In this document: positions 1-64,000 of the stretch, one piece after another | Position numbering within the stretch: position 1 is the first letter of the stretch | Layout of the letters: each line of letters begins with the position of its first letter | NCBI GenBank assembly: GCA_044892505.1 | Contig: CM097882.1 | Span: forward strand, 172,422,001 to 172,486,000 | Origin: Schmidtea nova | Lineage: Eukaryota | DNA: 64,000 bases | Reading direction: 5' to 3' | Made by a program: the position numbers and the translations under genes | The notes under the pieces: model-generated | The model's input: the letters and a program-made list of their open reading frames with translations, nothing else | The model's database searches: none | What the model was told of the DNA's origin: nothing

Positions 1-152
1 AAATATATTTAAAAGATAATTTTGGGATCAAATTATTTTCATAAAGAACTGTATTATTTAATGTGACAGACATATATCATTACTTATTTGTAAAAAGAAA
101 TAAGGTGGCACCCTGAATTAATTGGCAGTAGTTTGGCACACCACAGCTAAAA

Positions 153-167
153 GGTTGCTGACCCCTG
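153..167. mobile_element. Right TIR of a hAT (Charlie-like) element
   Basis: GGTTGCTGACCCCTG followed by TTCTAGAA (NTCTAGAN target consensus); similar TIR sequences at 40546 and 53704-53718. Confidence 0.55.
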
Positions 168-279
168 TTCTAGAATGTTCTTTGTGTTCCCTGAAACTTC
201 TAAAATTTTCTAGTACAACTAGTAGTAAACTACGTCAATCAATCACTACGCCAAAAAAATAAAAAGTATCTTTTCTATC

Positions 280-1960
280 TTATGTCAATATGATGAACGC
301 TGAACAAGCTGTTATACAAATTAGGCATTTGATGAATGCTGATGGCGATCAAGATAATGTTTTCCTAATTGTTGAATCAGTTAAATTCTTTCCTTTTTAT
401 TTCTATGAAAATTTTCTAGACGATTCACTTTATAATACATTTATAAATTGTGATCCTGATAATTAATCTTTCAATGAGGAAAACTTTTCAACTGATAGTG
501 AGACTGAAGCTATTGCTGGTAATCTAGAGAGCATAAAATCAAAAGATGGCCAAGAAACATATTCAAGAATCCTTTCTCCGTTATAGAGAATGGTAGAGGG
601 TCACAATATCATAAAAGAAATTCCCGGATTCAAAAAATGCCGTCTTGAAAGGTTTCGACACTCCAATCGATGTATTCAACTCCTTTTTTCAGATGTTTAA
701 ATCTAGAAAATTTATGAATCAATAAATGGGTATATTCAATCCAAAGATATTTCAATGAAATCTTTAACAATAAATAAACAAAGGTAGTTTTTTAGTGTTA
801 TGATCATAATCTTTTTACTAAAATGAAAAAATGCAAAATTAGAAGAATATTTCTCGAAAGGTTTGATGTTCCATTTATCTACCGAAACTTTTTAAAAATT
901 CTAAGTACTTTGCTTTGATGAAGTATCAAGACGAAATCGAGAAGACAAAAAAAGCACCAATCTATAATGTTTTAGATAAATTCATTCAGAATTTCCAATA
1001 TGTGCACACTTCTAGCAAGAGCTTGTCAATTAATGAAAAATTGGTAACATTTCGTGGCCGATGCAGTTTTCGCATGTGTATACCTTCCAAACCTAATAGG
1101 TATGATATCAAAATTTAGCTATTATGTGACTGCAAATACCTACTTTTACAATGCCAAAATTATTAAAAAGGTAGAATTAAACACAATCAGGGAAAATATT
1201 TTGTCAAATATTTAGCTGCTACTTGTTCAAATGTGGCCGAAATATTACAATGGACAGTTTCTTTACAAGTCTATCTCTAGCCCAATTTTTACTGATTCAG
1301 GGAATTACAATTGTTGGAACTGTAAGAAGAAAAAAAGTGTTTTTATCAATTTAATTTCAAATTCAGAAAGGCATAGAAGGCTCGAAACAATTTCTTTTCC
1401 AAAGAGATCACATGATTGTGAAGTACAGTCCTAAAAAGAACAGGAGTGTGGATTTCATGTCAGCGCAACACAAATCTCTAGAAATAAATTAAACAAACAG
1501 GAAGCCAGAAGTTATCATGTATTCAAACCAAACTTAAGACGGAGTAGACACCTTGGACCAAATTGTCCGATTTTATTCGACAAAAGAATATATGAAGATG
1601 GCCGTTGGCAATTCGTTTTAATCTTTTAGACACAGTAGAATATAATGCATGTATATTGTACATTAACCGTCATCATGAGCTCAAAATTGTCTATGGCAAC
1701 GAATCATTTGGAGAATCTTTGAATTTGTAGCATTTTTTACAAGTAGACATCCAGTATACAAAAGTCGGTATAAAAAAGTATAACAAAGTATATCCAGTAT
1801 AACAAAGTCGGGTCAAAAGAAGACTCAGGGGAGATGTTTTTTATGCTCGCGATTTAAAGATATCAAGTCACGAATTAACTGCGATATTTGTGGCAATAAT
1901 TTGTATGCCCAATACACCAAACAGTGTTATAAAATGTTCTTAATGCAAATAAATATATTT
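280..1960 (+). pseudogene. Degenerate piggyBac transposase remnant
   Basis: SINEKLVTFRGRCSFRMCIPSKPNRYDIK (915-1118), GVDTLDQIVRFY (~1540), C-terminal Cys-rich RCFLCSRFKDIKSRINCDIC (~1830); multiple stops and frameshifts. Confidence 0.85.
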
Positions 1961-2360
1961 TTTATAAATTAATTTTTAAGTTAATTTAGAATTTTCGAAT
2001 GATTGCAGAACCAATAGGCAGTGCATCCCAAAACTCGTTCTTGTTAATTTTTTTTAAAATTCATAGAAAGGTTAAATATTTAAATGTTGATATAGGCATT
2101 GGTGTGTTTTATATCAATAATAGCAATAATAGGCACAAGGTGAGTAGGCCTTGCTACTTATATACAAATGAAGTGCCTAAATTATTCCCGCTAGGTGTCC
2201 TAAAGCGACGGCACTCGTTATTAAGATATACTCTTTTATACGGTTGTTTAGATAAATTATTAATTTGAACAAGCATAATTGGGTATCATTGTCATTTTTC
2301 ATTGTGTTATAATTACTTTTTTCAGATTAAATTAAAATAATGTTAATTTTTCTTGTTTAG

Positions 2361-2993
2361 AGTGCAAAAGAATTTTATCGCATGTTTGGACCTGAACTGA
2401 AAAATATTACTGGTGAAAGTCAAACTTTAGATGATGTTTTGTTGCTTGTCGACAGTTTATTTCAAAATTTGAAAAATGAAGTAAAACTCAAAAAAAAGAA
2501 TGAGAAAATAAACATAATTTCCTAACTTCAGGATTGTCCAACACCTTTTCATCAGAAAAACGCTAAGAGTTGGAATAAAGTAAAAGATGACTATTTGCAA
2601 CAAGTAGAAAACATAGACTCGAAAGGAAAGAAATTCATAAACGATTATTTCAGTCATATTCACAGTGCAAATAGTGCATTTGATTTATTAGAAAAATTCA
2701 AATCAATCCAAGCCAGACCAGCAATTTCAGTATTATTAGATGAAAAGTATATGGACGTTCTTCGAAGTTTTGGAAAAGAAGTAAACATTATTTTTTTTGT
2801 TTAAGATAACACAATTTCAAATTCTAGTTGGTTAAAGTTGATTTACTATTTTCGGAATATGCAGATAATCCTCGAATCAGTAGGTATATGCCACCATTAA
2901 GTGGATCTATTGTATGGGCTCGATTGATCTTGAAGATAATGAAAACTCCAGTATTGAGGTTCATTAATGTTAAACCATTAATTTTTGATACAG
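2361..2993 (+). CDS. DNAH10: Dynein heavy chain exons (2361-2480, 2532-2780, 2828-~2993)
   Basis: SAKEFYRMFGPELKNITGE...; SANSAFDLLEKFKSIQARPAI; PPLSGSIVWAR; introns of 51 and 47 nt. Confidence 0.92.
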
Positions 2994-5900
2994 NNNNNNN
3001 NNNNNNNNNNNNNNNNNNNNNNNNNNNNNNNNNNNNNNNNNNNNNNNNNNNNNNNNNNNNNNNNNNNNNNNNNNNNNNNNNNNNNNNNNNNNNNNNNNNN
3101 NNNNNNNNNNNNNNNNNNNNNNNNNNNNNNNNNNNNNNNNNNNNNNNNNNNNNNNNNNNNNNNNNNNNNNNNNNNNNNNNNNNNNNNNNNNNNNNNNNNN
3201 NNNNNNNNNNNNNNNNNNNNNNNNNNNNNNNNNNNNNNNNNNNNNNNNNNNNNNNNNNNNNNNNNNNNNNNNNNNNNNNNNNNNNNNNNNNNNNNNNGAC
3301 TATAGATCAAAATTTTTTTTTTTATAAACAATAACACAATATTTCGGCACAGCCTTTATCAAGTGTGTATTTCTATCGTTATATTTACTTAATCCTAAAT
3401 AGTTTTTTAATGTTTTTTAATCAAACAGATTTGCCTATCCACATCCGTCCAACGTTCATAACCTCCGCACCGTTAAAATCACAACTCCGAAAGCCAACAA
3501 TTTCCAACATCTCCAAACATAAATGTCTTTGCCGTTCCACAACCCGATGCTTTTGCTTTTCCGAAAATATAGTATATAAACTTTCTTGTCAAAAATGTGA
3601 CGCTACTTACATAGGAGAAACACATAGAACTTTTCGCACCCGACTTAATGAACACACTACAAACAAAACCACTAATTATTACGAACACTGGGAGAAAGTA
3701 CATAAAACAACTCCATCTATAGAAGAAACAAAATGCCAGATTCTACAAGAGGGATTCAAAAATTCATTACAAAGATTAGCTTCCGAGACTTTTTTCATAA
3801 AAAAATACAAACTGTCCATCAACATTCAATTCGCACAAAAAAAATTAAAATAAATATTTTCATCCAATAAAATCATTATAAAATATTAGAAAAATAATTA
3901 AGGCTACTATTTAGGATTAAGTAAATATAACGATAGAAATACACACTTGATAAAGGCTGTGCCGAAATATTGTGTTATTGTTTATAAAAAAAAAATTTTG
4001 ATCTATAGTCATTATGAGAATTATTGATAATAATAATAAAAAAAGATCAAANNNNNNNNNNNNNNNNNNNNNNNNNNNNNNNNNNNNNNNNNNNNNNNNN
4101 NNNNNNNNNNNNNNNNNNNNNNNNNNNNNNNNNNNNNNNNNNNNNNNNNNNNNNNNNNNNNNNNNNNNNNNNNNNNNNNNNNNNNNNNNNNNNNNNNNNN
4201 NNNNNNNNNNNNNNNNNNNNNNNNNNNNNNNNNNNNNNNNNNNNNNNNNNNNNNNNNNNNNNNNNNNNNNNNNNNNCTTGGTAGCAGCATTAAGTATTAA
4301 ATTAATTAATAAATAAGTAACAAAATAAGCCTTTGCTGCAAAAATATAATTTTATTAAATGAGAAAATTATATTTTTGCAGCAAAGGCTTATTTTGTTNN
4401 NNNNNNNNNNNNNNNNNNNNNNNNNNNNNNNNNNNNNNNNNNNNNNNNNNNNNNNNNNNNNNNNNNNNNNNNNNNNNNNNNNNNNNNNNNNNNNNNNNNN
4501 NNNNNNNNNNNNNNNNNNNNNNNNNNNNNNNNNNNNNNNNNNNNNNNNNNNNNNNNNNNNNNNNNNNNNNNNNNNNNNNNNNNNNNNNNNNTTATTATCA
4601 TAATTATCTTTTTGTTTCATCTTTGATCTTTTTTTAATATTAGTATCAATAATCCTCATAATGGATGACTATAGATCAAATTTTCTTTAAATAAGTACAC
4701 AATTTTACGGCNNNNNNNNNNNNNNNNNNNNNNNNNNNNNNNNNNNNNNNNNNNNNNNNNNNNNNNNNNNNNNNNNNNNNNNNNNNNNNNNNNNNNNNNN
4801 NNNNNNNNNNNNNNNNNNNNNNNNNNNNNNNNNNNNNNNNNNNNNNNNNNNNNNNNNNNNNNNNNNNNNNNNNNNNNNNNNNNNNNNNNNNNNNNNNNNN
4901 NNNNNNNNNNNNNNNNNNNNNNNNNNNNNNNNNNNNNNATTATTATAATATTTTTAGGTAAAAAATCGATATTTAACCCTCGGAAGAGCTCTACGTCAGT
5001 ATGAAGAAATTCGTTATAAATCGTGGTATAAATCTGTCTCTAATTCTCTTTCCCCTATGCTTTCACAACCAATTTTAGCAAAAGAAGTCAAACCAAGTCG
5101 GGGATCTTTAATTAAAAAGTTGGAGCAGAAAACAGATAATTTTGAATTGTTTTCTCATGGTTAAAAGATTTTACAATTACTTTACTTCATTGCATATTTT
5201 GATGATATAGTATTCCCCAAATATGTTGTCAATTTTAATGATAAATTGTGGGCAATAATAGCTGAATCTAAGCTGATGGAGTTATTAGATTTACAGATTC
5301 CAGAGTTGTCAAGGATAGTTGGACTGCAAGTAAACCCAAATATTCTAGTTATAGTTTTTTGACATAATTTTTGAATTCTGATTTATATATAAATTTTTAC
5401 AACTTAATAAAGCTAATAGTGAAATATTTCTTTTGCATTTAAGGAACCACATTTTCAAAAAACAGTTTTGGCACTTGAAACAATTCTAGAACGTTATGAT
5501 AAAATTCGAAATTCGTTAAACAGTTTATCGGTAATATTTTTATTTTTAATCTAATAATTATTTTATTAATTGTAGATTATTATGTTAGAAGATTCTCTAG
5601 AAATATTATTAACGGTCCTTGACCGAGGAACATTTATGTTGAATTGGGATAGTCTGCCATTTGAAGAATATATTACTCTTTGCAATACGGTAGGATAATT
5701 ACTTTTTTTTAAAAGTTTTTTTATTTACATTCTAAAATTGTTTTTTTTTATTTCAAAGCAGATTCCCTCAAATTCATTAACCCGCTAACTCACCCCCTTC
5801 CCATCTAAAAGTTTTTTTAATTAACCTTCATTCTGTGAATTCGGGGTTGACTGATACCAGTCATTGTAATATGCGACTCAATAAGTTTACACCAAATAAA

Positions 5901-8900
5901 TATACCAACAACTAGAATTGCCTCAACTATGGTATTACACACGCATAAATAAAAATGATATCGAAAAAAATATTATATATTACAAAATATATGAAAATAT
6001 AAATGGGGTAAGATTGACCCCTTTGCAGAGACCATGCAAAATTTACTATGCACAGACTGAAGGTTAACAGGGAATGAATACAGGATTTTTTGAATAGAAT
6101 TTTTCCTATCGGATTTTTGAACTTTGTAACTTCAATTGTATACCAAAATAACTTAATTCAAATTAAGGGTTTGCTGCCGATTGAATATGTGCATAATTAT
6201 TAAATTTCATTTTTTGGCGTAATATAGTTAATTATTGACGGCAATAAACGTAAGTTAATTCAAAATTATATTTTTCAGGCTCTTTCTACAGTGGAAACGA
6301 GATTATACGACTTAGAGAAATGTGATAAACAGGTTGAAAAAACTTTATCTCGATTGAAGAAAGTCAACCTATTCAAAAGAAAAGCTGCATATACTGAAGG
6401 CTATATTCCTTCAGCAAAAGTAAATTAAAAATATTAACATAAAAATACAATAATTAACATTTAGGATTTTATAGATTATGCTGAACAATCTAGAGAAAAT
6501 GAGTGTGAAATGCTCGCTCCCAAAATTAACAATGAATTATACAGTATATTCCAAAGATTAGAGGAAAGTTTATATAACACTAAAACTGGTGAATGTGTGT
6601 TGATGAATGAACTTTATTACAGATATGAAACTGAGTTATCTAAAGCCCTGAGTAATGTAAGTAAAAAAGTATTTAACTTTATCTTTCAAATCAGGAAAAT
6701 GTTAAACAATGGGATTTCAGAATCTTCTGAAAGTAGAAATGTAATTAGAGGCTTTAAAATTCAATTCATTATATTTGTTCTACTAGATCAGTCGTTCCAA
6801 AAGTGTGGATCTCGAACCGGCTTAATATGGGTCGTCAAAAATTTTAATATTTAGTTATCCGTATTAATTGTGTGCATATTAATTTGATTTTAATTAATTT
6901 GCTGCAATTCAAAAGTAGATGTCAAAGATGTTACAGCCAAAAATAGAAAGCAAGCTCATTCATCTCATGCATTCTCTTGATTATGCTTAAATATGTGCTT
7001 GTAAGGAAAGAAAGATTTGGTGTCACGTTTTTCCTTCCGGGATTACAGAATTACAAATATTAAAATATTTATTTAAAAATAATTTATTTTGAATTGTACC
7101 CAAATTTTGTTACTTTTTCGAAATTTATATTAATCTTACCAGTTACTGCCGGATCTGCAGAAGATTTTTCTCAAGATTGAAAATAATAAAAAAATACTTG
7201 AGATTTAATATTGGTCAAGAACAATGGACTTTTTGCCATTTATCTTTTGAATCCAAATTAACGAGAAAAAAATTATGATGATATTATCAACGAATTTGCT
7301 ATAAAACATAAGAGAATGAAACAAAAATCACATGTTGTAATTAGGGTTTGAAATACCAAAAATCTCCAAATATACTTTCGAAATTTCACAGGTAAAATAA
7401 ATTTATTTTACCGGAAAATGTAATTTTTGAATATAAATTCAATCTTTTTTTATATTTTTTTTACAAAAATCACATGTTATAATCTTGTTCTATTAAATCT
7501 CATACAAAATTGTATTTTATAAGTATATTGTCTTATAACCATTTCATTGGTTTTCCCTGTCTATGTCTTCCGCTTCTGGCAATCTACGCGGTTTTCCACA
7601 ATATTCTTGACCTTTTTTCATTAATATTTAAATTTAAATTTAAATTTGCATATAAATGTTTTTTACTTATACGGACTGACACAAATCTCTATACAGTTCA
7701 TTGATTAACAATTCCTTACCTTTACTTACTCTTTTTCCTTCATTTTACTTGAAACCGTTCATTGCCAAAATCTTCGTTTTATTATTTTCTTATGTAGTGT
7801 CTTCGTGAATCATCTAGCACTGATTGCATGTGGTGTAATTATTCCTCGATAAAGCATCCGCATTTGCATGTAACTTTTCTTTGATGGTATTCTAAATTTA
7901 TATTCAATTCACTTAATTAATTTATCCATGTCTTAAATTGCGCAGTAATGATTTCTTTGTCCTAATCATAAATGTTATCGCTTTATGGTCAGTTCTCAAC
8001 GTGAATCTTTTTCCAAATAAATAATGCTTGAAATACTGAATGGAGTAATAAATTGCCAGAAATTCTTTTCCGGTACTGCAATATCCAATTTCATGTTTAT
8101 TCATTGTCTTTTATTAATAAGTAATCACTTGTTCCTGTTCTTTGTAATTTATCTGTGATAATACTTCACCAATTGTGTCGAAACTAACATCCGTGTCTAA
8201 AATAAAATCATTTCGGAAATCCGGAAATCTCATTTCGGAGTAAATATTAACATCATTTTTAATGTTTTGAAAATTGCTTCACGTTCTTCTGTTCATATCA
8301 GCTTGTCTTTATTTGACACTTTTTTGTGGTCTTGCAAATTTTGCATTATCTCTGGCAAACTTCCTATAATAATTCGTCAATTAAAAAAACCACTTCTCAA
8401 TCGTTTGATAAAAATTTGGTTTTATGTGTTCTTGCATTGCTTTAATTTTTTCGTCATCTGTCTTTATACCGAATTTAGTTATATTATGTCCTAAAGATTT
8501 GATCTTTTATTTATTAAAATAACATTTTTCGGGCCTATTTTTAGTCCAGTTTCTTTAATTTTTTGAAGAACTGTTTCCAATAGTTTTCTGTGCTCTTATT
8601 TATTACAAATTTAAAAAAATCATCAAGGTAAACCGCTGCTTTTTTCCATATAATAGCACCCAACATTTCGGTTATTAGTTTTTGAAAAGTAGCTGGTGCA
8701 GCTTCGATTCCAAAAGGCATGCGGATGAAACAATGTTGTTCATCTTTTGTAGAAAAAGCTGTTTTAAGTTTCGATTCTTTCTCTAGTTCCACTTGATTAT
8801 ATACATTACCAAATCAGTAGTACTAAAGACTTAGGTGTCACTAAGTATATCCATCATTTCTTCGATATTTGGAATGGGAAACCGATGTATTTCTGTTATT

Positions 8901-10630
8901 ACATTTAATACCCGGAAATCTAAACATATTCTTATATCTTACTTGTTTTTCTCTAAAAATACATACTAATAGACTATTCCATACTAAATCACAATATTTT
9001 TAATTTCTGCTTTTCCATATTTTTTGACAGTTCTTGAATTTTATGCGCTTCGTGTATAGATTGACGCCTAGGATTAATAGTATCTGGATTTCCATTTGTA
9101 GCTATTTTGTGTTTAATTAGAGTCGTATTTTCAACATTCAATTTGTGTTTCAAAAAAACTTTCGAATACTTATAAATTAAATTTCTATTGTGAGGTCGAT
9201 ATTTCCTTGTATATTACTTTTTTCCAAACTCATTATTTGAGGTACTTTTTTATGCGACTGTTAATTTAAGTCAGAACATTCATCATTTCTACTCCACCAA
9301 TTGTCACAAAAGACCCATTAACTAGTTCCATTTCCGATAGTCGTACATTCTTTTTTCATTGTTATTGTATCGACCATTTTTCACTATTGACGCGTAAGTA
9401 GGTAGATAAGTGGAGCCGGGAACAAAGACATTATGACTCATTGCGTGGGCGGGGAAAAAAGAACAAAGACACCCCCCTCCCCTCCCCCCCGGGGGGGGGA
9501 GGGGGGTAGAAATTTTTTTTGATGACTCATCGATGACTCATCGATGACTCATCATTTTTATGACTCATCGATGACTCATTTCAAATTTGAATTTTATGAC
9601 GTCATCGATGACTCATTTCAAATTCAAATTTTAAATTTGAATTTCCAAAGGTTAAATAAGGTCAAACCTTCAAACAAGGGTATTATTCGAAAGGTCTTGG
9701 AGAGGTCTATACAATGGTCATAACCTCGAAGGTTTATGGAGGGTCTTTAACCTTCAAAGGGTGCAAAACCTTCAACCTTTTTCAATCCTTATAATATATA
9801 TATCATTCGAAAGGTATTTAAGAGGTAGGTATGTTGGTCATACCTTCGAAGGTTTATGTAGGGTCTTTAACCTTCAAAGGGTGCAAAACCTTCAACTTTT
9901 TTCAAACCTTATAAAATATATATATCATTCGAAAGGTATTTGAGAGGTAGGTATGTTGGTCATACCCTTGAAGGTCTATGGTGGGTGCTCAACCTTCAAA
10001 GGGTCCAAAACCTTCAACCTTTTTCAATCCTTATAATATATATATCATTCGAAAGGTATTTGAGAGGTAGGTATGCTGGTCATACCCTCGAAGGTCTATG
10101 GTGGGTGCTCAACCTTCAAAGGGTCCAAAACCTTCAACCTTTTTCAATCCTTATAATATATATATCATTCGAAAGGTATTTGAGAGGTAGGTATGCTGGT
10201 CATACCCTCGAAGGTCTATGGTGGGTGCTCAACCTTCAAAGGGTGCAAAACCTTCAACCTTTTTCAAACCTTATAATATATATATCATTCGAAAGGTATT
10301 TGAGAAGTAGGTATGCTGGTCATACCCTCGAAGGTCTATGGTGGGTGCTCAACCTTCAAAGGGTCCAAAACATTTAACGTTTTTTAAAGCTTGTGTGTAA
10401 TATATCAAACAAAAGGTAACTGAGATGTGCACACAATGGTCATACCCTCGAAGGTTTATGGTGGGTGCTCAACCTTCAAAGGGTGCAAAACCTTCAAAAA
10501 ATTTTAAACATTACAAGTTATATATCAAACACAGGGTAATTGAGATGTGCACACAATGGTCATACCCTCGAAGGCCTATGGTGGGTGCTAAACCTTCAAG
10601 GGGTCAAAAACCTTCAAATCTTTTCAAACC

Positions 10631-10711
<81 letters not shown>

Positions 10712-13700
10712 AACAAAAGGTAATTGAGAGTTGAGTATGATGGTCAACCCTCGAAGGGTCCAAGGTTCAAAATTTTTAAAACTATGTAATATATGTATCA
10801 AACAAAAGGTAATTGATAAATGAGTTTAATGGACATACCATTGAAGGTGGGTGGTCGACCCTCGAAGGGTCCAAGGTTCAAAATTTATAAAACTATGTAA
10901 TATATGTATCAAACAAAAGGTAACACTTTGCAACACATGTGCAACATTAACAAAGACATTGCAATCCACATGCAACGTAAACAAAGACATTTCTTTGCCA
11001 AATTTCATAATAAAGACATTTCATTGAAAAATTTCATAACAAAGACACTTCAATGCCAAAAAACTAAACAAAGACATTTCATTGCAAAATTTCATAACAA
11101 AGACATTTCAATGCCAAATTTCATAACAAAGACACAACAATGCCAAATTTCATAACAAAGACATTTCAATGCCAAAAAACTAAACAAAGACATTTCATTG
11201 CAAAATTTCATAACAAAGACATTTCAATGCCAAAAAACTAAACAAAGACATTTCATTGCAAAATTTCATAACAAAGACATTTCAATGCCAAAAAACTAAA
11301 CAAAGACATTTCATTGAAAAATTTCATAACAAAGACATTTCATTGCCAAAAACTAAACAAAGACATTTCATTGCCAAATTTCATAACAAAGACATTTCAT
11401 TGCCAAATTTCATAACAAAGACATTTCAATGCCAAAAAAAAAAAAAACTAAACAAAGACATTTCATTAGCAAATTTCATAACAAAGACATTTCATTGCAA
11501 AATTTCATAACAAAGACAATTCATTGCCAAAAACTAAACAAAGACATTTCATTGCCAAATTTCATAACAAAGACATTTCATTGCAAAATTTCATAACAAA
11601 GACATTTCAATGCCAAATTTCATAACAAAGACATTTAAATGCCAAAAAACTAAACAAAGACATTTCATTGCAAAATTTCATAACAAAGACAATTCATTAC
11701 CAAAAAATTAAACAAAGACATTTCATTGCCAAATTTCATAACAAAGACATTTCATTGCCAAATTTCATAACAAAGACATTTCATTGCAAAACACCTAAAC
11801 AAAGACATATCAATACCAAAATAACTAAACAGAGACACGAACATTTACTAGCAGAACATTTACTATCAGAACATCTTTTGTGATGGTTTTTATCTGCCAA
11901 AGCTTATTACTCGAACATTAATTACAATTCAACTTCATTCAGCATCATTTGATAAAACAAAGACATATCATTGTCAAAACACCTTAACAAAGACATTACA
12001 GTACCCATGCATTGTAAGCAACATACTAACAAAGACATTACAGTACCCATGCAGTGTAAGCAACATGCTTACAAAGACATTGCAATACAGATGCAAGTTA
12101 ACAAAGACATTGCAAAACATATGCAAGTTAACAAAGACATTGCAATGCAGATACTAGTTAACAAATNNNNNNNNNNNNNNNNNNNNNNNNNNNNNNNNNN
12201 NNNNNNNNNNNNNNNNNNNNNNNNNNNNNNNNNNNNNNNNNNNNNNNNNNNNNNNNNNNNNNNNNNNNNNNNNNNNNNNNNNNNNNNNNNNNNNNNNNNN
12301 NNNNNNNNNNNNNNNNNNNNNNNNNNNNNNNNNNNNNNNNNNNNNNNNNNNNNNNNNNNNNNNNNNNNNNNNNNNNNNNNNNNNNNNNNNNNNNNNNNNN
12401 NNNNNNNNNNNNNNNNNNNNNNNNNNNNNNNNNNNNNNNNNNNNNNNNAAACAGAGACATTGTATATCCAAAACAATACATATGCAAGTTAACAAAGACA
12501 TTGCAATACATATGCAAGTTAACAAAGACATTGCAATACATATGCAAGTTAACAAAGACATTGCAATACATATGCAAGTTAACAAAGACATTGCAATACA
12601 TATGCAAGTTAACAAAGACATTGCAATACATATGCAAGTTAACAAAGACATTGCAATACATATGCAAGTTAACAAAGACATTGCAATACATATGCAAGTT
12701 AACAAAGACATTGCAATACATATGCAAGTTAACAAAGACATTGCAATGTGGATACAAGTTAACAAAGACATACATGCAAGTTAATAAAAAATATTCAAAA
12801 ATATTCAAAATTATTCAAGAGTTCAAAATTTTTTAAAACTATATAAATATCATGCGAAAGATATTTGAGATGTGTGTTTGTATATGTTTTCAAACCTTCA
12901 AGATGTCAAAATAAAATAATTAAACTACCACAACGTAATATATATTTATTTTCCTACCTATTTTGACGCTGCAATTCATGTGCAATACTAACAAAGACAT
13001 TGCAAAACAGATGCAAGTTAACAAAGACATTGCAGTTGCAAGCCAAGTTAACAAAGACAAGATGTCAAAAAAAGACTAATTATTATTAATCACAAAGTGC
13101 ATTATCTTAGCCAATGATAAAAATAAATTAAATGAAAATACATATATTTTTGTACGACATTATATGTATATCACATGATATTCATCAATATTAATACCAC
13201 AAGACTCACACTTATCAATATTTTTTAAACATTTTGAACAAATAATGACATGTCCACAAGGTAAATATAAAATGCCAACTCTATTTATATTACATATTGA
13301 ACATGTGAGAAATCTTTGTTTGATTTCTTTCAATTTCTTGGTTACATTTACCTCTAAAATATCCACATTCAGCATGAAAGTTCGAATAATAGTACGATAT
13401 TTTCCAAGTCGAAATTCCATACATGACCAGAAAATGGTATTCAAATTGAATTCAGTAGAATCGATATCATTAAGAATCATAAAAAAACTGGATAATTTCA
13501 TCATGGATTTATCATATCCGAATGATTCTGTTAAACCAATAATTAATTTATTATTGAAGGATTTGAATAATTTTGAAAGAATGTCGATATCGCATTTCTC
13601 AATCGATGTTAAAAGGTCATCAAGTATTAAAAATGATTGGATCCAATTGTCCAAAGTAATGAAATTATCTGTAACCTAGTTTAAAATAATTAATTTAAAT

Positions 13701-14286
13701 ATATATATATATATATATATATTTTTAAAACTAACTTTATTTGTTTCTTTATTTGTTACTTTATTCATTTTCATCAATCAATACTATTTACAAGTTGTAT
13801 TTATATTGCAAAAATCAACCAATTTAATAACCAACCAATGATTGAAAGTTTTGCTAAACTGTTACATTGAAATGATGATAAGTGACATTGAAAATTAGGT
13901 AACAATATATTTATTATTAGAAATATGTTCAAGTAATGAGCTTTTGCACATAAAAACCATCACAGAATAGGTTCTGCTACTAGGGTTCTGCTCGCAATGT
14001 TCTGCTACTAAATGTTCTGTCACTATGACAAATACATGAAAAATTATCATACTATTGAGATAATCATACAAATTATTCTTAAATTATAGTACAAATATAT
14101 CAAAAATATTTGAAATATACATTACATACTTGAAATATTATCACAAAGTATCATTACATACATGAAATATCTTCATGCTATTGGACAAAATATATACAAA
14201 ATATCATCATACTGCAATTACATCGAAAATCACCAAAATTATACACAAAATATGAAAAGTACATAGAAATTCGTCACATACAAAAA

Positions 14287-14345
<59 letters not shown>

Positions 14346-15299
14346 CAAAAATACATACAAAATACATAGAAATCTATCACATATGTACAAAATATCATCA
14401 TACTATAGTGAATAAATATACATACAAAATATCAGAAATACAAACATACATAAAATTTCATCTTACTATAGTTTGATAACATAGAAATACTTGAAATATC
14501 CACAAAATACAGAAACTAACCAAGATATATATATATATATAGTCATCATACATACAAAATATCACATATAAGAAATATCATTACAGATTATCACATGCAT
14601 GTAATATTATTATTATTATAGTGCAAATTCCATAGAAAATAACAAAGGGACATGAAATATCATCACAAAATTATAGGAAATTTCCACACATTAGAAATAC
14701 ATACAATATTAATCAAAAAAGAATATTATCATACCAGTGCAAAATTATTACATTGCACAAAAGGTTATCATATATATGAAATATTATTATACTTTTATGT
14801 AAAGTACAAAGAAAAATACAAACATATACACAAAATATACACAAAATATATCATCATACTATAATTTAACAGTAATAAATACTCACAAAATATCAAAGAT
14901 TTACAAACAAAATACACAAAAGATTATAATATTATTGTTTGATAACATAAAAATACATTGAAATACATAGAAAATTATTAAAATACATACATGAAATAAT
15001 ATTACACAAAAGGTTATAACATACATGAAATATCTACATACAAAATATCAAAAGTACATAGAGATAAATCCTATACGCAAAAGATATCATTACATATATG
15101 AAATATTATGACAAAATATCTTTACATAGATGAAATATCATCATACTTTAATGAAAATACAGACAAAATATTATCATGCTATATTCCAAATACACTTAAT
15201 ATTAAAAAGAAATATCATACATACATACACAAAGGATATCATTCACATGAAAAGTTGTCATGTTATAGTCAAAAGCATGAATTATTATCATACTAGTGT

Positions 15300-15369
<70 letters not shown>

Positions 15370-18300
15370 CAAATAATGTATCATACATACAAAGGATATC
15401 ATTACAAAGTATCATTACATACATTAAATATCATCACACTATAGTACAATTAAATAGATAATCATCAAAAAATATACAGAAATTAAATCAAATTCACAAC
15501 AATATTCATTAGAAATATCTACATACTTGTGCAATTACATAATAAATATCAAAATTATATGAAATATCATCACATATGACATATTATCATACATACACAA
15601 AGGATATAATATCACATACTTAGAAAATTATTATCACATACAAAATATCAAAAGTTCATTACACATGCAAAATATAATTACATATATCATTATACTATAA
15701 TTTAACAGTAATAAATGTTTAACTAATGAGCTTTTGCACATAAAAACCATCACAAAAGATGTTCTGCTACTAGGGTTCTGTTCGCAATGTTTTGCTAGCA
15801 ATGTTCTGCTACTGAATAAATTTGATGAAAATGTAACAATGTATTATGAATGAAAATAAATATTTCAAACATTACAGTAATTTCTACTTTAAAATGAGGT
15901 TGAATGCATGAAATGTCATCATACTATAGTGCAAATACATGAAATACTCTTTAAATACATGACTTTAGATGCATCAAATATTATCTTACTATAGTTTGAT
16001 AACATAGAAAAAATATATAGAAATCATCAAAATTATACAAAATATTAAAAATAGATTATATTAAATATCATCACAAAGTACATAGAAAATCATAAAAATA
16101 CACAGAAATTCATCAAATCCACAACAATAATCATTAAAGAAATATCTACATACTAGTGTAATTACATAACAAAATATCTGAAAATATATGTTATATCATC
16201 ACAAATATGAAATATTATCATATACAAAGGATATAATCACATACAAAAGTTCATTACACGTACAAAATATACTATCATATATCAACATACCTTAATGTAA
16301 CAGTAATAATTGTTCAAGTAATGAGCTGTTGCACATAAAAACCATCACAAAAGATGTTCTGATACTAGGGTTCTGCTACTAAATGTTCTGCTAGTTATGT
16401 TATGCTACAGTATAAAATTAATGAAAGTTATATGAATGGAAATAAATGTTTCAAACATTACAGTAAATTCTACTTTAAAATGAGGTTGAATGCATGAAAT
16501 ATCGTCATACTATAGTGCAAATACATTAAAATACTCACAAAATGATATTAGATACATCAAATATTATCTTACTGTAGTTTGATAACATATTAAAAATAGA
16601 TCATATAAAATTTCATCACAAAATACATAGATATTCATGTACAAATTATCACAAAAAAAAGAAAAAAATACAAACATACACAAAATATTATCACAAAATA
16701 TCACAAATACATTAGAAATACATATCAAATATATATATGAAATGTCATCACAAAGTATCATTAAATATATGAAATATCATAATTCTATAGCGTAATTACA
16801 AGAAAATATCCACAAATTCTCACAAATACTATGAAATTTATCAAAAATACATTGAAATTCATCAAAAATACATTGAAATTCATCAAACAAGAAATATTCA
16901 CATAATAATTGTCATTAAAAGAGTATCAGTAATTGTAATATACTTTCACAATTTGCCTGTTACATTGATCGAAGCTCATATGCTAATGATTGTTATTTTA
17001 GTACATGTGTGAATAATAAGCTTTTGCACATAAAAACCATCACAAAAGATGTTCTGTTACTAAAGGTTCTGTTCGAAATGTTCGGCTAGTGGATAAATTT
17101 AATGAAAATTATACGAGTGACAATAATTTGTTAGAGTAAATTCTACATTAAAATGAGGAAAACCAATAGAGAAAATATTAATTGGTGAAAATATTAGAAC
17201 AAATGATGCTGAATGAATTGCAATAAATGTTCGAGTAATAAGCTTTAGCAGATAAAAACCATCACAGAATAGGTTCTGATACTAAATGTTCTGTTCGCAA
17301 TGTTCTGCTAGCATGAAATTAATATAATAATAATAAAATGATAGTCTGTGACAAAATAAAATGTTGAAATAGTTATTGGAAATATATAGTCTGTAACAAA
17401 AATGTGAAATAATTATTGGAAATATATAGTCTGTGACAAAATAATTATTGGAAATACGCACGAAAATAAATTAAAATAATATCAAACTGTACATCATAGT
17501 TTTAATTTCTTGTAAAAAACAAAGCAAGTTATCAAAATTCATGTTCTAAATAAAATTTTACAATTTAAAATACCACAACGTAAAATATTTATAAAGTACC
17601 ACAACGTAATAAAAGCTGGTATATATCTATTACAATTTTATAAGTAATTCATTTTTAACTATGAACTGTCAACAATATAATGATAATAAAGTTAATGAAC
17701 CTATTTCAATAAATGGAGTTTCGATGCCTGAAAGTCCTAAACTTTCAAGAAAACTTTCAAGTAAATTTATATTTATTTTTTATAAAGTTATTATTATAAT
17801 ATTTATTAGAAAAATATAAAGAAATCAAGAGTCCAATTGAAGAATTGCAGAACATAATAAATTCTTACTTGGACTCCAAAGAACGATTAATTATCAAGCT
17901 TCGAAAAAAGAACATTCAGATAATCAAGTTGAAAATAGAAAATGAAAGAAATTGAATGAAATCCAAGAATCGAAAGATGATCAATAAAATATTTTTAATA
18001 GTTTTTTAGTTATTTTTTCTTCTATAACATTTGAGTTAAAATTTTATTAGTATAGTTGTTGTTGTATTAAATAATAAACATGTTAAGTAAATAATCTTTT
18101 TCAATGTATAGTAAAGCTATCGAGTTTTTGTTATATCATCCTATTTAAAATTTTATTAGTATAGTTGTTATATTAAATAATAAACATGTAAAGTAAATAA
18201 CCTTTTTGAATGTATAGATACAATATTTATAGTAAAGCTATTGATGACATATATGAATATTTAAAGATATGAAGAGGTAAAATAATAAATGTCATACTTC

Positions 18301-20722
18301 AGACCATATTTTTAATCTTGCGATGAAATTATTAAAAAGCTTGAATATGTTATGATGGATATGTTTCTTAGGATATCTTGCTTGATACTTTGTTTTTAAA
18401 CATCTGACAAAATCCCCTAAATTATTATTTATATCTCAAATGAATTACTTATAAAATTGTAATAGATATATACCAGCTTTTATTACGTTGTGGTACTTTA
18501 TAAATATTTTACGTTGTGGTATTTTAAATTGTAAAATTTTATTTAGAACATGAATTTTGATAACTTGCTTTGTTTTTTACAAGAAATTAAAACTATGATG
18601 TACAGTTTGATATTATTTTAATTTATTTTCGTGCGTATTTCCAATAATTATTTTGTCACAGACTATATATTTCCAATAATTATTTCACATTTTTGTTACA
18701 GACTATATATTTCCAATAACTATTTCAACATTTTATTTTGTCACAGACTATCATTTTATTATTATTATATTAATTTCATGCTAGCAGAACATTGCGAACA
18801 GAACATTTAGTATCAGAACCTATTCTGTGATGGTTTTTATCTGCTAAAGCTTATTACTCGAACATTTATTGCAATTCATTCAGCATCATTTGTTCTAATA
18901 TTTTCACCAATTAATATTTTCTCTATTGGTTTTCCTCATTTTAATGTAGAATTTACTCTAACAAATTATTGTCACTCGTATAATTTTCATTAAATTTATC
19001 CACTAGCCGAACATTTCGAACAGAACCTTTAGTAACAGAACATCTTTTGTGATGGTTTTTATGTGCAAAAGCTTATTATTCACACATGTACTAAAATAAC
19101 AATCATTAGCATATGAGCTTCGATCAATGTAACAGGCAAATTGTGAAAGTATATTACAATTACTGATACTCTTTTAATGACAATTATTATGTGAATATTT
19201 CTTGTTTGATGAATTTCAATGTATTTTTGATGAATTTCAATGTATTTTTGATAAATTTCATAGTATTTGTGAGAATTTGTGGATATTTTCTTGTAATTAC
19301 GCTATAGAATTATGATATTTCATATATTTAATGATACTTTGTGATGACATTTCATATATATATTTGATATGTATTTCTAATGTATTTGTGATATTTTGTG
19401 ATAATATTTTGTGTATGTTTGTATTTTTTTCTTTTTTTTGTGATAATTTGTACATGAATATCTATGTATTTTGTGATGAAATTTTATATGATCTATTTTT
19501 AATATGTTATCAAACTACAGTAAGATAATATTTGATGTATCTAATATCATTTTGTGAGTATTTTAATGTATTTGCACTATAGTATGACGATATTTCATGC
19601 ATTCAACCTCATTTTAAAGTAGAATTTACTGTAATGTTTGAAACATTTATTTCCATTCATATAACTTTCATTAATTTTATACTGTAGCATAACATAACTA
19701 GCAGAACATTTAGTAGCAGAACCCTAGTATCAGAACATCTTTTGTGATGGTTTTTATGTGCAACAGCTCATTACTTGAACAATTATTACTGTTACATTAA
19801 GGTATGTTGATATATGATAGTATATTTTGTACGTGTAATGAACTTTTGTATGTGATTATATCCTTTGTATATGATAATATTTCATATTTGTGATGATATA
19901 ACATATATTTTCAGATATTTTGTTATGTAATTACACTAGTATGTAGATATTTCTTTAATGATTATTGTTGTGGATTTGATGAATTTCTGTGTATTTTTAT
20001 GATTTTCTATGTACTTTGTGATGATATTTAATATAATCTATTTTTAATATTTTGTATAATTTTGATGATTTCTATATATTTTTTCTATGTTATCAAACTA
20101 TAGTAAGATAATATTTGATGCATCTAAAGTCATGTATTTAAAGAGTATTTCATGTATTTGCACTATAGTATGATGACATTTCATGCATTCAACCTCATTT
20201 TAAAGTAGAAATTACTGTAATGTTTGAAATATTTATTTTCATTCATAATACATTGTTACATTTTCATCAAATTTATTCAGTAGCAGAACATTGCTAGCAA
20301 AACATTGCGAACAGAACCCTAGTAGCAGAACATCTTTTGTGATGGTTTTTATGTGCAAAAGCTCATTAGTTAAACATTTATTACTGTTAAATTATAGTAT
20401 AATGATATATGTAATTATATTTTGCATGTGTAATGAACTTTTGATATTTTGTATGTGATAATAATTTTCTAAGTATGTGATATTATATCCTTTGTGTATG
20501 TATGATAATATGTCATATGTGATGATATTTCATATAATTTTGATATTTATTATGTAATTGCACAAGTATGTAGATATTTCTAATGAATATTGTTGTGAAT
20601 TTGATTTAATTTCTGTATATTTTTTGATGATTATCTATTTAATTGTACTATAGTGTGATGATATTTAATGTATGTAATGATACTTTGTAATGATATCCTT
20701 TGTATGTATGATACATTATTTG

Positions 20723-20812
<90 letters not shown>

Positions 20813-21766
20813 ACACTAGTATGATAATAATTCATGCTTTTGACTATAACATGACAACTTTTCATGTGAATGATATCCTTTGTGTATGTATGTATGATAT
20901 TTCTTTTTAATATTAAGTGTATTTGGAATATAGCATGATAATATTTTGTCTGTATTTTCATTAAAGTATGATGATATTTCATCTATGTAAAGATATTTTG
21001 TCATAATATTTCATATATGTAATGATATCTTTTGCGTATAGGATTTATCTCTATGTACTTTTGATATTTTGTATGTAGATATTTCATGTATGTTATAACC
21101 TTTTGTGTAATATTATTTCATGTATGTATTTTAATAATTTTCTATGTATTTCAATGTATTTTTATGTTATCAAACAATAATATTATAATCTTTTGTGTAT
21201 TTTGTTTGTAAATCTTTGATATTTTGTGAGTATTTATTACTGTTAAATTATAGTATGATGATATATTTTGTGTATATTTTGTGTATATGTTTGTATTTTT
21301 CTTTGTACTTTACATAAAAGTATAATAATATTTCATATATATGATAACCTTTTGTGCAATGTAATAATTTTGCACTGGTATGATAATATTCTTTTTTGAT
21401 TAATATTGTATGTATTTCTAATGTGTGGAAATTTCCTATAATTTTGTGATGATATTTCATGTCCCTTTGTTATTTTCTATGGAATTTGCACTATAATAAT
21501 AATAATATTACATGCATGTGATAATCTGTAATGATATTTCTTATATGTGATATTTTGTATGTATGATGACTATATATATATATATATCTTGGTTAGTTTC
21601 TGTATTTTGTGGATATTTCAAGTATTTCTATGTTATCAAACTATAGTAAGATGAAATTTTATGTATGTTTGTATTTCTGATATTTTGTATGTATATTTAT
21701 TCACTATAGTATGATGATATTTTGTACATATGTGATAGATTTCTATGTATTTTGTATGTATTTTTG

Positions 21767-21807
<41 letters not shown>

Positions 21808-24800
21808 TTTTTGTATGTGACGAATTTCTATGTACTTTTCATATTTTGTGTATAATTTTGGTGATTTTCGATGTAATTGCAGTATGATGATATTTTGTAT
21901 ATATTTTGTCCAATAGCATGAAGATATTTCATGTATGTAATGATACTTTGTGATAATATTTCAAGTATGTAATGTATATTTCAAATATTTTTGATATATT
22001 TGTACTATAATTTAAGAATAATTTGTATGATTATCTCAATAGTATGATAATTTTTCATGTATTTGTCATAGTGACAGAACATTTAGTAGCAGAACATTGC
22101 GAGCAGAACCCTAGTAGCAGAACCTATTCTGTGATGGTTTTTATGTGCAAAAGCTCATTACTTGAACATATTTCTAATAATAAATATATTGTTACCTAAT
22201 TTTCAATGTCACTTATCATCATTTCAATGTAACAGTTTAGCAAAACTTTCAATCATTGGTTGGTTATTAAATTGGTTGATTTTTGCAATATAAATACAAC
22301 TTGTAAATAGTATTGATTGATGAAAATGAATAAAGTAACAAATAAAGAAACAAATAAAGTTAGTTTTAAAAATATATATATATATATATATATATTTAAA
22401 TTAATTATTTTAAACTAGGTTACAGATAATTTCATTACTTTGGACAATTGGATATAATCATTTTTAATACTTGATGACCTTTTAACATCGATTGAGAAAT
22501 GCGATATCGACATTCTTTCAAAATTATTCAAATCCTTCAATAATAAATTAATTATTGGTTTAACAGAATCATTCGGATATGATAAATCCATGATGAAATT
22601 ATCCAGTTTTTTTATGATTCTTAATGATATCGATTCTACTGAATTCAATTTGAATACCATTTTCTGGTCATGTATGGAATTTCGACTTGGAAAATATCGT
22701 ACTATTATTCGAACTTTCATGCTGAATGTGGATATTTTAGAGGTAAATGTAACCAAGAAATTGGAAGAAATCAAACAAAGATTTCTCACATGTTCAATAT
22801 GTAATATAAATAGAGTTGGCATTTTATATTTACCTTGTGGACATGTCATTATTTGTTCAAAATGTTTAAAAAATATTGATAAGTGTGAGTCTTGTGGTAT
22901 TAATATTGATGAATATCATGTGATATACATATAATGTCGTACAAAAATATATGTATTTTCATTTAATTTATTTTTATCATTGGCTAAGATAATGCACTTT
23001 GTGATTAATAATAATTAGTCTTTTTTTGACATCTTGTCTTTGTTAACTTGGCTTGCAACTGCAATGTCTTTGTTAACTTGCATCTGTTTTGCAATGTCTT
23101 TGTTAGTATTGCACATGAATTGCAGCGTCAAAATAGGTAGGAAAATAAATATATATTACGTTGTGGTAGTTTAATTATTTTATTTTGACATCTTGAAGGT
23201 TTGAAAACATATACAAACACACATCTCAAATATCTTTCGCATGATATTTATATAGTTTTAAAAATTTTTGAACTCTTGAATAATTTTGAATATTTTTGAA
23301 TATTTTTTATTAACTTGCATGTATGTCTTTGTTAACTTGTATCCACATTGCAATGTCTTTGTTAACTTGCATATGTATTGCAATGTCTTTGTTAACTTGC
23401 ATATGTATTGCAATGTCTTTGTTAACATGCATATGTATTGCAATGTCTTTGTTAACTTGCATATGTATTGCAATGTCTTTGTTAACTTGCATATGTATTG
23501 CAATGTCTTTGTTAACTTGCATATGTATTGTTTTGGATATACAATGTCTCTGTTTNNNNNNNNNNNNNNNNNNNNNNNNNNNNNNNNNNNNNNNNNNNNN
23601 NNNNNNNNNNNNNNNNNNNNNNNNNNNNNNNNNNNNNNNNNNNNNNNNNNNNNNNNNNNNNNNNNNNNNNNNNNNNNNNNNNNNNNNNNNNNNNNNNNNN
23701 NNNNNNNNNNNNNNNNNNNNNNNNNNNNNNNNNNNNNNNNNNNNNNNNNNNNNNNNNNNNNNNNNNNNNNNNNNNNNNNNNNNNNNNNNNNNNNNNNNNN
23801 NNNNNNNNNNNNNNNNNNNNNNNNNNNNNNNNNNNNNNNNNNNNNNNNNNNNNNNNNNNNNNNNNNNNNNNNNNNNNNNNNNNNNNNNNNNNNNNNNNNN
23901 NNNNNNNNNNNNNNNNNNNNNNNNNNNNNNNNNNNNNNNNNNNNNNNNNNNNNNNNNNNNNNNNNNNNNNNNNNNNNNATTTGTTAACTTGCATATGTAT
24001 TGCAATGTCTTTGTTAACTTGCATATGTATTGCAATGTCTTTGTTAACTTGCATCTGTATTGCAATGTCTTTGTAAGCATGTTGCTTACACTGCATGGGT
24101 ACTGTAATGTCTTTGTTAGTATGTTGCTTACAATGCATGGGTACTGTAATGTCTTTGTTAAGGTGTTTTGACAATGATATGTCTTTGTTTTATCAAATGA
24201 TGCTGAATGAAGTTGAATTGTAATTAATGTTCGAGTAATAAGCTTTGGCAGATAAAAACCATCACAAAAGATGTTCTGATAGTAAATGTTCTGCTAGTAA
24301 ATGTTCGTGTCTCTGTTTAGTTATTTTGGTATTGATATGTCTTTGTTTAGGTGTTTTGCAATGAAATGTCTTTGTTATGAAATTTGGCAATGAAATGTCT
24401 TTGTTATGAAATTTGGCAATGAAATGTCTTTGTTTAGTTTTTTGGTAATGAATTGTCTTTGTTATGAAATTTTGCAATGAAATGTCTTTGTTTAGTTTTT
24501 TGGCATTGAAATGTCTTTGTTATGAAATTTGGCATTGAAATGTCTTTGTTATGAAATTTTGCAATGAAATGTCTTTGTTATGAAATTTGGCAATGAAATG
24601 TCTTTGTTTAGTTTTTGGCAATGAATTGTCTTTGTTATGAAATTTTGCAATGAAATGTCTTTGTTATGAAATTTTGCAATGAAATGTCTTTGTTTAGTTT
24701 TTTGGCATTGAAATGTCTTTGTTATGAAATTTTGCAATGAAATGTCTTTGTTTAGTTTTTTGGCATTGAAATGTCTTTGTTATGAAATTTGGCATTGTTG

Positions 24801-25223
24801 TGTCTTTGTTATGAAATTTGGCATTGAAATGTCTTTGTTATGAAATTTTGCAATGAAATGTCTTTGTTTAGTTTTTTGGCATTGAAGTGTCTTTGTTATG
24901 AAATTTTTCAATGAAATGTCTTTATTATGAAATTTGGCAAAGAAATGTCTTTGTTTACGTTGCATGTGGATTGCAATGTCTTTGTTAATGTTGCACATGT
25001 GTTGCAAAGTGTTACCTTTTGTTTGATACATATATTACATAGTTTTATAAATTTTGAACCTTGGACCCTTCGAGGGTCGACCACCCACCTTCAATGGTAT
25101 GTCCATTAAACTCATTTATCAATTACCTTTTGTTTGATACATATATTACATAGTTTTAAAAATTTTGAACCTTGGACCCTTCGAGGGTTGACCATCATAC
25201 TCAACTCTCAATTACCTTTTGTT

Positions 25224-25290
<67 letters not shown>

Positions 25291-25753
25291 GGTTTGAAAA
25301 GATTTGAAGGTTTTTGACCCCTTGAAGGTTTAGCACCCACCATAGACCTTCGAGGGTATGACCATTGTGTGCACATCTCAATTACCCTTTGTTTGATATA
25401 TAACTTGTAATGTTTAAAATTTTTTGAAGGTTTTGCACCCTTTGAAGGTTGAGCACCCACCATAAACCTTCGAGGGTATGACCATTGTGTGCACATCTCA
25501 GTTACCTTTTGTTTGATATATTACACACAAGCTTTAAAAAACGTTGAATGTTTTGGACCCTTTGAAGGTTGAGCACCCACCATTGACCTTCGAGGGTATG
25601 ACCAGCATACCTACTTCTCAAATACCTTTCGAATGATATATATATTATAAGGTTTGAAAAAGGTTGAAGGTTTTGCACCCTTTGAAGGTTGAGCACCCGC
25701 CATAGACCTTCGAGGGTATGACCAGCATACCTACCTCTCAAATACCTTTCGAA

Positions 25754-25803
<50 letters not shown>

Positions 25804-28800
25804 ATATTATAAGGTTTGAAAAAGGTTGAAGGTTTTGCACCCTTTGAAGGTTGAGCACCCACCATAGACCTTCGAGGGTATGACTAGCATACCTACCTCT
25901 CAAATACCTTTCGAATGATATATATATATTATAAGGATTGAAAAAGGTTGAAGGTTTTGGACCCTTTGAAGGTTGAGCACCCACCATAGACCTTCAAGGG
26001 TATGACCAACATACCTACCTCTCAAATACCTTTCGAATGATATATATATATATATTATAAGGTTTGAAAAAAGTTGAAGGTTTTGCACCCTTTGAAGGTT
26101 AAAGACCCTCCATAAACCTTCGAAGGTATGACCAACATACCTACCTCTTAAATACCTTTCGAATGATATATATATTATAAGGATTGAAAAAGGTTGAAGG
26201 TTTTGCACCCTTTGAAGGTTAAAGACCCTCCATAAACCTTCGAGGTTATGACCATTGTATAGACCTCTCCAAGACCTTTCGAATGATACCCTTGTTTGAA
26301 GGTTTGACCTAATTTAACCTTTGGAAATTCAAATTTAATATTTGAATTTGAAATGAGTCATCGATGACGTCATAAAATTCAAATTTGAAATGAGTCATCG
26401 ATGAGTCATAAAAATGATGAGTCATCGATGAGTCATCGATGAGTCGTAAAATGATGAGTCATCGATGAGTCATCGATGAGTCATAAAATGATGAGTCATC
26501 GATGAGTCATCAAAAAATTTTCTTCCCCCTCCCCCCTCCCCCCGGGGGGAGGGGGAGGGGGGTGTCTTTGTTCTTTTTTTCCCCGCCCACGCAATGAGTC
26601 ATAATGTCTTTGTTCCCGGCTCCACACATCTACCTACTCGCGTAAGAGGTATTTCCAATGGCTGAAACTTGTTGAATCTTTGATTTATCTTCATCCATTT
26701 TCTGTAAAATTATTTTAATATTTTTATTTGCCATTGGACCTTTCTGTACTGATTCTCCATCATTTCTTAAATCTTCTTTCAAAAATTTTTACTTTCAGTA
26801 AATCTTCCGTCATTTCATATCTTTTTATATCACGTTTTGCTTCTTCATTATCAAGACAGTGCTTTAGGAAGAATGTTGTCAAATTTGACATTGTTAGCTT
26901 GTGCTTCAGAATTTTCTGAAAACCTTTCTCAATTTTACTGATCTAAGTTTCTGCATCATCTGCTCTTTTTTAACTCTTTCTATTAACTTCCAATTTCTGT
27001 TTGTTTTCTTGTCAAACTTTGGATCGATTTTTAACCCACTTCCCGATATCCAATCGATCTGATAGACTCGTGGTGGCCCACAAATTATTCCATTGAAAAA
27101 TTGAAAAATTTGAAAAATTTTGAAAAGTTTTGAAACAATGTGATTTTTTAATTTACTGTTGCCAAGAAACTACCAAACAATGAAACAACAAAAAAATTAA
27201 CCGAAAACATGAGAAAAAGAAAGAGTTACATTAAAAACTTGTTTTTATGGGTTCCTTTTTTTCGATAATTTAGCAAATTTTCCAAATCCTTAGCTAAATC
27301 CTGGTTTTCTTCGAATGCTAATCTAAGCCTTTTCGCATAATCTTCTTCATCTGGAATCTTATTATATTTGTTGTGGACCTTTCTTTGACTATTGTCTAGC
27401 TGAATAATTAAAAAAATATGCTTTAATCTTCTCAATAAACTGTTCCTAATCGTCTCAATTGAATAGATTTTCGCTTGTAAGAGAATATGTAATAATACCT
27501 GAGTTGAAAGCGTTGTCATGAATTATTGTTACGTAATATACTAATTAATTTATTAATTTACTTATTCCTTAATTACATGAAGCAATTATTTTTGTTTTTT
27601 AATTAATTAACGATTTTTTGTGTGATTTAAATGGTAATCTTATTAAAATAATTTAATTTTTATCATTTCCATGTACTCCTTTCTATACCAATTTGTGCTA
27701 TGTAATAAATGACAAAATACAGTAAAGTATTATCTTGTAAGAAATTTATTTCAAGACTCGCAAGTCAACTTTCCACTGAGTTTATTTTGTTCAGGCTGGA
27801 CCTGGTTAGCCTAGGCATCACACACAGGCTAAAATATCTGATAAAATACGCTCACAAATGCACAAAGCAAGACAAAACAAAGTTAAATAACAAAATACGC
27901 CTTTGCTCCAAAATCTTTTTATTAAGTGAAAATTTTCTATTATAAAATAATCCTTATTAATCCATTAAGTTAAAAATATTAAAATGGAAAAAAAATTTAT
28001 TGAGATAATGTCTAAAATAGTATAATTTATCTATAATGTGATGAGTTGCCACGATACTGAATTGTCTGTTATGAATAATCATGCGATGAACTGTCATGGA
28101 ATCAATTAAATACAAACAAGATAATACCGTATAACGATGAATACAGCCTCTTATAATATAAAATGAAATTATACTAACAAAGAATAAAAACTTTATTATG
28201 TGGCAGACAAAAATGATAGAAAAAAATTGTAAACCACAAAACAGTATTATATAATAGAAACTGCATACAAACTGTTAATGGGTGTAAATTTAATCAATCA
28301 ATAAAAACAAATAATAAATTTTAAACACAAAAAAGTTGTTATCTTTATTTTAATTATTTTTATCGATTTTTAAAATGAAACCAATTTTAAAAGCAAAATC
28401 TTTGAAAAAAATATTTTTCAAGAGAGCATATTGTAAGATTTATTTTTTATTTAATAATTAATTAAAATTTTTATAGCAATTCCGATATTTCTGATGGATT
28501 AACGTTAAATTTTCGGGTAAATAATCAGTAAAATTTGTAAACATTATTTATTAATATATAATTAAATCAAAATTTTCATAGTATCATTTAATGAAAGACA
28601 ATTAAGTTCTGCAGTGCTTGATTTACAAAGAAAAACTAGTAAAACGTAGATTTTATTGACTAAAATTAAAAAAAATTATTGTAATAGAATTTCAGAGGCT
28701 GACAAAGCCAAAATTGCCAATGCCACGGAAAATGGGGAGGGTTACCTACAATTTGGAATACTGTTAAGAATCTCAAAAAACACAATTAAATCAATAATAT

Positions 28801-31800
28801 TTCACTAAAAAAAATTTGGCCTAATAAAGGAAGCATTGCAAAATGAGTTTAAAAATATGGATATAAAAATCTCAACAATTATTATCAGCATATCCATCGC
28901 TTTTTTCAAAAATGCTGCAAATAATTAGATATCCTAAAAGATTAATGTTATAAAATAATAAATTTTACTTTAGTTTCTTTTTTTGTGTGAATATAAATTC
29001 ATAAAATGTTGGTAAATTACTAAAAATTCATATTTGAATGATAAATTGAAGTAAATTTCTTACTTTATCAAGTTAAAAATCATGAGTAATCACTGACATA
29101 CACTCCAACTAGTATTATAGAAGGTGGTATTCAGTGTTATATAGTGTATTTAAACAATTTATTAATTTTTATGAAGAGATAATAAGAATTATTGAATAAA
29201 TAAAAATTGCGGCATAAAATCATATGCGGAAAACAAATAATAATATTTTAATATAAGTTATTTAAAATACCGCATAACAACTATTTATTGATTTTGGACT
29301 GTTGAAAATTTTTAATTTTAAAAATTAAAATTTTAATTATTTAATATCATGAACTCAGTTCTTAGCATCCAGAATAATAAGGAAATTTATTTTCTTTCTT
29401 CATCTTTTTTATTTTTATTCATTTTCCTAGTACATGACTTACCGATAGAGTAATTATTGTATTACTTTTTAATTAAAAATAATGTTTCGAATTATTATTT
29501 ATAAATAAAAATGAACAAAAAAATATAAAATATTTTTAAATAAAATTTTTCTTTAATCTGATTTTATGTAAACACTTTAACCCTTTAATTTCGGAATTAA
29601 ATATACACTTTTTATTGAACTCGTGGGTTAAAATTTTTTTGTCCATTTGAAATGAGTAGCACTTGGATCGCAAGAACACAAAATATTTGTAGAGCGTGGG
29701 AGCTGTACACGGTGATTCAGATTTATTCGCATCTCGCATCTAAAGGGTTATAGCATTCGTAATAAAATTCAATATCTAGAAGTACTTTCATGTTACATTA
29801 TTTAATATAAATTTTCAAATAGATGGTCACAAGAAACCTTTGGACATTTATTAATGGATTATCTGGTAAAGAAATATTTTTCTACGTTGATGCAATACTT
29901 ATTAATGCCGACGTGGTCTTACATCCAGTGGGCAGTGATTTATATAAGTGGTTAATGCAAACAATAAAAGGATGTTTGGAATGGTTAGTAAATTAAATTA
30001 AAAAAATTAAATGTTATAGTTAGTAAGTTAACCCTTTCATGCCGACTTTTGTATAATTAAAATTAAAACATTTTAACCTCATAAGTTTTGTCTATAAGGT
30101 TACTAAATACAGTTTATTTAATTATTAATTTTATTTTTTTCCTTAAATTTTAAATATGACAGTGGGACATATATGTCCCAGTAGGAGACACAGATAGGGC
30201 TTTGAATTAGTAATTGATTGTCAAGTGCAAACATATATTTTTGAAAATCATTACAAAACAAGAAAATGCAAACACAAATGCATACTAAAATTAATAATAA
30301 AGGAAAATAGAAATATAATTATTCAAGGGCTTACACATAAAACGGGGTAAAATAATTAGTGCAAAGAGGTACATTAGAACTAGTACATAATGTATTGGTT
30401 CGCGTTTCAATTCTCCTTTTAGCACATCCAAAACATCTCCTTCGTGTGTTAACTTGCACTGACAGAATGATGAATGCGCTCGAATAAGCACGAATATACT
30501 ATAAAGTCGGTTGATACAGCCGCTTGTTGTATTACCACCTCAATGCAGCCCAGCAGATATTTTCAAAAATTCACTGGGACATATATGTCCAATTAAGTGT
30601 CAAAGGGTTAAATCAATAATTTTCATATTAATAAGTCTATGACTATAGATCAAAGTTTTTTTGGTTATTAAATATATTTTTGTACCTAACAACCAAAAAA
30701 AACAAAAAAAACTTTGATCTATAATCATACAATTATTATTATGAAAATTATTGATTTAAATAAAAAGAGATCAAACTTGAAGCCAAAAGATAATTATGAT
30801 AGTTAGTATAAAATGGTGATTCCTTGGTAGCAGCATTAAGTATTAAATTAATTAATAAATAAGTAACAAAATAAGCTTTTGCTGCAAAAACAATTTTATT
30901 AAGTGAGAAAATTTTCGATTATAAATTAATCCTCGACGAGGCTTATTTTGTTACTTATTTATTAATTTATATGATAGTTAGTATTTATTGTTAATACAAG
31001 TAACCACCGTTAAAAATGTTACTCTCTGTGTAACACGAACGGTTAAACTTATATACATGTTTATTTATTTAACACGACACGGTGTCGAAATTAAGGATGG
31101 CGTATTGAAATGGAATTTAAAATATGGAGTTAAAAAAAATTATGGTGTACACATTTAAAACCTTATCCACAACAGGCTTGGGCAGCTTCGGATCAACATT
31201 TACGATCTGCCACCACCTATCTTTGTGAAATGAGTTATTCATCCCTTTTGGACATCAAAACAAAAACCAGCAATCGATTAAATGCATCTGATGACTTACG
31301 CATGGCTTTTTTTAAAAGGTCTGGTTTAAAAAGGATTATTATANNNNNNNNNNNNNNNNNNNNNNNNNNNNNNNNNNNNNNNNNNNNNNNNNNNNNNNNN
31401 NNNNNNNNNNNNNNNNNNNNNNNNNNNNNNNNNNNNNNNNNNNNNNNNNNNNNNNNNNNNNNNNNNNNNNNNNNNNNNNNNNNNNNNNNNNNNNNNNNNN
31501 NNNNNNNNNNNNNNNNNNNNNNNNNNNNNNNNNNNNNNNNNNNNNNNNNNNNNNNNNNNNNNNNNNNNNNNNNNNNNNNNNNNNNNNNNNNNNNNNNNNN
31601 NNNNNNNNNNNNNNNNNNNNNNNNNNNNNNNNNNNNNNNNNNNNNNNNNNNNNNNNNNNNNNNNNNNNNNNNNNNNNNNNNNNNNNNNNNNNNNNNNNNN
31701 NNNNNNNNNNNNNNNNNNNNNNNNNNNNNNNNNNNNNNNNNNNNNNNNNNNNNNNNNNNNNNNNNNNNNNNNNNNNNNNNNNNNNNNNNNNNNNNNNNNN

Positions 31801-34661
31801 NNNNNNNNNNNNNNNNNNNNNNNNNNNCAAATTCCATTAATTTATATGCATTTGAAATTACTTTTATTTAATAAGTCAATTCATAAGTTTTATCGGTTTC
31901 TAACATTAGTACAAGATTCTTTATTCGTTGGAAACGAGGAACTTGTAAACCGTGTCCTCCAGTCAGAGTTGAAAATAGTGATACTCCATTTTTATTTTCC
32001 CATCTACTCGACTTGGAAAAGTGTAAAGAAATCAGAGAACCAGAAACAGTTTTTCATCAGAAAATAAGTTATTTAAACAAAAATGTTATCGAATTTCTCA
32101 AGAAACTAAGTCGATTTACAGTTCTTTGGTTACAGGATAAGGTGATAGATTAAAAGTTTTTGACATAATTGATTAAAAATAAACTTAATTTAAGTGATGA
32201 AAAATTTTAAAGTGAAAAATAAGTTTACTAAAAATGTATAAATCTTTAAAATTTTGAAGAGATAAGCTTTAGGCCTAAAATTAATTTTTGAGATTAATAA
32301 TAATTAATAATAATAATAATAATAATATTATCAATAATTCTCATAATGACTATAGATCAAATTTTTTTTTTATAAACAATAACACAATATTTCGGCACAG
32401 CCTTTATCAAGTGTGTATTTAAAGGTGTGTATATAAAGTGTGTATATAAAGGCTGTGCCGAAATATTGTGTTATTGTTTATAAAAAAAAATTTGATCTAT
32501 AGTCATTATGAGAATTATTGATAATAATAATAAAAAAAGATCAAANNNNNNNNNNNNNNNNNNNNNNNNNNNNNNNNNNNNNNNNNNNNNNNNNNNNNNN
32601 NNNNNNNNNNNNNNNNNNNNNNNNNNNNNNNNNNNNNNNNNNNNNNNNNNNNNNNNNNNNNNNNNNNNNNNNNNNNNNNNNNNNNNNNNNNNNNNNTAAA
32701 TAAAAATGGCAATTTATTCATATAAATAAAAGAACACAATTTTTTTAAATATATTAATGCAATATATTTCAACAGCTTAGCTGTCATCATCAGGCTTTCC
32801 ACAATCTCAATTAAATAAAAATTGATCTTATTTATACGCTTAATAGTGATTACATAATTACACGTGCACAATCCAATAAAACTTTTATTTACTCTACTAA
32901 AATTAATTAAACACTCAAAATGCATGTAGATATTGCATTTTGTATGTTTATTTTAGGATTAAATAATTTTATCATCAAAGCCTCGCAATTCACACGTTCA
33001 TAATCATTGTTAAACACTAGAAAGTATTTTGAAATTAGAAATATCAATGCTCTTCTTGGACGTCTTATTATGCTCAATAATGTTACTCTTTTCGCTCTTT
33101 CTGGCATGTTCTTGAACTCGTGTAAGTCTTGCAAAGTTCGGGACATGTTCAGTAATAAATCTGTGACGCCATTTGGTATGTGTTCTGATCTCGTATATCG
33201 TTTTACTTGTAATGGGTGTAATGCCACATACATTAGAGAGACTGCCCGTCATCTTTGTACACGAGTTCAAGAAGAAGCCAGAAAGAGCGGAAAGAGTAAC
33301 TTTATTGAGCATACTAAGACTTGCAAGAAGAGCATTGATATTTCTAATTTCAAAATACTTTCTAGTGTTTAACAATGATTATGAACGTGTGAATTGTGAG
33401 GTTTTGATGATAAAATCATTTAATCCTAAAATAAACATACAAAATGCAATATCTACATGCATTTTGAGTGTTTAATTAATTTTACTAGGGTAAATAAAAG
33501 TTTTATTGGATTGTGCACATGTAATTATGTAATCACTATTAAGTGTATAAATAAGATCAATTTTTATTTAATTGAGATTGTGAAAAGCCTGATGATGACA
33601 GCTAAGCTTTTGAAAGATATTGCATTAATATATTTTAAAAAAGGTGTTCTTTTATTAATATTAATATTATTATTATTAATAATATTAATAATAATAATAA
33701 TGTTGTGTTAGTACATACTGAGAAAAACACAAATGAAACGAATAATTTAATAAAATTAAATAAAGACTAACGAGAGAAATTAGAAATAAATAATAAAGGG
33801 CATATAATACCTAAATATTATTAATCAGGAAAAATATATCAGTAAAACAAAAATTAAATTAAAAGTAAAAGTAAATCGATGAAAATAAGAAAATAAAAAC
33901 GAATTTAGGAAAATAATAAGAATTTAGAAATTAAATTAATTTAATGAAGAAAGTAATAAAACAATAACAAGAATAAAATAAATACTACGAGAAATAATAA
34001 ATAAAATAAAAATCGGGTTATCTGGTCAATAAGAGGCCAGGTCGATTTTAATTGTCTGCTTGAGCGCTGAATTTACTATAAAAAAAAACGCTCAAGTCAG
34101 TTTTAAAAGTGTCATTTTTACGTTGAAGGAGGTCATTTTTCACAACCAAATACACATTCTCAACATTACTAGACAAAAATTCTATAAGGCAGAAATTCAT
34201 AAATTGCCACTTAGAATGACTTGGTAAATATTTGCAATTATTGAGTAGTAAATGAGAGCAATTAAACCGACGAAAAACTAATTATAAAATGGGTAGAGAT
34301 ACACTTGAGACATGAGAATACCGTGGGAAGTGAGGGGAACAGCCGAAACATATATTTCCGTAATTATTGGAAAAAATCGATCAAGTGCCGTTTGGAGTGA
34401 ATATATACCCACTCGAATATAAATTATCAACCTAAATGAATTTTCCACAAATAACTCTGAGTAATTAAACATCACCGACGACAGAGCATAATGGAATGGA
34501 ATGACACGACCATTAATAATAAAATGGGCAATAACGAGAGGGTGATCGATACCTAAATAGGAAATAATGAAACTCACAGACGACAAATTCATATACAAAT
34601 ATTGAGGGACCCACAACACCCATTCAGTTACCCCAGGGACATACATTTTATTTCATTGATA

Positions 34662-34729
<68 letters not shown>

Positions 34730-37700
34730 TTATTAAATAGACAATAAAATATGGAACAAGTCAGTATACGCGTTCAACATATAGCGAGTGACGCTAAAAA
34801 GAGAGAGAGGAATCGTACCTCCATTCAGTCTGCATCGAGATATTCCTGACATTATTACTCAGCACAGTAGCAGATCGTGGCCATTTATGTCGACCGGGAC
34901 TACCCAGACGATTTGCTGCAATATTTCGTTGAATCGCCCACCTATTCCCGGGCGGTTCAAAATCTTTTATACGGGATCAATTCCCACCGAGGAGTTCTGA
35001 AGCATTGGGTGGTTCGTGTTAGGCCCCACTTCAACAGAACGAATGACGGATACTCCATACAGCCCATCGGGAGTGCGCGAGATGGATATAGACGAGGACT
35101 GCATTGAGTTTATCGATTTGTGTTGAACGTAGTCATAGCTGTTGTATATACAAAATATTACTTAACATGTTATTTATTACTGGTTTTATATTTCTTAATA
35201 ATTTACATTAGTTACCGTAAAAACTTAAGTGTGATAAAGTCAATTTAATGTATTAGCGAGTTCGTCTTAAGAGAGTAATAGTCTAAAGACTATGTAGTTA
35301 CGGGTAAAAGGGCATGGACGACAAACTCTATTTTTGTTGAGGGAAATACAAGTCGAAAGGAAATTTGCAAGGAGAAATGAGAGAATTGAGTAAAATTAAA
35401 AATGATCATAATTTTTCAAGGTAAATCATGCCATCGGAGAAAGAAATAATCGGGAAACTGAAACGACGAATCATAGAGTTAGAGGAGAGTTACTTCTCGC
35501 CCGCCGAGATGAAGGTAGTAAAAGAAGGCTTGCACAGGGTGATTAAAACTATCGAAGACCAACGAGTTGAGTTAGAAGCGGCGAGGATTGAGAACAACAA
35601 ATGTCGGCGAATCATTACTCAGAATTTCGTGGTCACCCAGTTAACCGATCTGGTTAGACCTTTGACACTTGAGAAGTGGTTCCCCCTACCAGATTTGGAG
35701 GGGAAAACGAGAGAAGTAACAATGACAACTACAATGATGAAGGCCAGGAGCCGCCGAAAATCTCATGCTCAACGGAGGCGTAAATTGAGGAAGAAATTGG
35801 CGTCCGCGTCGGAGCATGCGCCAGAAGATCTGGGCCAAACCGGAGGAGAGAAACGTTAAAATTGTGTAGATTTAGTGATGTATCATGAATTAATCTGAAT
35901 ATATATTTGGGCTTCTCGTTATAATTATGTTTTATTTAATGGTATTTCATATTTATAATCTGACTAGATAATAGATTGAATAGATCATTCCAACCGCTAA
36001 GTAGTGTAAGTTAAGCTAGAATATGGGAGTCACCCTGAATGAGAGACCTGCGACCAGGTGAGAAGTTAGAATGAGAAGACCTTCTATCGGTCAAGTAGAA
36101 CTCGAAAGATACGACAAATCAGTAGAAGTTTTTGTGAAGGAGCTCACCTGCTGATTTGCGATCGGCTGTTATGCACATTTCCAACCTGAAGTATTTGGGT
36201 AATTCACGGGTGCATGAACAGTAAAGTTTTTATGTGTGTGTGTTGTAACCCTAGAAAGTAGAGCGAGTAAAGGTTTAGGTTGTCGTAAGCTTGAGTAGAG
36301 AGGGAAAAACGTACGATAGGAAATAGGTCTACAATTTNNNNNNNNNNNNNNNNNNNNNNNNNNNNNNNNNNNNNNNNNNNNNNNNNNNNNNNNNNNNNNN
36401 NNNNNNNNNNNNNNNNNNNNNNNNNNNNNNNNNNNNNNNNNNNNNNNNNNNNNNNNNNNNNNNNNNNNNNNNNNNNNNNNNNNNNNNNNNNNNNNNNNNN
36501 NNNNNNNNNNNNNNNNNNNNNNNNNNNNNNNNNNNNNNNNNNNNNNNNNNNNNNNNNNNNNNNNNNNNNNNNNNNNNNNNNNNNNACTTTTGATCTTTTT
36601 TTATTATTATTATCAATAATTCTCATAATGACTATAGATCAAAATTTTTTTTTATAAACAATAACACAATATTTCGGCACAGCCTTTATCAAGTGTATAT
36701 TATCAAGAAATACACACTTGATAAAGGCTGTGCCGAAATATTGTGTTATTGTTTATAAAAAAAAATTTTGATCTATAGTNNNNNNNNNNNNNNNNNNNNN
36801 NNNNNNNNNNNNNNNNNNNNNNNNNNNNNNNNNNNNNNNNNNNNNNNNNNNNNNNNNNNNNNNNNNNNNNNNNNNNNNNNNNNNNNNNNNNNNNNNNNNN
36901 NNNNNNNNNNNNNNNNNNNNNNNNNNATAAAAATTGAAAATAAATAAAAATAATAAATAGATAATAAATTAATATAGAAATAGAAATGATAATGAAAAAT
37001 AATTAATTATAGTAATTATTTAGCAAAATGTTGTTGACAAATGGTTACATACTCCGAGAACTACAATACAATATGAACAAAAATTATTAAATCTTCTGGC
37101 AAAAAATCGAGCAATTCAAAAAATTCTGAATAAAGATAATCTCTATATTAGAATGGGAGCTATCGCTCTTAGGGTCACTCAACTAAGTTCTGCTATTAAT
37201 GCTAATATAAAAGAATGGATTAAAATTTATCTAAGATCCCTTTTAGAATCAGCTCAAATTCTATATCATAACACTGAGAAAATGATAGAGGTAATATTTA
37301 ATGCATAAGAAAACTGAGAAATCTTCTATGACGTAGAGTCGAAGTGAAATTTTAAATATGGAACCGGAAAATTTGGATGACATGAAGCAATTTTTAGCAA
37401 ATATGGAAGAAATAAAGGGCGGTCTTAGTGAATATATTGATAAAGTGGTATCAGAGATTGGTGAAAAATATCGCATTATTCGACTTTACGGCGACGAGGT
37501 TCATTCAATTGTTTTATTTTAAAAATAAATATCTTTCTTTTTTAGGAATTTCTCGAACTGGTTATATGTTCTATTTCAATGTGTTTAACCTTTTTTGATT
37601 TATAGATACCATCTAATGAATGGGATTTTTCTGTTAACCTTCAAAAGCAATGGGACAAAATTTTAGATCGCATTAAAATCCGCACTCAAGAAATTTTACC

Positions 37701-40700
37701 AACCAAAGCAAAATTTGCTGCACAAATTGCAAAAACCATTGAAACTTTTCGAGCTAAAGTGGCAGAATTTATTCAAAGGTATCGTAGTTCCGGTCCCGGA
37801 AATGAATCAGAAAATCTTGATCGTGGATATAATGTCATGTCAGATTTTACAAAAGAAGTAAATGAATTAGAGGCTGAAAGATTAGATCTTTTGAAAAGTG
37901 AAAGACTTCTCGACTTACCAATATCAATGTACCCAGAATTGAAAGATATCAAAGCAGAAATAGAAAAATTAATTCCGGTGTATGATTTATACATGGAACA
38001 AAAAGTATGTCATAAATTTTCAACATTTTTAATATAAAATTAGACTCTTAGAAAAGACTCCTATTCTTTTATTTTAACACTTATTTTTACTTTTCATTAA
38101 TTTAATAGCTAACGCAAATCTCTGTAATAAAAACCTTAACTCATAGGTTACTGACTACCCTTTTCAGTTTCAAATGGACTTCTGGAAAAGGTTTGTTATC
38201 GTATTTAATAAGAAACTAAAAAATATTAGTTAAAATATAAGGCGAAATTAGAACGATATAATTGAGGAAACAGTTATTATTAAAAGAATAATAAATATCG
38301 TATCGACTGTGATAGAGACTCGTGTACGGTGAATATGATAACTATTGATAAAGTCATAAAAGGAACATTTGAAGGAGCTTTTATCGGTAGCGGGGAAATT
38401 GTAAACATTCATTTTTTGATAAAACATTCTGGATGTCAAAGAGGAGATTCAAGTGGGTTTTAGTGAGCTGCAAGGTTAATGTATGTGATTTTAACCTTAT
38501 AATGAGGAATTTTTCGAATACAATTTATAATATTTTCGTATTCAAAACTATTTAAAAATTAAAAATATCCAGGTAGCTAATTTTTTTATTGAATAAAAAT
38601 GTGTTGAATTAAATTTAAGACAAAATTTTTATTATATAAAATTTATTGTATAAATACTAGAGTTCCGGATAATTAGTAATTGTCAGCAAAGGAATGTGAA
38701 CGAAATAAATTGCTCATTTATATTTGATAACGTACTTAATCAGACGTTTCTGCAAAGAGGTGTGAAAGAGACTGAAAAATACCACACAATAGAGCCAAAT
38801 CATGAGTGCTTATTACAAAAGAACTGGGAAATCTTTCTTCTAAGTTTGACAAAATTCTCATTAAATTTAGTTCATAAATAATCAAAGTATTGCTGAAATA
38901 ATGCAAATTTTTCCTCATATATTTTGATTAAATTATAATCATCTACCAAATCTGTGCACTCAACTGTTGTTAACTTAAAAATAAAGCGATGTACACTGTC
39001 ATCTTGGGAAAACGATTTACATCTAACTGTATTTTAAATTCCCTCATCTTCATTTAAAATTATTCGAAAGCGGTACATTGTATTTCTACTAAATGCATTT
39101 ATCTCGTTAAGTCCACCAGATTTAATACTTTCCTGAATCTCTTTCTTAACAAATTGATTAAATATAAACCAACAGCTGCATAGACGACTATCATTTCCAC
39201 TTTTCATATTATTGACTTTTGATTTATCATAATTGGATTTCGCATCACAGAAACCTTTAATCAGGACATTATTGTTGTTATCATTTTTCCCCAATAATCT
39301 TTGTCATTTCATTTCTAAAACTTGTTAAATATTGATTTTTGTTGTTTCACTGTCAGTGAGATGATTTCGTTAAAAAACTGAGACCATTAACATGTGTAGT
39401 CATCAAGAATCTTTTGGTGTCAAATAATTTTTAAATTTCCATTGATAAAATTCTTTAAATTGAAAATTCTAATGCAAAAATTTTTTATTTATCTCAAAGC
39501 TTAAAAACAAAACAAATTCAATTTTATTGTCTCAGTAAAGCACGCAAAAATTAATTTAAATTTTTTAATTTAACAACCAACTCAATTTCATAAGGCTCAC
39601 AAAATTCCAGCAATAAGAATTCAAACAAGAAAACTGGAAAACCACTGGACGCAGGAAAAACTAAAAACCATACACAAAAAACACTTGTTATACAAATAAA
39701 ACGTGTTATCACAACAACTAACCTCCAAATGAGAATGTCCGAAATTTGACTTACCAATGAAAAAAGGAACCCAGAAAAACAAGTTTTTAATGTAACTCTT
39801 TCTTTTTCTAATGTTCTCGGTTAATTTTATTGTTGTTTCATTGTTTGGTAGTTTCTTGGAAACAGTAAATTGAAAAATCACATTGTTTCAAAATTTTTCA
39901 ATGGAATAATTTGTGGGCCACCCCGAGTCTGCTCGCAAATTTTCAGATCGATTGGATATCGGGAAGTGGGTTAAAAATCGATCCAAAGTTTGACAAAAAA
40001 ACAAACAGAAATTGGAAGTTAATAGAAAGAGTTAAAAAATGAATTGTAGTTGTCCACAATATTCCACAACAACTTATATATTTAATGGAAAAATAATACT
40101 GGGTCTTATATTTAATACAATGCGCATTGTATGGTTGAAAAAACTAATTGGAGAATAAATATTTGCGATAAATATTAAATTACAATAATAATAAACAATT
40201 TCTATTATAATTCATATATATTATATAGAATGCAACACAGCAATGGTCATGTGTATTGTGGAAAGATGTGAATACTACTGAAATGGCTCATGACATGAAT
40301 ATATTTCTTGGAAAATTTAAAGCCTTTAATAAAATTACCAAAATGATTCCAGCATCTCGAGCCTTATTGGCACAAATGAAGAATTTCAATGAAGCTTTAA
40401 CATTAATCAAAAATTTGAAAAATGATGCGCTTCGTGATCGGTATATATTTAATAAATTAATTGTTTAATTATTAAATTAAAATATAGTTATAACTCGAAA
40501 CCATAATTAAAATTATAATTAAAAAGAAATGCCAAAGTTTTAAATCAGGGATCGCAAACTGGTGGCCAAAAGAACTTCGTATCAGGCCCGAGGTCTAAAC
40601 GATTTCTTTTGTAAAATCAATTTTTCTAACATCTTGCGAGAATTACTCTAATTTCTACGTTTCAGTTAGAGACAATTAATTTAAATAATAAAGAACGCTA

Positions 40701-43700
40701 TAAGAAAATATATTTTCTAATAATATATTTTAAAAATATGATAATCATCTTATTATTATTTAAACAAATTTCTTTGAGACATTTTAAAATAATTCAAATA
40801 GCAATTTTATATAAATTCAGCATCAATTTAAAATTTCAAACTTATTTTTAAAAATGTTTAAAATTTTTTTTTAATGTCATGTTAAATTTCCCATTCACTT
40901 TATTGACTTTTTTAATTTAAAAATGTTTTTAAAAACATTTTTATAATTCTAAAATTAATCCATTAATATTTAACAATAAAATTTTAATTATATAATTATA
41001 AAATTATTGTTCACAACATACATTATATAATAATTTATAAATGATATTAAAATACAGATTAACCGTGCACAAGATTTATTAGAAAAATATTAGAAAAGGG
41101 GTAAGTGATTCATCTGGCACAGAGCGTTCTGATTGGCTAAATAAAGGCATGACTAGTTCACATTATTACTGCGTCATAAACAGTGGCCATTTTTAGAGGT
41201 CTAGTTATGAGTCATACTGTGAGTCATGATAGATATATATATATATATATATAACAAAGACAATGAAGATTATTTTTTAAAGTTCTTACACGCCATTAAA
41301 ATAGTTTTTTGTACTAAGTGCTTTGATTACCCCGATCGGGTAATATATATATATATATATATAGTTTTTTAAAAAAATTATAATAGATTGTAAACAACAT
41401 TTTATGCTTTAGAACAATCATATTCTCAAATATTTTTCATAAATAGTAAAGACAAATTCTTAAAGTTCTGGTGGGTTGTTGATCGTCAATATGACCTTGA
41501 CGTTTCTATGGCTCTCATCAACAACTCAACACACAAAACATTGAAATTACCATCTTGTTACCCGTCACTATGTAACGTTGGTACTGTAACAAGTGGGTGG
41601 GTATTCGCAATCAGTGAGCGTCGTCAATACGAAACTATGATTGACCGAATATCTCCTGGGTCCAAGGGCTACCGATGGAAGGTTTCTTGCCCATTTTTGT
41701 CCCCCTAATTTATCTGCTCTATCACTGTAGATGTTTTATACGAGATTTTCATTTGAATATTTTCGCCAAACTGTGATTTATTTATTAATCAATTAATTTA
41801 TTCGAGCGCTATTACTCTATTCGCAAGCATGCACTCGAAAATATTATCGCAACTCAATTAGGTGATCAATTATTCCTTCAGAAAATGCATATATTTGGGA
41901 ATATACAAATTGCTCTTATTTAGACCCAAGTTTTTATCATTATCGCAATTTCCTTAAATTGTTATGTTTTTTATATTTAAAATTTATGTAAACTTTATTT
42001 ATATTCAAATCCTATTGTCTATCTTGCTTTAAATTTATAATAGAAAATTCATTAAAATTTCAACATTTTGATTTTAAAATTTTGCTGAGGCCTTAGTAAC
42101 GAGATTGATTTAGTAAAACTTTTGCTTATAATTTATAATCATCAGATTTCGGTCTTTTGAAATTATTTAATTCTTGAATTTAATTTAAAAAATTTTTTGC
42201 ATTTTTAAATTAATTTGGTACAAAATTAGCTGCAATTTTCTGATTCAAAATATTCCCTATGTTTAAACTAATAGAAAAATTTATTTCTCCTAATGTATAA
42301 ACGGCGACAATTTAAATCAGAATTCATTGATTTCCAATAACATTACATTTGTTCACCAAATATTCAATCCAGGAATTCTCGGGCATTCATCGACCTCAAA
42401 TTTATAGGCAATAGTAGGTATAATATACTTTGAAGGTTTTATTAATGCTATCTTTTAGCTTTTCAGGACAATTGAGCTCAAATTCTCAAACCAATTACAA
42501 TTTAGAAATCTTCAAAAAAAAATCGTTGATCACTACTGATCCGAATTTCAGTGGAGTAATTAAATTTTTCGATTTTTCCCCTGTTATATCATATATCTAT
42601 TCAAATATAACTTAATGTGTTCTATGACTTTTTAATTTTTGATTGGTAAAGTGTGATGATTAGGATGGTATGATTTTCTTTTATTTTTCGGGTAAAATAA
42701 AACTTGTTCAAAAGTATTTCTCTTTTTCTTTTTCAACTATTATTACAAAAAAAAATTTTTAAAGTAATTTCAACATTTGAAGGGTGAATGTCAGCACTTT
42801 GTTAAAGACATTTTATTATCATGACGTTTAATAATAGATTTAAAATACCTTTGGCCACTTCATGAACACGTCGTTAGAATGCTGCGGATGGACTAAAAGG
42901 GGGTGCATGGATATGAGGTTTGATGTGGACGTTAGGTAAGGGGATCCTTTGGGGAATATAGAATGGTTTTGTCGTTGGCGAATGTATGGATGAGCGAGAT
43001 ATGTCATTTTATATGGAGGTGAATTAACGATTCTAGTATTCAGAGGGAATTTGCGAGTTGTCATGTTGAATTTTATGGTGAAGTTTTATATGGTATAAAA
43101 TGAGATGAGATGGAGTGATGGTGTGTAATATTGTTATAGATTTAGATGATTGTATTGTTATCGTGTTTGCGTGCGATTCTATGATGGGTGACTAAAAACA
43201 ATTGAGTGCTTGTGAGTGTGGTTGGACGTACGATGCTAACTAGCATGTCTGTGTGGAATTTTTTGGTATGGTCTGCCTGTGTGTATGTGATTGTTGAATG
43301 TTATTGAATGATATTATGTAGGTGTGTATATTGTGTTTTATATGTATGTTGTTTATGTATTAGTATGGATGATACTATTGAGTGAAAAGGGTGTGAATTT
43401 TTGCAATGAGTGATGTATCATTATTTTTAAGATATCGTGGGGTGGTTATATTATAATTAAATAAATTATATAAAATATTTTAAAGTTAAAATAATAAAAA
43501 ATTTTTAAATTAAACTAATAGTAATGATTTTTAGATCAAAATAATAATAATAATTTTTAAATCGAAATAATAATAATAATTCTCATAATGCTTTTAACAA
43601 ATTTTTAAGTTTAAAATTTCTATGAAAAACAATTAACGATAAAGTTTATAATTTTTATAATGTCGATTTGAATTTAAAATTTCTTTATTTTAAGAATAGA

Positions 43701-46062
43701 TCAAAAAATTTTTTCTATAAAATCTCGAATTCAGATTTTTTATAAAATAATAAAAATTATTAATATAATAATAAAATTTCAATCTGTAATTTTTAGGGGG
43801 TTCAATATAACTTTTGATTTGCAAATTCTCTGGAATTTTATGAAATGATAAGATCTTTTTTATATAATAACAATATTAGAAAAAATTTTTAGTTTACGAT
43901 TTTTTCATTTTAAGATTTTTGCAATATAATAAAAGTAAATTTTTATTCTCGATCAAATTGAAATAATAGTAAATTTTATCCGTAAATTCCGAGATCCAAA
44001 CAGATATTCAACCTAAAAAGTTTTATATACTGAATAAAAAATAAAATAACATAAGTTATAAATTCTTCAAGAATATTTTTAGATATCGAACAAAATGAAT
44101 TTCGGTTTTGTTGAGCATGAATTTCCCAATTAAAGTGCGCGCGAATTTTTCGGGACGCTTCACTTAGGAATTTCAGGCTCTCGAAAAACAAGATTCACAG
44201 GAAAAACTTATTTAGACCATAATGAGTTTTAATTCAGATTAAATCAATACTTGTTTCACAATTCGTTTCATTTCATGAGCAATATTCTAGCTTTGAGCAT
44301 TATTTCGAACAATTTTCTTTTCATCATTAGCTTCCATTTTTCTTGCGTTTTCCATAAGATGATCGTCGTTGAGAGTGTGAAGGTGAAGGCGAGTACGAGT
44401 CGATTTTTTTTTATCAGTAATATTTCCTATTTTAGATTTCAAGACATGAGTTAGAAATTGTTATGTTATATTACGAAATTGCTTATGTAGATAATAAAAA
44501 TATGCTACTCTATTATAATAAAAATCATTAGTATAACAGATCCTTGCTCTTGGCCATACCACGTTTCCCCAGTTGGGATGACGTGATTATGGATGTATGA
44601 GCCTCACCTTAAAGTGGAAATATGGGCTGGCCGATTACCAATCAGACAACGATCCACCCAGGCTACTAACAGATCCGCACAACCAAGGCTGGACGGATCG
44701 TCAGAAGATATGGGAGAAAAAAAAATTTATTTATTTTCCTAATTTTATTAAATTTGCTACTTGAAATGAAATGTTTGGCATGTATTGGGAATTTGTAACA
44801 AAAAAGAAATTCTTTCTCTTTTCAAGAAAAATTGATAAAAACAAATCATTAAATATTTTAATAATATCATAATAAAAAATACATAATCAACAAAATAATA
44901 AATAACATATTAATAATAAGCAAAGTGCGAGGAATGGAATGATCGTTAGGCATGATGAACGACCATTCCAATCCCCCATAATAACAAAAATCAAATTAAT
45001 CCTTACATTGGTCCACTCCAATTCTTCGGAAAGTATTTAAAGAAAATTTTCTTCTTGAAGACCTCGGAAAATTCTCTCTGCTGAAATTTACGTTCTTTCT
45101 CGACTTGAATCAATTCTGGAAAATTTCTGAAACGTTCTTCCCAAAATTCTGAACAAATTCTGCAAGTTAGAGGAGGTTCTCCAAATTATAATGGTAAAGA
45201 ATATTTTCAAAAAATTATAAATTCTCGATTCTGATAAATTTTTGTTACCACGAATTCTTAGTCAAAACAACAAAATAATTTTTACAAAATTCTCTGTTAA
45301 GGAAACGAAAAATTTTTTCACAAAATTCTCTATAAATAATAAAAAAATTTTTTTCGGAAAAATTTTCACAAATTCTGAATTCTGCCATTTTGATGGCGGT
45401 ATATATACCGTCGATTTTCGTCACCTTCACCAGTGCAATAAAACAAATTGTTCTAGAATCTTCTCTTAATTTTTTTCTAAATTAATTCTAATGATTTTCC
45501 GAAAATTAATTCCATATTTTTGTATAATAATTTTTTATAAACTATAAATAATTTATTTTAATTCAAAATTTTTATGTTTGAATCGAATTTTGTTCGATTT
45601 GATTTAATTTATGATATTCGATCCATATTAATTCTTTCTATTGTTAAATGTGAAATTTTGTGATAAATTCACAATTTTCCTCTAGAATTGTGTTAATTTT
45701 TCTGCACTTGAAGGTTTATGACAAAATTCTGTTCTTTATAGGCATTTTCAATGGGTTTTCTGCCTATTCTAACTTTCAAACGTTCTGCTTTTAATTTTTC
45801 TCGAGATTTCAGTGAAAAGACTTACAAATTCGCAGTTAGCGCGCACTCTACCGGTTGATGTGTTTTGATTCCACTTTACCTTTTGATGTTTTCCACTTAA
45901 TTGTTGGATTTTTAATGGGAGCTAAGGCTAAAAATGGAATCTTGCGCGTTCTCTACCTATGGGGTTATCGTTTTATTAAAACAAATTGCGTTTTGGCCCA
46001 ACAGTTCTTACACGCCATTAAAATAGTTTTTTGTACTAAGTGCTTTGATTACCCCGATCGGG

Positions 46063-46154
<92 letters not shown>

Positions 46155-49100
46155 TTTTAAAAAAATTATAATAGATTGTAAACAACATTTTATGCTTTAG
46201 AACAATCATATTCTCAAATATTTTTCATAAATAGTAAAGACAAATTATCTATATCATTTTAGTTTCAAAATGAGAATAGTAAACTTCAAAATTAGAAAAG
46301 TAAACTTCAATGTGATAATAATTTTATTTAGATATAAAACAATTAATTTAATACAAAATATTTTAAATTCAATTCATTAATATTGCATATTTTCTAAGTT
46401 AAGAGCCGCAGTGAATTTTCTTTGAATGCTTGTCTTTACTTGTCTGCAGACCTTCTTTCATAAAGTTTTCTAAGTTTCTTTTTCTGTTCTCTGGTAGTTA
46501 ACCTGTTAACCGGGCAGGACGTATATACAAGTCCTACGAAAATTACTATCAAACGGGCGAGACGTATAAATGCGTCCTCAAAACATATGTAAAACTTGTA
46601 AAAATGAGTCCTAGAACAGGCTAACAAAGTTCCGCCAGTTTTTGTGCACTACATTTATACGTCTCGCCCGTTTGATAGTAATTTTCGTAGGACTTGTATA
46701 TACGTCCTGCCCGGTTAACAGGTTAATTCACTTCTTTTACAAAAAAATACTTGATAACTTTTTTGAAAGTTATTTTTTAACATAACTCCTGTTTTCACGA
46801 AATTCCTGCTCCTGCAAAACTTCTTCAATTTTACTATGGCAAGGCTCATTGTCAATTACCATAACAACTGGTTCACCGTATCTGAGTATTGCTTGACGGA
46901 GGCCGCTTTTCATCCACGCTTTTGAATTTTCTTTGTTGAACGAACCTCTTCTTATTTCCTAATAAATTCATCCTATCGTGCTTATGCAGCCTATTACGTG
47001 AACATTAGTACCTTTTGAAGCAGATACTATAGTGGTACATCTTGTTCCCTTCACTGACCTGTCGTGTTCTTGATATATTGATGTTTGAATTCGTTTCATC
47101 CATAAACAAAATAGATTTATTTTGGGTCTGAAATTTCAAAAGACATTCAACAAATTCCTTTCGCTTTTGTTTGTTCTCAGGTGAGTTTCCTTTTTCAGGT
47201 TCATACCTTTAGTATTTCAGCAGGCAACAAAGAAAATCTAGGTGGTCTGATATTGTTGTTTTTGACATTAAGTAAATTTTTTCTTCAAAGGCAACACCGA
47301 GCTCCGATAATGTTTTTCGGTAGTTTTTTTCGATCATTTCAAATAAATAATCTAAATAAATTTCAATTATTTTTTGAAATTTTTTCCCTGCTCGTTTGTC
47401 TAAGGTATGGAACGTTGAGGGTGCGTACAAGTTCTCTAAAATCATCATTCATGTTTGGCACGTGAAGTAATTGCTTTTTTTAGATTCTTTTCTAATTTTT
47501 AATTTTGAAAACATTTTTATGACTGTTTTTGTACTAATAAAATTAGAATAAATTTAAATTAGCTTTAAACGATTTATTGAACGATTTATTATTAATATGA
47601 TAATGTTAAAAATCATCGCATTGAAGTTTATTATTCTCATATTGAAGTTTACTATTCCACGTTGAAGTTTACTGTTCTCGTTTTGAAACTAAAATGGTGT
47701 AGTATTAATTTACTTAATAAAATTTTCTGAAAATATAAATATTTCATGTAAAATAAATGTTGTTCACATTGTATTATACGTGGTGTGCCAAATAAGTCGT
47801 GAGACTAATATAGAAATAATAATAGTAAAAAAATTGATACAGACATATTTAAGCTTCAACATATATAGGTAAAGAAAGTGTATTTTGTTTTAATAATCCA
47901 TTATCCACTTTTGCGAACATTCGAAAAATGTCTCAAGTAAAAATCCACAAACCGAAAATACCGTCGGTCGTTATGAACGCTAGGCCACCCCAATCCAGTT
48001 ATCCCTGTAGTAAGAAGGATTTTGGGACCAAAGTGGATAGCCAAAAGATGGGACATGAAATTCTACCCATAAATATTGAAGAAAATCCACAAGAAAATAA
48101 TTTTTCAGAACAAGAAAAATTGAAAACCGAAAATAATAATATTTTAAATATTATGGAAATATTTTTTAAAAATTTACGGAAGTAATAAATAAAAATACGG
48201 AAAACAATTCCAAAAATGTCCTCAATCAAGCAAGTGAAAATCCACAAACCGAAAATACCGACGGTCAACAATTCTCCGAAAACCTATCTGAAAACATATG
48301 CGAGCTCCTCAAAGAATCCAGTGTCCAAAAACTTAGAATCAAAGAATTGGAAGAACAAGTTAAATCACTTACTAATATAATAAAGAATCTAGGAGCCTCC
48401 AATAATGCCAAACCTAACCGAAACTCCTGTGCATTTGTAGCTAGTAAATCAACAACTGCTCAGCAACCGACTCAGAAAACCCTACCGATCAAAAGACCAA
48501 AAATGGATGAATCGTATCTCGAAGAAGATTCAAAAAGATCCACTCAAATTTACAAAGACTTAGATAATCCAATCAGTGAGAAAAGAATCAATAATCTCAA
48601 AACTATTCCGAAAAAGAAAGGGAAACTTATTGTATCCAAATTTGATACCCCAATACAGATACACGAATACAGTCCAATTAATTACCTTCAACAGGCTAGT
48701 AGCTCTATACAAAGTCTTAACAAAAAAAGGGATGAATATCTCCGTATTAAAAAATCAATCCTTACTAAACCAAATCTGGAGAAGTATATCGGAGCAGAAG
48801 TTTCACCTAAAGACTTCTCAACAATCAGAAAATTCTTCCTACCTTCAATAAGATTCAATTTCAAATCCCATGAAGATAGTGAAAGAGTTTTCTCAATCTT
48901 AGAAAGAACACTTAATAAAAACATGGAAAGTATTCAGATTCCAATTAATGAATGGACGAACATCCTAAATTGTTTTAGTGTCCCTGAAGACTGGAAATTC
49001 CTGAAGAGGAATTCAAAAACAACCTCTCAAGAAGATCTGAATATGATTGATCTAATATCAGAGTCAATAATGGAGTACAGATTCAAAAACCAAGAGGATC

Positions 49101-52100
49101 ATAACCAAACAATAAACTTCTTTCAATTTACTATCAAGAGAATTTTTGCAGGCATCAGTAACAGATTCAAGCTAAAATATTGCCTCCCAGCCATAGTAAC
49201 CAATACAATTAATGATAATGACAATGATAATTTTGATCCAGATGACGTAGTCTTTTGATGCCTCATCAGACCTTCAAGAACCAGAAGCATCAATATCAAG
49301 CCTAGCCTGACGACTTGGGAGGGACATAACAAATGCAGTCCTGACCCCATCAAAACACCCACCTATGATGTTACCTGAAGCTAGAATTATAATACTCGAC
49401 ATTAATCAAACCAATGCAGAAAACATTAGTCTTCACAACATAATGCCAAATCCCTCTGAGCAAATATCAATAACAGGACATCAATCTAATCAAAACAACC
49501 CAACTGGAGGAAACAACGAAATATTTCTTCCCTCGCCTATATGCCATATTCAGATTAACAACAATCTAAAATATACCTGCATTGATCAGCCTTGCAGAAT
49601 GGAATTTGATGTTCTCTCACATGCTGAACATCATTTCAGAAACAAACATATTCAGATTGACCTAAAGGACTTCAGAATTAAATGTGTGGAATGCCAAGTC
49701 CCAATAATTTGGTCTGATACTGAGGAACACATTTGCAACCACCATCAAGAAAGAAAAATGGCGCAAATACACAGATCATCAACTATTGTCCCCTCTGAAC
49801 TAGATATTCCAATGGAAGCAAACTGGATGTCAGAAGCAGCCATAGAGGCAAACATTAGAAGCCTTATAAACACCTCCGAAAACATTGTTTATATCAATCC
49901 TAAAACTGCCAAGCATCTCTTGGATAACAACCGAATTGGGCTATTCAACGACCTAAAACCCGAACAGGTAATAGGCTGGGATATAGTTGTCTGGCTTATC
50001 CATTGGAGAAACTGCCTATTTAGCCAGTAAAAAAGACAAAAGATCCATTCTTATGGATCCAGGAAACCTTTCAACAATCTCAATGGATCAATTACTAACT
50101 CTCAAAAAGAAAATGGATGATACTCTTAGCATCCTAAATGATGAAACACATCATGGAAACCCTTGATGTCCCTAACGGTTATCCGACTCAAACCAACTCT
50201 CATGATTGGGGTTTATACGTAATACAATACATCAGAGACTTTGTAAATCTTCATGCCCAAGCAGGGTTTAAACAGCCGAGTGCAGACGAAATCAGAGACT
50301 CTACAACCCAATTAACTAATTTGGAAATTGATTTATTAAAGCATAAGCAGAATTACTCACCTGATTCCGAAATTATGGAACTGATAAGAAGTTTTAGACT
50401 TCATCAGGTAGACCTCGAATTTGCTATTGATTTTTTCACCCATAGATTCAATACCAATCTCAAACCAATCCGATCTAGAAAAAATGGCCCTATCAGAATT
50501 GCCAAATGCTCCTACCAAATCCAGTGATTATTTACCATAGCCCCTGGAAGAGCGGCAAAAGAAATTCAAAGATCACATTCATCAACCCAAGACCTACCAA
50601 GCTCCGAAATGAATTCATATTTTAAGAAGGAAAATCCAATAATATCCGAAATTAACATTATTATCAGAAAAGAAAAAATTTGCAGACTAATCCTGAATAG
50701 AATTAAAGTACAAGAAATTTATGATGAACTCCTAGAAACGGCAGATAGTGCTCCAGGCATGAATCTTATTCCTATACGCCAACGGAAATCGTGGATGAAT
50801 GAAAATGCACCAGTTGAGATTTTCAACTACATTCTCAACCAAAAAAGGATTCCGGAACAACGAAAAACCTTCGAGACAAAACTTATTATCAAGCCAGGGA
50901 AAGAAACTCAGAACCAAATAGCATCAAATTGGCATCCCATCGCCATTATGCCAACCCTATACCGAATATTTATGAAAATTATCAATCGAAGAATGCTGAA
51001 GTGGATCTCCAAGGGGAACTTACTTAACAACTGGCAAAAAGCCGTAAATATGAAGAATGGATGTGATGAACACAATTACATCATTCAATCTCAAATTGAG
51101 AAGATAAACAGACTACGTTATGCTAAAGAAGAAGTACATCTAGTCTTTCTAGAGCTAGCTGATGCCTTCGGAAGCATCCTCTATGAAGTCATATGGTACA
51201 CCCTGTCTAAGCTGGGTGCTCCAAAAGAAATAATCTCCTTAATCAAAGAAAGTTACTCAAACTGCCACACCATCTACAAAAGTGGCGACCAGAGATCAGA
51301 AAAAATAAAACTGGTGAAAGGTGTCAAACAGGGGTGCCCGCTCTCGATGACACTTTTCGGCTTATGCATTGAATTCCTTCTAGAATCGGTCATCTCGCTC
51401 AACAAAGGAACATCAATGGCTGGAGTTGATTTGAATATCCTCGCCTATGCCGATGACTTGGTTATAATATCCAAGTCCAACGAAAAGGCCCAAAGCATGA
51501 TAGATGAACTTTGTTCCCAAGCGGCCAAAGCCCATCTAATCTTTAAACCGGAAAAATGCGGTTATTATAATAACCCTCAGAATAATAAAGAAATATTAAT
51601 TTATAACAAACCGATTAAAAAGATAAATCCTGAAAATATCTATAGCTACTTTGGGGTCCAAGTAGGTGACTTAAAGAAACGGAATCTAGAAAAACTATTC
51701 TCCTTAGTAGAGAAAAAATCTGAAAATTATTTCAAGTCTAAACTTAGATGCCAACAGAGAGTGGAAGCCTATCTGATCTTTGGTCATTCCAAGTTTATAT
51801 TCCCACTGCAGGCAGAGGATGTGGCTAAAGCCAATATTGATGCCTTTGACCAGAAAATCAAAACCATGATAAAAAAGAATATTATAGACCTTCCAAATTC
51901 CTCTCCCTTCATGGACTCAATTATCTATGCTCCCAAGGAAAAAGGTGGCATAGGCATAACAAAAATAAGAGATGAACAAATGATACAATGTATAACAAGA
52001 TTTATTAAGTTATACAATAGTAATCATAAGGCAATAAATAGAATCCTTGTGGAAGAACTGATTGATATAGCAGCTGTCAGATCAGAAATTCCTATCTCAT

Positions 52101-55100
52101 CAATCTCCGAAGCATGTAAGTGGCTTGATGGCTCCATCCCTTACGTCAAGAAGAATAACACTAAAACCTCCTGGCTAATGAGAGTCAAAAATGCCATTGA
52201 CAACCTAAGAAAAAATTACAATATTAATATAAAATTTACCTTTAGAGGAATAATTCTCGGTACAGAAACATAATGCTCGGCAAAGGATAAATCTACGTTT
52301 ACCTATGATGTCCAAGAACTTTCCAAAAACCTTCACTGGATGTTGAAAGAACAATACCTTATCACCTGGAAAGCTGCTACATGCCAAGGTTATATCCACA
52401 GGCTCCCAGTCTCAGATTAAATGGAAAAGTCCTTTCCGAAAATACTCCCCGATAATGAATGGCGATTTCTTGTTAAAGCATGGTATAATATGCTCGATCT
52501 CAACTTCAAGCAATCGAATCAAGGTGGGAGAATTGGATCGATAAGCTGCAGAAGATGTCAATATATCAAAGAATGTTCTCCTCATGTCATCCACCATTGC
52601 AACTTTGGAAATGCAATTAGAACCGCAAAAGCATACTGAAGTCCAAAAACTGCTTGCAAAACTCTTAAAATCCAAAGAGGTGGCCTTCGAGCTTGAATCC
52701 AGACCTCCTGAATCCACCCAAAATCTTCGACCAGACATCATCATTCGATGAGAGAGCTCACAACCCGTCTAAATGTGAGCAAAGGCACTGTGCATACTCT
52801 CCTCACTGAAAGTGGTATTCGAAAACTATGTTCCCGTTTTGTGCCACGCTACTTAACGCTGGAAATGCGACAACGACGCTTGGAATGCTTCTTGGAGAAT
52901 CTGCAGATCAGGACCAATGTTGGAGAATGTTTCATTGATAATATCATCACTGTGGACGAGACACCGTTGTCCCTTTATGTCCCCGAATCTAAAAGAGAGT
53001 CTCAAGAATGGCAACTGACAGGAGAAAGCAGCTCACTGAAAATGCGGTCCTCAACTTGCCACCGAAAGGCTCTCATGCTGACGGTGTTTTGGGACGCCAA
53101 GGGCATTATTCTGAGTGACTTTGCTGAATCCAGCGTGAAGATCAATAGTTCTTACTACTCCAACATCGTGCAGCAAGCAAGTAAGGCACGACGCAAGAGC
53201 AGAGTGTGTGATCTCTATTTTTTACACGATAATACTCCCATCCACACCAGCAGCGTTTCCATGGCCAAAATTGAGCGTTGCGGGCTCAATTTGCTTCCCC
53301 ATCCACCATACAGCCCCGATTTGGCTCCCACCGATTTTTCCTGTTTAACCATCTTAAGAAGCATCTGCGGGGTCAGGTGTTTGCCAACAAACATGATTCG
53401 AGAGCACCCGTGGAGAGTTTTCTGGGAGAAAAGCCTCCAGAATTCTTCAAAAATGCCTTCGAAAACCTCGTTATTTGATGGGAAAATTGTGTCAGTGCAG
53501 AAGGAAATTATTTTGAGAAATGATGCCTATTTACCATGCTTGTTCTAAATACAAAGTTTTGTGTTGATATCTTAAGTCTTTCTATTTTAGTCTCACGACT
53601 TATTGGGCACACCACGTAATTTTCATTGAATATTTATTTACAGTTTTAACATGCATGTTTGACGGAAATTATGAAAAAATTTTCAATTAGATTCGGGGTG
53701 GCTGGTTGCCGACCCCTGATTGATGTGATAATGCATCAGGTGAAGGGATGTTATTAATTTCTTGGACTAGAATGAGACAACATGAAATTGAATATAAATG
53801 AACTGATATTTAATTTACATGGATTATTTGAGAAAATTTAAAACAAGATTATAATATTCATATTGACAAGTGTGGACCATTTTTGCGTCGGGCATTTAAC
53901 ATTAAAGTTAAAAAAGGGAGTTTTGATTCGTATCGGTAAGTAAAGTAGGAGTGTATGTAAAACTATGACCCGACGGTAATTTTTATAAAAAGTTTTTAAG
54001 ATTCCTATTTCTAAATTAATTATGACTTTTATATTTTTTCTGTTTTGTTATGAAGTAGACCATAATTGAAAAATTATAGAAATTATTTGGCACAAGCACA
54101 GTACCCCCCCCCCCCGCTTTAGGAAAGTATTTTTTTAATTTTAGGCCGTGTTTTTGGTTTATGACTGAAAACTGGCGTCAAAATATTTGCTGTCTGAACA
54201 TATTTTGGTTAATCTATATTTTTTTTTATTATTAAAAATGTAATTTTGGTAACATATTTTATAAATTATTAATTTTAGACATTGGAAACAGCTTATGGAA
54301 ACTACTGGCATAAGTTTCGATATAGATCCCGACACTTTTACTTTGGAAAGCGTTTTTGCTATGGAATTACACAGATTCGCTGATGAGATTGCCATGATTG
54401 TTATGAATGCTACTCGGGAATTAGCAATAGAAAAAGTGGAAATAATTGAAATTTTCAATAAATATTTTTTATGATTTTTTAGAGTATAACTGAAATCAAA
54501 GAAGTTTGGAGGGAAACGTTTTTTCGTATTACGGTCTTACCTGCCGAAAATAATGTTGATGCATTATACATTCTTGATTCTGTTGAAGAAATTCAACAAC
54601 TTTTGGATGATCATATGATGAATCTTCAATCAATTGGCAGCAGTAGATTTGTCGTTCCTTTCATCAACATTGTTCGTACTTTAGAAAAAGAACTGACTAC
54701 AATAAGCGACACATTAGATGTACTTTCATAATTTTTAAAGATTATAAAAGAATATATAAAAGTTTTATGTGTACAATGCCACTAAAAGCGAACTCGTAAC
54801 ACCACGTCGCTGATAAACTAAATAATTGAGACAAATTTTTCATTGAAAAATATTTATGTTTATATTTTCAGACGATAAAAAAGATATATTTTTGATCTGA
54901 TGTCTGAAAATATGAAAATAAATTAATTAAAAATTCAAATGGTAAAAATGATTAAAGATTTTATTGATTTTTACAGATATTTTGGAGCATTTAAAAGCAC
55001 AACCAATATTTTGGTTCAATTATTCGGTCTAGTTTATTTTGACCAAATGAATTATATTTCAACAACATTTAAAAATCAAGTGTCGAAAATAGTCTAATGA

Positions 55101-56232
55101 ATTTTTGCTCATACAAATAAAAATTTTAGTATAAATTATGCCTCCCACGGAATCCTTAGACTTAGGTTTCTCGGTGACTTTCGAGAATTGAATTACCTTT
55201 GCAAACTGTTAGTTGGTATAGTTCCTTATGAATGTTCGGCATGTTTATTATGAAATAATTGTTCCAATTTTTATAATGTTTCGATTTTGAATTCCTGTAA
55301 TTTTTGGCTTAACTCGAATTTTTAACAATTGTATAATATTATGTATGGGCAAAGTTATAAGATAACTGTATAATGAATGAGTAGTAATTATCTAATATTA
55401 AATAATTAATAAATAACAAAATAAGACTTTGCTTCAAAAGTTTATATGAAGTAAAAATTTTCGATTATAAAATAATCCTTATCAATCTCTGATAAATCAG
55501 TATAGTTTGAAATTAAATTATTTATGATATTTTTTTATAACGTTGTTTTAATTTACTACGTTACTTATAGACAGAAGGACAGGCAAAATTGTTTCTTTCT
55601 TATACAGGCATACATCGTTTAACGCTACCTCTGTTTCATTATAGCGCTCATAGCGATCGCTTTTTTCAAATTTTCCATCATCAAAATTTCTTGGAAAAAA
55701 TTTAAAAAATATTTCTTGAATTTCTTGGATTGCTTCGATAAAGCGACGCGTTATAAACATACTATCGCCCTATTTAGAACTGTTAAAAGAAAAAGAAAAA
55801 TATCGAACCAATAAACTTTAGATAACTTTATTAAGGAAAAGTAAATTAAAAATTTTATTTATGTTCATCCACGTACAGTGTTATTTAATTTTTTTGTTTT
55901 TTTTGTTTTATTGAATTTTTATTTATTTTGCAGTTAAAATGAAATACATAATATTCTTATAAAAATTATATGTTGTCAAACTTTGTTTTTATTCTTAAAA
56001 TTTGCCTTAATAATTCAAAAATTCAGAAGGAACGGAACCCCATATTTTACTACAAATAGTCCTTCTATTAACGCTGTTTTAATTAACGCCCTTTTTCAGG
56101 AACGCATCTTGAGCGCTAAACGAGGTATCCCTGTATTAACTAGTTCAATACCTGACGCCTTAAGAAGGCTAAGTACATTTGTTGTATGAATTTCAATCAC
56201 TTCAGATTACAAAAGAATAAATTATGTAGAAA

Positions 56233-56307
<75 letters not shown>

Positions 56308-59300
56308 AAGTAATTTAAATTTTAAATTAAAATATTATATATTATAACTATATTATATATAGCATAAAATAGAAAGAAAACGTATGATTAGTTGCACATT
56401 TTAAATTCCTTTACGACACATAGTTTGCGTACCACTGACTTTATACAACTAAAAAACTTTTATTTATATTATCATAACAAGGCTTGGATAATAGTACAGA
56501 GAAAGTGGATCTATTTGGAAGCAATATTTAAAGCTGGTGATATAGCACGTCAATTACCTGCTGACGCGAAACGATTCGGATTGATTGATAAAGCATACAA
56601 GGCGGTAATTAAATTATTATATGAAAAATTATTTTCTTTATTTGAAAGATCATGAGAAATGCTTTTGAAATAAAATTGGTAATGCCTTGCTGCTTGGCTG
56701 ACAGGCGTCTGGAGAAACTCAACGCAATGCATGAAGAATTAGAGCTATGTCAAAAAGCGTTAAATGATTATTTGGATTCAAAAAGAAATGCTTTTCCAAG
56801 ATTCTTTTTCATTTCTGATGATGAGTTATTAAGTATTCTTGGCGGAACTGAACCTGAAGTAGTTCAAGAGCATATAATTAAAGTAATGATAATTGTATGA
56901 TATTATATCTTTAATGCATTAGAAACATGAATTTATTTGTTATATAACTGTTCTGGGATATTTGAAATTGCTCAGACCCCTAATGTATATACTCGTTATA
57001 ATTATGGTTTTATCTACTCGTTTCGACATTTTGTAAAGAGCCCGTTAAAATGAAGTACAATTCCTCATCCAACTGAAAGCCTGGCCTCGAGTGTTCACTG
57101 ATAAAAGTTTTAAGAACACGAATGCCCTCTCTTTATCGAAATTGTCGAGCAGGTATCACTTTTGGCACTTTTTGGCGTTTCCTGTAAATGATCGTTTCAT
57201 TTTGCAATATTCTTGGCACATGTAGTGGAAATATTAAATTATCTTCACATTATTTAAATGCTCTCATCAGTTTTTCCAATGACAATGAAACAGATTATTG
57301 AAACAACAGTTTTTTACCTATCCTTCACATTCTTGTGGCATTCCTACGTTCTTCAAAATGTTTGATAACTTGGATAAAGCCACGTTTAGTTACATGAATA
57401 CCTGCAAACTAATTTAGCGTTCTGCTTTTCAATGTGACAAGTTATACGGAACAATCTGTTCGAATAAGGACTTCATGTTCAAATAGTTTTCAAACGGACT
57501 TAGCAGGCTTAAACAGATATTAATAAAATTTGTTAACTTGAATACTTGTAATTTTTAAAAATTCAAACAAATTACTAAAATGCAACTACATTCAATATTA
57601 TTTTGTACTTTGAATTTTATCAATTTCTTAGGAGAAACATCTTATTTCACATTTTATGACACATTATTTACTTGGAAAACGCCTCTGGGGGTATTATTAC
57701 GTTCAAAGAAAAAGGAGCCAAATGGAAAATGATAACGTATTTTCATTAATTATGACATGTTACTAGATATTTTGTAAAAAGACAACACAATATATTAATA
57801 TAAGAAAGAAGTATGAAAAAAATTATTTAATAAAAAGGAACCCATAAAAACAAGTTTTTAATGTAACTCTTTCTTTTTCTCATGTTGTCGGTTAATTTTA
57901 GTGTTGTTTCATTGTTTGGTAGTTTCTTGGCAACAGTAAATTGAAAAATCACATTGTTTCAAAATTTTTCAGTTTTTCAATGGAATAATTTTTTGGCCAC
58001 CACGAGTCTGCTCGTAAATTTTCAGATCGATTGGATATCGGGAAGTGGGTTAAAAATCGATCCAAAGTTTGACAAGAAAACAAACAAACAGAAATTGGAA
58101 GTTAAAAGAAAGAGTTAAAAAATATAGAAGTTTTTTGAAATTTATTTTCATCAAAAATAAAAGTACTATTTCGAATTTAAACATGTTATTTCTATTTGCG
58201 TTTGTGTTGGTTAACAAACCTAATCTGAATTAAACATTGAGTAAATACAATGACAAAATCACTCCCATTTAAACCTATAATATAAAAAAATCAAAATGTT
58301 ACATTATAAGAGACTCAAACTCACCTGTGTTTTAATATTTCTTCCACGATGAAAAAAACCTTTTATGTATCGAAGACAAACAAGGTAGAAAAAATAAATG
58401 AAACCCACAAGCAAAACGCAGTAAAAATCAAGCAAACTGTCAAAATCTTTGATTGTCACAATGAATAACACCCAAGGGTGTCTAGACTCTAGAGAAAGAT
58501 CCAAGGAGGTCTTGTCCTATGGATTTGGACATATTTTACAAAAAAAAATAAAATATGTTGATTATTTCACTCGATAGGCTTTGACTCCTTTCATGTTCGA
58601 TGAATTCTTGTTTTGCTTATTTAAACAATCAGTATTATTTATTTATTATTAATTTTATTGAATTAAAATATAAATCAAAATTCAAACCATTTTCCAAAGT
58701 TTAAAAAATTAATTTACATAAAATAATTTCAAAACAAAATATTCTTTCAAAATTACATAAAACTTTAGTATTAATTGTGTCCATCATCATAAAAAAATAA
58801 TGCCAATAAATGTTAGCAATATCACAAATTGTAAATTGATAAATTGTTATAATTATATTGTCAAAAATAAATTGTCATTCAATCCATTGTTTGATCTTGA
58901 TTGCCGTCTACATAAACATTCATTCTATAGTTTTTTCCCTCGAGTCATCATTAATTTCAAATAAATTGACTACTTTTCCAGCTTCTAACATCTTCACAGC
59001 TAGGGAACAGAACATATAAATGCATTGATGCTCATAATTTTAAAGAGACGTTATCATTCTGTGCATATACAATGTATGTCAGTTTTTATTCTTTGGTTAT
59101 CCTGATAATTTTTATTAGGCACCGGCCAATGTCCGGTTCTATATGTTCTATTGTCCATCATCTATTGTTTCATGGCAAAAATAAAGATTTTGAAGAGGAA
59201 GATCAATGTATTAAAATGCACTAAAATGAATTTTTATCTTTTTGTGTTAATCTTCTTGACCTTCCGTGTCGCTAACTCGCTTTGGTATCCTAGCTTGTTT

Positions 59301-61030
59301 TGATGTAGGTACGACAGCATGGGTTCATGAGTTCGGAGTGGAGTCTCCTGAACTTTCCAACCCAATTTTGTCCACGTGATATCCAAATCTAGTCTCATAC
59401 TCAGACAATGCCCGGAGGATCATCCGCAATAATTTTTATATTAAAATTTGTTCTATTAAAAAAATTTAATTTTTTTGGTTTTCAAATTAAATTCTCTGTT
59501 AAATATTAGGAACAATCTTTATAAATATACAACATAAAAATGAAAATAGAAGTAATAAATACGATGGATTCTTGTGAAAGCTTAGATCAATGCAAAAGTG
59601 GAGTAATTCAGATATATTTACAATTTTTTAGAAAGAAATTAAAAAGCATTAGTCGCGTAAGATAGCATTTTTTGCTCTTATTTAGTCTTCTCGAGATTCC
59701 AGAACATCACACCGTTCACTCTATCAATTTCCCCCAATCATTTCATTTAATGTTATTATTAGTATCCTCAAAAATAATAATAGTAGGATTATATATAGGT
59801 AGTCGAGAAAGAGATTTTAAAGGAGGGTAGTGCATAGTAAACGACAGGAATAAAACTATAAATATTCTATCGACCTTTAAACAACCCAGTGAGTAGACTT
59901 TGACAGTAGTTTTTATAGAAGCTCACCTGTCTGCTGAAATCTGAGACCACGTTATACACGACTAACGTAGTGAACAATTGATTGACTACTAGGACCTCGT
60001 TCAAGTATCAACTTCTTGATTGTTGCTTCGGAAAGGTTGAGTTTGTGATTAAAGGGAAGAGTAGATTGAATCACATTGTCCTTTACCCAAACCAACAGTT
60101 TTGCAAAATTATTAAGTGCTCGTCAAATTAAAGATAAAAGTAAGTGGTAAGTTGTACCACTTAGGATTTGTGCTATTTTGAGGTAATTTTTCATAAGTTA
60201 ACCCATTCTTAGATCAAACTAATAAAAAAAACTTGTGATTTAACAAAAAAACTGTTGCTATTTGAAAATTGAATGTTATTATTGTGCTGGGTATTTGAAA
60301 ACAAAGAACATGAGGAATTCAATTAGGATTTGTTCCTCCAAAAATAATTATAATCCATCTTTTTGTTTTAAATTTTAACAATATAGTTTACAGTCTATTT
60401 ATGTTATGTTTACAGTGCTGGTATTAAAATTTTAGTGAGTTATTTGTAAAAAATCTTATTGGCATTATTTAACCTCATAAACCTTATTATATAAAATAGA
60501 AATGGATTAGAAAATTATGTCAACAATCGCTTGATTATGTAATTGAAAAAAATTAAATAATAATAAAATACTTAAAATTTCGTTATTATTCAATATTATA
60601 TTATATAATAAAAAATGTATACCTATTATTTTGAATTATTCTAAAATAATGTAATTATGAGATTAAATTAAACTCATAATTAAATTTAGTCCTTACGTAA
60701 TTCAGAAAATGAGATAAATTTGCCTTTTTACACTATATCAAATATGATGCATAATATAAATTAATAATCTTTCATAATAGATGTTCGATAACATAACAAG
60801 TCTGGATATCTCTTTAACAGTTCACAACGAAAAACTGATAATAGGAATGACTTCAGCAGAAAATGAAAACATGGCTTTCTTAAAACCAGTTAGAACAGAT
60901 ACACGAATCGAGGAATGGATGGTATATGTAGAATCAGAAATGCGTGTTTCAAATAAAAGACTTACAAAAGAATCAATATTTTACTATTGTTTTCTCAAGC
61001 AACGAGTTGCATGGATGTTTGATTACCAAG
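2361..61030 (+). CDS. DNAH10: Axonemal dynein heavy chain, DNAH10-like; partial (N-terminal tail/stem and linker region), gene continues beyond both window ends
   Basis: GT-AG exons with consistent phase: 2361-2480, 2532-2780, 2828-~2993 (into gap), 4958-5159, 5211-5329, 5444-5530, 5576-5689, 6279-6419, 6465-6656, 29823-29983, 31910-32141, 37024-37290, 37337-37498, 37606-38004, 40229-40440, 54279-54435, 54483-54719, 56482-56604, 56649-56882, 60781-61030. Peptides EFYRMFGPELK, DLPISMYPEL, LKNDALRDRHWKQLM, FTLESVFAMELH, VQRKWIYLEAIF, YLDSKRNAFPRFFFISDDELLSILG are collinear with the DNAH10 subfamily as I recall it. Confidence 0.93.
3330..3371 (-). ncRNA. Minimal hammerhead ribozyme motif (inverted copy)
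   Basis: Exact reverse complement of 3938-3979. Confidence 0.68.
3938..3979 (+). ncRNA. Minimal type I hammerhead ribozyme motif, U3-A8 variant
   Basis: AATACACAC-TTGATAA-A-GGC TGT GCC-GAAA-TAT-T-GTGTTATT: core, 3-bp stem II, palindromic AATATT stem III, 8-bp stem I with one bulge. Confidence 0.7.
4958..6656 (+). CDS. DNAH10: Dynein heavy chain exons (4958-5159, 5211-5329, 5444-5530, 5576-5689, 6279-6419, 6465-6656)
   Basis: VKNRYLTLGRALRQYEE; VVNFNDKL...IPELSRIVGLQ; LNWDSL; GT-AG junctions with phases conserved. Confidence 0.88.
5825..6063. mobile_element. piggyBac-type MITE
   Basis: TTAA|CCTTCATTCTGTG ... CACAGACTGAAGG|TTAA (13-bp TIR with 1 mismatch, TTAA TSD), inside a dynein intron. 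Confidence 0.75.
7120..7330 (+). pseudogene. hAT transposase C-terminal (dimerisation domain) remnant
   Basis: PVTAGSAE..FSRLKIIKKYLR...YDDIINEFA, with frameshifts. Confidence 0.65.
7700..9396 (-). pseudogene. Decayed Gypsy/Ty3 pol (RT, RNase H) and end of gag, left of the Maverick-like insertion
   Basis: KTAFST...RMPFGIEAAPATFQ...VYLDD (8541-8792); KEFLAIYYSIQYFKHYLFGKRFTLRTDHKAI (7922-8104). Confidence 0.88.
9434..9615. promoter_or_regulatory. Subterminal AP-1/CRE motif cluster with GC box (mirror at ~26353-26601)
   Basis: 7x TGACTCA, 1x TGACGTCA (9597-9604), GGGCGGGG at 9447; function inferred only. Confidence 0.45.
9717..10730 (+). repeat. 120-bp tandem array, ~8 units (mirror ~25200-26290)
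   Basis: GGTCATACC recurs at 10078, 10198, 10318, 10438, 10558. Confidence 0.95.
10990..11815 (+). repeat. ~29-bp AACAAAGACATTTCA tandem array (mirror ~24330-24950)
   Basis: Alternating units aacaaagacatttcaatgccaaaaaacta and aacaaagacatttcattgcaaaatttcat. Confidence 0.95.
11986..12785 (+). repeat. 42-bp (x2) then 30-bp minisatellite TATGCAAGTTAACAAAGACATTGCAATACA (mirror ~23320-24160; both copies contain gaps)
   Basis: Perfect 30-bp period over 12481-12750. Confidence 0.95.
13160..13774 (-). CDS. 184-aa protein with C-terminal IAP/MDM2-type C3HC4 RING finger (putative E3 ligase); exons 13774-13736 and 13675-13160
   Basis: CSICNINRVGILYLPCGHVIICSKCLKNIDKCESC...YHVIYI*; 60-nt GT-AG intron 13735-13676 joins MKMNKVTNKETNK in frame. 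Confidence 0.8.
17661..17955 (+). CDS. 81-aa orphan basic/coiled-coil protein in the palindrome spacer; exons 17661-17760 and 17810-17955
   Basis: MNCQQYND...SPKLSRKLS|KKYKEIKSPIEELQNIINSYLDSKERLIIKLRKKNIQIIKLKIENERN*; 49-nt GT-AG intron, same size class as host introns. Confidence 0.55.
18438..26638 (-). repeat. Right inverted arm (~8.20 kb)
   Basis: Reverse complement of 9397-17654. Confidence 0.95.
22320..22934 (+). pseudogene. Right-arm copy of the RING gene with premature stop; exons 22320-22358 and 22419-22934
   Basis: ATC CAA in the left copy is ATA TAA here (stop at 22455-22457); otherwise near-identical (one K>E). Confidence 0.75.
26645..27520 (-). pseudogene. Remainder of the decayed Gypsy element (gag-like), right of the Maverick-like insertion, interrupted by a ~290-bp repeat
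   Basis: Minus-strand frame joins across the TSD to 9390; ORF 27226-27519 is upstream on the same strand; gag identity inferred from position. Confidence 0.55.
26969..27262 (-). repeat. ~290-bp dispersed repeat, copy 1
   Basis: Near-identical copies at ~39763-40038 (+) and ~57827-58120 (+). Confidence 0.85.
29581..29747. mobile_element. Short piggyBac-type MITE (tentative)
   Basis: TTAA|CCCTTTA ... TAAAGGG|TTAT; one TSD imperfect. Confidence 0.4.
29823..29983 (+). CDS. DNAH10: Dynein heavy chain exon following the 23 kb intron
   Basis: AG|MVTRNLWTFINGLSGKEIFFYVDAILINADVVLHP...CLE|GT; phase 0 in, phase 2 out, matching neighbours. Confidence 0.85.
30032..30607. mobile_element. piggyBac-type non-autonomous element
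   Basis: TTAA|CCCTTT ... AAAGGG|TTAA; subterminal palindromic TGGGACATATATGTCC(CA) near both ends. Confidence 0.65.
31150..31343 (+). pseudogene. hAT (Charlie/ZBED-type) transposase C-terminal remnant
   Basis: TTYLCEMSYSSLLDIKTKTSNRLNASDDLRMAF. Confidence 0.7.
31910..32141 (+). CDS. DNAH10: Dynein heavy chain exon
   Basis: TRFFIRWKRGTCKPCPP...LWLQDK; phase matches 29823-29983. Confidence 0.87.
32330..32545. mobile_element. Penelope pseudo-LTR palindrome (family 1), hammerhead motif on minus strand at 32378-32419
   Basis: Same arms as 3298-4032 with a ~35-nt spacer; the plus-strand motif has lost TTGA. Confidence 0.75.
32705..33650. mobile_element. Penelope-like family 2: GIY-YIG 3' fragment preceded by its inverted copy
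   Basis: LVYRFTCNGCNATYIRETARHLCTRVQE; ~32705-33124 is the reverse complement of ~33258-33650. Confidence 0.85.
32756..32798 (-). ncRNA. Minimal hammerhead ribozyme motif, canonical core
   Basis: AAAGC-CTGATGA-T-GACAGC TAA GCTGTT-GAAA-TATAT-T-GCATT; 6-bp stem II, palindromic AATATATT; degenerate plus copy at 33584-33626. Confidence 0.6.
35428..35859 (+). CDS. 143-aa unknown coiled-coil protein with basic C-terminal tract, within an unidentified intronic repeat
   Basis: Intact ATG-to-stop ORF; ungapped homolog with stops at ~62840-63330 on the minus strand. Confidence 0.5.
   Translation: MPSEKEIIGKLKRRIIELEESYFSPAEMKVVKEGLHRVIKTIEDQRVELEAARIENNKCRRIITQNFVVTQLTDLVRPLTLEKWFPLPDLEGKTREVTMTTTMMKARSRRKSHAQRRRKLRKKLASASEHAPEDLGQTGGEKR
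36587..36779. mobile_element. Penelope pseudo-LTR palindrome (family 1) with hammerhead motifs on both strands (36660-36698 minus, 36709-36750 plus)
   Basis: Same arms as 3298-4032; tiny spacer. Confidence 0.78.
37024..38004 (+). CDS. DNAH10: Dynein heavy chain exons (37024-37290, 37337-37498, 37606-38004)
   Basis: SGPGNESENLDRG; ERLLDLPISMYPELKDI; GT-AG junctions in phase 0. Confidence 0.92.
39763..40038 (+). repeat. ~290-bp dispersed repeat, copy 2
   Basis: Shares GATCGATTGGATATCGGGAAGTGGGTTAAAAATCGATCC and flanks with copies 1 and 3. Confidence 0.85.
40229..40440 (+). CDS. DNAH10: Dynein heavy chain exon
   Basis: QWSCVLWKDVN...LKNDALRDR, joins in phase to 54279 (HWKQLM). Confidence 0.92.
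41270..41460 (+). repeat. Dispersed repeat with internal (TA)n; second, longer copy at ~45990-46246
   Basis: TTCTTACACGCCATTAAAATAG...CCCCGATCGGGTAA(TA)n...AGACAAATT is identical in both. Confidence 0.85.
46250..47701 (-). mobile_element. Degenerate Tc1/IS630-like transposon
   Basis: TIR CATTTTAGTTTCAAAA(T/C)GAGAA with AGTAAACTTCAA subrepeats at both ends; KTLSELGVAFEEK and FIDETNSN-like frames on the minus strand. Confidence 0.65.
46502..46722. mobile_element. piggyBac-type MITE with 71-bp perfect TIRs, nested in the Tc1-like element
   Basis: TTAA|CCTGTTAACCGGGCAGGACG...CGTCCTGCCCGGTTAACAGG|TTAA. Confidence 0.9.
47928..52747 (+). mobile_element. NeSL-clade site-specific non-LTR retrotransposon (C2H2 fingers, Ulp1-like protease, RT, CCHC, REL), degenerate and 3'-truncated
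   Basis: C2H2-like CIDQPC..HFRNKH; PTQTNSHDWGLYVIQY; RT GVKQGCPLS and LAYADDLV (50609-52273); CRRC..H...C and LRPDII at ~52730; several stops and frameshifts. Confidence 0.88.
52748..53522 (+). pseudogene. mariner transposase, N-terminus missing, frameshift after the third Asp
   Basis: LCSRFVPR, ITVDET, FLHDN, HPPYSPDLAPTDF with exactly 34 residues between the second and third Asp. Confidence 0.92.
54279..54719 (+). CDS. DNAH10: Dynein heavy chain exons (54279-54435, 54483-54719)
   Basis: HWKQLMETTG...FTLESVFAMELH; SVEEIQQLLDDHMMNLQSIGSSRFV. Confidence 0.93.
55605..56133. mobile_element. Tigger/pogo-type non-autonomous element
   Basis: TA|CAGGCATACATCGTTTAACGCT ... AGCGCTAAACGAGGTATCCCTG|TA. 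Confidence 0.7.
56482..56882 (+). CDS. DNAH10: Dynein heavy chain exons (56482-56604, 56649-56882)
   Basis: VQRKWIYLEAIFKAGDIARQLP; CQKALNDYLDSKRNAFPRFFFISDDELLSILG. Confidence 0.95.
57000..57480 (-). pseudogene. Degenerate DNA-transposase-like fragment, family unresolved
   Basis: Broken minus-strand frames including IYRK...KSDTCST; recognition is tentative. Confidence 0.3.
57827..58120 (+). repeat. ~290-bp dispersed repeat, copy 3
   Basis: Same family as 26969-27262 and 39763-40038. Confidence 0.85.
60781..61030 (+). CDS. DNAH10: Dynein heavy chain exon
   Basis: AG|MFDNITSL...MTSAENE...RIEEWM...RVAWMFDYQG|GT. Confidence 0.93.
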
Positions 61031-62839
61031 GTTATTAAAAGATACAAATTAAAATTTTCCTTTATGATATTTAGTAAATATAATACATTTAATATTTTAA
61101 TGCATGTACGCTAACTAGTAGGAAAAAATTAATTAAATTACTCATTATTTATTAATAGAATTATATTGAAAAATAAAATGATGATATTTATGATATTTAG
61201 TAAATATAATACATTTAATATTTTAATGCATTTACGCTAACTAGTAGGAAAAAATTAATTAAATTACTCATTATTTATTAATAGAATTATATTGAAAAAT
61301 AAAATATAACAAAATATTTATTCACCAATTTTTATCAAAAATCGATCTATATCTCTAAGTCGTTTATTTAAACGCCTGTAGAGTTTACAATTGAACTTAT
61401 ATTGATAATTCTCATCTGGAAATTCTCGTAAGTTAATCACACCTTTTACACGCATATTTCGTTTGAATTCTAAATATCTGAATTCTGATTTAATAATCTT
61501 CTTTTTACGTTTGCGAATAAATACATTAACTTTAACCATTATCATACATATATGATTTTTGATACTAGCCTTTTCATGAATTGTTGGTAAAGGCCTAGGT
61601 AAAGGTGGTTTATAATTCCTATTCAAATAAATAGATTTTATGTCATCTGAGATTACATAACTGGAATCATATTTACATGACTTGAAATTATAAGAACGAT
61701 TTTGGCAATAATTCTAAATTTAAATATTAAGATTTAGATTTAATTAACAATATCATACATTCTCTTCAGCGCCTAATGACGTACAGTTTGATTGAATATT
61801 TCTTCGGCAATACATAGCAGATAAAACTTCGCATTAGTTTATTGTTTAATAGTCAGTAGTTCTAATATACAGTTAATTAAAATAAATAATAATTATAAAA
61901 ATCTTACAATTTACTTAGAAAGTTAACAAACAATGTGATTTCAAAAGGATAAGTGAGAAACTTTATTTATTTAAACAAAACAAAATTTGTCAAATTGATT
62001 AATTAACAAAATATTTTGACATTAAAATAAAAGAATTTTTTGATATTTTTCAGCAAATTCATAAAAATTAACTAGAAAAGAATTTGTTAAACAATAATAC
62101 TTACGAATTTATGTGTTTCACTCGTTTAATTTAATTTGTTTCTTGCATTTTTTAAAAATTTTATTTGCTAGCTTGTAATTCAAACATTTTTCATCCATCT
62201 CTTAAAAACAGTCGGGTAAGTTAGGATTTAATTATTCGTATATTAGTTAAAGATACAATCCTCCCTGGCAGCGATCTTGTATTTAGCTGAAAAAACTTAT
62301 TAATAAATGAACTACAAAAAACCGATAAAATTCTGTTTAATCGATCTGACATTTTCAATTTTTATTGACCCAGTAACATCATTATAATACATATTGTTGG
62401 GTTTTAATTAAATAGATAAATAACAGTTTATATATCTGACTCGTATTTATTAAATCAATCTGTTGGGTGGTCTGGTGAATTTCCATGACAAACCACACTT
62501 CATGGAAATTACAAATCACTCGTACATACACCCGTGATTATTCCAAACAACCACGTTGGTAATGTCTATTGCCGCCTTTGAAAATTAGAGTGCAGATGAG
62601 CATAGTTATCACGACTAATCTCCACTAAATTCTCACAAATGGGTTCACTTATGTGGATGGAAGACATTTAATACTGCTTTCTTGCCAAACTGGACATAAA
62701 TTTTCGGCATTCTATTACCTTTACATACTTTAGCCTATACCTCCTAAAACAACTCCATATTTACTTTCAAGAACATGAAACAAACATATATTACTATTAT
62801 GCAAAAACAACTACAATAAAATTTATTTTTGTATGTACA

Positions 62840-63330
62840 TTTACAAGAGATTTATCTCGTTTAACAGGTCCAATTTGGTTAAACTGTCGAGGTATTCCAA
62901 CTGTCTCGTTACTTGTCTATCGAACAAGCTTTCGTGTCGTTGCTTCATTTTTCGTCTCTTTTTAGCACTAAGTCGAGCGTGTTTCGTCTTTTAAGGCACT
63001 ACGTTCTGTTTGGTTTCCATCACTTTGGTCTGTTCAATTGGCGTAGTACTCCAATCTCGAAGAGTGATAGGATGAATTTTCCATCTCAACTCTCATTGTA
63101 TAAATTCTTGGATCATCTCTTTCCGGCAATTATTTAGTTCGAAATGCTTCGCACTTAATATTTCTTCCGATTTCTCATTAGCCCTTCTAAGATGATCGAT
63201 CTTCAAATGGGCTTTCTTTATTTTGACCGCGGAGAAGTATGACTTTCTAAATCGATAATTTTCTTCTTGAATTGCTCTAATACCTTCTCCCAAGCTCGTT
63301 ATTATCTGGCACACTTACATAACCATATGC
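62840..63330 (-). pseudogene. Diverged, stop-disrupted homolog of the 35428-35859 ORF
   Basis: SYFS...ELNNCRKEMIQEFIQ*ELRWKIHPITLRDW...SAKKRRKMKQR aligns without gaps to SYFS...ENNKCRRIITQNFVVTQLTDLVRPLTLEKW. Confidence 0.65.
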
Positions 63331-64000
63331 CTTTCCCTGATATCACCGTAGAAGTAGACATTAAGTTTAAGGTAAAAAAAATATAATAACCATATATGAT
63401 AATTTACGAAATCAATTCGCTACCATTCCACTAAGTTCCTTGCAATTACTCCAAACGAGTATACTGCCCTTATCAAAATAATTTTACTCGCTGATTATTA
63501 TACCTCATACTAAACTACATACATTCAATTTACCACATACAGCTAAAGATAAGAGAGAAAAACATATATTTTTTACTAAAAAGTTCATGACTATTAGTTT
63601 TTTGAGAGTTGAGGTCTTTAGTCTAAAATTAGGAGACTGATTATTGATATCAACTCTTTACGAGAGATTGTACCATTTTGCAATATCTCTGAGATGCACT
63701 TGATTCCAATGAGAATCACTTGGAAGTAAGACGAGAGGCTGATGTAGTCCCTTTCGGCGTCTATCGGCTATTTATGGCTACCATGCCACAAGGTCTCTAC
63801 GTCAAATCCACGCAAATGAAGAGATATTGCCGGCTCGTTTCTGGCGTCATCCTAGAACTTTAGGATCCTCTCGATTTTACTCTCAACAACCAACCAGGAG
63901 CATTCGAAATATGAACTTGAATGGTGGAAATAGAGTCGATAATTTTTTAAATTTCATCAATGTTTGGCCTGATACTATGCGAAATATCATAAATTTAACA

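Follow-up and report, generated by a model that had tools for sequence, protein, structure and literature searches.

The window analysed here is a 64,000-nt stretch of Schmidtea nova contig CM097882.1 (positions 172,422,001 to 172,486,000, forward strand), and coordinates are counted from its first base. A DHC_N1 exon at 2526-2801 and DHC_N2 exons at 40229-61035, all on the plus strand, bracket three sites that carry inverted pairs of arms from a Penelope-like element (PLE). Because these exons lie on either side, the placement of all three sites within one gene, a dynein heavy chain, is supported. A dynein match was also sought in the two exon-like frames adjoining the 32 kb and 36 kb sites, and none was found. 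An initial sequence-only reading had described the same inverted ribozyme pair three times in one gene. The pairs were confirmed (for the second and third sites, 32328-32545 and 36589-36779) and the common gene was supported, but not the presence of six intact cores: the full core is found in five of the six arms, and the plus-strand arm at 32446 begins inside the core, without U3-U4-G5. The features of the three sites are as follows.

3298-3403, minus strand: inverted short arm of insertion 1, a pLTR end that extends 41 nt upstream of U3 and meets N at its 3′ end
3330-3372, minus strand (3372 to 3330): mirror copy of the predicted U3-A8 minimal hammerhead, with the predicted cut between 3338 and 3337
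3404-3413, no strand: junction filler of insertion 1, a near-copy of neighbouring T-rich sequence that falls in the gap between blast pieces
3414-3853, plus strand: 5′-truncated ORF remnant with a C-terminal GIY-YIG endonuclease (PF01541, E = 1.8e-05), 97% to natural unit L032; stop at 3853
3854-3936, plus strand: upstream part of the pLTR, missing from short palindromes; likely to act as a promoter
3935-3940, plus strand: principal edge at which junctions of the family fall, 10-12 nt ahead of U3 and likely marking where the RNA begins
3937-3979, plus strand: predicted U3-A8 minimal type I hammerhead, with the predicted cut after U3971; a second edge lies at 3972-3973 in other copies
3980-4051, plus strand: 3′ part of the pLTR, with the ORF start codon at 4014 and the short end site at about 4028-4036; the 45-nt long tail begins here and enters N
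32328-32420, minus strand: short-tail arm of palindrome 2; its hammerhead is complete (U3 = 32410) and it adjoins an AAT tract
32421-32445, no strand: junction filler of palindrome 2, local sequence copied again
32446-32545, plus strand: long-tail arm of palindrome 2 with the truncated core
36589-36696, minus strand: long-tail arm of palindrome 3; it has the hammerhead core, U3 being at 36692, and a 4-bp stem I
36697-36705, no strand: junction filler of palindrome 3
36706-36779, plus strand: second arm of palindrome 3; its hammerhead is complete (U3 = 36718) and the arm enters N

Insertion 1 is a 5′-truncated copy reaching 537 nt upstream of U3, plus an inverted 41-nt arm, which corresponds to positions −41 to +62 relative to U3 and matches L032 at 97% (blastn).

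Several other elements lie in the window. A second inverted pair at 32740-33642, with 385-nt arms (95%), belongs to another PLE-like family and encloses GIY-YIG-like frames, for which no Pfam GIY-YIG match was obtained; within this pair, a C3-G8 core motif with a 6-bp stem II but no clear stem I occurs at 32793 (minus) and 33589 (plus). A long-tail arm of an older subfamily of the present element, with a degenerate core, is found at 4595-4711 (minus) and is interrupted by N. The short palindrome at 4277-4398 belongs to a different family, with unequal arms and no hammerhead core, and the end of its longer arm also occurs beside locus L007. Within the dynein gene, about 9500-26450 is occupied by a giant inverted repeat with arms of about 8 kb (98-100%). 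It contains tandem repeats, and each arm has a RING-finger frame (13160-13675, minus; 22458-22934, plus); it is either a large mobile element or an assembly feature. At 50528-53548 there is a non-LTR-type RT frame (PF00078, E = 6e-25), and the frame after it resembles, by eye, a mariner transposase.

Inspection of the window sequence located the hammerhead core on the plus strand at 3941-3975, with the letters given in the sequence-only reading. U3 is at 3947, A8 at 3952, G12 at 3964, AUAU at 3967-3970 and U17 at 3971, and this numbering agrees with the cut that had been predicted after 3971. A3954 is unpaired, stem II consists of 3 bp (3955-3957 with 3961-3963), and stem I has 4 bp (3943-3946 with 3972-3975), followed by a bulged C and 4 bp more (3938-3941 with 3976-3979). 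The hammerhead structure (4+4 bp stem I, 3-bp stem II) was the minimum-energy fold of the motif. Minimal hammerheads of metazoan PLEs are recognised by a Watson-Crick 3-8 pair with a GAAA box (here U3947-A3952 and G3964-A3967), an unpaired nucleotide between 9 and 10.1 (A3954), a G10.1-C11.1 pair (G3955-C3963), palindromic 15.2-16.2 (U3968/A3969) and placement in a PLE pLTR; all of these were found, the ribozyme lying between the ORF stop and the next ATG in 2767-bp tandem units. Judged by its letters, the motif is a U3-A8 minimal type I hammerhead with a palindromic helix III in the pLTR of a Penelope-like element, and both the ribozyme class and the Penelope setting that had been proposed held up.

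The fold stability of the plus-strand motif showed no excess over shuffled sequences (z = −0.87), and an Rfam search of the window returned no hammerhead match. The Rfam miRNA matches were below the cut-off and were set aside, as they reflect the palindromes. Cofolding of two strands gave a stem-swapped duplex rather than a double hammerhead, so that folding gives the dimer no support; the helix III duplex alone amounted to −2.4 kcal/mol. Small PLE hammerheads reportedly cleave as dimers, a finding attributed to Lunse et al. in 2017. Dimer cleavage of such ribozymes is covered in a review (PMC6765202).

The 29-nt core is present in the 1.25-Gb genome as 38,867 exact copies (19,403 and 19,464 on the two strands). 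Since the reversed pattern, which served as the specificity control, had no occurrence, the core is not a product of chance. The 4-bp helix I and helix II were invariant in two subfamilies and three other organisms; U17C was the sole variant, and the only core variant to reach at least 5% in the three other organisms among the matches listed. The lower extension of stem I is absent from the older subfamily. Covariation in stems I and II had been suggested as a check on the ribozyme; because the stems are invariant in the genomic copies, none was seen.

By tandem spacing, the parent unit is 2767 bp long, and its one ORF encodes 865 aa (P0001) with an RT domain (PF00078, E = 1.3e-07). The GIY-YIG domain (PF01541) was found on the remnant in the window but not on whole P0001, and homologues have both RT and GIY-YIG. 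Motif comparison with published features, aimed at placement among the Penelope/Poseidon, Neptune, Nematis and Hydra clades, showed that the homologues of P0001 have a Cys linker before GIY-YIG, which is reduced in P0001, and DKT replacing DKG. The element has the features of EN+ PLEs, namely a single ORF with RT and C-terminal GIY-YIG, and pLTR tandems with an inverted 5′ arm and a one-sided tail. Tails end at +89 and +134 from U3, that is, at two fixed 3′ ends 45 nt apart. The short copies L191 and L202 have 3′ ends about 40-50 nt beyond the long tail into the ORF, possibly reflecting a rarer third start site. The flanks of copies elsewhere in the genome are mostly (AAT)n or (AT)n tracts; the window flanks are N.

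The 38,867 core copies fall to 12,330 when 13 nt upstream of U3 are included and to 9,764 with 33 nt, and 983 pLTRs run on into the ORF. Short head-to-head pairs made up 48 of the first 100 core copies listed (counted by eye in the first 3 Mb of C1, not a random sample). A restrictive pattern detected about 3,300 short-palindrome loci, extrapolated to about 9,000. Secondary amplification of short palindromes in tandem arrays was noted at C1:3.07-3.15 Mb and C2:31.39-31.42 Mb.

To characterise the short palindromes, we collected 44 distinct examples (from loci L001-L042 and L092-L117 and from the window), part of them picked from a list that favours arms reaching the 5′ edge; like the other samples of loci in this analysis, they were taken in the order of listing, came mostly from contig C1 and are not random draws. 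Exactly one long and one short tail were present in 42 of the 44, and at least 46 of 50 palindromes joined at the cut site (described below) followed the same rule. The long-tail arm exceeded the other in 14 cases and fell short of it in 13, and in 15 the two were equal. Fifteen of the 44 had loop-free perfect centres, and 31 distinct junction strings were counted; an identical junction was found in two subfamilies (L042 at 7340). In the junctions of L251, L250, L027 and L041, two to four short units were re-copied with growing length, as if the RT had slipped back at the template end.

A rare variant carried by 67 of about 38,900 arms was informative about the template. Of 30 independent loci, with one tandem array counted once, 13 had it in both arms and 17 in one arm only; these loci include short and long copies alike, and the arms of some pairs are 2-4 kb apart. 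Among the long inverted pairs fetched, 10 of 20 had arms ending no more than 30 nt from the same position, and 10 of 20 were unequal. Mixed junctions, in which a cut-site arm meets a 5′-edge arm, numbered 148, against the roughly 1,500 that a rough estimate gives for independent templates. A search for second-generation junctions returned about two dozen loci; 2 of them fit and the majority were local duplications, although this search would miss daughters whose junctions had collapsed through microhomology. The sequence-only reading had considered a non-autonomous ribozyme-palindrome family possible. The short palindromes do lack coding capacity and depend in trans on the protein of the element, and that part of the idea stands; copying as a unit is not supported, given the 31 junctions in 44 copies and the shared variants. 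A fixed internal sequence common to dispersed copies, as in MITE-like families, was lacking by the same junction count and the few second-generation junctions. The short palindromes are probably not copied as a unit as a family of their own, and the mirror-image stumps are likely to be rebuilt at each insertion.

When each palindrome was folded as one transcript, a single hairpin of 76-86 bp was obtained (−101 to −113 kcal/mol). The two opposed arms were therefore ruled out as partners in a ribozyme dimer, as on one transcript they zip into one long hairpin. The same hairpin on a host transcript would leave the ribozyme buried.

Junctions of the palindromes cluster at two edges. At the first, 39 of the 44 short palindromes have a longer arm that stops 7-12 nt ahead of U3, and none extends past 12; loose contig ends lie at the same place in three other organisms of one study, from runs whose kind is unrecorded and one of which may be the source sample of the present genome. 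We considered a stall of the RT at this position and rejected it: of 30 pLTRs that continue into the ORF, 6 lack the core, and 23 of the 24 core-bearing ones read past the edge, indicating that it is an RNA end and that the sequence does not itself force a stall. We also discarded splicing or trans-splicing at the AG that precedes stem I, as no common foreign or upstream sequence was seen in the 44 junctions or in the pattern-listed loci, and an abort at fixed length, as L097 and L106, with longer A/T tracts, still stop at the same base (two cases only). On the simplest reading of these sequences, the first edge likely marks the transcription start. A plain mRNA-start model also predicts full-length units that begin here, although 0 of 24 did so. 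Such RNAs would thus likely come mostly from the 3′ pLTRs of truncated copies, or lose the downstream start sites.

The second edge lies at the predicted cut. At 221 loci both arms ended upstream of +2 and no more than about 10 nt from it, compared with 66 for an interval of equal width inside the core. In the first 50 loci, arm ends were distributed as +2, 35; +1, 27; −1, 9; −2, 11; −3, 2; −4, 1; and −5, 0, plus 15 at AATATT microhomology. The modal end is +2 rather than +1, and the ends at −1 and −2 are read, by assumption, as added A's. The distribution departs from uniform arm ends with a chi-square p of about 1e-8 under a simple null that ignores trimming biases, and ends drop about tenfold across the scissile bond, within 2-3 nt. 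Joins at the cut site were blunt in 22 of 50 and had one added base in 11 of 50 (33 of 50 together), and 10 of 50 used the AATATT palindrome; among the 50 core-control matches listed, 21 joins showed GC microhomology and 2 were short and blunt (by eye).

The second edge was also observed in the older subfamily, in which 12-17 of 38 arm ends at 19 loci fell at +1, compared with about 6 expected (by eye; C17 makes 5 of the +1 ends ambiguous). At 4 of these 19 loci, one common filler re-copies the sequence after +1, but flanks and tail variants differ. The interval just downstream of the cut held 15 non-array loci against 9 in the cut-site interval (first 43 Mb; 10 of the 15 fetched); its total of 531 is inflated by one tandem array that gave 35 of the first 50. 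Junction density downstream is thus as high as at the cut, which indicates a step with trimming behind it and not a lone peak. The coincidence of this step with the scissile bond suggests that a few percent of the templates had been cut, and we regard the second edge as a likely fossil of in vivo hammerhead cleavage.

Taken together, the results lead us to favour, with reasonable though not high confidence, three head-to-head insertions of the ribozyme end of one abundant PLE, each built afresh by copying one RNA twice. The element protein, whose Anolis relative is a predicted dimer, would nick an (AAT)n or (AT)n target on both strands. The two 3′ ends would then prime on one and the same RNA, the first at its long-tail site and the second at its short-tail site, and both cDNAs would extend to the RNA 5′ end, where they would be joined bluntly, by 1-2 nt of microhomology or with filler. 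An RNA starting at the pLTR start just before stem I would give a two-core palindrome of about 200-250 bp, as in most copies and at sites 2 and 3; an RNA that the hammerhead had cut after U17, probably through pairing of two transcripts into a dimer, would give the shorter coreless form (a few percent); and read-through RNA of tandem units would give long arms, as at site 1. The short templates would come mostly, and probably, from pLTRs at the 3′ ends of truncated copies, moved in trans. We infer two target-primed cDNAs on one RNA because of the tail rule, the absence of arm bias, the scarcity of mixed junctions and published biochemistry. Fresh construction is supported by the diversity of junction strings and by the same junction in two subfamilies, and the use of one template per insertion by the rare variant in both arms at 13 of 30 loci, the matched ends of 10 of 20 long pairs and, again, the few mixed junctions.

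The second edge could have arisen in the absence of cleavage, by RT pausing at the folded ribozyme or by loss of palindrome centres after insertion, a reading that we regard as unlikely but that retains real weight. In its favour are the proneness of long palindromes to deletion, the equal density of junctions just downstream of the cut and the use of the AATATT palindrome in 10 of 50 junctions. Such processes fit poorly, however, with a drop placed 2-3 nt from the scissile bond, with blunt or +A ends lacking microhomology, and with recurrence of the edge in a subfamily whose downstream sequence is different. The next stable stem, moreover, is another 8 nt away. Ribozyme cleavage remains our preferred explanation of this edge.

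How one RNA yields two arms is a separate matter, for which the main competitor is fold-back: a single cDNA turns on itself and copies back to the short-tail site, so that the palindrome is an opened hairpin and the edges are still RNA ends. Self-priming of this kind has already been proposed for Penelope palindromes (PMC3846280), and it accounts for shared variants, equal arm ends and the lack of mixed junctions with no need for two primers; a loop plus microhomology is indeed seen at some junctions (L100, L040). We nevertheless consider fold-back improbable in view of the loop-free centres of 15 of 44 palindromes, the unbiased longer arm (14 against 13) and the 22 of 50 cut-site joins that are blunt without microhomology. 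Still less probable, in our judgement, is a modified form of the earlier idea, a true non-autonomous family in which short palindromes have an internal promoter from which they are transcribed, and so give rise to further palindromes. Short forms do exceed the 983 ORF-bearing pLTRs several-fold, no full-length unit begins at the 5′ edge, and the internal promoter known in D. virilis Penelope (PMC2377424) offers a precedent. Daughters of the commonest junction could, moreover, collapse to the same string by a 6-nt microhomology and hence be invisible. Against such breeding stand the diversity of junctions, the rare variant in short and long copies alike, the small number of fitting second-generation junctions (2 of about two dozen loci) and the four same-filler loci with different flanks and tail variants. 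We therefore retain the copying of one RNA from two primed ends.

If that model is correct, the stumps would read out the RNA template: they would map its start, show U17 cleavage by a U3-A8 ribozyme in the germ line (a few percent), and trace the inverted ends of Penelope to a dimeric enzyme that copies one RNA twice from two start sites, the short products being moved in trans from orphan pLTR promoters. We would put the chance that this whole reading holds at about even. The ribozyme variant and the inverted layout have already been published, and the junction statistics are what is added here. In vivo cutting by weak animal PLE hammerheads becomes testable from genome sequence, as does the origin of inverted pLTR ends, listed as unexplained by Craig et al. 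2021 (PMC8557442). The thousands of perfect hairpins of 75-90 bp, some of them intronic as in the dynein gene, may also be a source of dsRNA.

We searched the literature, mostly open-access main texts, and found no paper with junction edges at the cut site or a two-cDNA model; the supplements of PMC4209133 and PMC11167929 may hold the present motif or comparable end maps. The closest ribozymes are those of Cervera and De la Pena 2014 (PMC4209133), who reported about 1,300 matches with the U3-A8 core, including Schistosoma mansoni Cercyon PLEs, with an unpaired base before stem II, a palindromic helix III and opposite-strand hammerhead pairs 100-700 bp apart. Cleavage in vitro was weak and confined to dimers, and the main text of that paper gives no in vivo evidence. 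Cercyon and the present family share the U3-A8 pair, the unpaired nucleotide before G10.1-C11.1, palindromic 15.2-16.2, the 4-bp helix I, the pLTR location, opposed pairs at 100-700 bp and a predominance of truncated copies. They differ in helix II (3 bp here, 7-8 bp in Schistosoma) and in uniformity, as the present motif forms one near-invariant family of about 39,000 copies whereas those of Schistosoma are heterogeneous; the junction edge at the cut site is described here and not in the main text of PMC4209133.

The canonical EN+ PLE insertion has an inverted pLTR, a tail on one side only and a microsatellite target (PMC3846280, PMC8557442). Elements of the Pen2a_Av type resemble the present one in their tandem units, inverted 5′-truncated arm, tail at one end, microsatellite targets and C-terminal GIY-YIG. 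Unlike the EN+ PLEs as described in the main text of these papers, the present family has about half of its arms in minimal two-arm palindromes, a 45-nt tail and junctions clustered at two fixed edges. Non-LTR (animal) retrozymes are likewise short, non-coding, pLTR-related and dependent on a PLE protein, with a type I hammerhead (bioRxiv 10.64898/2026.07.22.740005; PMC7229834). In retrozymes, however, units that each contain a hammerhead are repeated in tandem, head to tail, and give circular RNA (bioRxiv 10.64898/2026.07.22.740005), whereas the arms here are head-to-head, near-identical to the parent pLTR and apparently rebuilt at each site.

An internal promoter in D. virilis Penelope (PMC2377424) and the biochemistry of Poseidon PAc of Anolis (Frangieh et al. 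2024, PMC11167929) bear on the RNA and its copying. In PAc, RT starts at two internal sites that match the tail ends, both strands are nicked and extended at ATT, and the protein is a predicted dimer. Ribozyme cleavage is assisted by the protein, insertion does not need cleavage, and in the Anolis RNA-seq data of that report zero reads ended at the cut. Inverted insertions were left unexplained in its main text. PAc and the present element both have two RT starts just inside the ORF, downstream of the hammerhead, but PAc showed no strand preference between the start sites, whereas the genomic copies analysed here follow a near-strict rule of one long and one short tail.

What the first reader, a model, noticed from the sequence alone, without database searches (positions are those of the whole stretch)
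9397..26638. 17-kb near-perfect palindrome with Maverick/Polinton ends and 6-bp TSD but no Maverick core genes
Seen: ends AGTAGGTAGAT...ATCTACCTACT, flanked by CGCGTA on both sides; the arms (~8.26 and ~8.20 kb) make up ~95% of the element around a 783-bp spacer. Established: Polintons have 5'-AG...CT-3' ends with short AG/AGT-type repeats, 6-bp TSDs from a retroviral-like integrase, and TIRs usually no more than ~1 kb; they encode pPolB, integrase, ATPase and capsids. None of these is visible here. Inference: a non-autonomous 'all-TIR' Maverick derivative, mobilised in trans, carrying its own spliced cargo genes and enhancer-like arrays. As ssDNA it would fold into an 8-kb stem with a 0.8-kb loop, an extreme form of the proposed racket replication intermediate. 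This may be an undescribed satellite-element class.
Basis: partly seen in the sequence, partly recalled or inferred. Interest (0 to 1): 0.92.

Follow-up and report, generated by a model that had tools for sequence, protein, structure and literature searches.

The report
17-kb foldback transposon, Maverick-like ends
A 17-kb piece of mobile DNA in a dynein-gene intron is almost entirely two mirror-image 8-kb arms built of repeat arrays: a giant version of the known 'foldback' style of defective transposon, with ends that fit, but do not prove, dependence on Maverick/Polinton elements.

Summary
Element 9397-26638 (17,242 bp) has 11-bp perfect ends (AGTAGGTAGAT / ATCTACCTACT) and is flanked by CGCGTA on both sides. 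It has nominal arms of 8,258 and 8,201 bp around a 783-bp loop. Both N gaps lie at mirrored, identical edges inside the same 30-bp array, so true arm lengths are unknown.

The arms are nested tandem arrays:
- An 11-bp palindromic TGACTCA array, then 120-, 29/58- and 30/42-bp arrays, then degenerate ~640-bp modules.
- An orientation-locked 11-mer, AACAAAGACAT, occurs 76 times and nowhere else in the window.

Each arm carries one outward-facing IAP-type RING E3 gene; the right copy has one premature stop. No polymerase, integrase, ATPase or capsid domain is detectable.

I read it as a single-unit insertion of a non-autonomous, foldback-type TIR element in an intron of an axonemal dynein heavy-chain gene. 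The 6-bp duplication and the AGT-type AG...CT ends match published Maverick ends. However, only one copy is available, no partner element could be examined, and an 8-kb TIR is far outside the Maverick range.

Assembly inflation of the palindrome and a different superfamily remain open. It is a new variant of a known kind, of moderate interest.

The parts
9391..9396 (.). Left copy of the flanking direct repeat CGCGTA (target-site duplication)
26639..26644 (.). Right copy of the flanking direct repeat CGCGTA
9397..26638 (.). Whole element, 17,242 bp including two N gaps
9397..17654 (+). Left arm (nominal 8,258 bp, 282 of them N)
18438..26638 (-). Right arm (nominal 8,201 bp, 423 of them N), the reverse complement of the left arm
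9397..9517 (+). Terminal unique domain. It holds the 11-bp perfect end with a short period-4 reiteration, the first two copies of the AACAAAGACA motif, a GGGCGGGG box, and a C-run/G-run hairpin with a 17-bp stem. Its mirror is at 26512-26638.
9518..9633 (+). Array of 11-bp palindromic units GATGACTCATC plus one TGACGTCA site (37-bp super-unit). The mirror copy at 26340-26515 is 63 nt longer.
9681..10645 (+). 120-bp tandem array, about 8 units. The mirror is at 25276-26288, which has an extra internal (AT)n.
10980..11837 (+). 29/58-bp tandem array carrying the AACAAAGACAT motif once per 29 bp. The mirror at 24325-24987 is 210 nt shorter.
11985..12771 (+). 42-bp and 30-bp arrays carrying the same motif, interrupted by N gap 12167-12448. 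The mirror is at 23323-24160, interrupted by N gap 23556-23978.
13160..13774 (-). Left RING gene, read outward toward the left end. The main exon is 13160-13675 (171 codons plus stop, IAP-type C3HC4 RING at the C-terminus, helical N-terminal domain). A candidate 13-codon first exon lies at 13736-13774, and the 60-nt GT-AG interval at 13676-13735.
22320..22934 (+). Right RING gene copy, read outward toward the right end. It is broken: 3 nucleotide differences from the left copy, giving 1 premature stop and 1 other residue change.
13925..17332 (+). Inner arm, about 20% G+C: degenerate direct repeats of a ~640-bp module, with a conserved 85-95-bp core present five times and no protein-family match. 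The mirror is at 18760-22169.
17655..18437 (+). Unique loop of 783 bp. It has a 52-codon ORF at 17661-17819 with no family match and a possible GT-AG interval (unsupported), plus an 89-bp direct repeat at 18023-18111 / 18132-18217.

Best explanation
This is one insertion event of a non-autonomous DNA transposon of foldback architecture. [quoted passage not shown]

Shown: it lies in an intron of a + strand axonemal dynein heavy-chain gene, bounded by a 6-bp target-site duplication.

Inferred: it was integrated by an enzyme supplied in trans that makes 6-bp staggered cuts and recognises the AGTAG... ends. Of the described superfamilies, a Maverick/Polinton-type (retroviral-like, rve) integrase fits best; I put that sub-claim at about 0.4.

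Inferred: the orientation-locked AACAAAGACAT motif is the likeliest recognition site for a trans-acting protein, as in other foldback elements whose arrays multiply binding sites. It starts 25 nt from each end and is repeated about 40-50 times per arm.

Inferred: the arms grew by array expansion and by taking an IAP-type RING E3 gene into the repeat, and they are kept alike by arm-to-arm conversion.

Inferred: read-through transcription of such a palindrome would give hairpin RNA, so the locus may also feed small-RNA silencing.
For: - Matching ends and 6-bp flank repeat with different unique flanks on the two sides.
- Three separately assembled contigs support the topology, and the outer arms differ in array copy number, so they are not one contig placed twice.
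- Arms built of nested arrays and degenerate modules.
- The motif occurs 76 times: 43 in the left arm, all on the + strand, and 33 in the right arm, all on the - strand. There are none elsewhere, against 0.13 expected.
- All ORF pieces are negative for protein families except the RING.
- Collinear dynein exons lie on both sides.
- Published Maverick ends are (AGT)2//(ACT)2 or (AG)3//(CT)3 with 6-bp duplications (PMC8097293).
- Other 6-bp or integrase-type superfamilies have different ends: TA..TA for IS3EU/GingerRoot (PMC10045372), and TGTNR with 4-bp duplications for Ginger (PMC2836005).
- Polintons with ~2-kb gene-bearing TIRs are reported (bioRxiv 10.1101/2025.02.07.637071).
- The foldback structure is known to evolve independently in different superfamilies, and its arrays can carry extra transposase-binding sites (PMC4079207).
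Against: - Only one copy is available.
- No other copy, empty site or autonomous partner was found in any collection I could reach.
- Both N gaps sit at mirrored identical edges, and the central contig is itself a near-perfect palindrome, as expected if reads of the two arms were pooled.
- The TIR length is about 6 times the largest reported for vertebrate Mavericks.
- The end matches (AGT)2 only 5/6.
- The flank repeat can be read as 8 bp if the ends are allowed to be unequal by 2 nt. That would point to hAT or Mutator/foldback-type enzymes.
- Nothing shows that the repeated motif binds a protein.
Confidence: 0.55

Rival explanations
1. Assembly artefact. A real TIR element is inserted here, but the 8-kb extent of the palindrome is inflated or created by the assembler. 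Either a fold-back central contig was built, or one repeat contig's reads were used for both arms. The true element would then have much shorter inverted repeats or a different interior.
For: - The window has ten N runs, so it is a scaffold of short contigs.
- The two gaps in the element have identical mirrored edges.
- The central contig 12449-23555 is 99.9% self-complementary, while the flank-anchored outer arms are ten times more diverged.
Against: - Both outer contigs independently join unique flank to about 2.7 kb of arm with the same array order.
- The inner arms still differ at 5 bases and 2 microsatellites, so they are not a literal copy.
- The loop joins arm sequence on both of its sides.
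- No alternative path is visible in the window.
Confidence: 0.15
2. A one-off snap-back derivative. The palindrome arose in a single event, when a polymerase copying one end of a conventional linear or TIR element switched strands. This produced end-interior-loop-interior'-end', which was then integrated once. It is a defective by-product, not a propagating family.
For: - The inner arms are nearly identical (5 differences in 5.1 kb), suggesting recent origin.
- There is a single short unique loop.
- Only one copy was seen.
- Strand-switch products with long inverted repeats are known for protein-primed replicons (my own knowledge, not tested here).
Against: - The arm contains no remnant of any replication, integration or capsid gene that a parent element's end region might be expected to carry.
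- The array-of-arrays build is what gradual TIR elongation gives in foldback elements.
- The outer arms are about 1% diverged with several array-length differences.
Confidence: 0.15
3. It is a foldback-type element of another superfamily, for example Mutator/foldback or hAT if the duplication is really 8 bp, or an undescribed integrase-type family. On this reading the resemblance to Maverick ends is coincidental.
For: - Most described foldback elements are assigned to Mutator (PMC4079207).
- The direct repeat can be extended to 8 bp (CGCGTAAG).
- Agreement with the Maverick end motif covers only a handful of bases.
Against: - The 8-bp reading needs ends unequal by 2 nt, and the extra AG match has roughly a 5% chance expectation in this base composition.
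- The symmetric reading gives exactly 6 bp.
- The ends are not TA..TA (IS3EU/GingerRoot) nor TGTNR (Ginger).
Confidence: 0.2

Closest known systems
Foldback-type transposons (Drosophila FB, Tetris, Galileo, nematode Tm1)
   Same: Long terminal inverted repeats form most of the element and are built of tandem sub-repeats. The central loop is short, there is no transposase gene, and the two arms differ in array copy number. A repeated short motif in the arrays could act as extra binding sites (PMC4079207; titles).
   Different: - Those families have 7-10-bp duplications and belong to Mutator or P.
- Here the symmetric reading gives 6 bp and AG...CT ends.
- The arms are far longer (about 8 kb), and each carries a protein-coding gene.
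Maverick/Polinton elements, including butterfly polintons with ~2-kb gene-bearing TIRs
   Same: 6-bp target-site duplication, AG...CT ends of AGT type, a total length (17 kb) within the usual 12.7-24.6 kb, and genes duplicated inside the inverted repeats in some polintons (PMC8097293; bioRxiv 10.1101/2025.02.07.637071).
   Different: - No protein-primed polymerase, integrase, ATPase, protease or capsid genes.
- The TIR is 8 kb against 46-1,447 bp.
- The arms are non-coding arrays.
- No partner element was seen.
IS3EU/GingerRoot and Ginger1/Ginger2 (integrase-type cut-and-paste transposons)
   Same: Integrase-related enzymes giving short duplications. IS3EU/GingerRoot gives 6 bp (PMC10045372).
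   Different: Their ends are TA..TA (IS3EU/GingerRoot) or TGTNR with 4-5-bp duplications (Ginger; PMC2836005). Their TIRs are 40-270 bp.
Viral and cellular IAP-type RING E3 ligases (for the cargo gene only)
   Same: The C-terminal RING matches cIAP2/XIAP RINGs by sequence (E about 1e-8) and by fold (TM to target 0.82-0.87). Viral IAP/RING proteins top the viral fold library.
   Different: - There is no BIR domain.
- The 120-residue helical N-terminal domain (pLDDT 92.6) has no structural match.
- Full-length relatives are few (9 representatives at E<1e-10) and known only from short metagenome contigs.

Membership tests
Maverick/Polinton | 6-bp target-site duplication | tested here: met
   CGCGTA on both sides with symmetric ends. 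An 8-bp reading with unequal ends cannot be excluded from one copy.
Maverick/Polinton | 5'-AG...CT-3' ends with a short terminal reiteration, (AGT)2 or (AG)3 | tested here: inconclusive
   The ends are AGTAGG.../...CCTACT, matching (AGT)2 at 5 of 6 positions, with a period-4 reiteration. This is too few bases to be decisive.
Maverick/Polinton | Encodes protein-primed family B polymerase and rve integrase (required by definition for autonomous members) | tested here: not met
   No such domain in any ORF piece of arms or loop. It can only be a non-autonomous dependant.
Maverick/Polinton | Capsid, packaging ATPase and protease module | tested here: not met
Maverick/Polinton | TIRs of tens of bp to about 1.4 kb | tested here: not met
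   Arms of about 8 kb against 46-1,447 bp. About 2 kb is reported in butterflies.
Maverick/Polinton (non-autonomous member, Repbase rule) | Same duplication length and ends aligning at positions 1-11 (at most 1 mismatch) with an autonomous element | not testable with these tools
   The rule is from PMC4455052. The host genome is not in any reachable collection.
Foldback architecture (structural class) | Long TIRs forming most of the element, made of tandem sub-repeats, with a short loop and no transposase | tested here: met
Mutator/FB superfamily | 8-10-bp target-site duplication | tested here: not met
   6 bp under the symmetric reading. 8 bp is possible only with ends unequal by 2 nt.
IS3EU/GingerRoot | 6-bp duplication with TA..TA ends | tested here: not met
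   The duplication length fits, but the ends are AG..CT.
Ginger1/Ginger2 | 4-5-bp duplication and TGTNR ends | tested here: not met
Any transposon family | More than one copy at different sites with different duplications | not testable with these tools
   There is no second copy in the window, none in viral contigs, and only unrelated hits in metagenome contigs.

The most novel reading that the evidence does not exclude
The element represents a propagating family of 'all-TIR' satellites of Mavericks: foldback-type elements that keep only Maverick ends plus arrays of a binding motif. They would be integrated (and perhaps copied) by a resident Maverick's enzymes, and would carry an IAP-type RING E3 gene and transcription-factor-site arrays of their own. 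This would extend the foldback route of TIR elongation to the virus-like Maverick lineage.
Probability: 0.15. Interest if true: 0.8.

Novelty: new variant of a known kind. Interest (0 to 1): 0.5.

Why it matters
If the palindrome is real, it is among the longest inverted repeats reported for a transposon-like insertion that has an intact target-site duplication. It would show that foldback-style TIR elongation can reach 8 kb per arm and can engulf a functional-looking gene.

If the Maverick link held, it would be the first foldback-type dependant of a virus-like self-synthesising element. It would also give a sequence handle, the repeated 11-mer, for asking what those elements recognise at their ends.

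A near-perfect 8-kb palindrome inside a dynein-gene intron is also a potential source of hairpin RNA and of genome instability.

If the palindrome is instead an assembly product, the value is a warning for scans of scaffolded assemblies.

Tried and rejected
1. Looking for other copies or the host genome:
- The window's RING and RT proteins are not on record.
- The RT's best relatives are only about 30% identical, so the host genome is not in the collections.
- The terminal 29-mer is absent from viral contigs.
- A three-motif array pattern gave 0 viral hits and 4 metagenome hits. None of the four has any similarity to the element, and their G+C is 38-51%.
- A full-text search for the end sequences gave only unrelated primer matches.

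2. Context of RING relatives:
- P0001 has no contig.
- P0033, P0034 and P0050 sit on contigs of about 1 kb with nothing informative.
- P0038 lies next to a large retroelement polyprotein and an exonuclease.
- P0044 is followed by a Pox_A32-type ATPase. This is a weak hint of a virus-like setting, not a Maverick link.
- The IMG/VR hits match the RING only. One of them is a giant-virus fragment with a true BIR+RING IAP. I rejected these as evidence.
- A profile search found no named member.

3. Empty-site inference from a nested insertion: the flanks have no uninterrupted counterpart in the window.

4. Ginger, IS3EU/GingerRoot, LTR-type ends, hAT and Mutator were each considered and set aside on ends or duplication length, with the 8-bp caveat.

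Slips, declared as required:
- Early in my reasoning I guessed at the place and kind of the premature stop in the right-arm RING copy. I did not verify, print or repeat it.
- One search printed the coordinates of array-length differences between the arms. These are non-coding repeats, not gene breaks.
Full report
**1. Observation**

The element runs from 9397 to 26638 (17,242 bp). Its first and last 11 bases are perfectly complementary (AGTAGGTAGAT / ATCTACCTACT). After 2 mismatches the complementarity resumes and continues inward. CGCGTA lies immediately outside both ends. With the boundaries fixed by the inverted repeat, a 6-bp match has a chance probability of about 6e-4. The unique sequences beyond the two copies are unrelated to each other. 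A simple fold-back of one flank is therefore excluded.

**2. Arms**

- The inner arms (12564-17654 and 23530-18438) are 99.16% identical over 5,111 columns. They differ by 5 substitutions and two (AT)n length differences.
- The loop is 17655-18437, 783 bp.
- The outer arms (2,770 and 2,660 read bases) are 98.98% identical over aligned columns. They have 26 substitutions and 10 indel events, the largest being 63, 42 and 210 nt of tandem-array copy number.
- The outer arms are thus about ten times more diverged than the inner ones. I cannot tell whether this reflects conversion acting from the centre, faster change in arrays, or pooled-read consensus in the central contig.

**3. Gaps (tested first, as asked)**

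The window has ten N runs, so it is a scaffold. The two runs inside the element (12167-12448, 23556-23978) both interrupt the same 30-bp array, and their edges are the same sequence in mirror image. No credible gene crosses them. Phase and continuity cannot be established, and I did not try to fill them.

The consequence is that arm lengths are nominal. The structure rests on three contigs: two outer ones, each tying unique flank to about 2.7 kb of arm, and a central one that is itself a palindrome. This is the main reason to keep an assembly artefact alive as a rival.

**4. Anatomy of an arm, from the end inward**

- A 120-bp unique terminal domain with a GGGCGGGG box and a C-run/G-run hairpin (17-bp stem; z = -4.1 against shuffles).
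- An array of the 11-bp palindrome GATGACTCATC with one TGACGTCA site. These are the core sequences bound by bZIP factors of the AP-1/ATF type (my knowledge; function untested). The unit occurs 3 and 6 times in the two arms and nowhere else.
- A 120-bp array of about 8 units, then a (TA)n run.
- A 29/58-bp array, then 42- and 30-bp arrays.
- The RING gene.
- About 3.4 kb of 20% G+C degenerate direct repeats of a ~640-bp module, with a conserved 85-95-bp core present five times.

One 11-mer, AACAAAGACAT, links the terminal domain (25 nt from the end) with the 29-, 42- and 30-bp arrays. It occurs 43 times in the left arm, all on the + strand, and 33 times in the right arm, all on the - strand. 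It occurs nowhere else in 46.7 kb, against 0.13 expected. Such an orientation-locked sub-terminal motif is what transposase-binding repeats look like in other families. That it binds anything here is inference.

**5. Coding content**

Every ORF piece of arms and loop was scanned against Pfam. Only one gives a match: a 171-codon piece (13163-13675, minus strand) ending in an IAP-type C3HC4 RING.

- Its best solved relatives are cIAP2 and XIAP RINGs (E about 1e-8).
- The predicted structure is confident (pLDDT 92.6). The RING superposes on those RINGs. The 120-residue helical N-terminal domain matches nothing in the PDB or the viral library.
- The closest relative, P0001 (51% identity), aligns from the very first residue of this piece and continues 22 residues upstream.
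- In the window, a 13-codon ATG-started piece lies 60 nt upstream, separated by an interval that starts with GT and ends with AG. A two-exon gene is therefore likely.
- Both copies point outward. The right copy has three base differences, giving one premature stop and one other residue change.
- Full-length relatives are rare: 9 representatives at E<1e-10 among 1.8 billion. They come only from short, A+T-rich metagenome contigs. One is followed by a Pox_A32-type ATPase, a weak hint of a viral setting.
- The loop has a 52-codon ORF without matches.
- No polymerase, integrase, ATPase, protease or capsid domain is present.

**6. Setting**

Collinear + strand exons of an axonemal dynein heavy chain lie on both sides of the element:

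- DHC_N1 positions 280-357 at 2526-2801.
- DHC_N2 positions 25-403 between 40229 and 61035.
- The best solved match is DNAH10.

The element is therefore intronic, in a stretch rich in other mobile DNA. That includes a gypsy-like RT fragment just to its left, a retroelement with an RT ORF, and a mariner-type transposase. The genome is A+T-rich (20-37% G+C) and uses the standard stop codons. I could not identify the organism.

**7. What it is**

The matching ends, the flank duplication and the different flanks show a single-unit insertion of a TIR element. The lack of any enzyme makes it non-autonomous. Its build is the foldback architecture: long inverted repeats made of nested arrays, a short loop, and arms that differ in array copy number. 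That architecture is known from Drosophila FB, Tetris and Galileo and is thought to arise independently in different superfamilies by loss of the transposase and elongation of the TIRs (PMC4079207).

What is unusual is the scale (about 8 kb per arm), the gene inside each arm, and the duplication length.

**8. Which enzyme**

- Published Maverick features are 6-bp duplications, end motifs (AGT)2//(ACT)2 or (AG)3//(CT)3, TIRs of 46-1,447 bp and eight core genes (PMC8097293).
- This element meets the first feature, resembles the second at 5 of 6 positions, and fails the last two.
- The other families with 6-bp or integrase-type duplications have TA..TA ends (IS3EU/GingerRoot, PMC10045372) or TGTNR ends with 4-5 bp (Ginger, PMC2836005).
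- Polintons whose ~2-kb TIRs contain genes have been reported, so TIR growth over genes is not foreign to that lineage.
- Repbase files a non-autonomous element with a superfamily only if duplication length and terminal positions 1-11 agree with an autonomous member (PMC4455052). I could not run that test.
- The direct repeat can also be read as 8 bp if the two ends are allowed to differ by 2 nt, which would point to hAT or Mutator-type enzymes. The extra two-base match has roughly a 5% chance expectation.

I therefore rate 'moved by a Maverick-type integrase' at about 0.4. It is the best single candidate, but unproven.

**9. Rivals**

- Assembly inflation of the palindrome: 0.15.
- A one-off snap-back product of a conventional element: 0.15.
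- A foldback element of another superfamily: 0.2.

These partly overlap with the main reading, whose core (a real, single-unit, non-autonomous foldback-type insertion) I put at 0.55.

**10. Searches that led nowhere, and slips**

Searches that led nowhere are listed under Tried and rejected.

Slips are declared there too. One is a virus end motif recalled from memory in my reasoning only. One is an early unverified guess in my reasoning about the stop in the right RING copy. The third is that one search printed the coordinates of non-coding array-length differences.

**11. Verdict**

- It is a new variant of a known kind (foldback-type non-autonomous element) with Maverick-compatible ends.
- Interest is moderate (0.5). 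It would be high only if a census shows a family sharing ends with resident Mavericks.

Noticed in passing
window 2526-2801, 40229-40465, 54483-54728, 56392-56897, 60781-61035 (+): Collinear exons of an axonemal dynein heavy chain span the window (DHC_N1 then DHC_N2; best solved match DNAH10 residues ~1572-1650). Introns are tens of kb long and full of mobile DNA.
   Followed up: partly
window 3298-4011: Small palindrome: arms of at least 94 nt at 99% identity around a ~500-nt loop. The loop holds a GIY-YIG nuclease ORF (3365-3853). The palindrome abuts N gap 2994-3297 and may be part of a Penelope-like element.
   Followed up: partly
window 32740-33642: Second small palindrome: 385-nt arms at 95% identity and a 133-nt loop, with the complementarity continuing a few bases beyond. 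ORF pieces on both strands read alike. It is not similar to the first small palindrome or to the 17-kb element.
   Followed up: partly
window 26966-27271; 39760-40039; 57820-58122: A ~300-bp dispersed repeat (85% identity) just right of the element, with two inverted copies further on. It is probably a short non-autonomous element.
   Followed up: no
window 48170-53545 (+): Retroelement block with a 554-codon RVT_1 ORF whose closest relatives are R2-like and only about 30% identical. It is followed directly by a mariner-type transposase ORF (52712-53545).
   Followed up: partly
window 8544-9213 (-): Gypsy-like reverse-transcriptase fragment immediately left of the insertion site. I could not show that the element interrupts it.
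   Followed up: partly
L008:91-1209: On a 1.2-kb, 30% G+C metagenome contig, a distant full-length relative of the RING protein (P0044) is followed 28 nt later by a Pox_A32-type packaging ATPase (26.4 bits, above the family cut-off). This hints that the small RING family also lives in virus-like genomes.
   Followed up: partly
window 12564-17654 vs 18438-23530, and 9397-12166 vs 23979-26638: Arm-to-arm divergence is about 0.1% in the inner 5.1 kb but about 1% in the outer 2.7 kb. Three of the five inner substitutions fall in the 601-nt RING gene region. Both observations are unexplained.
   Followed up: partly
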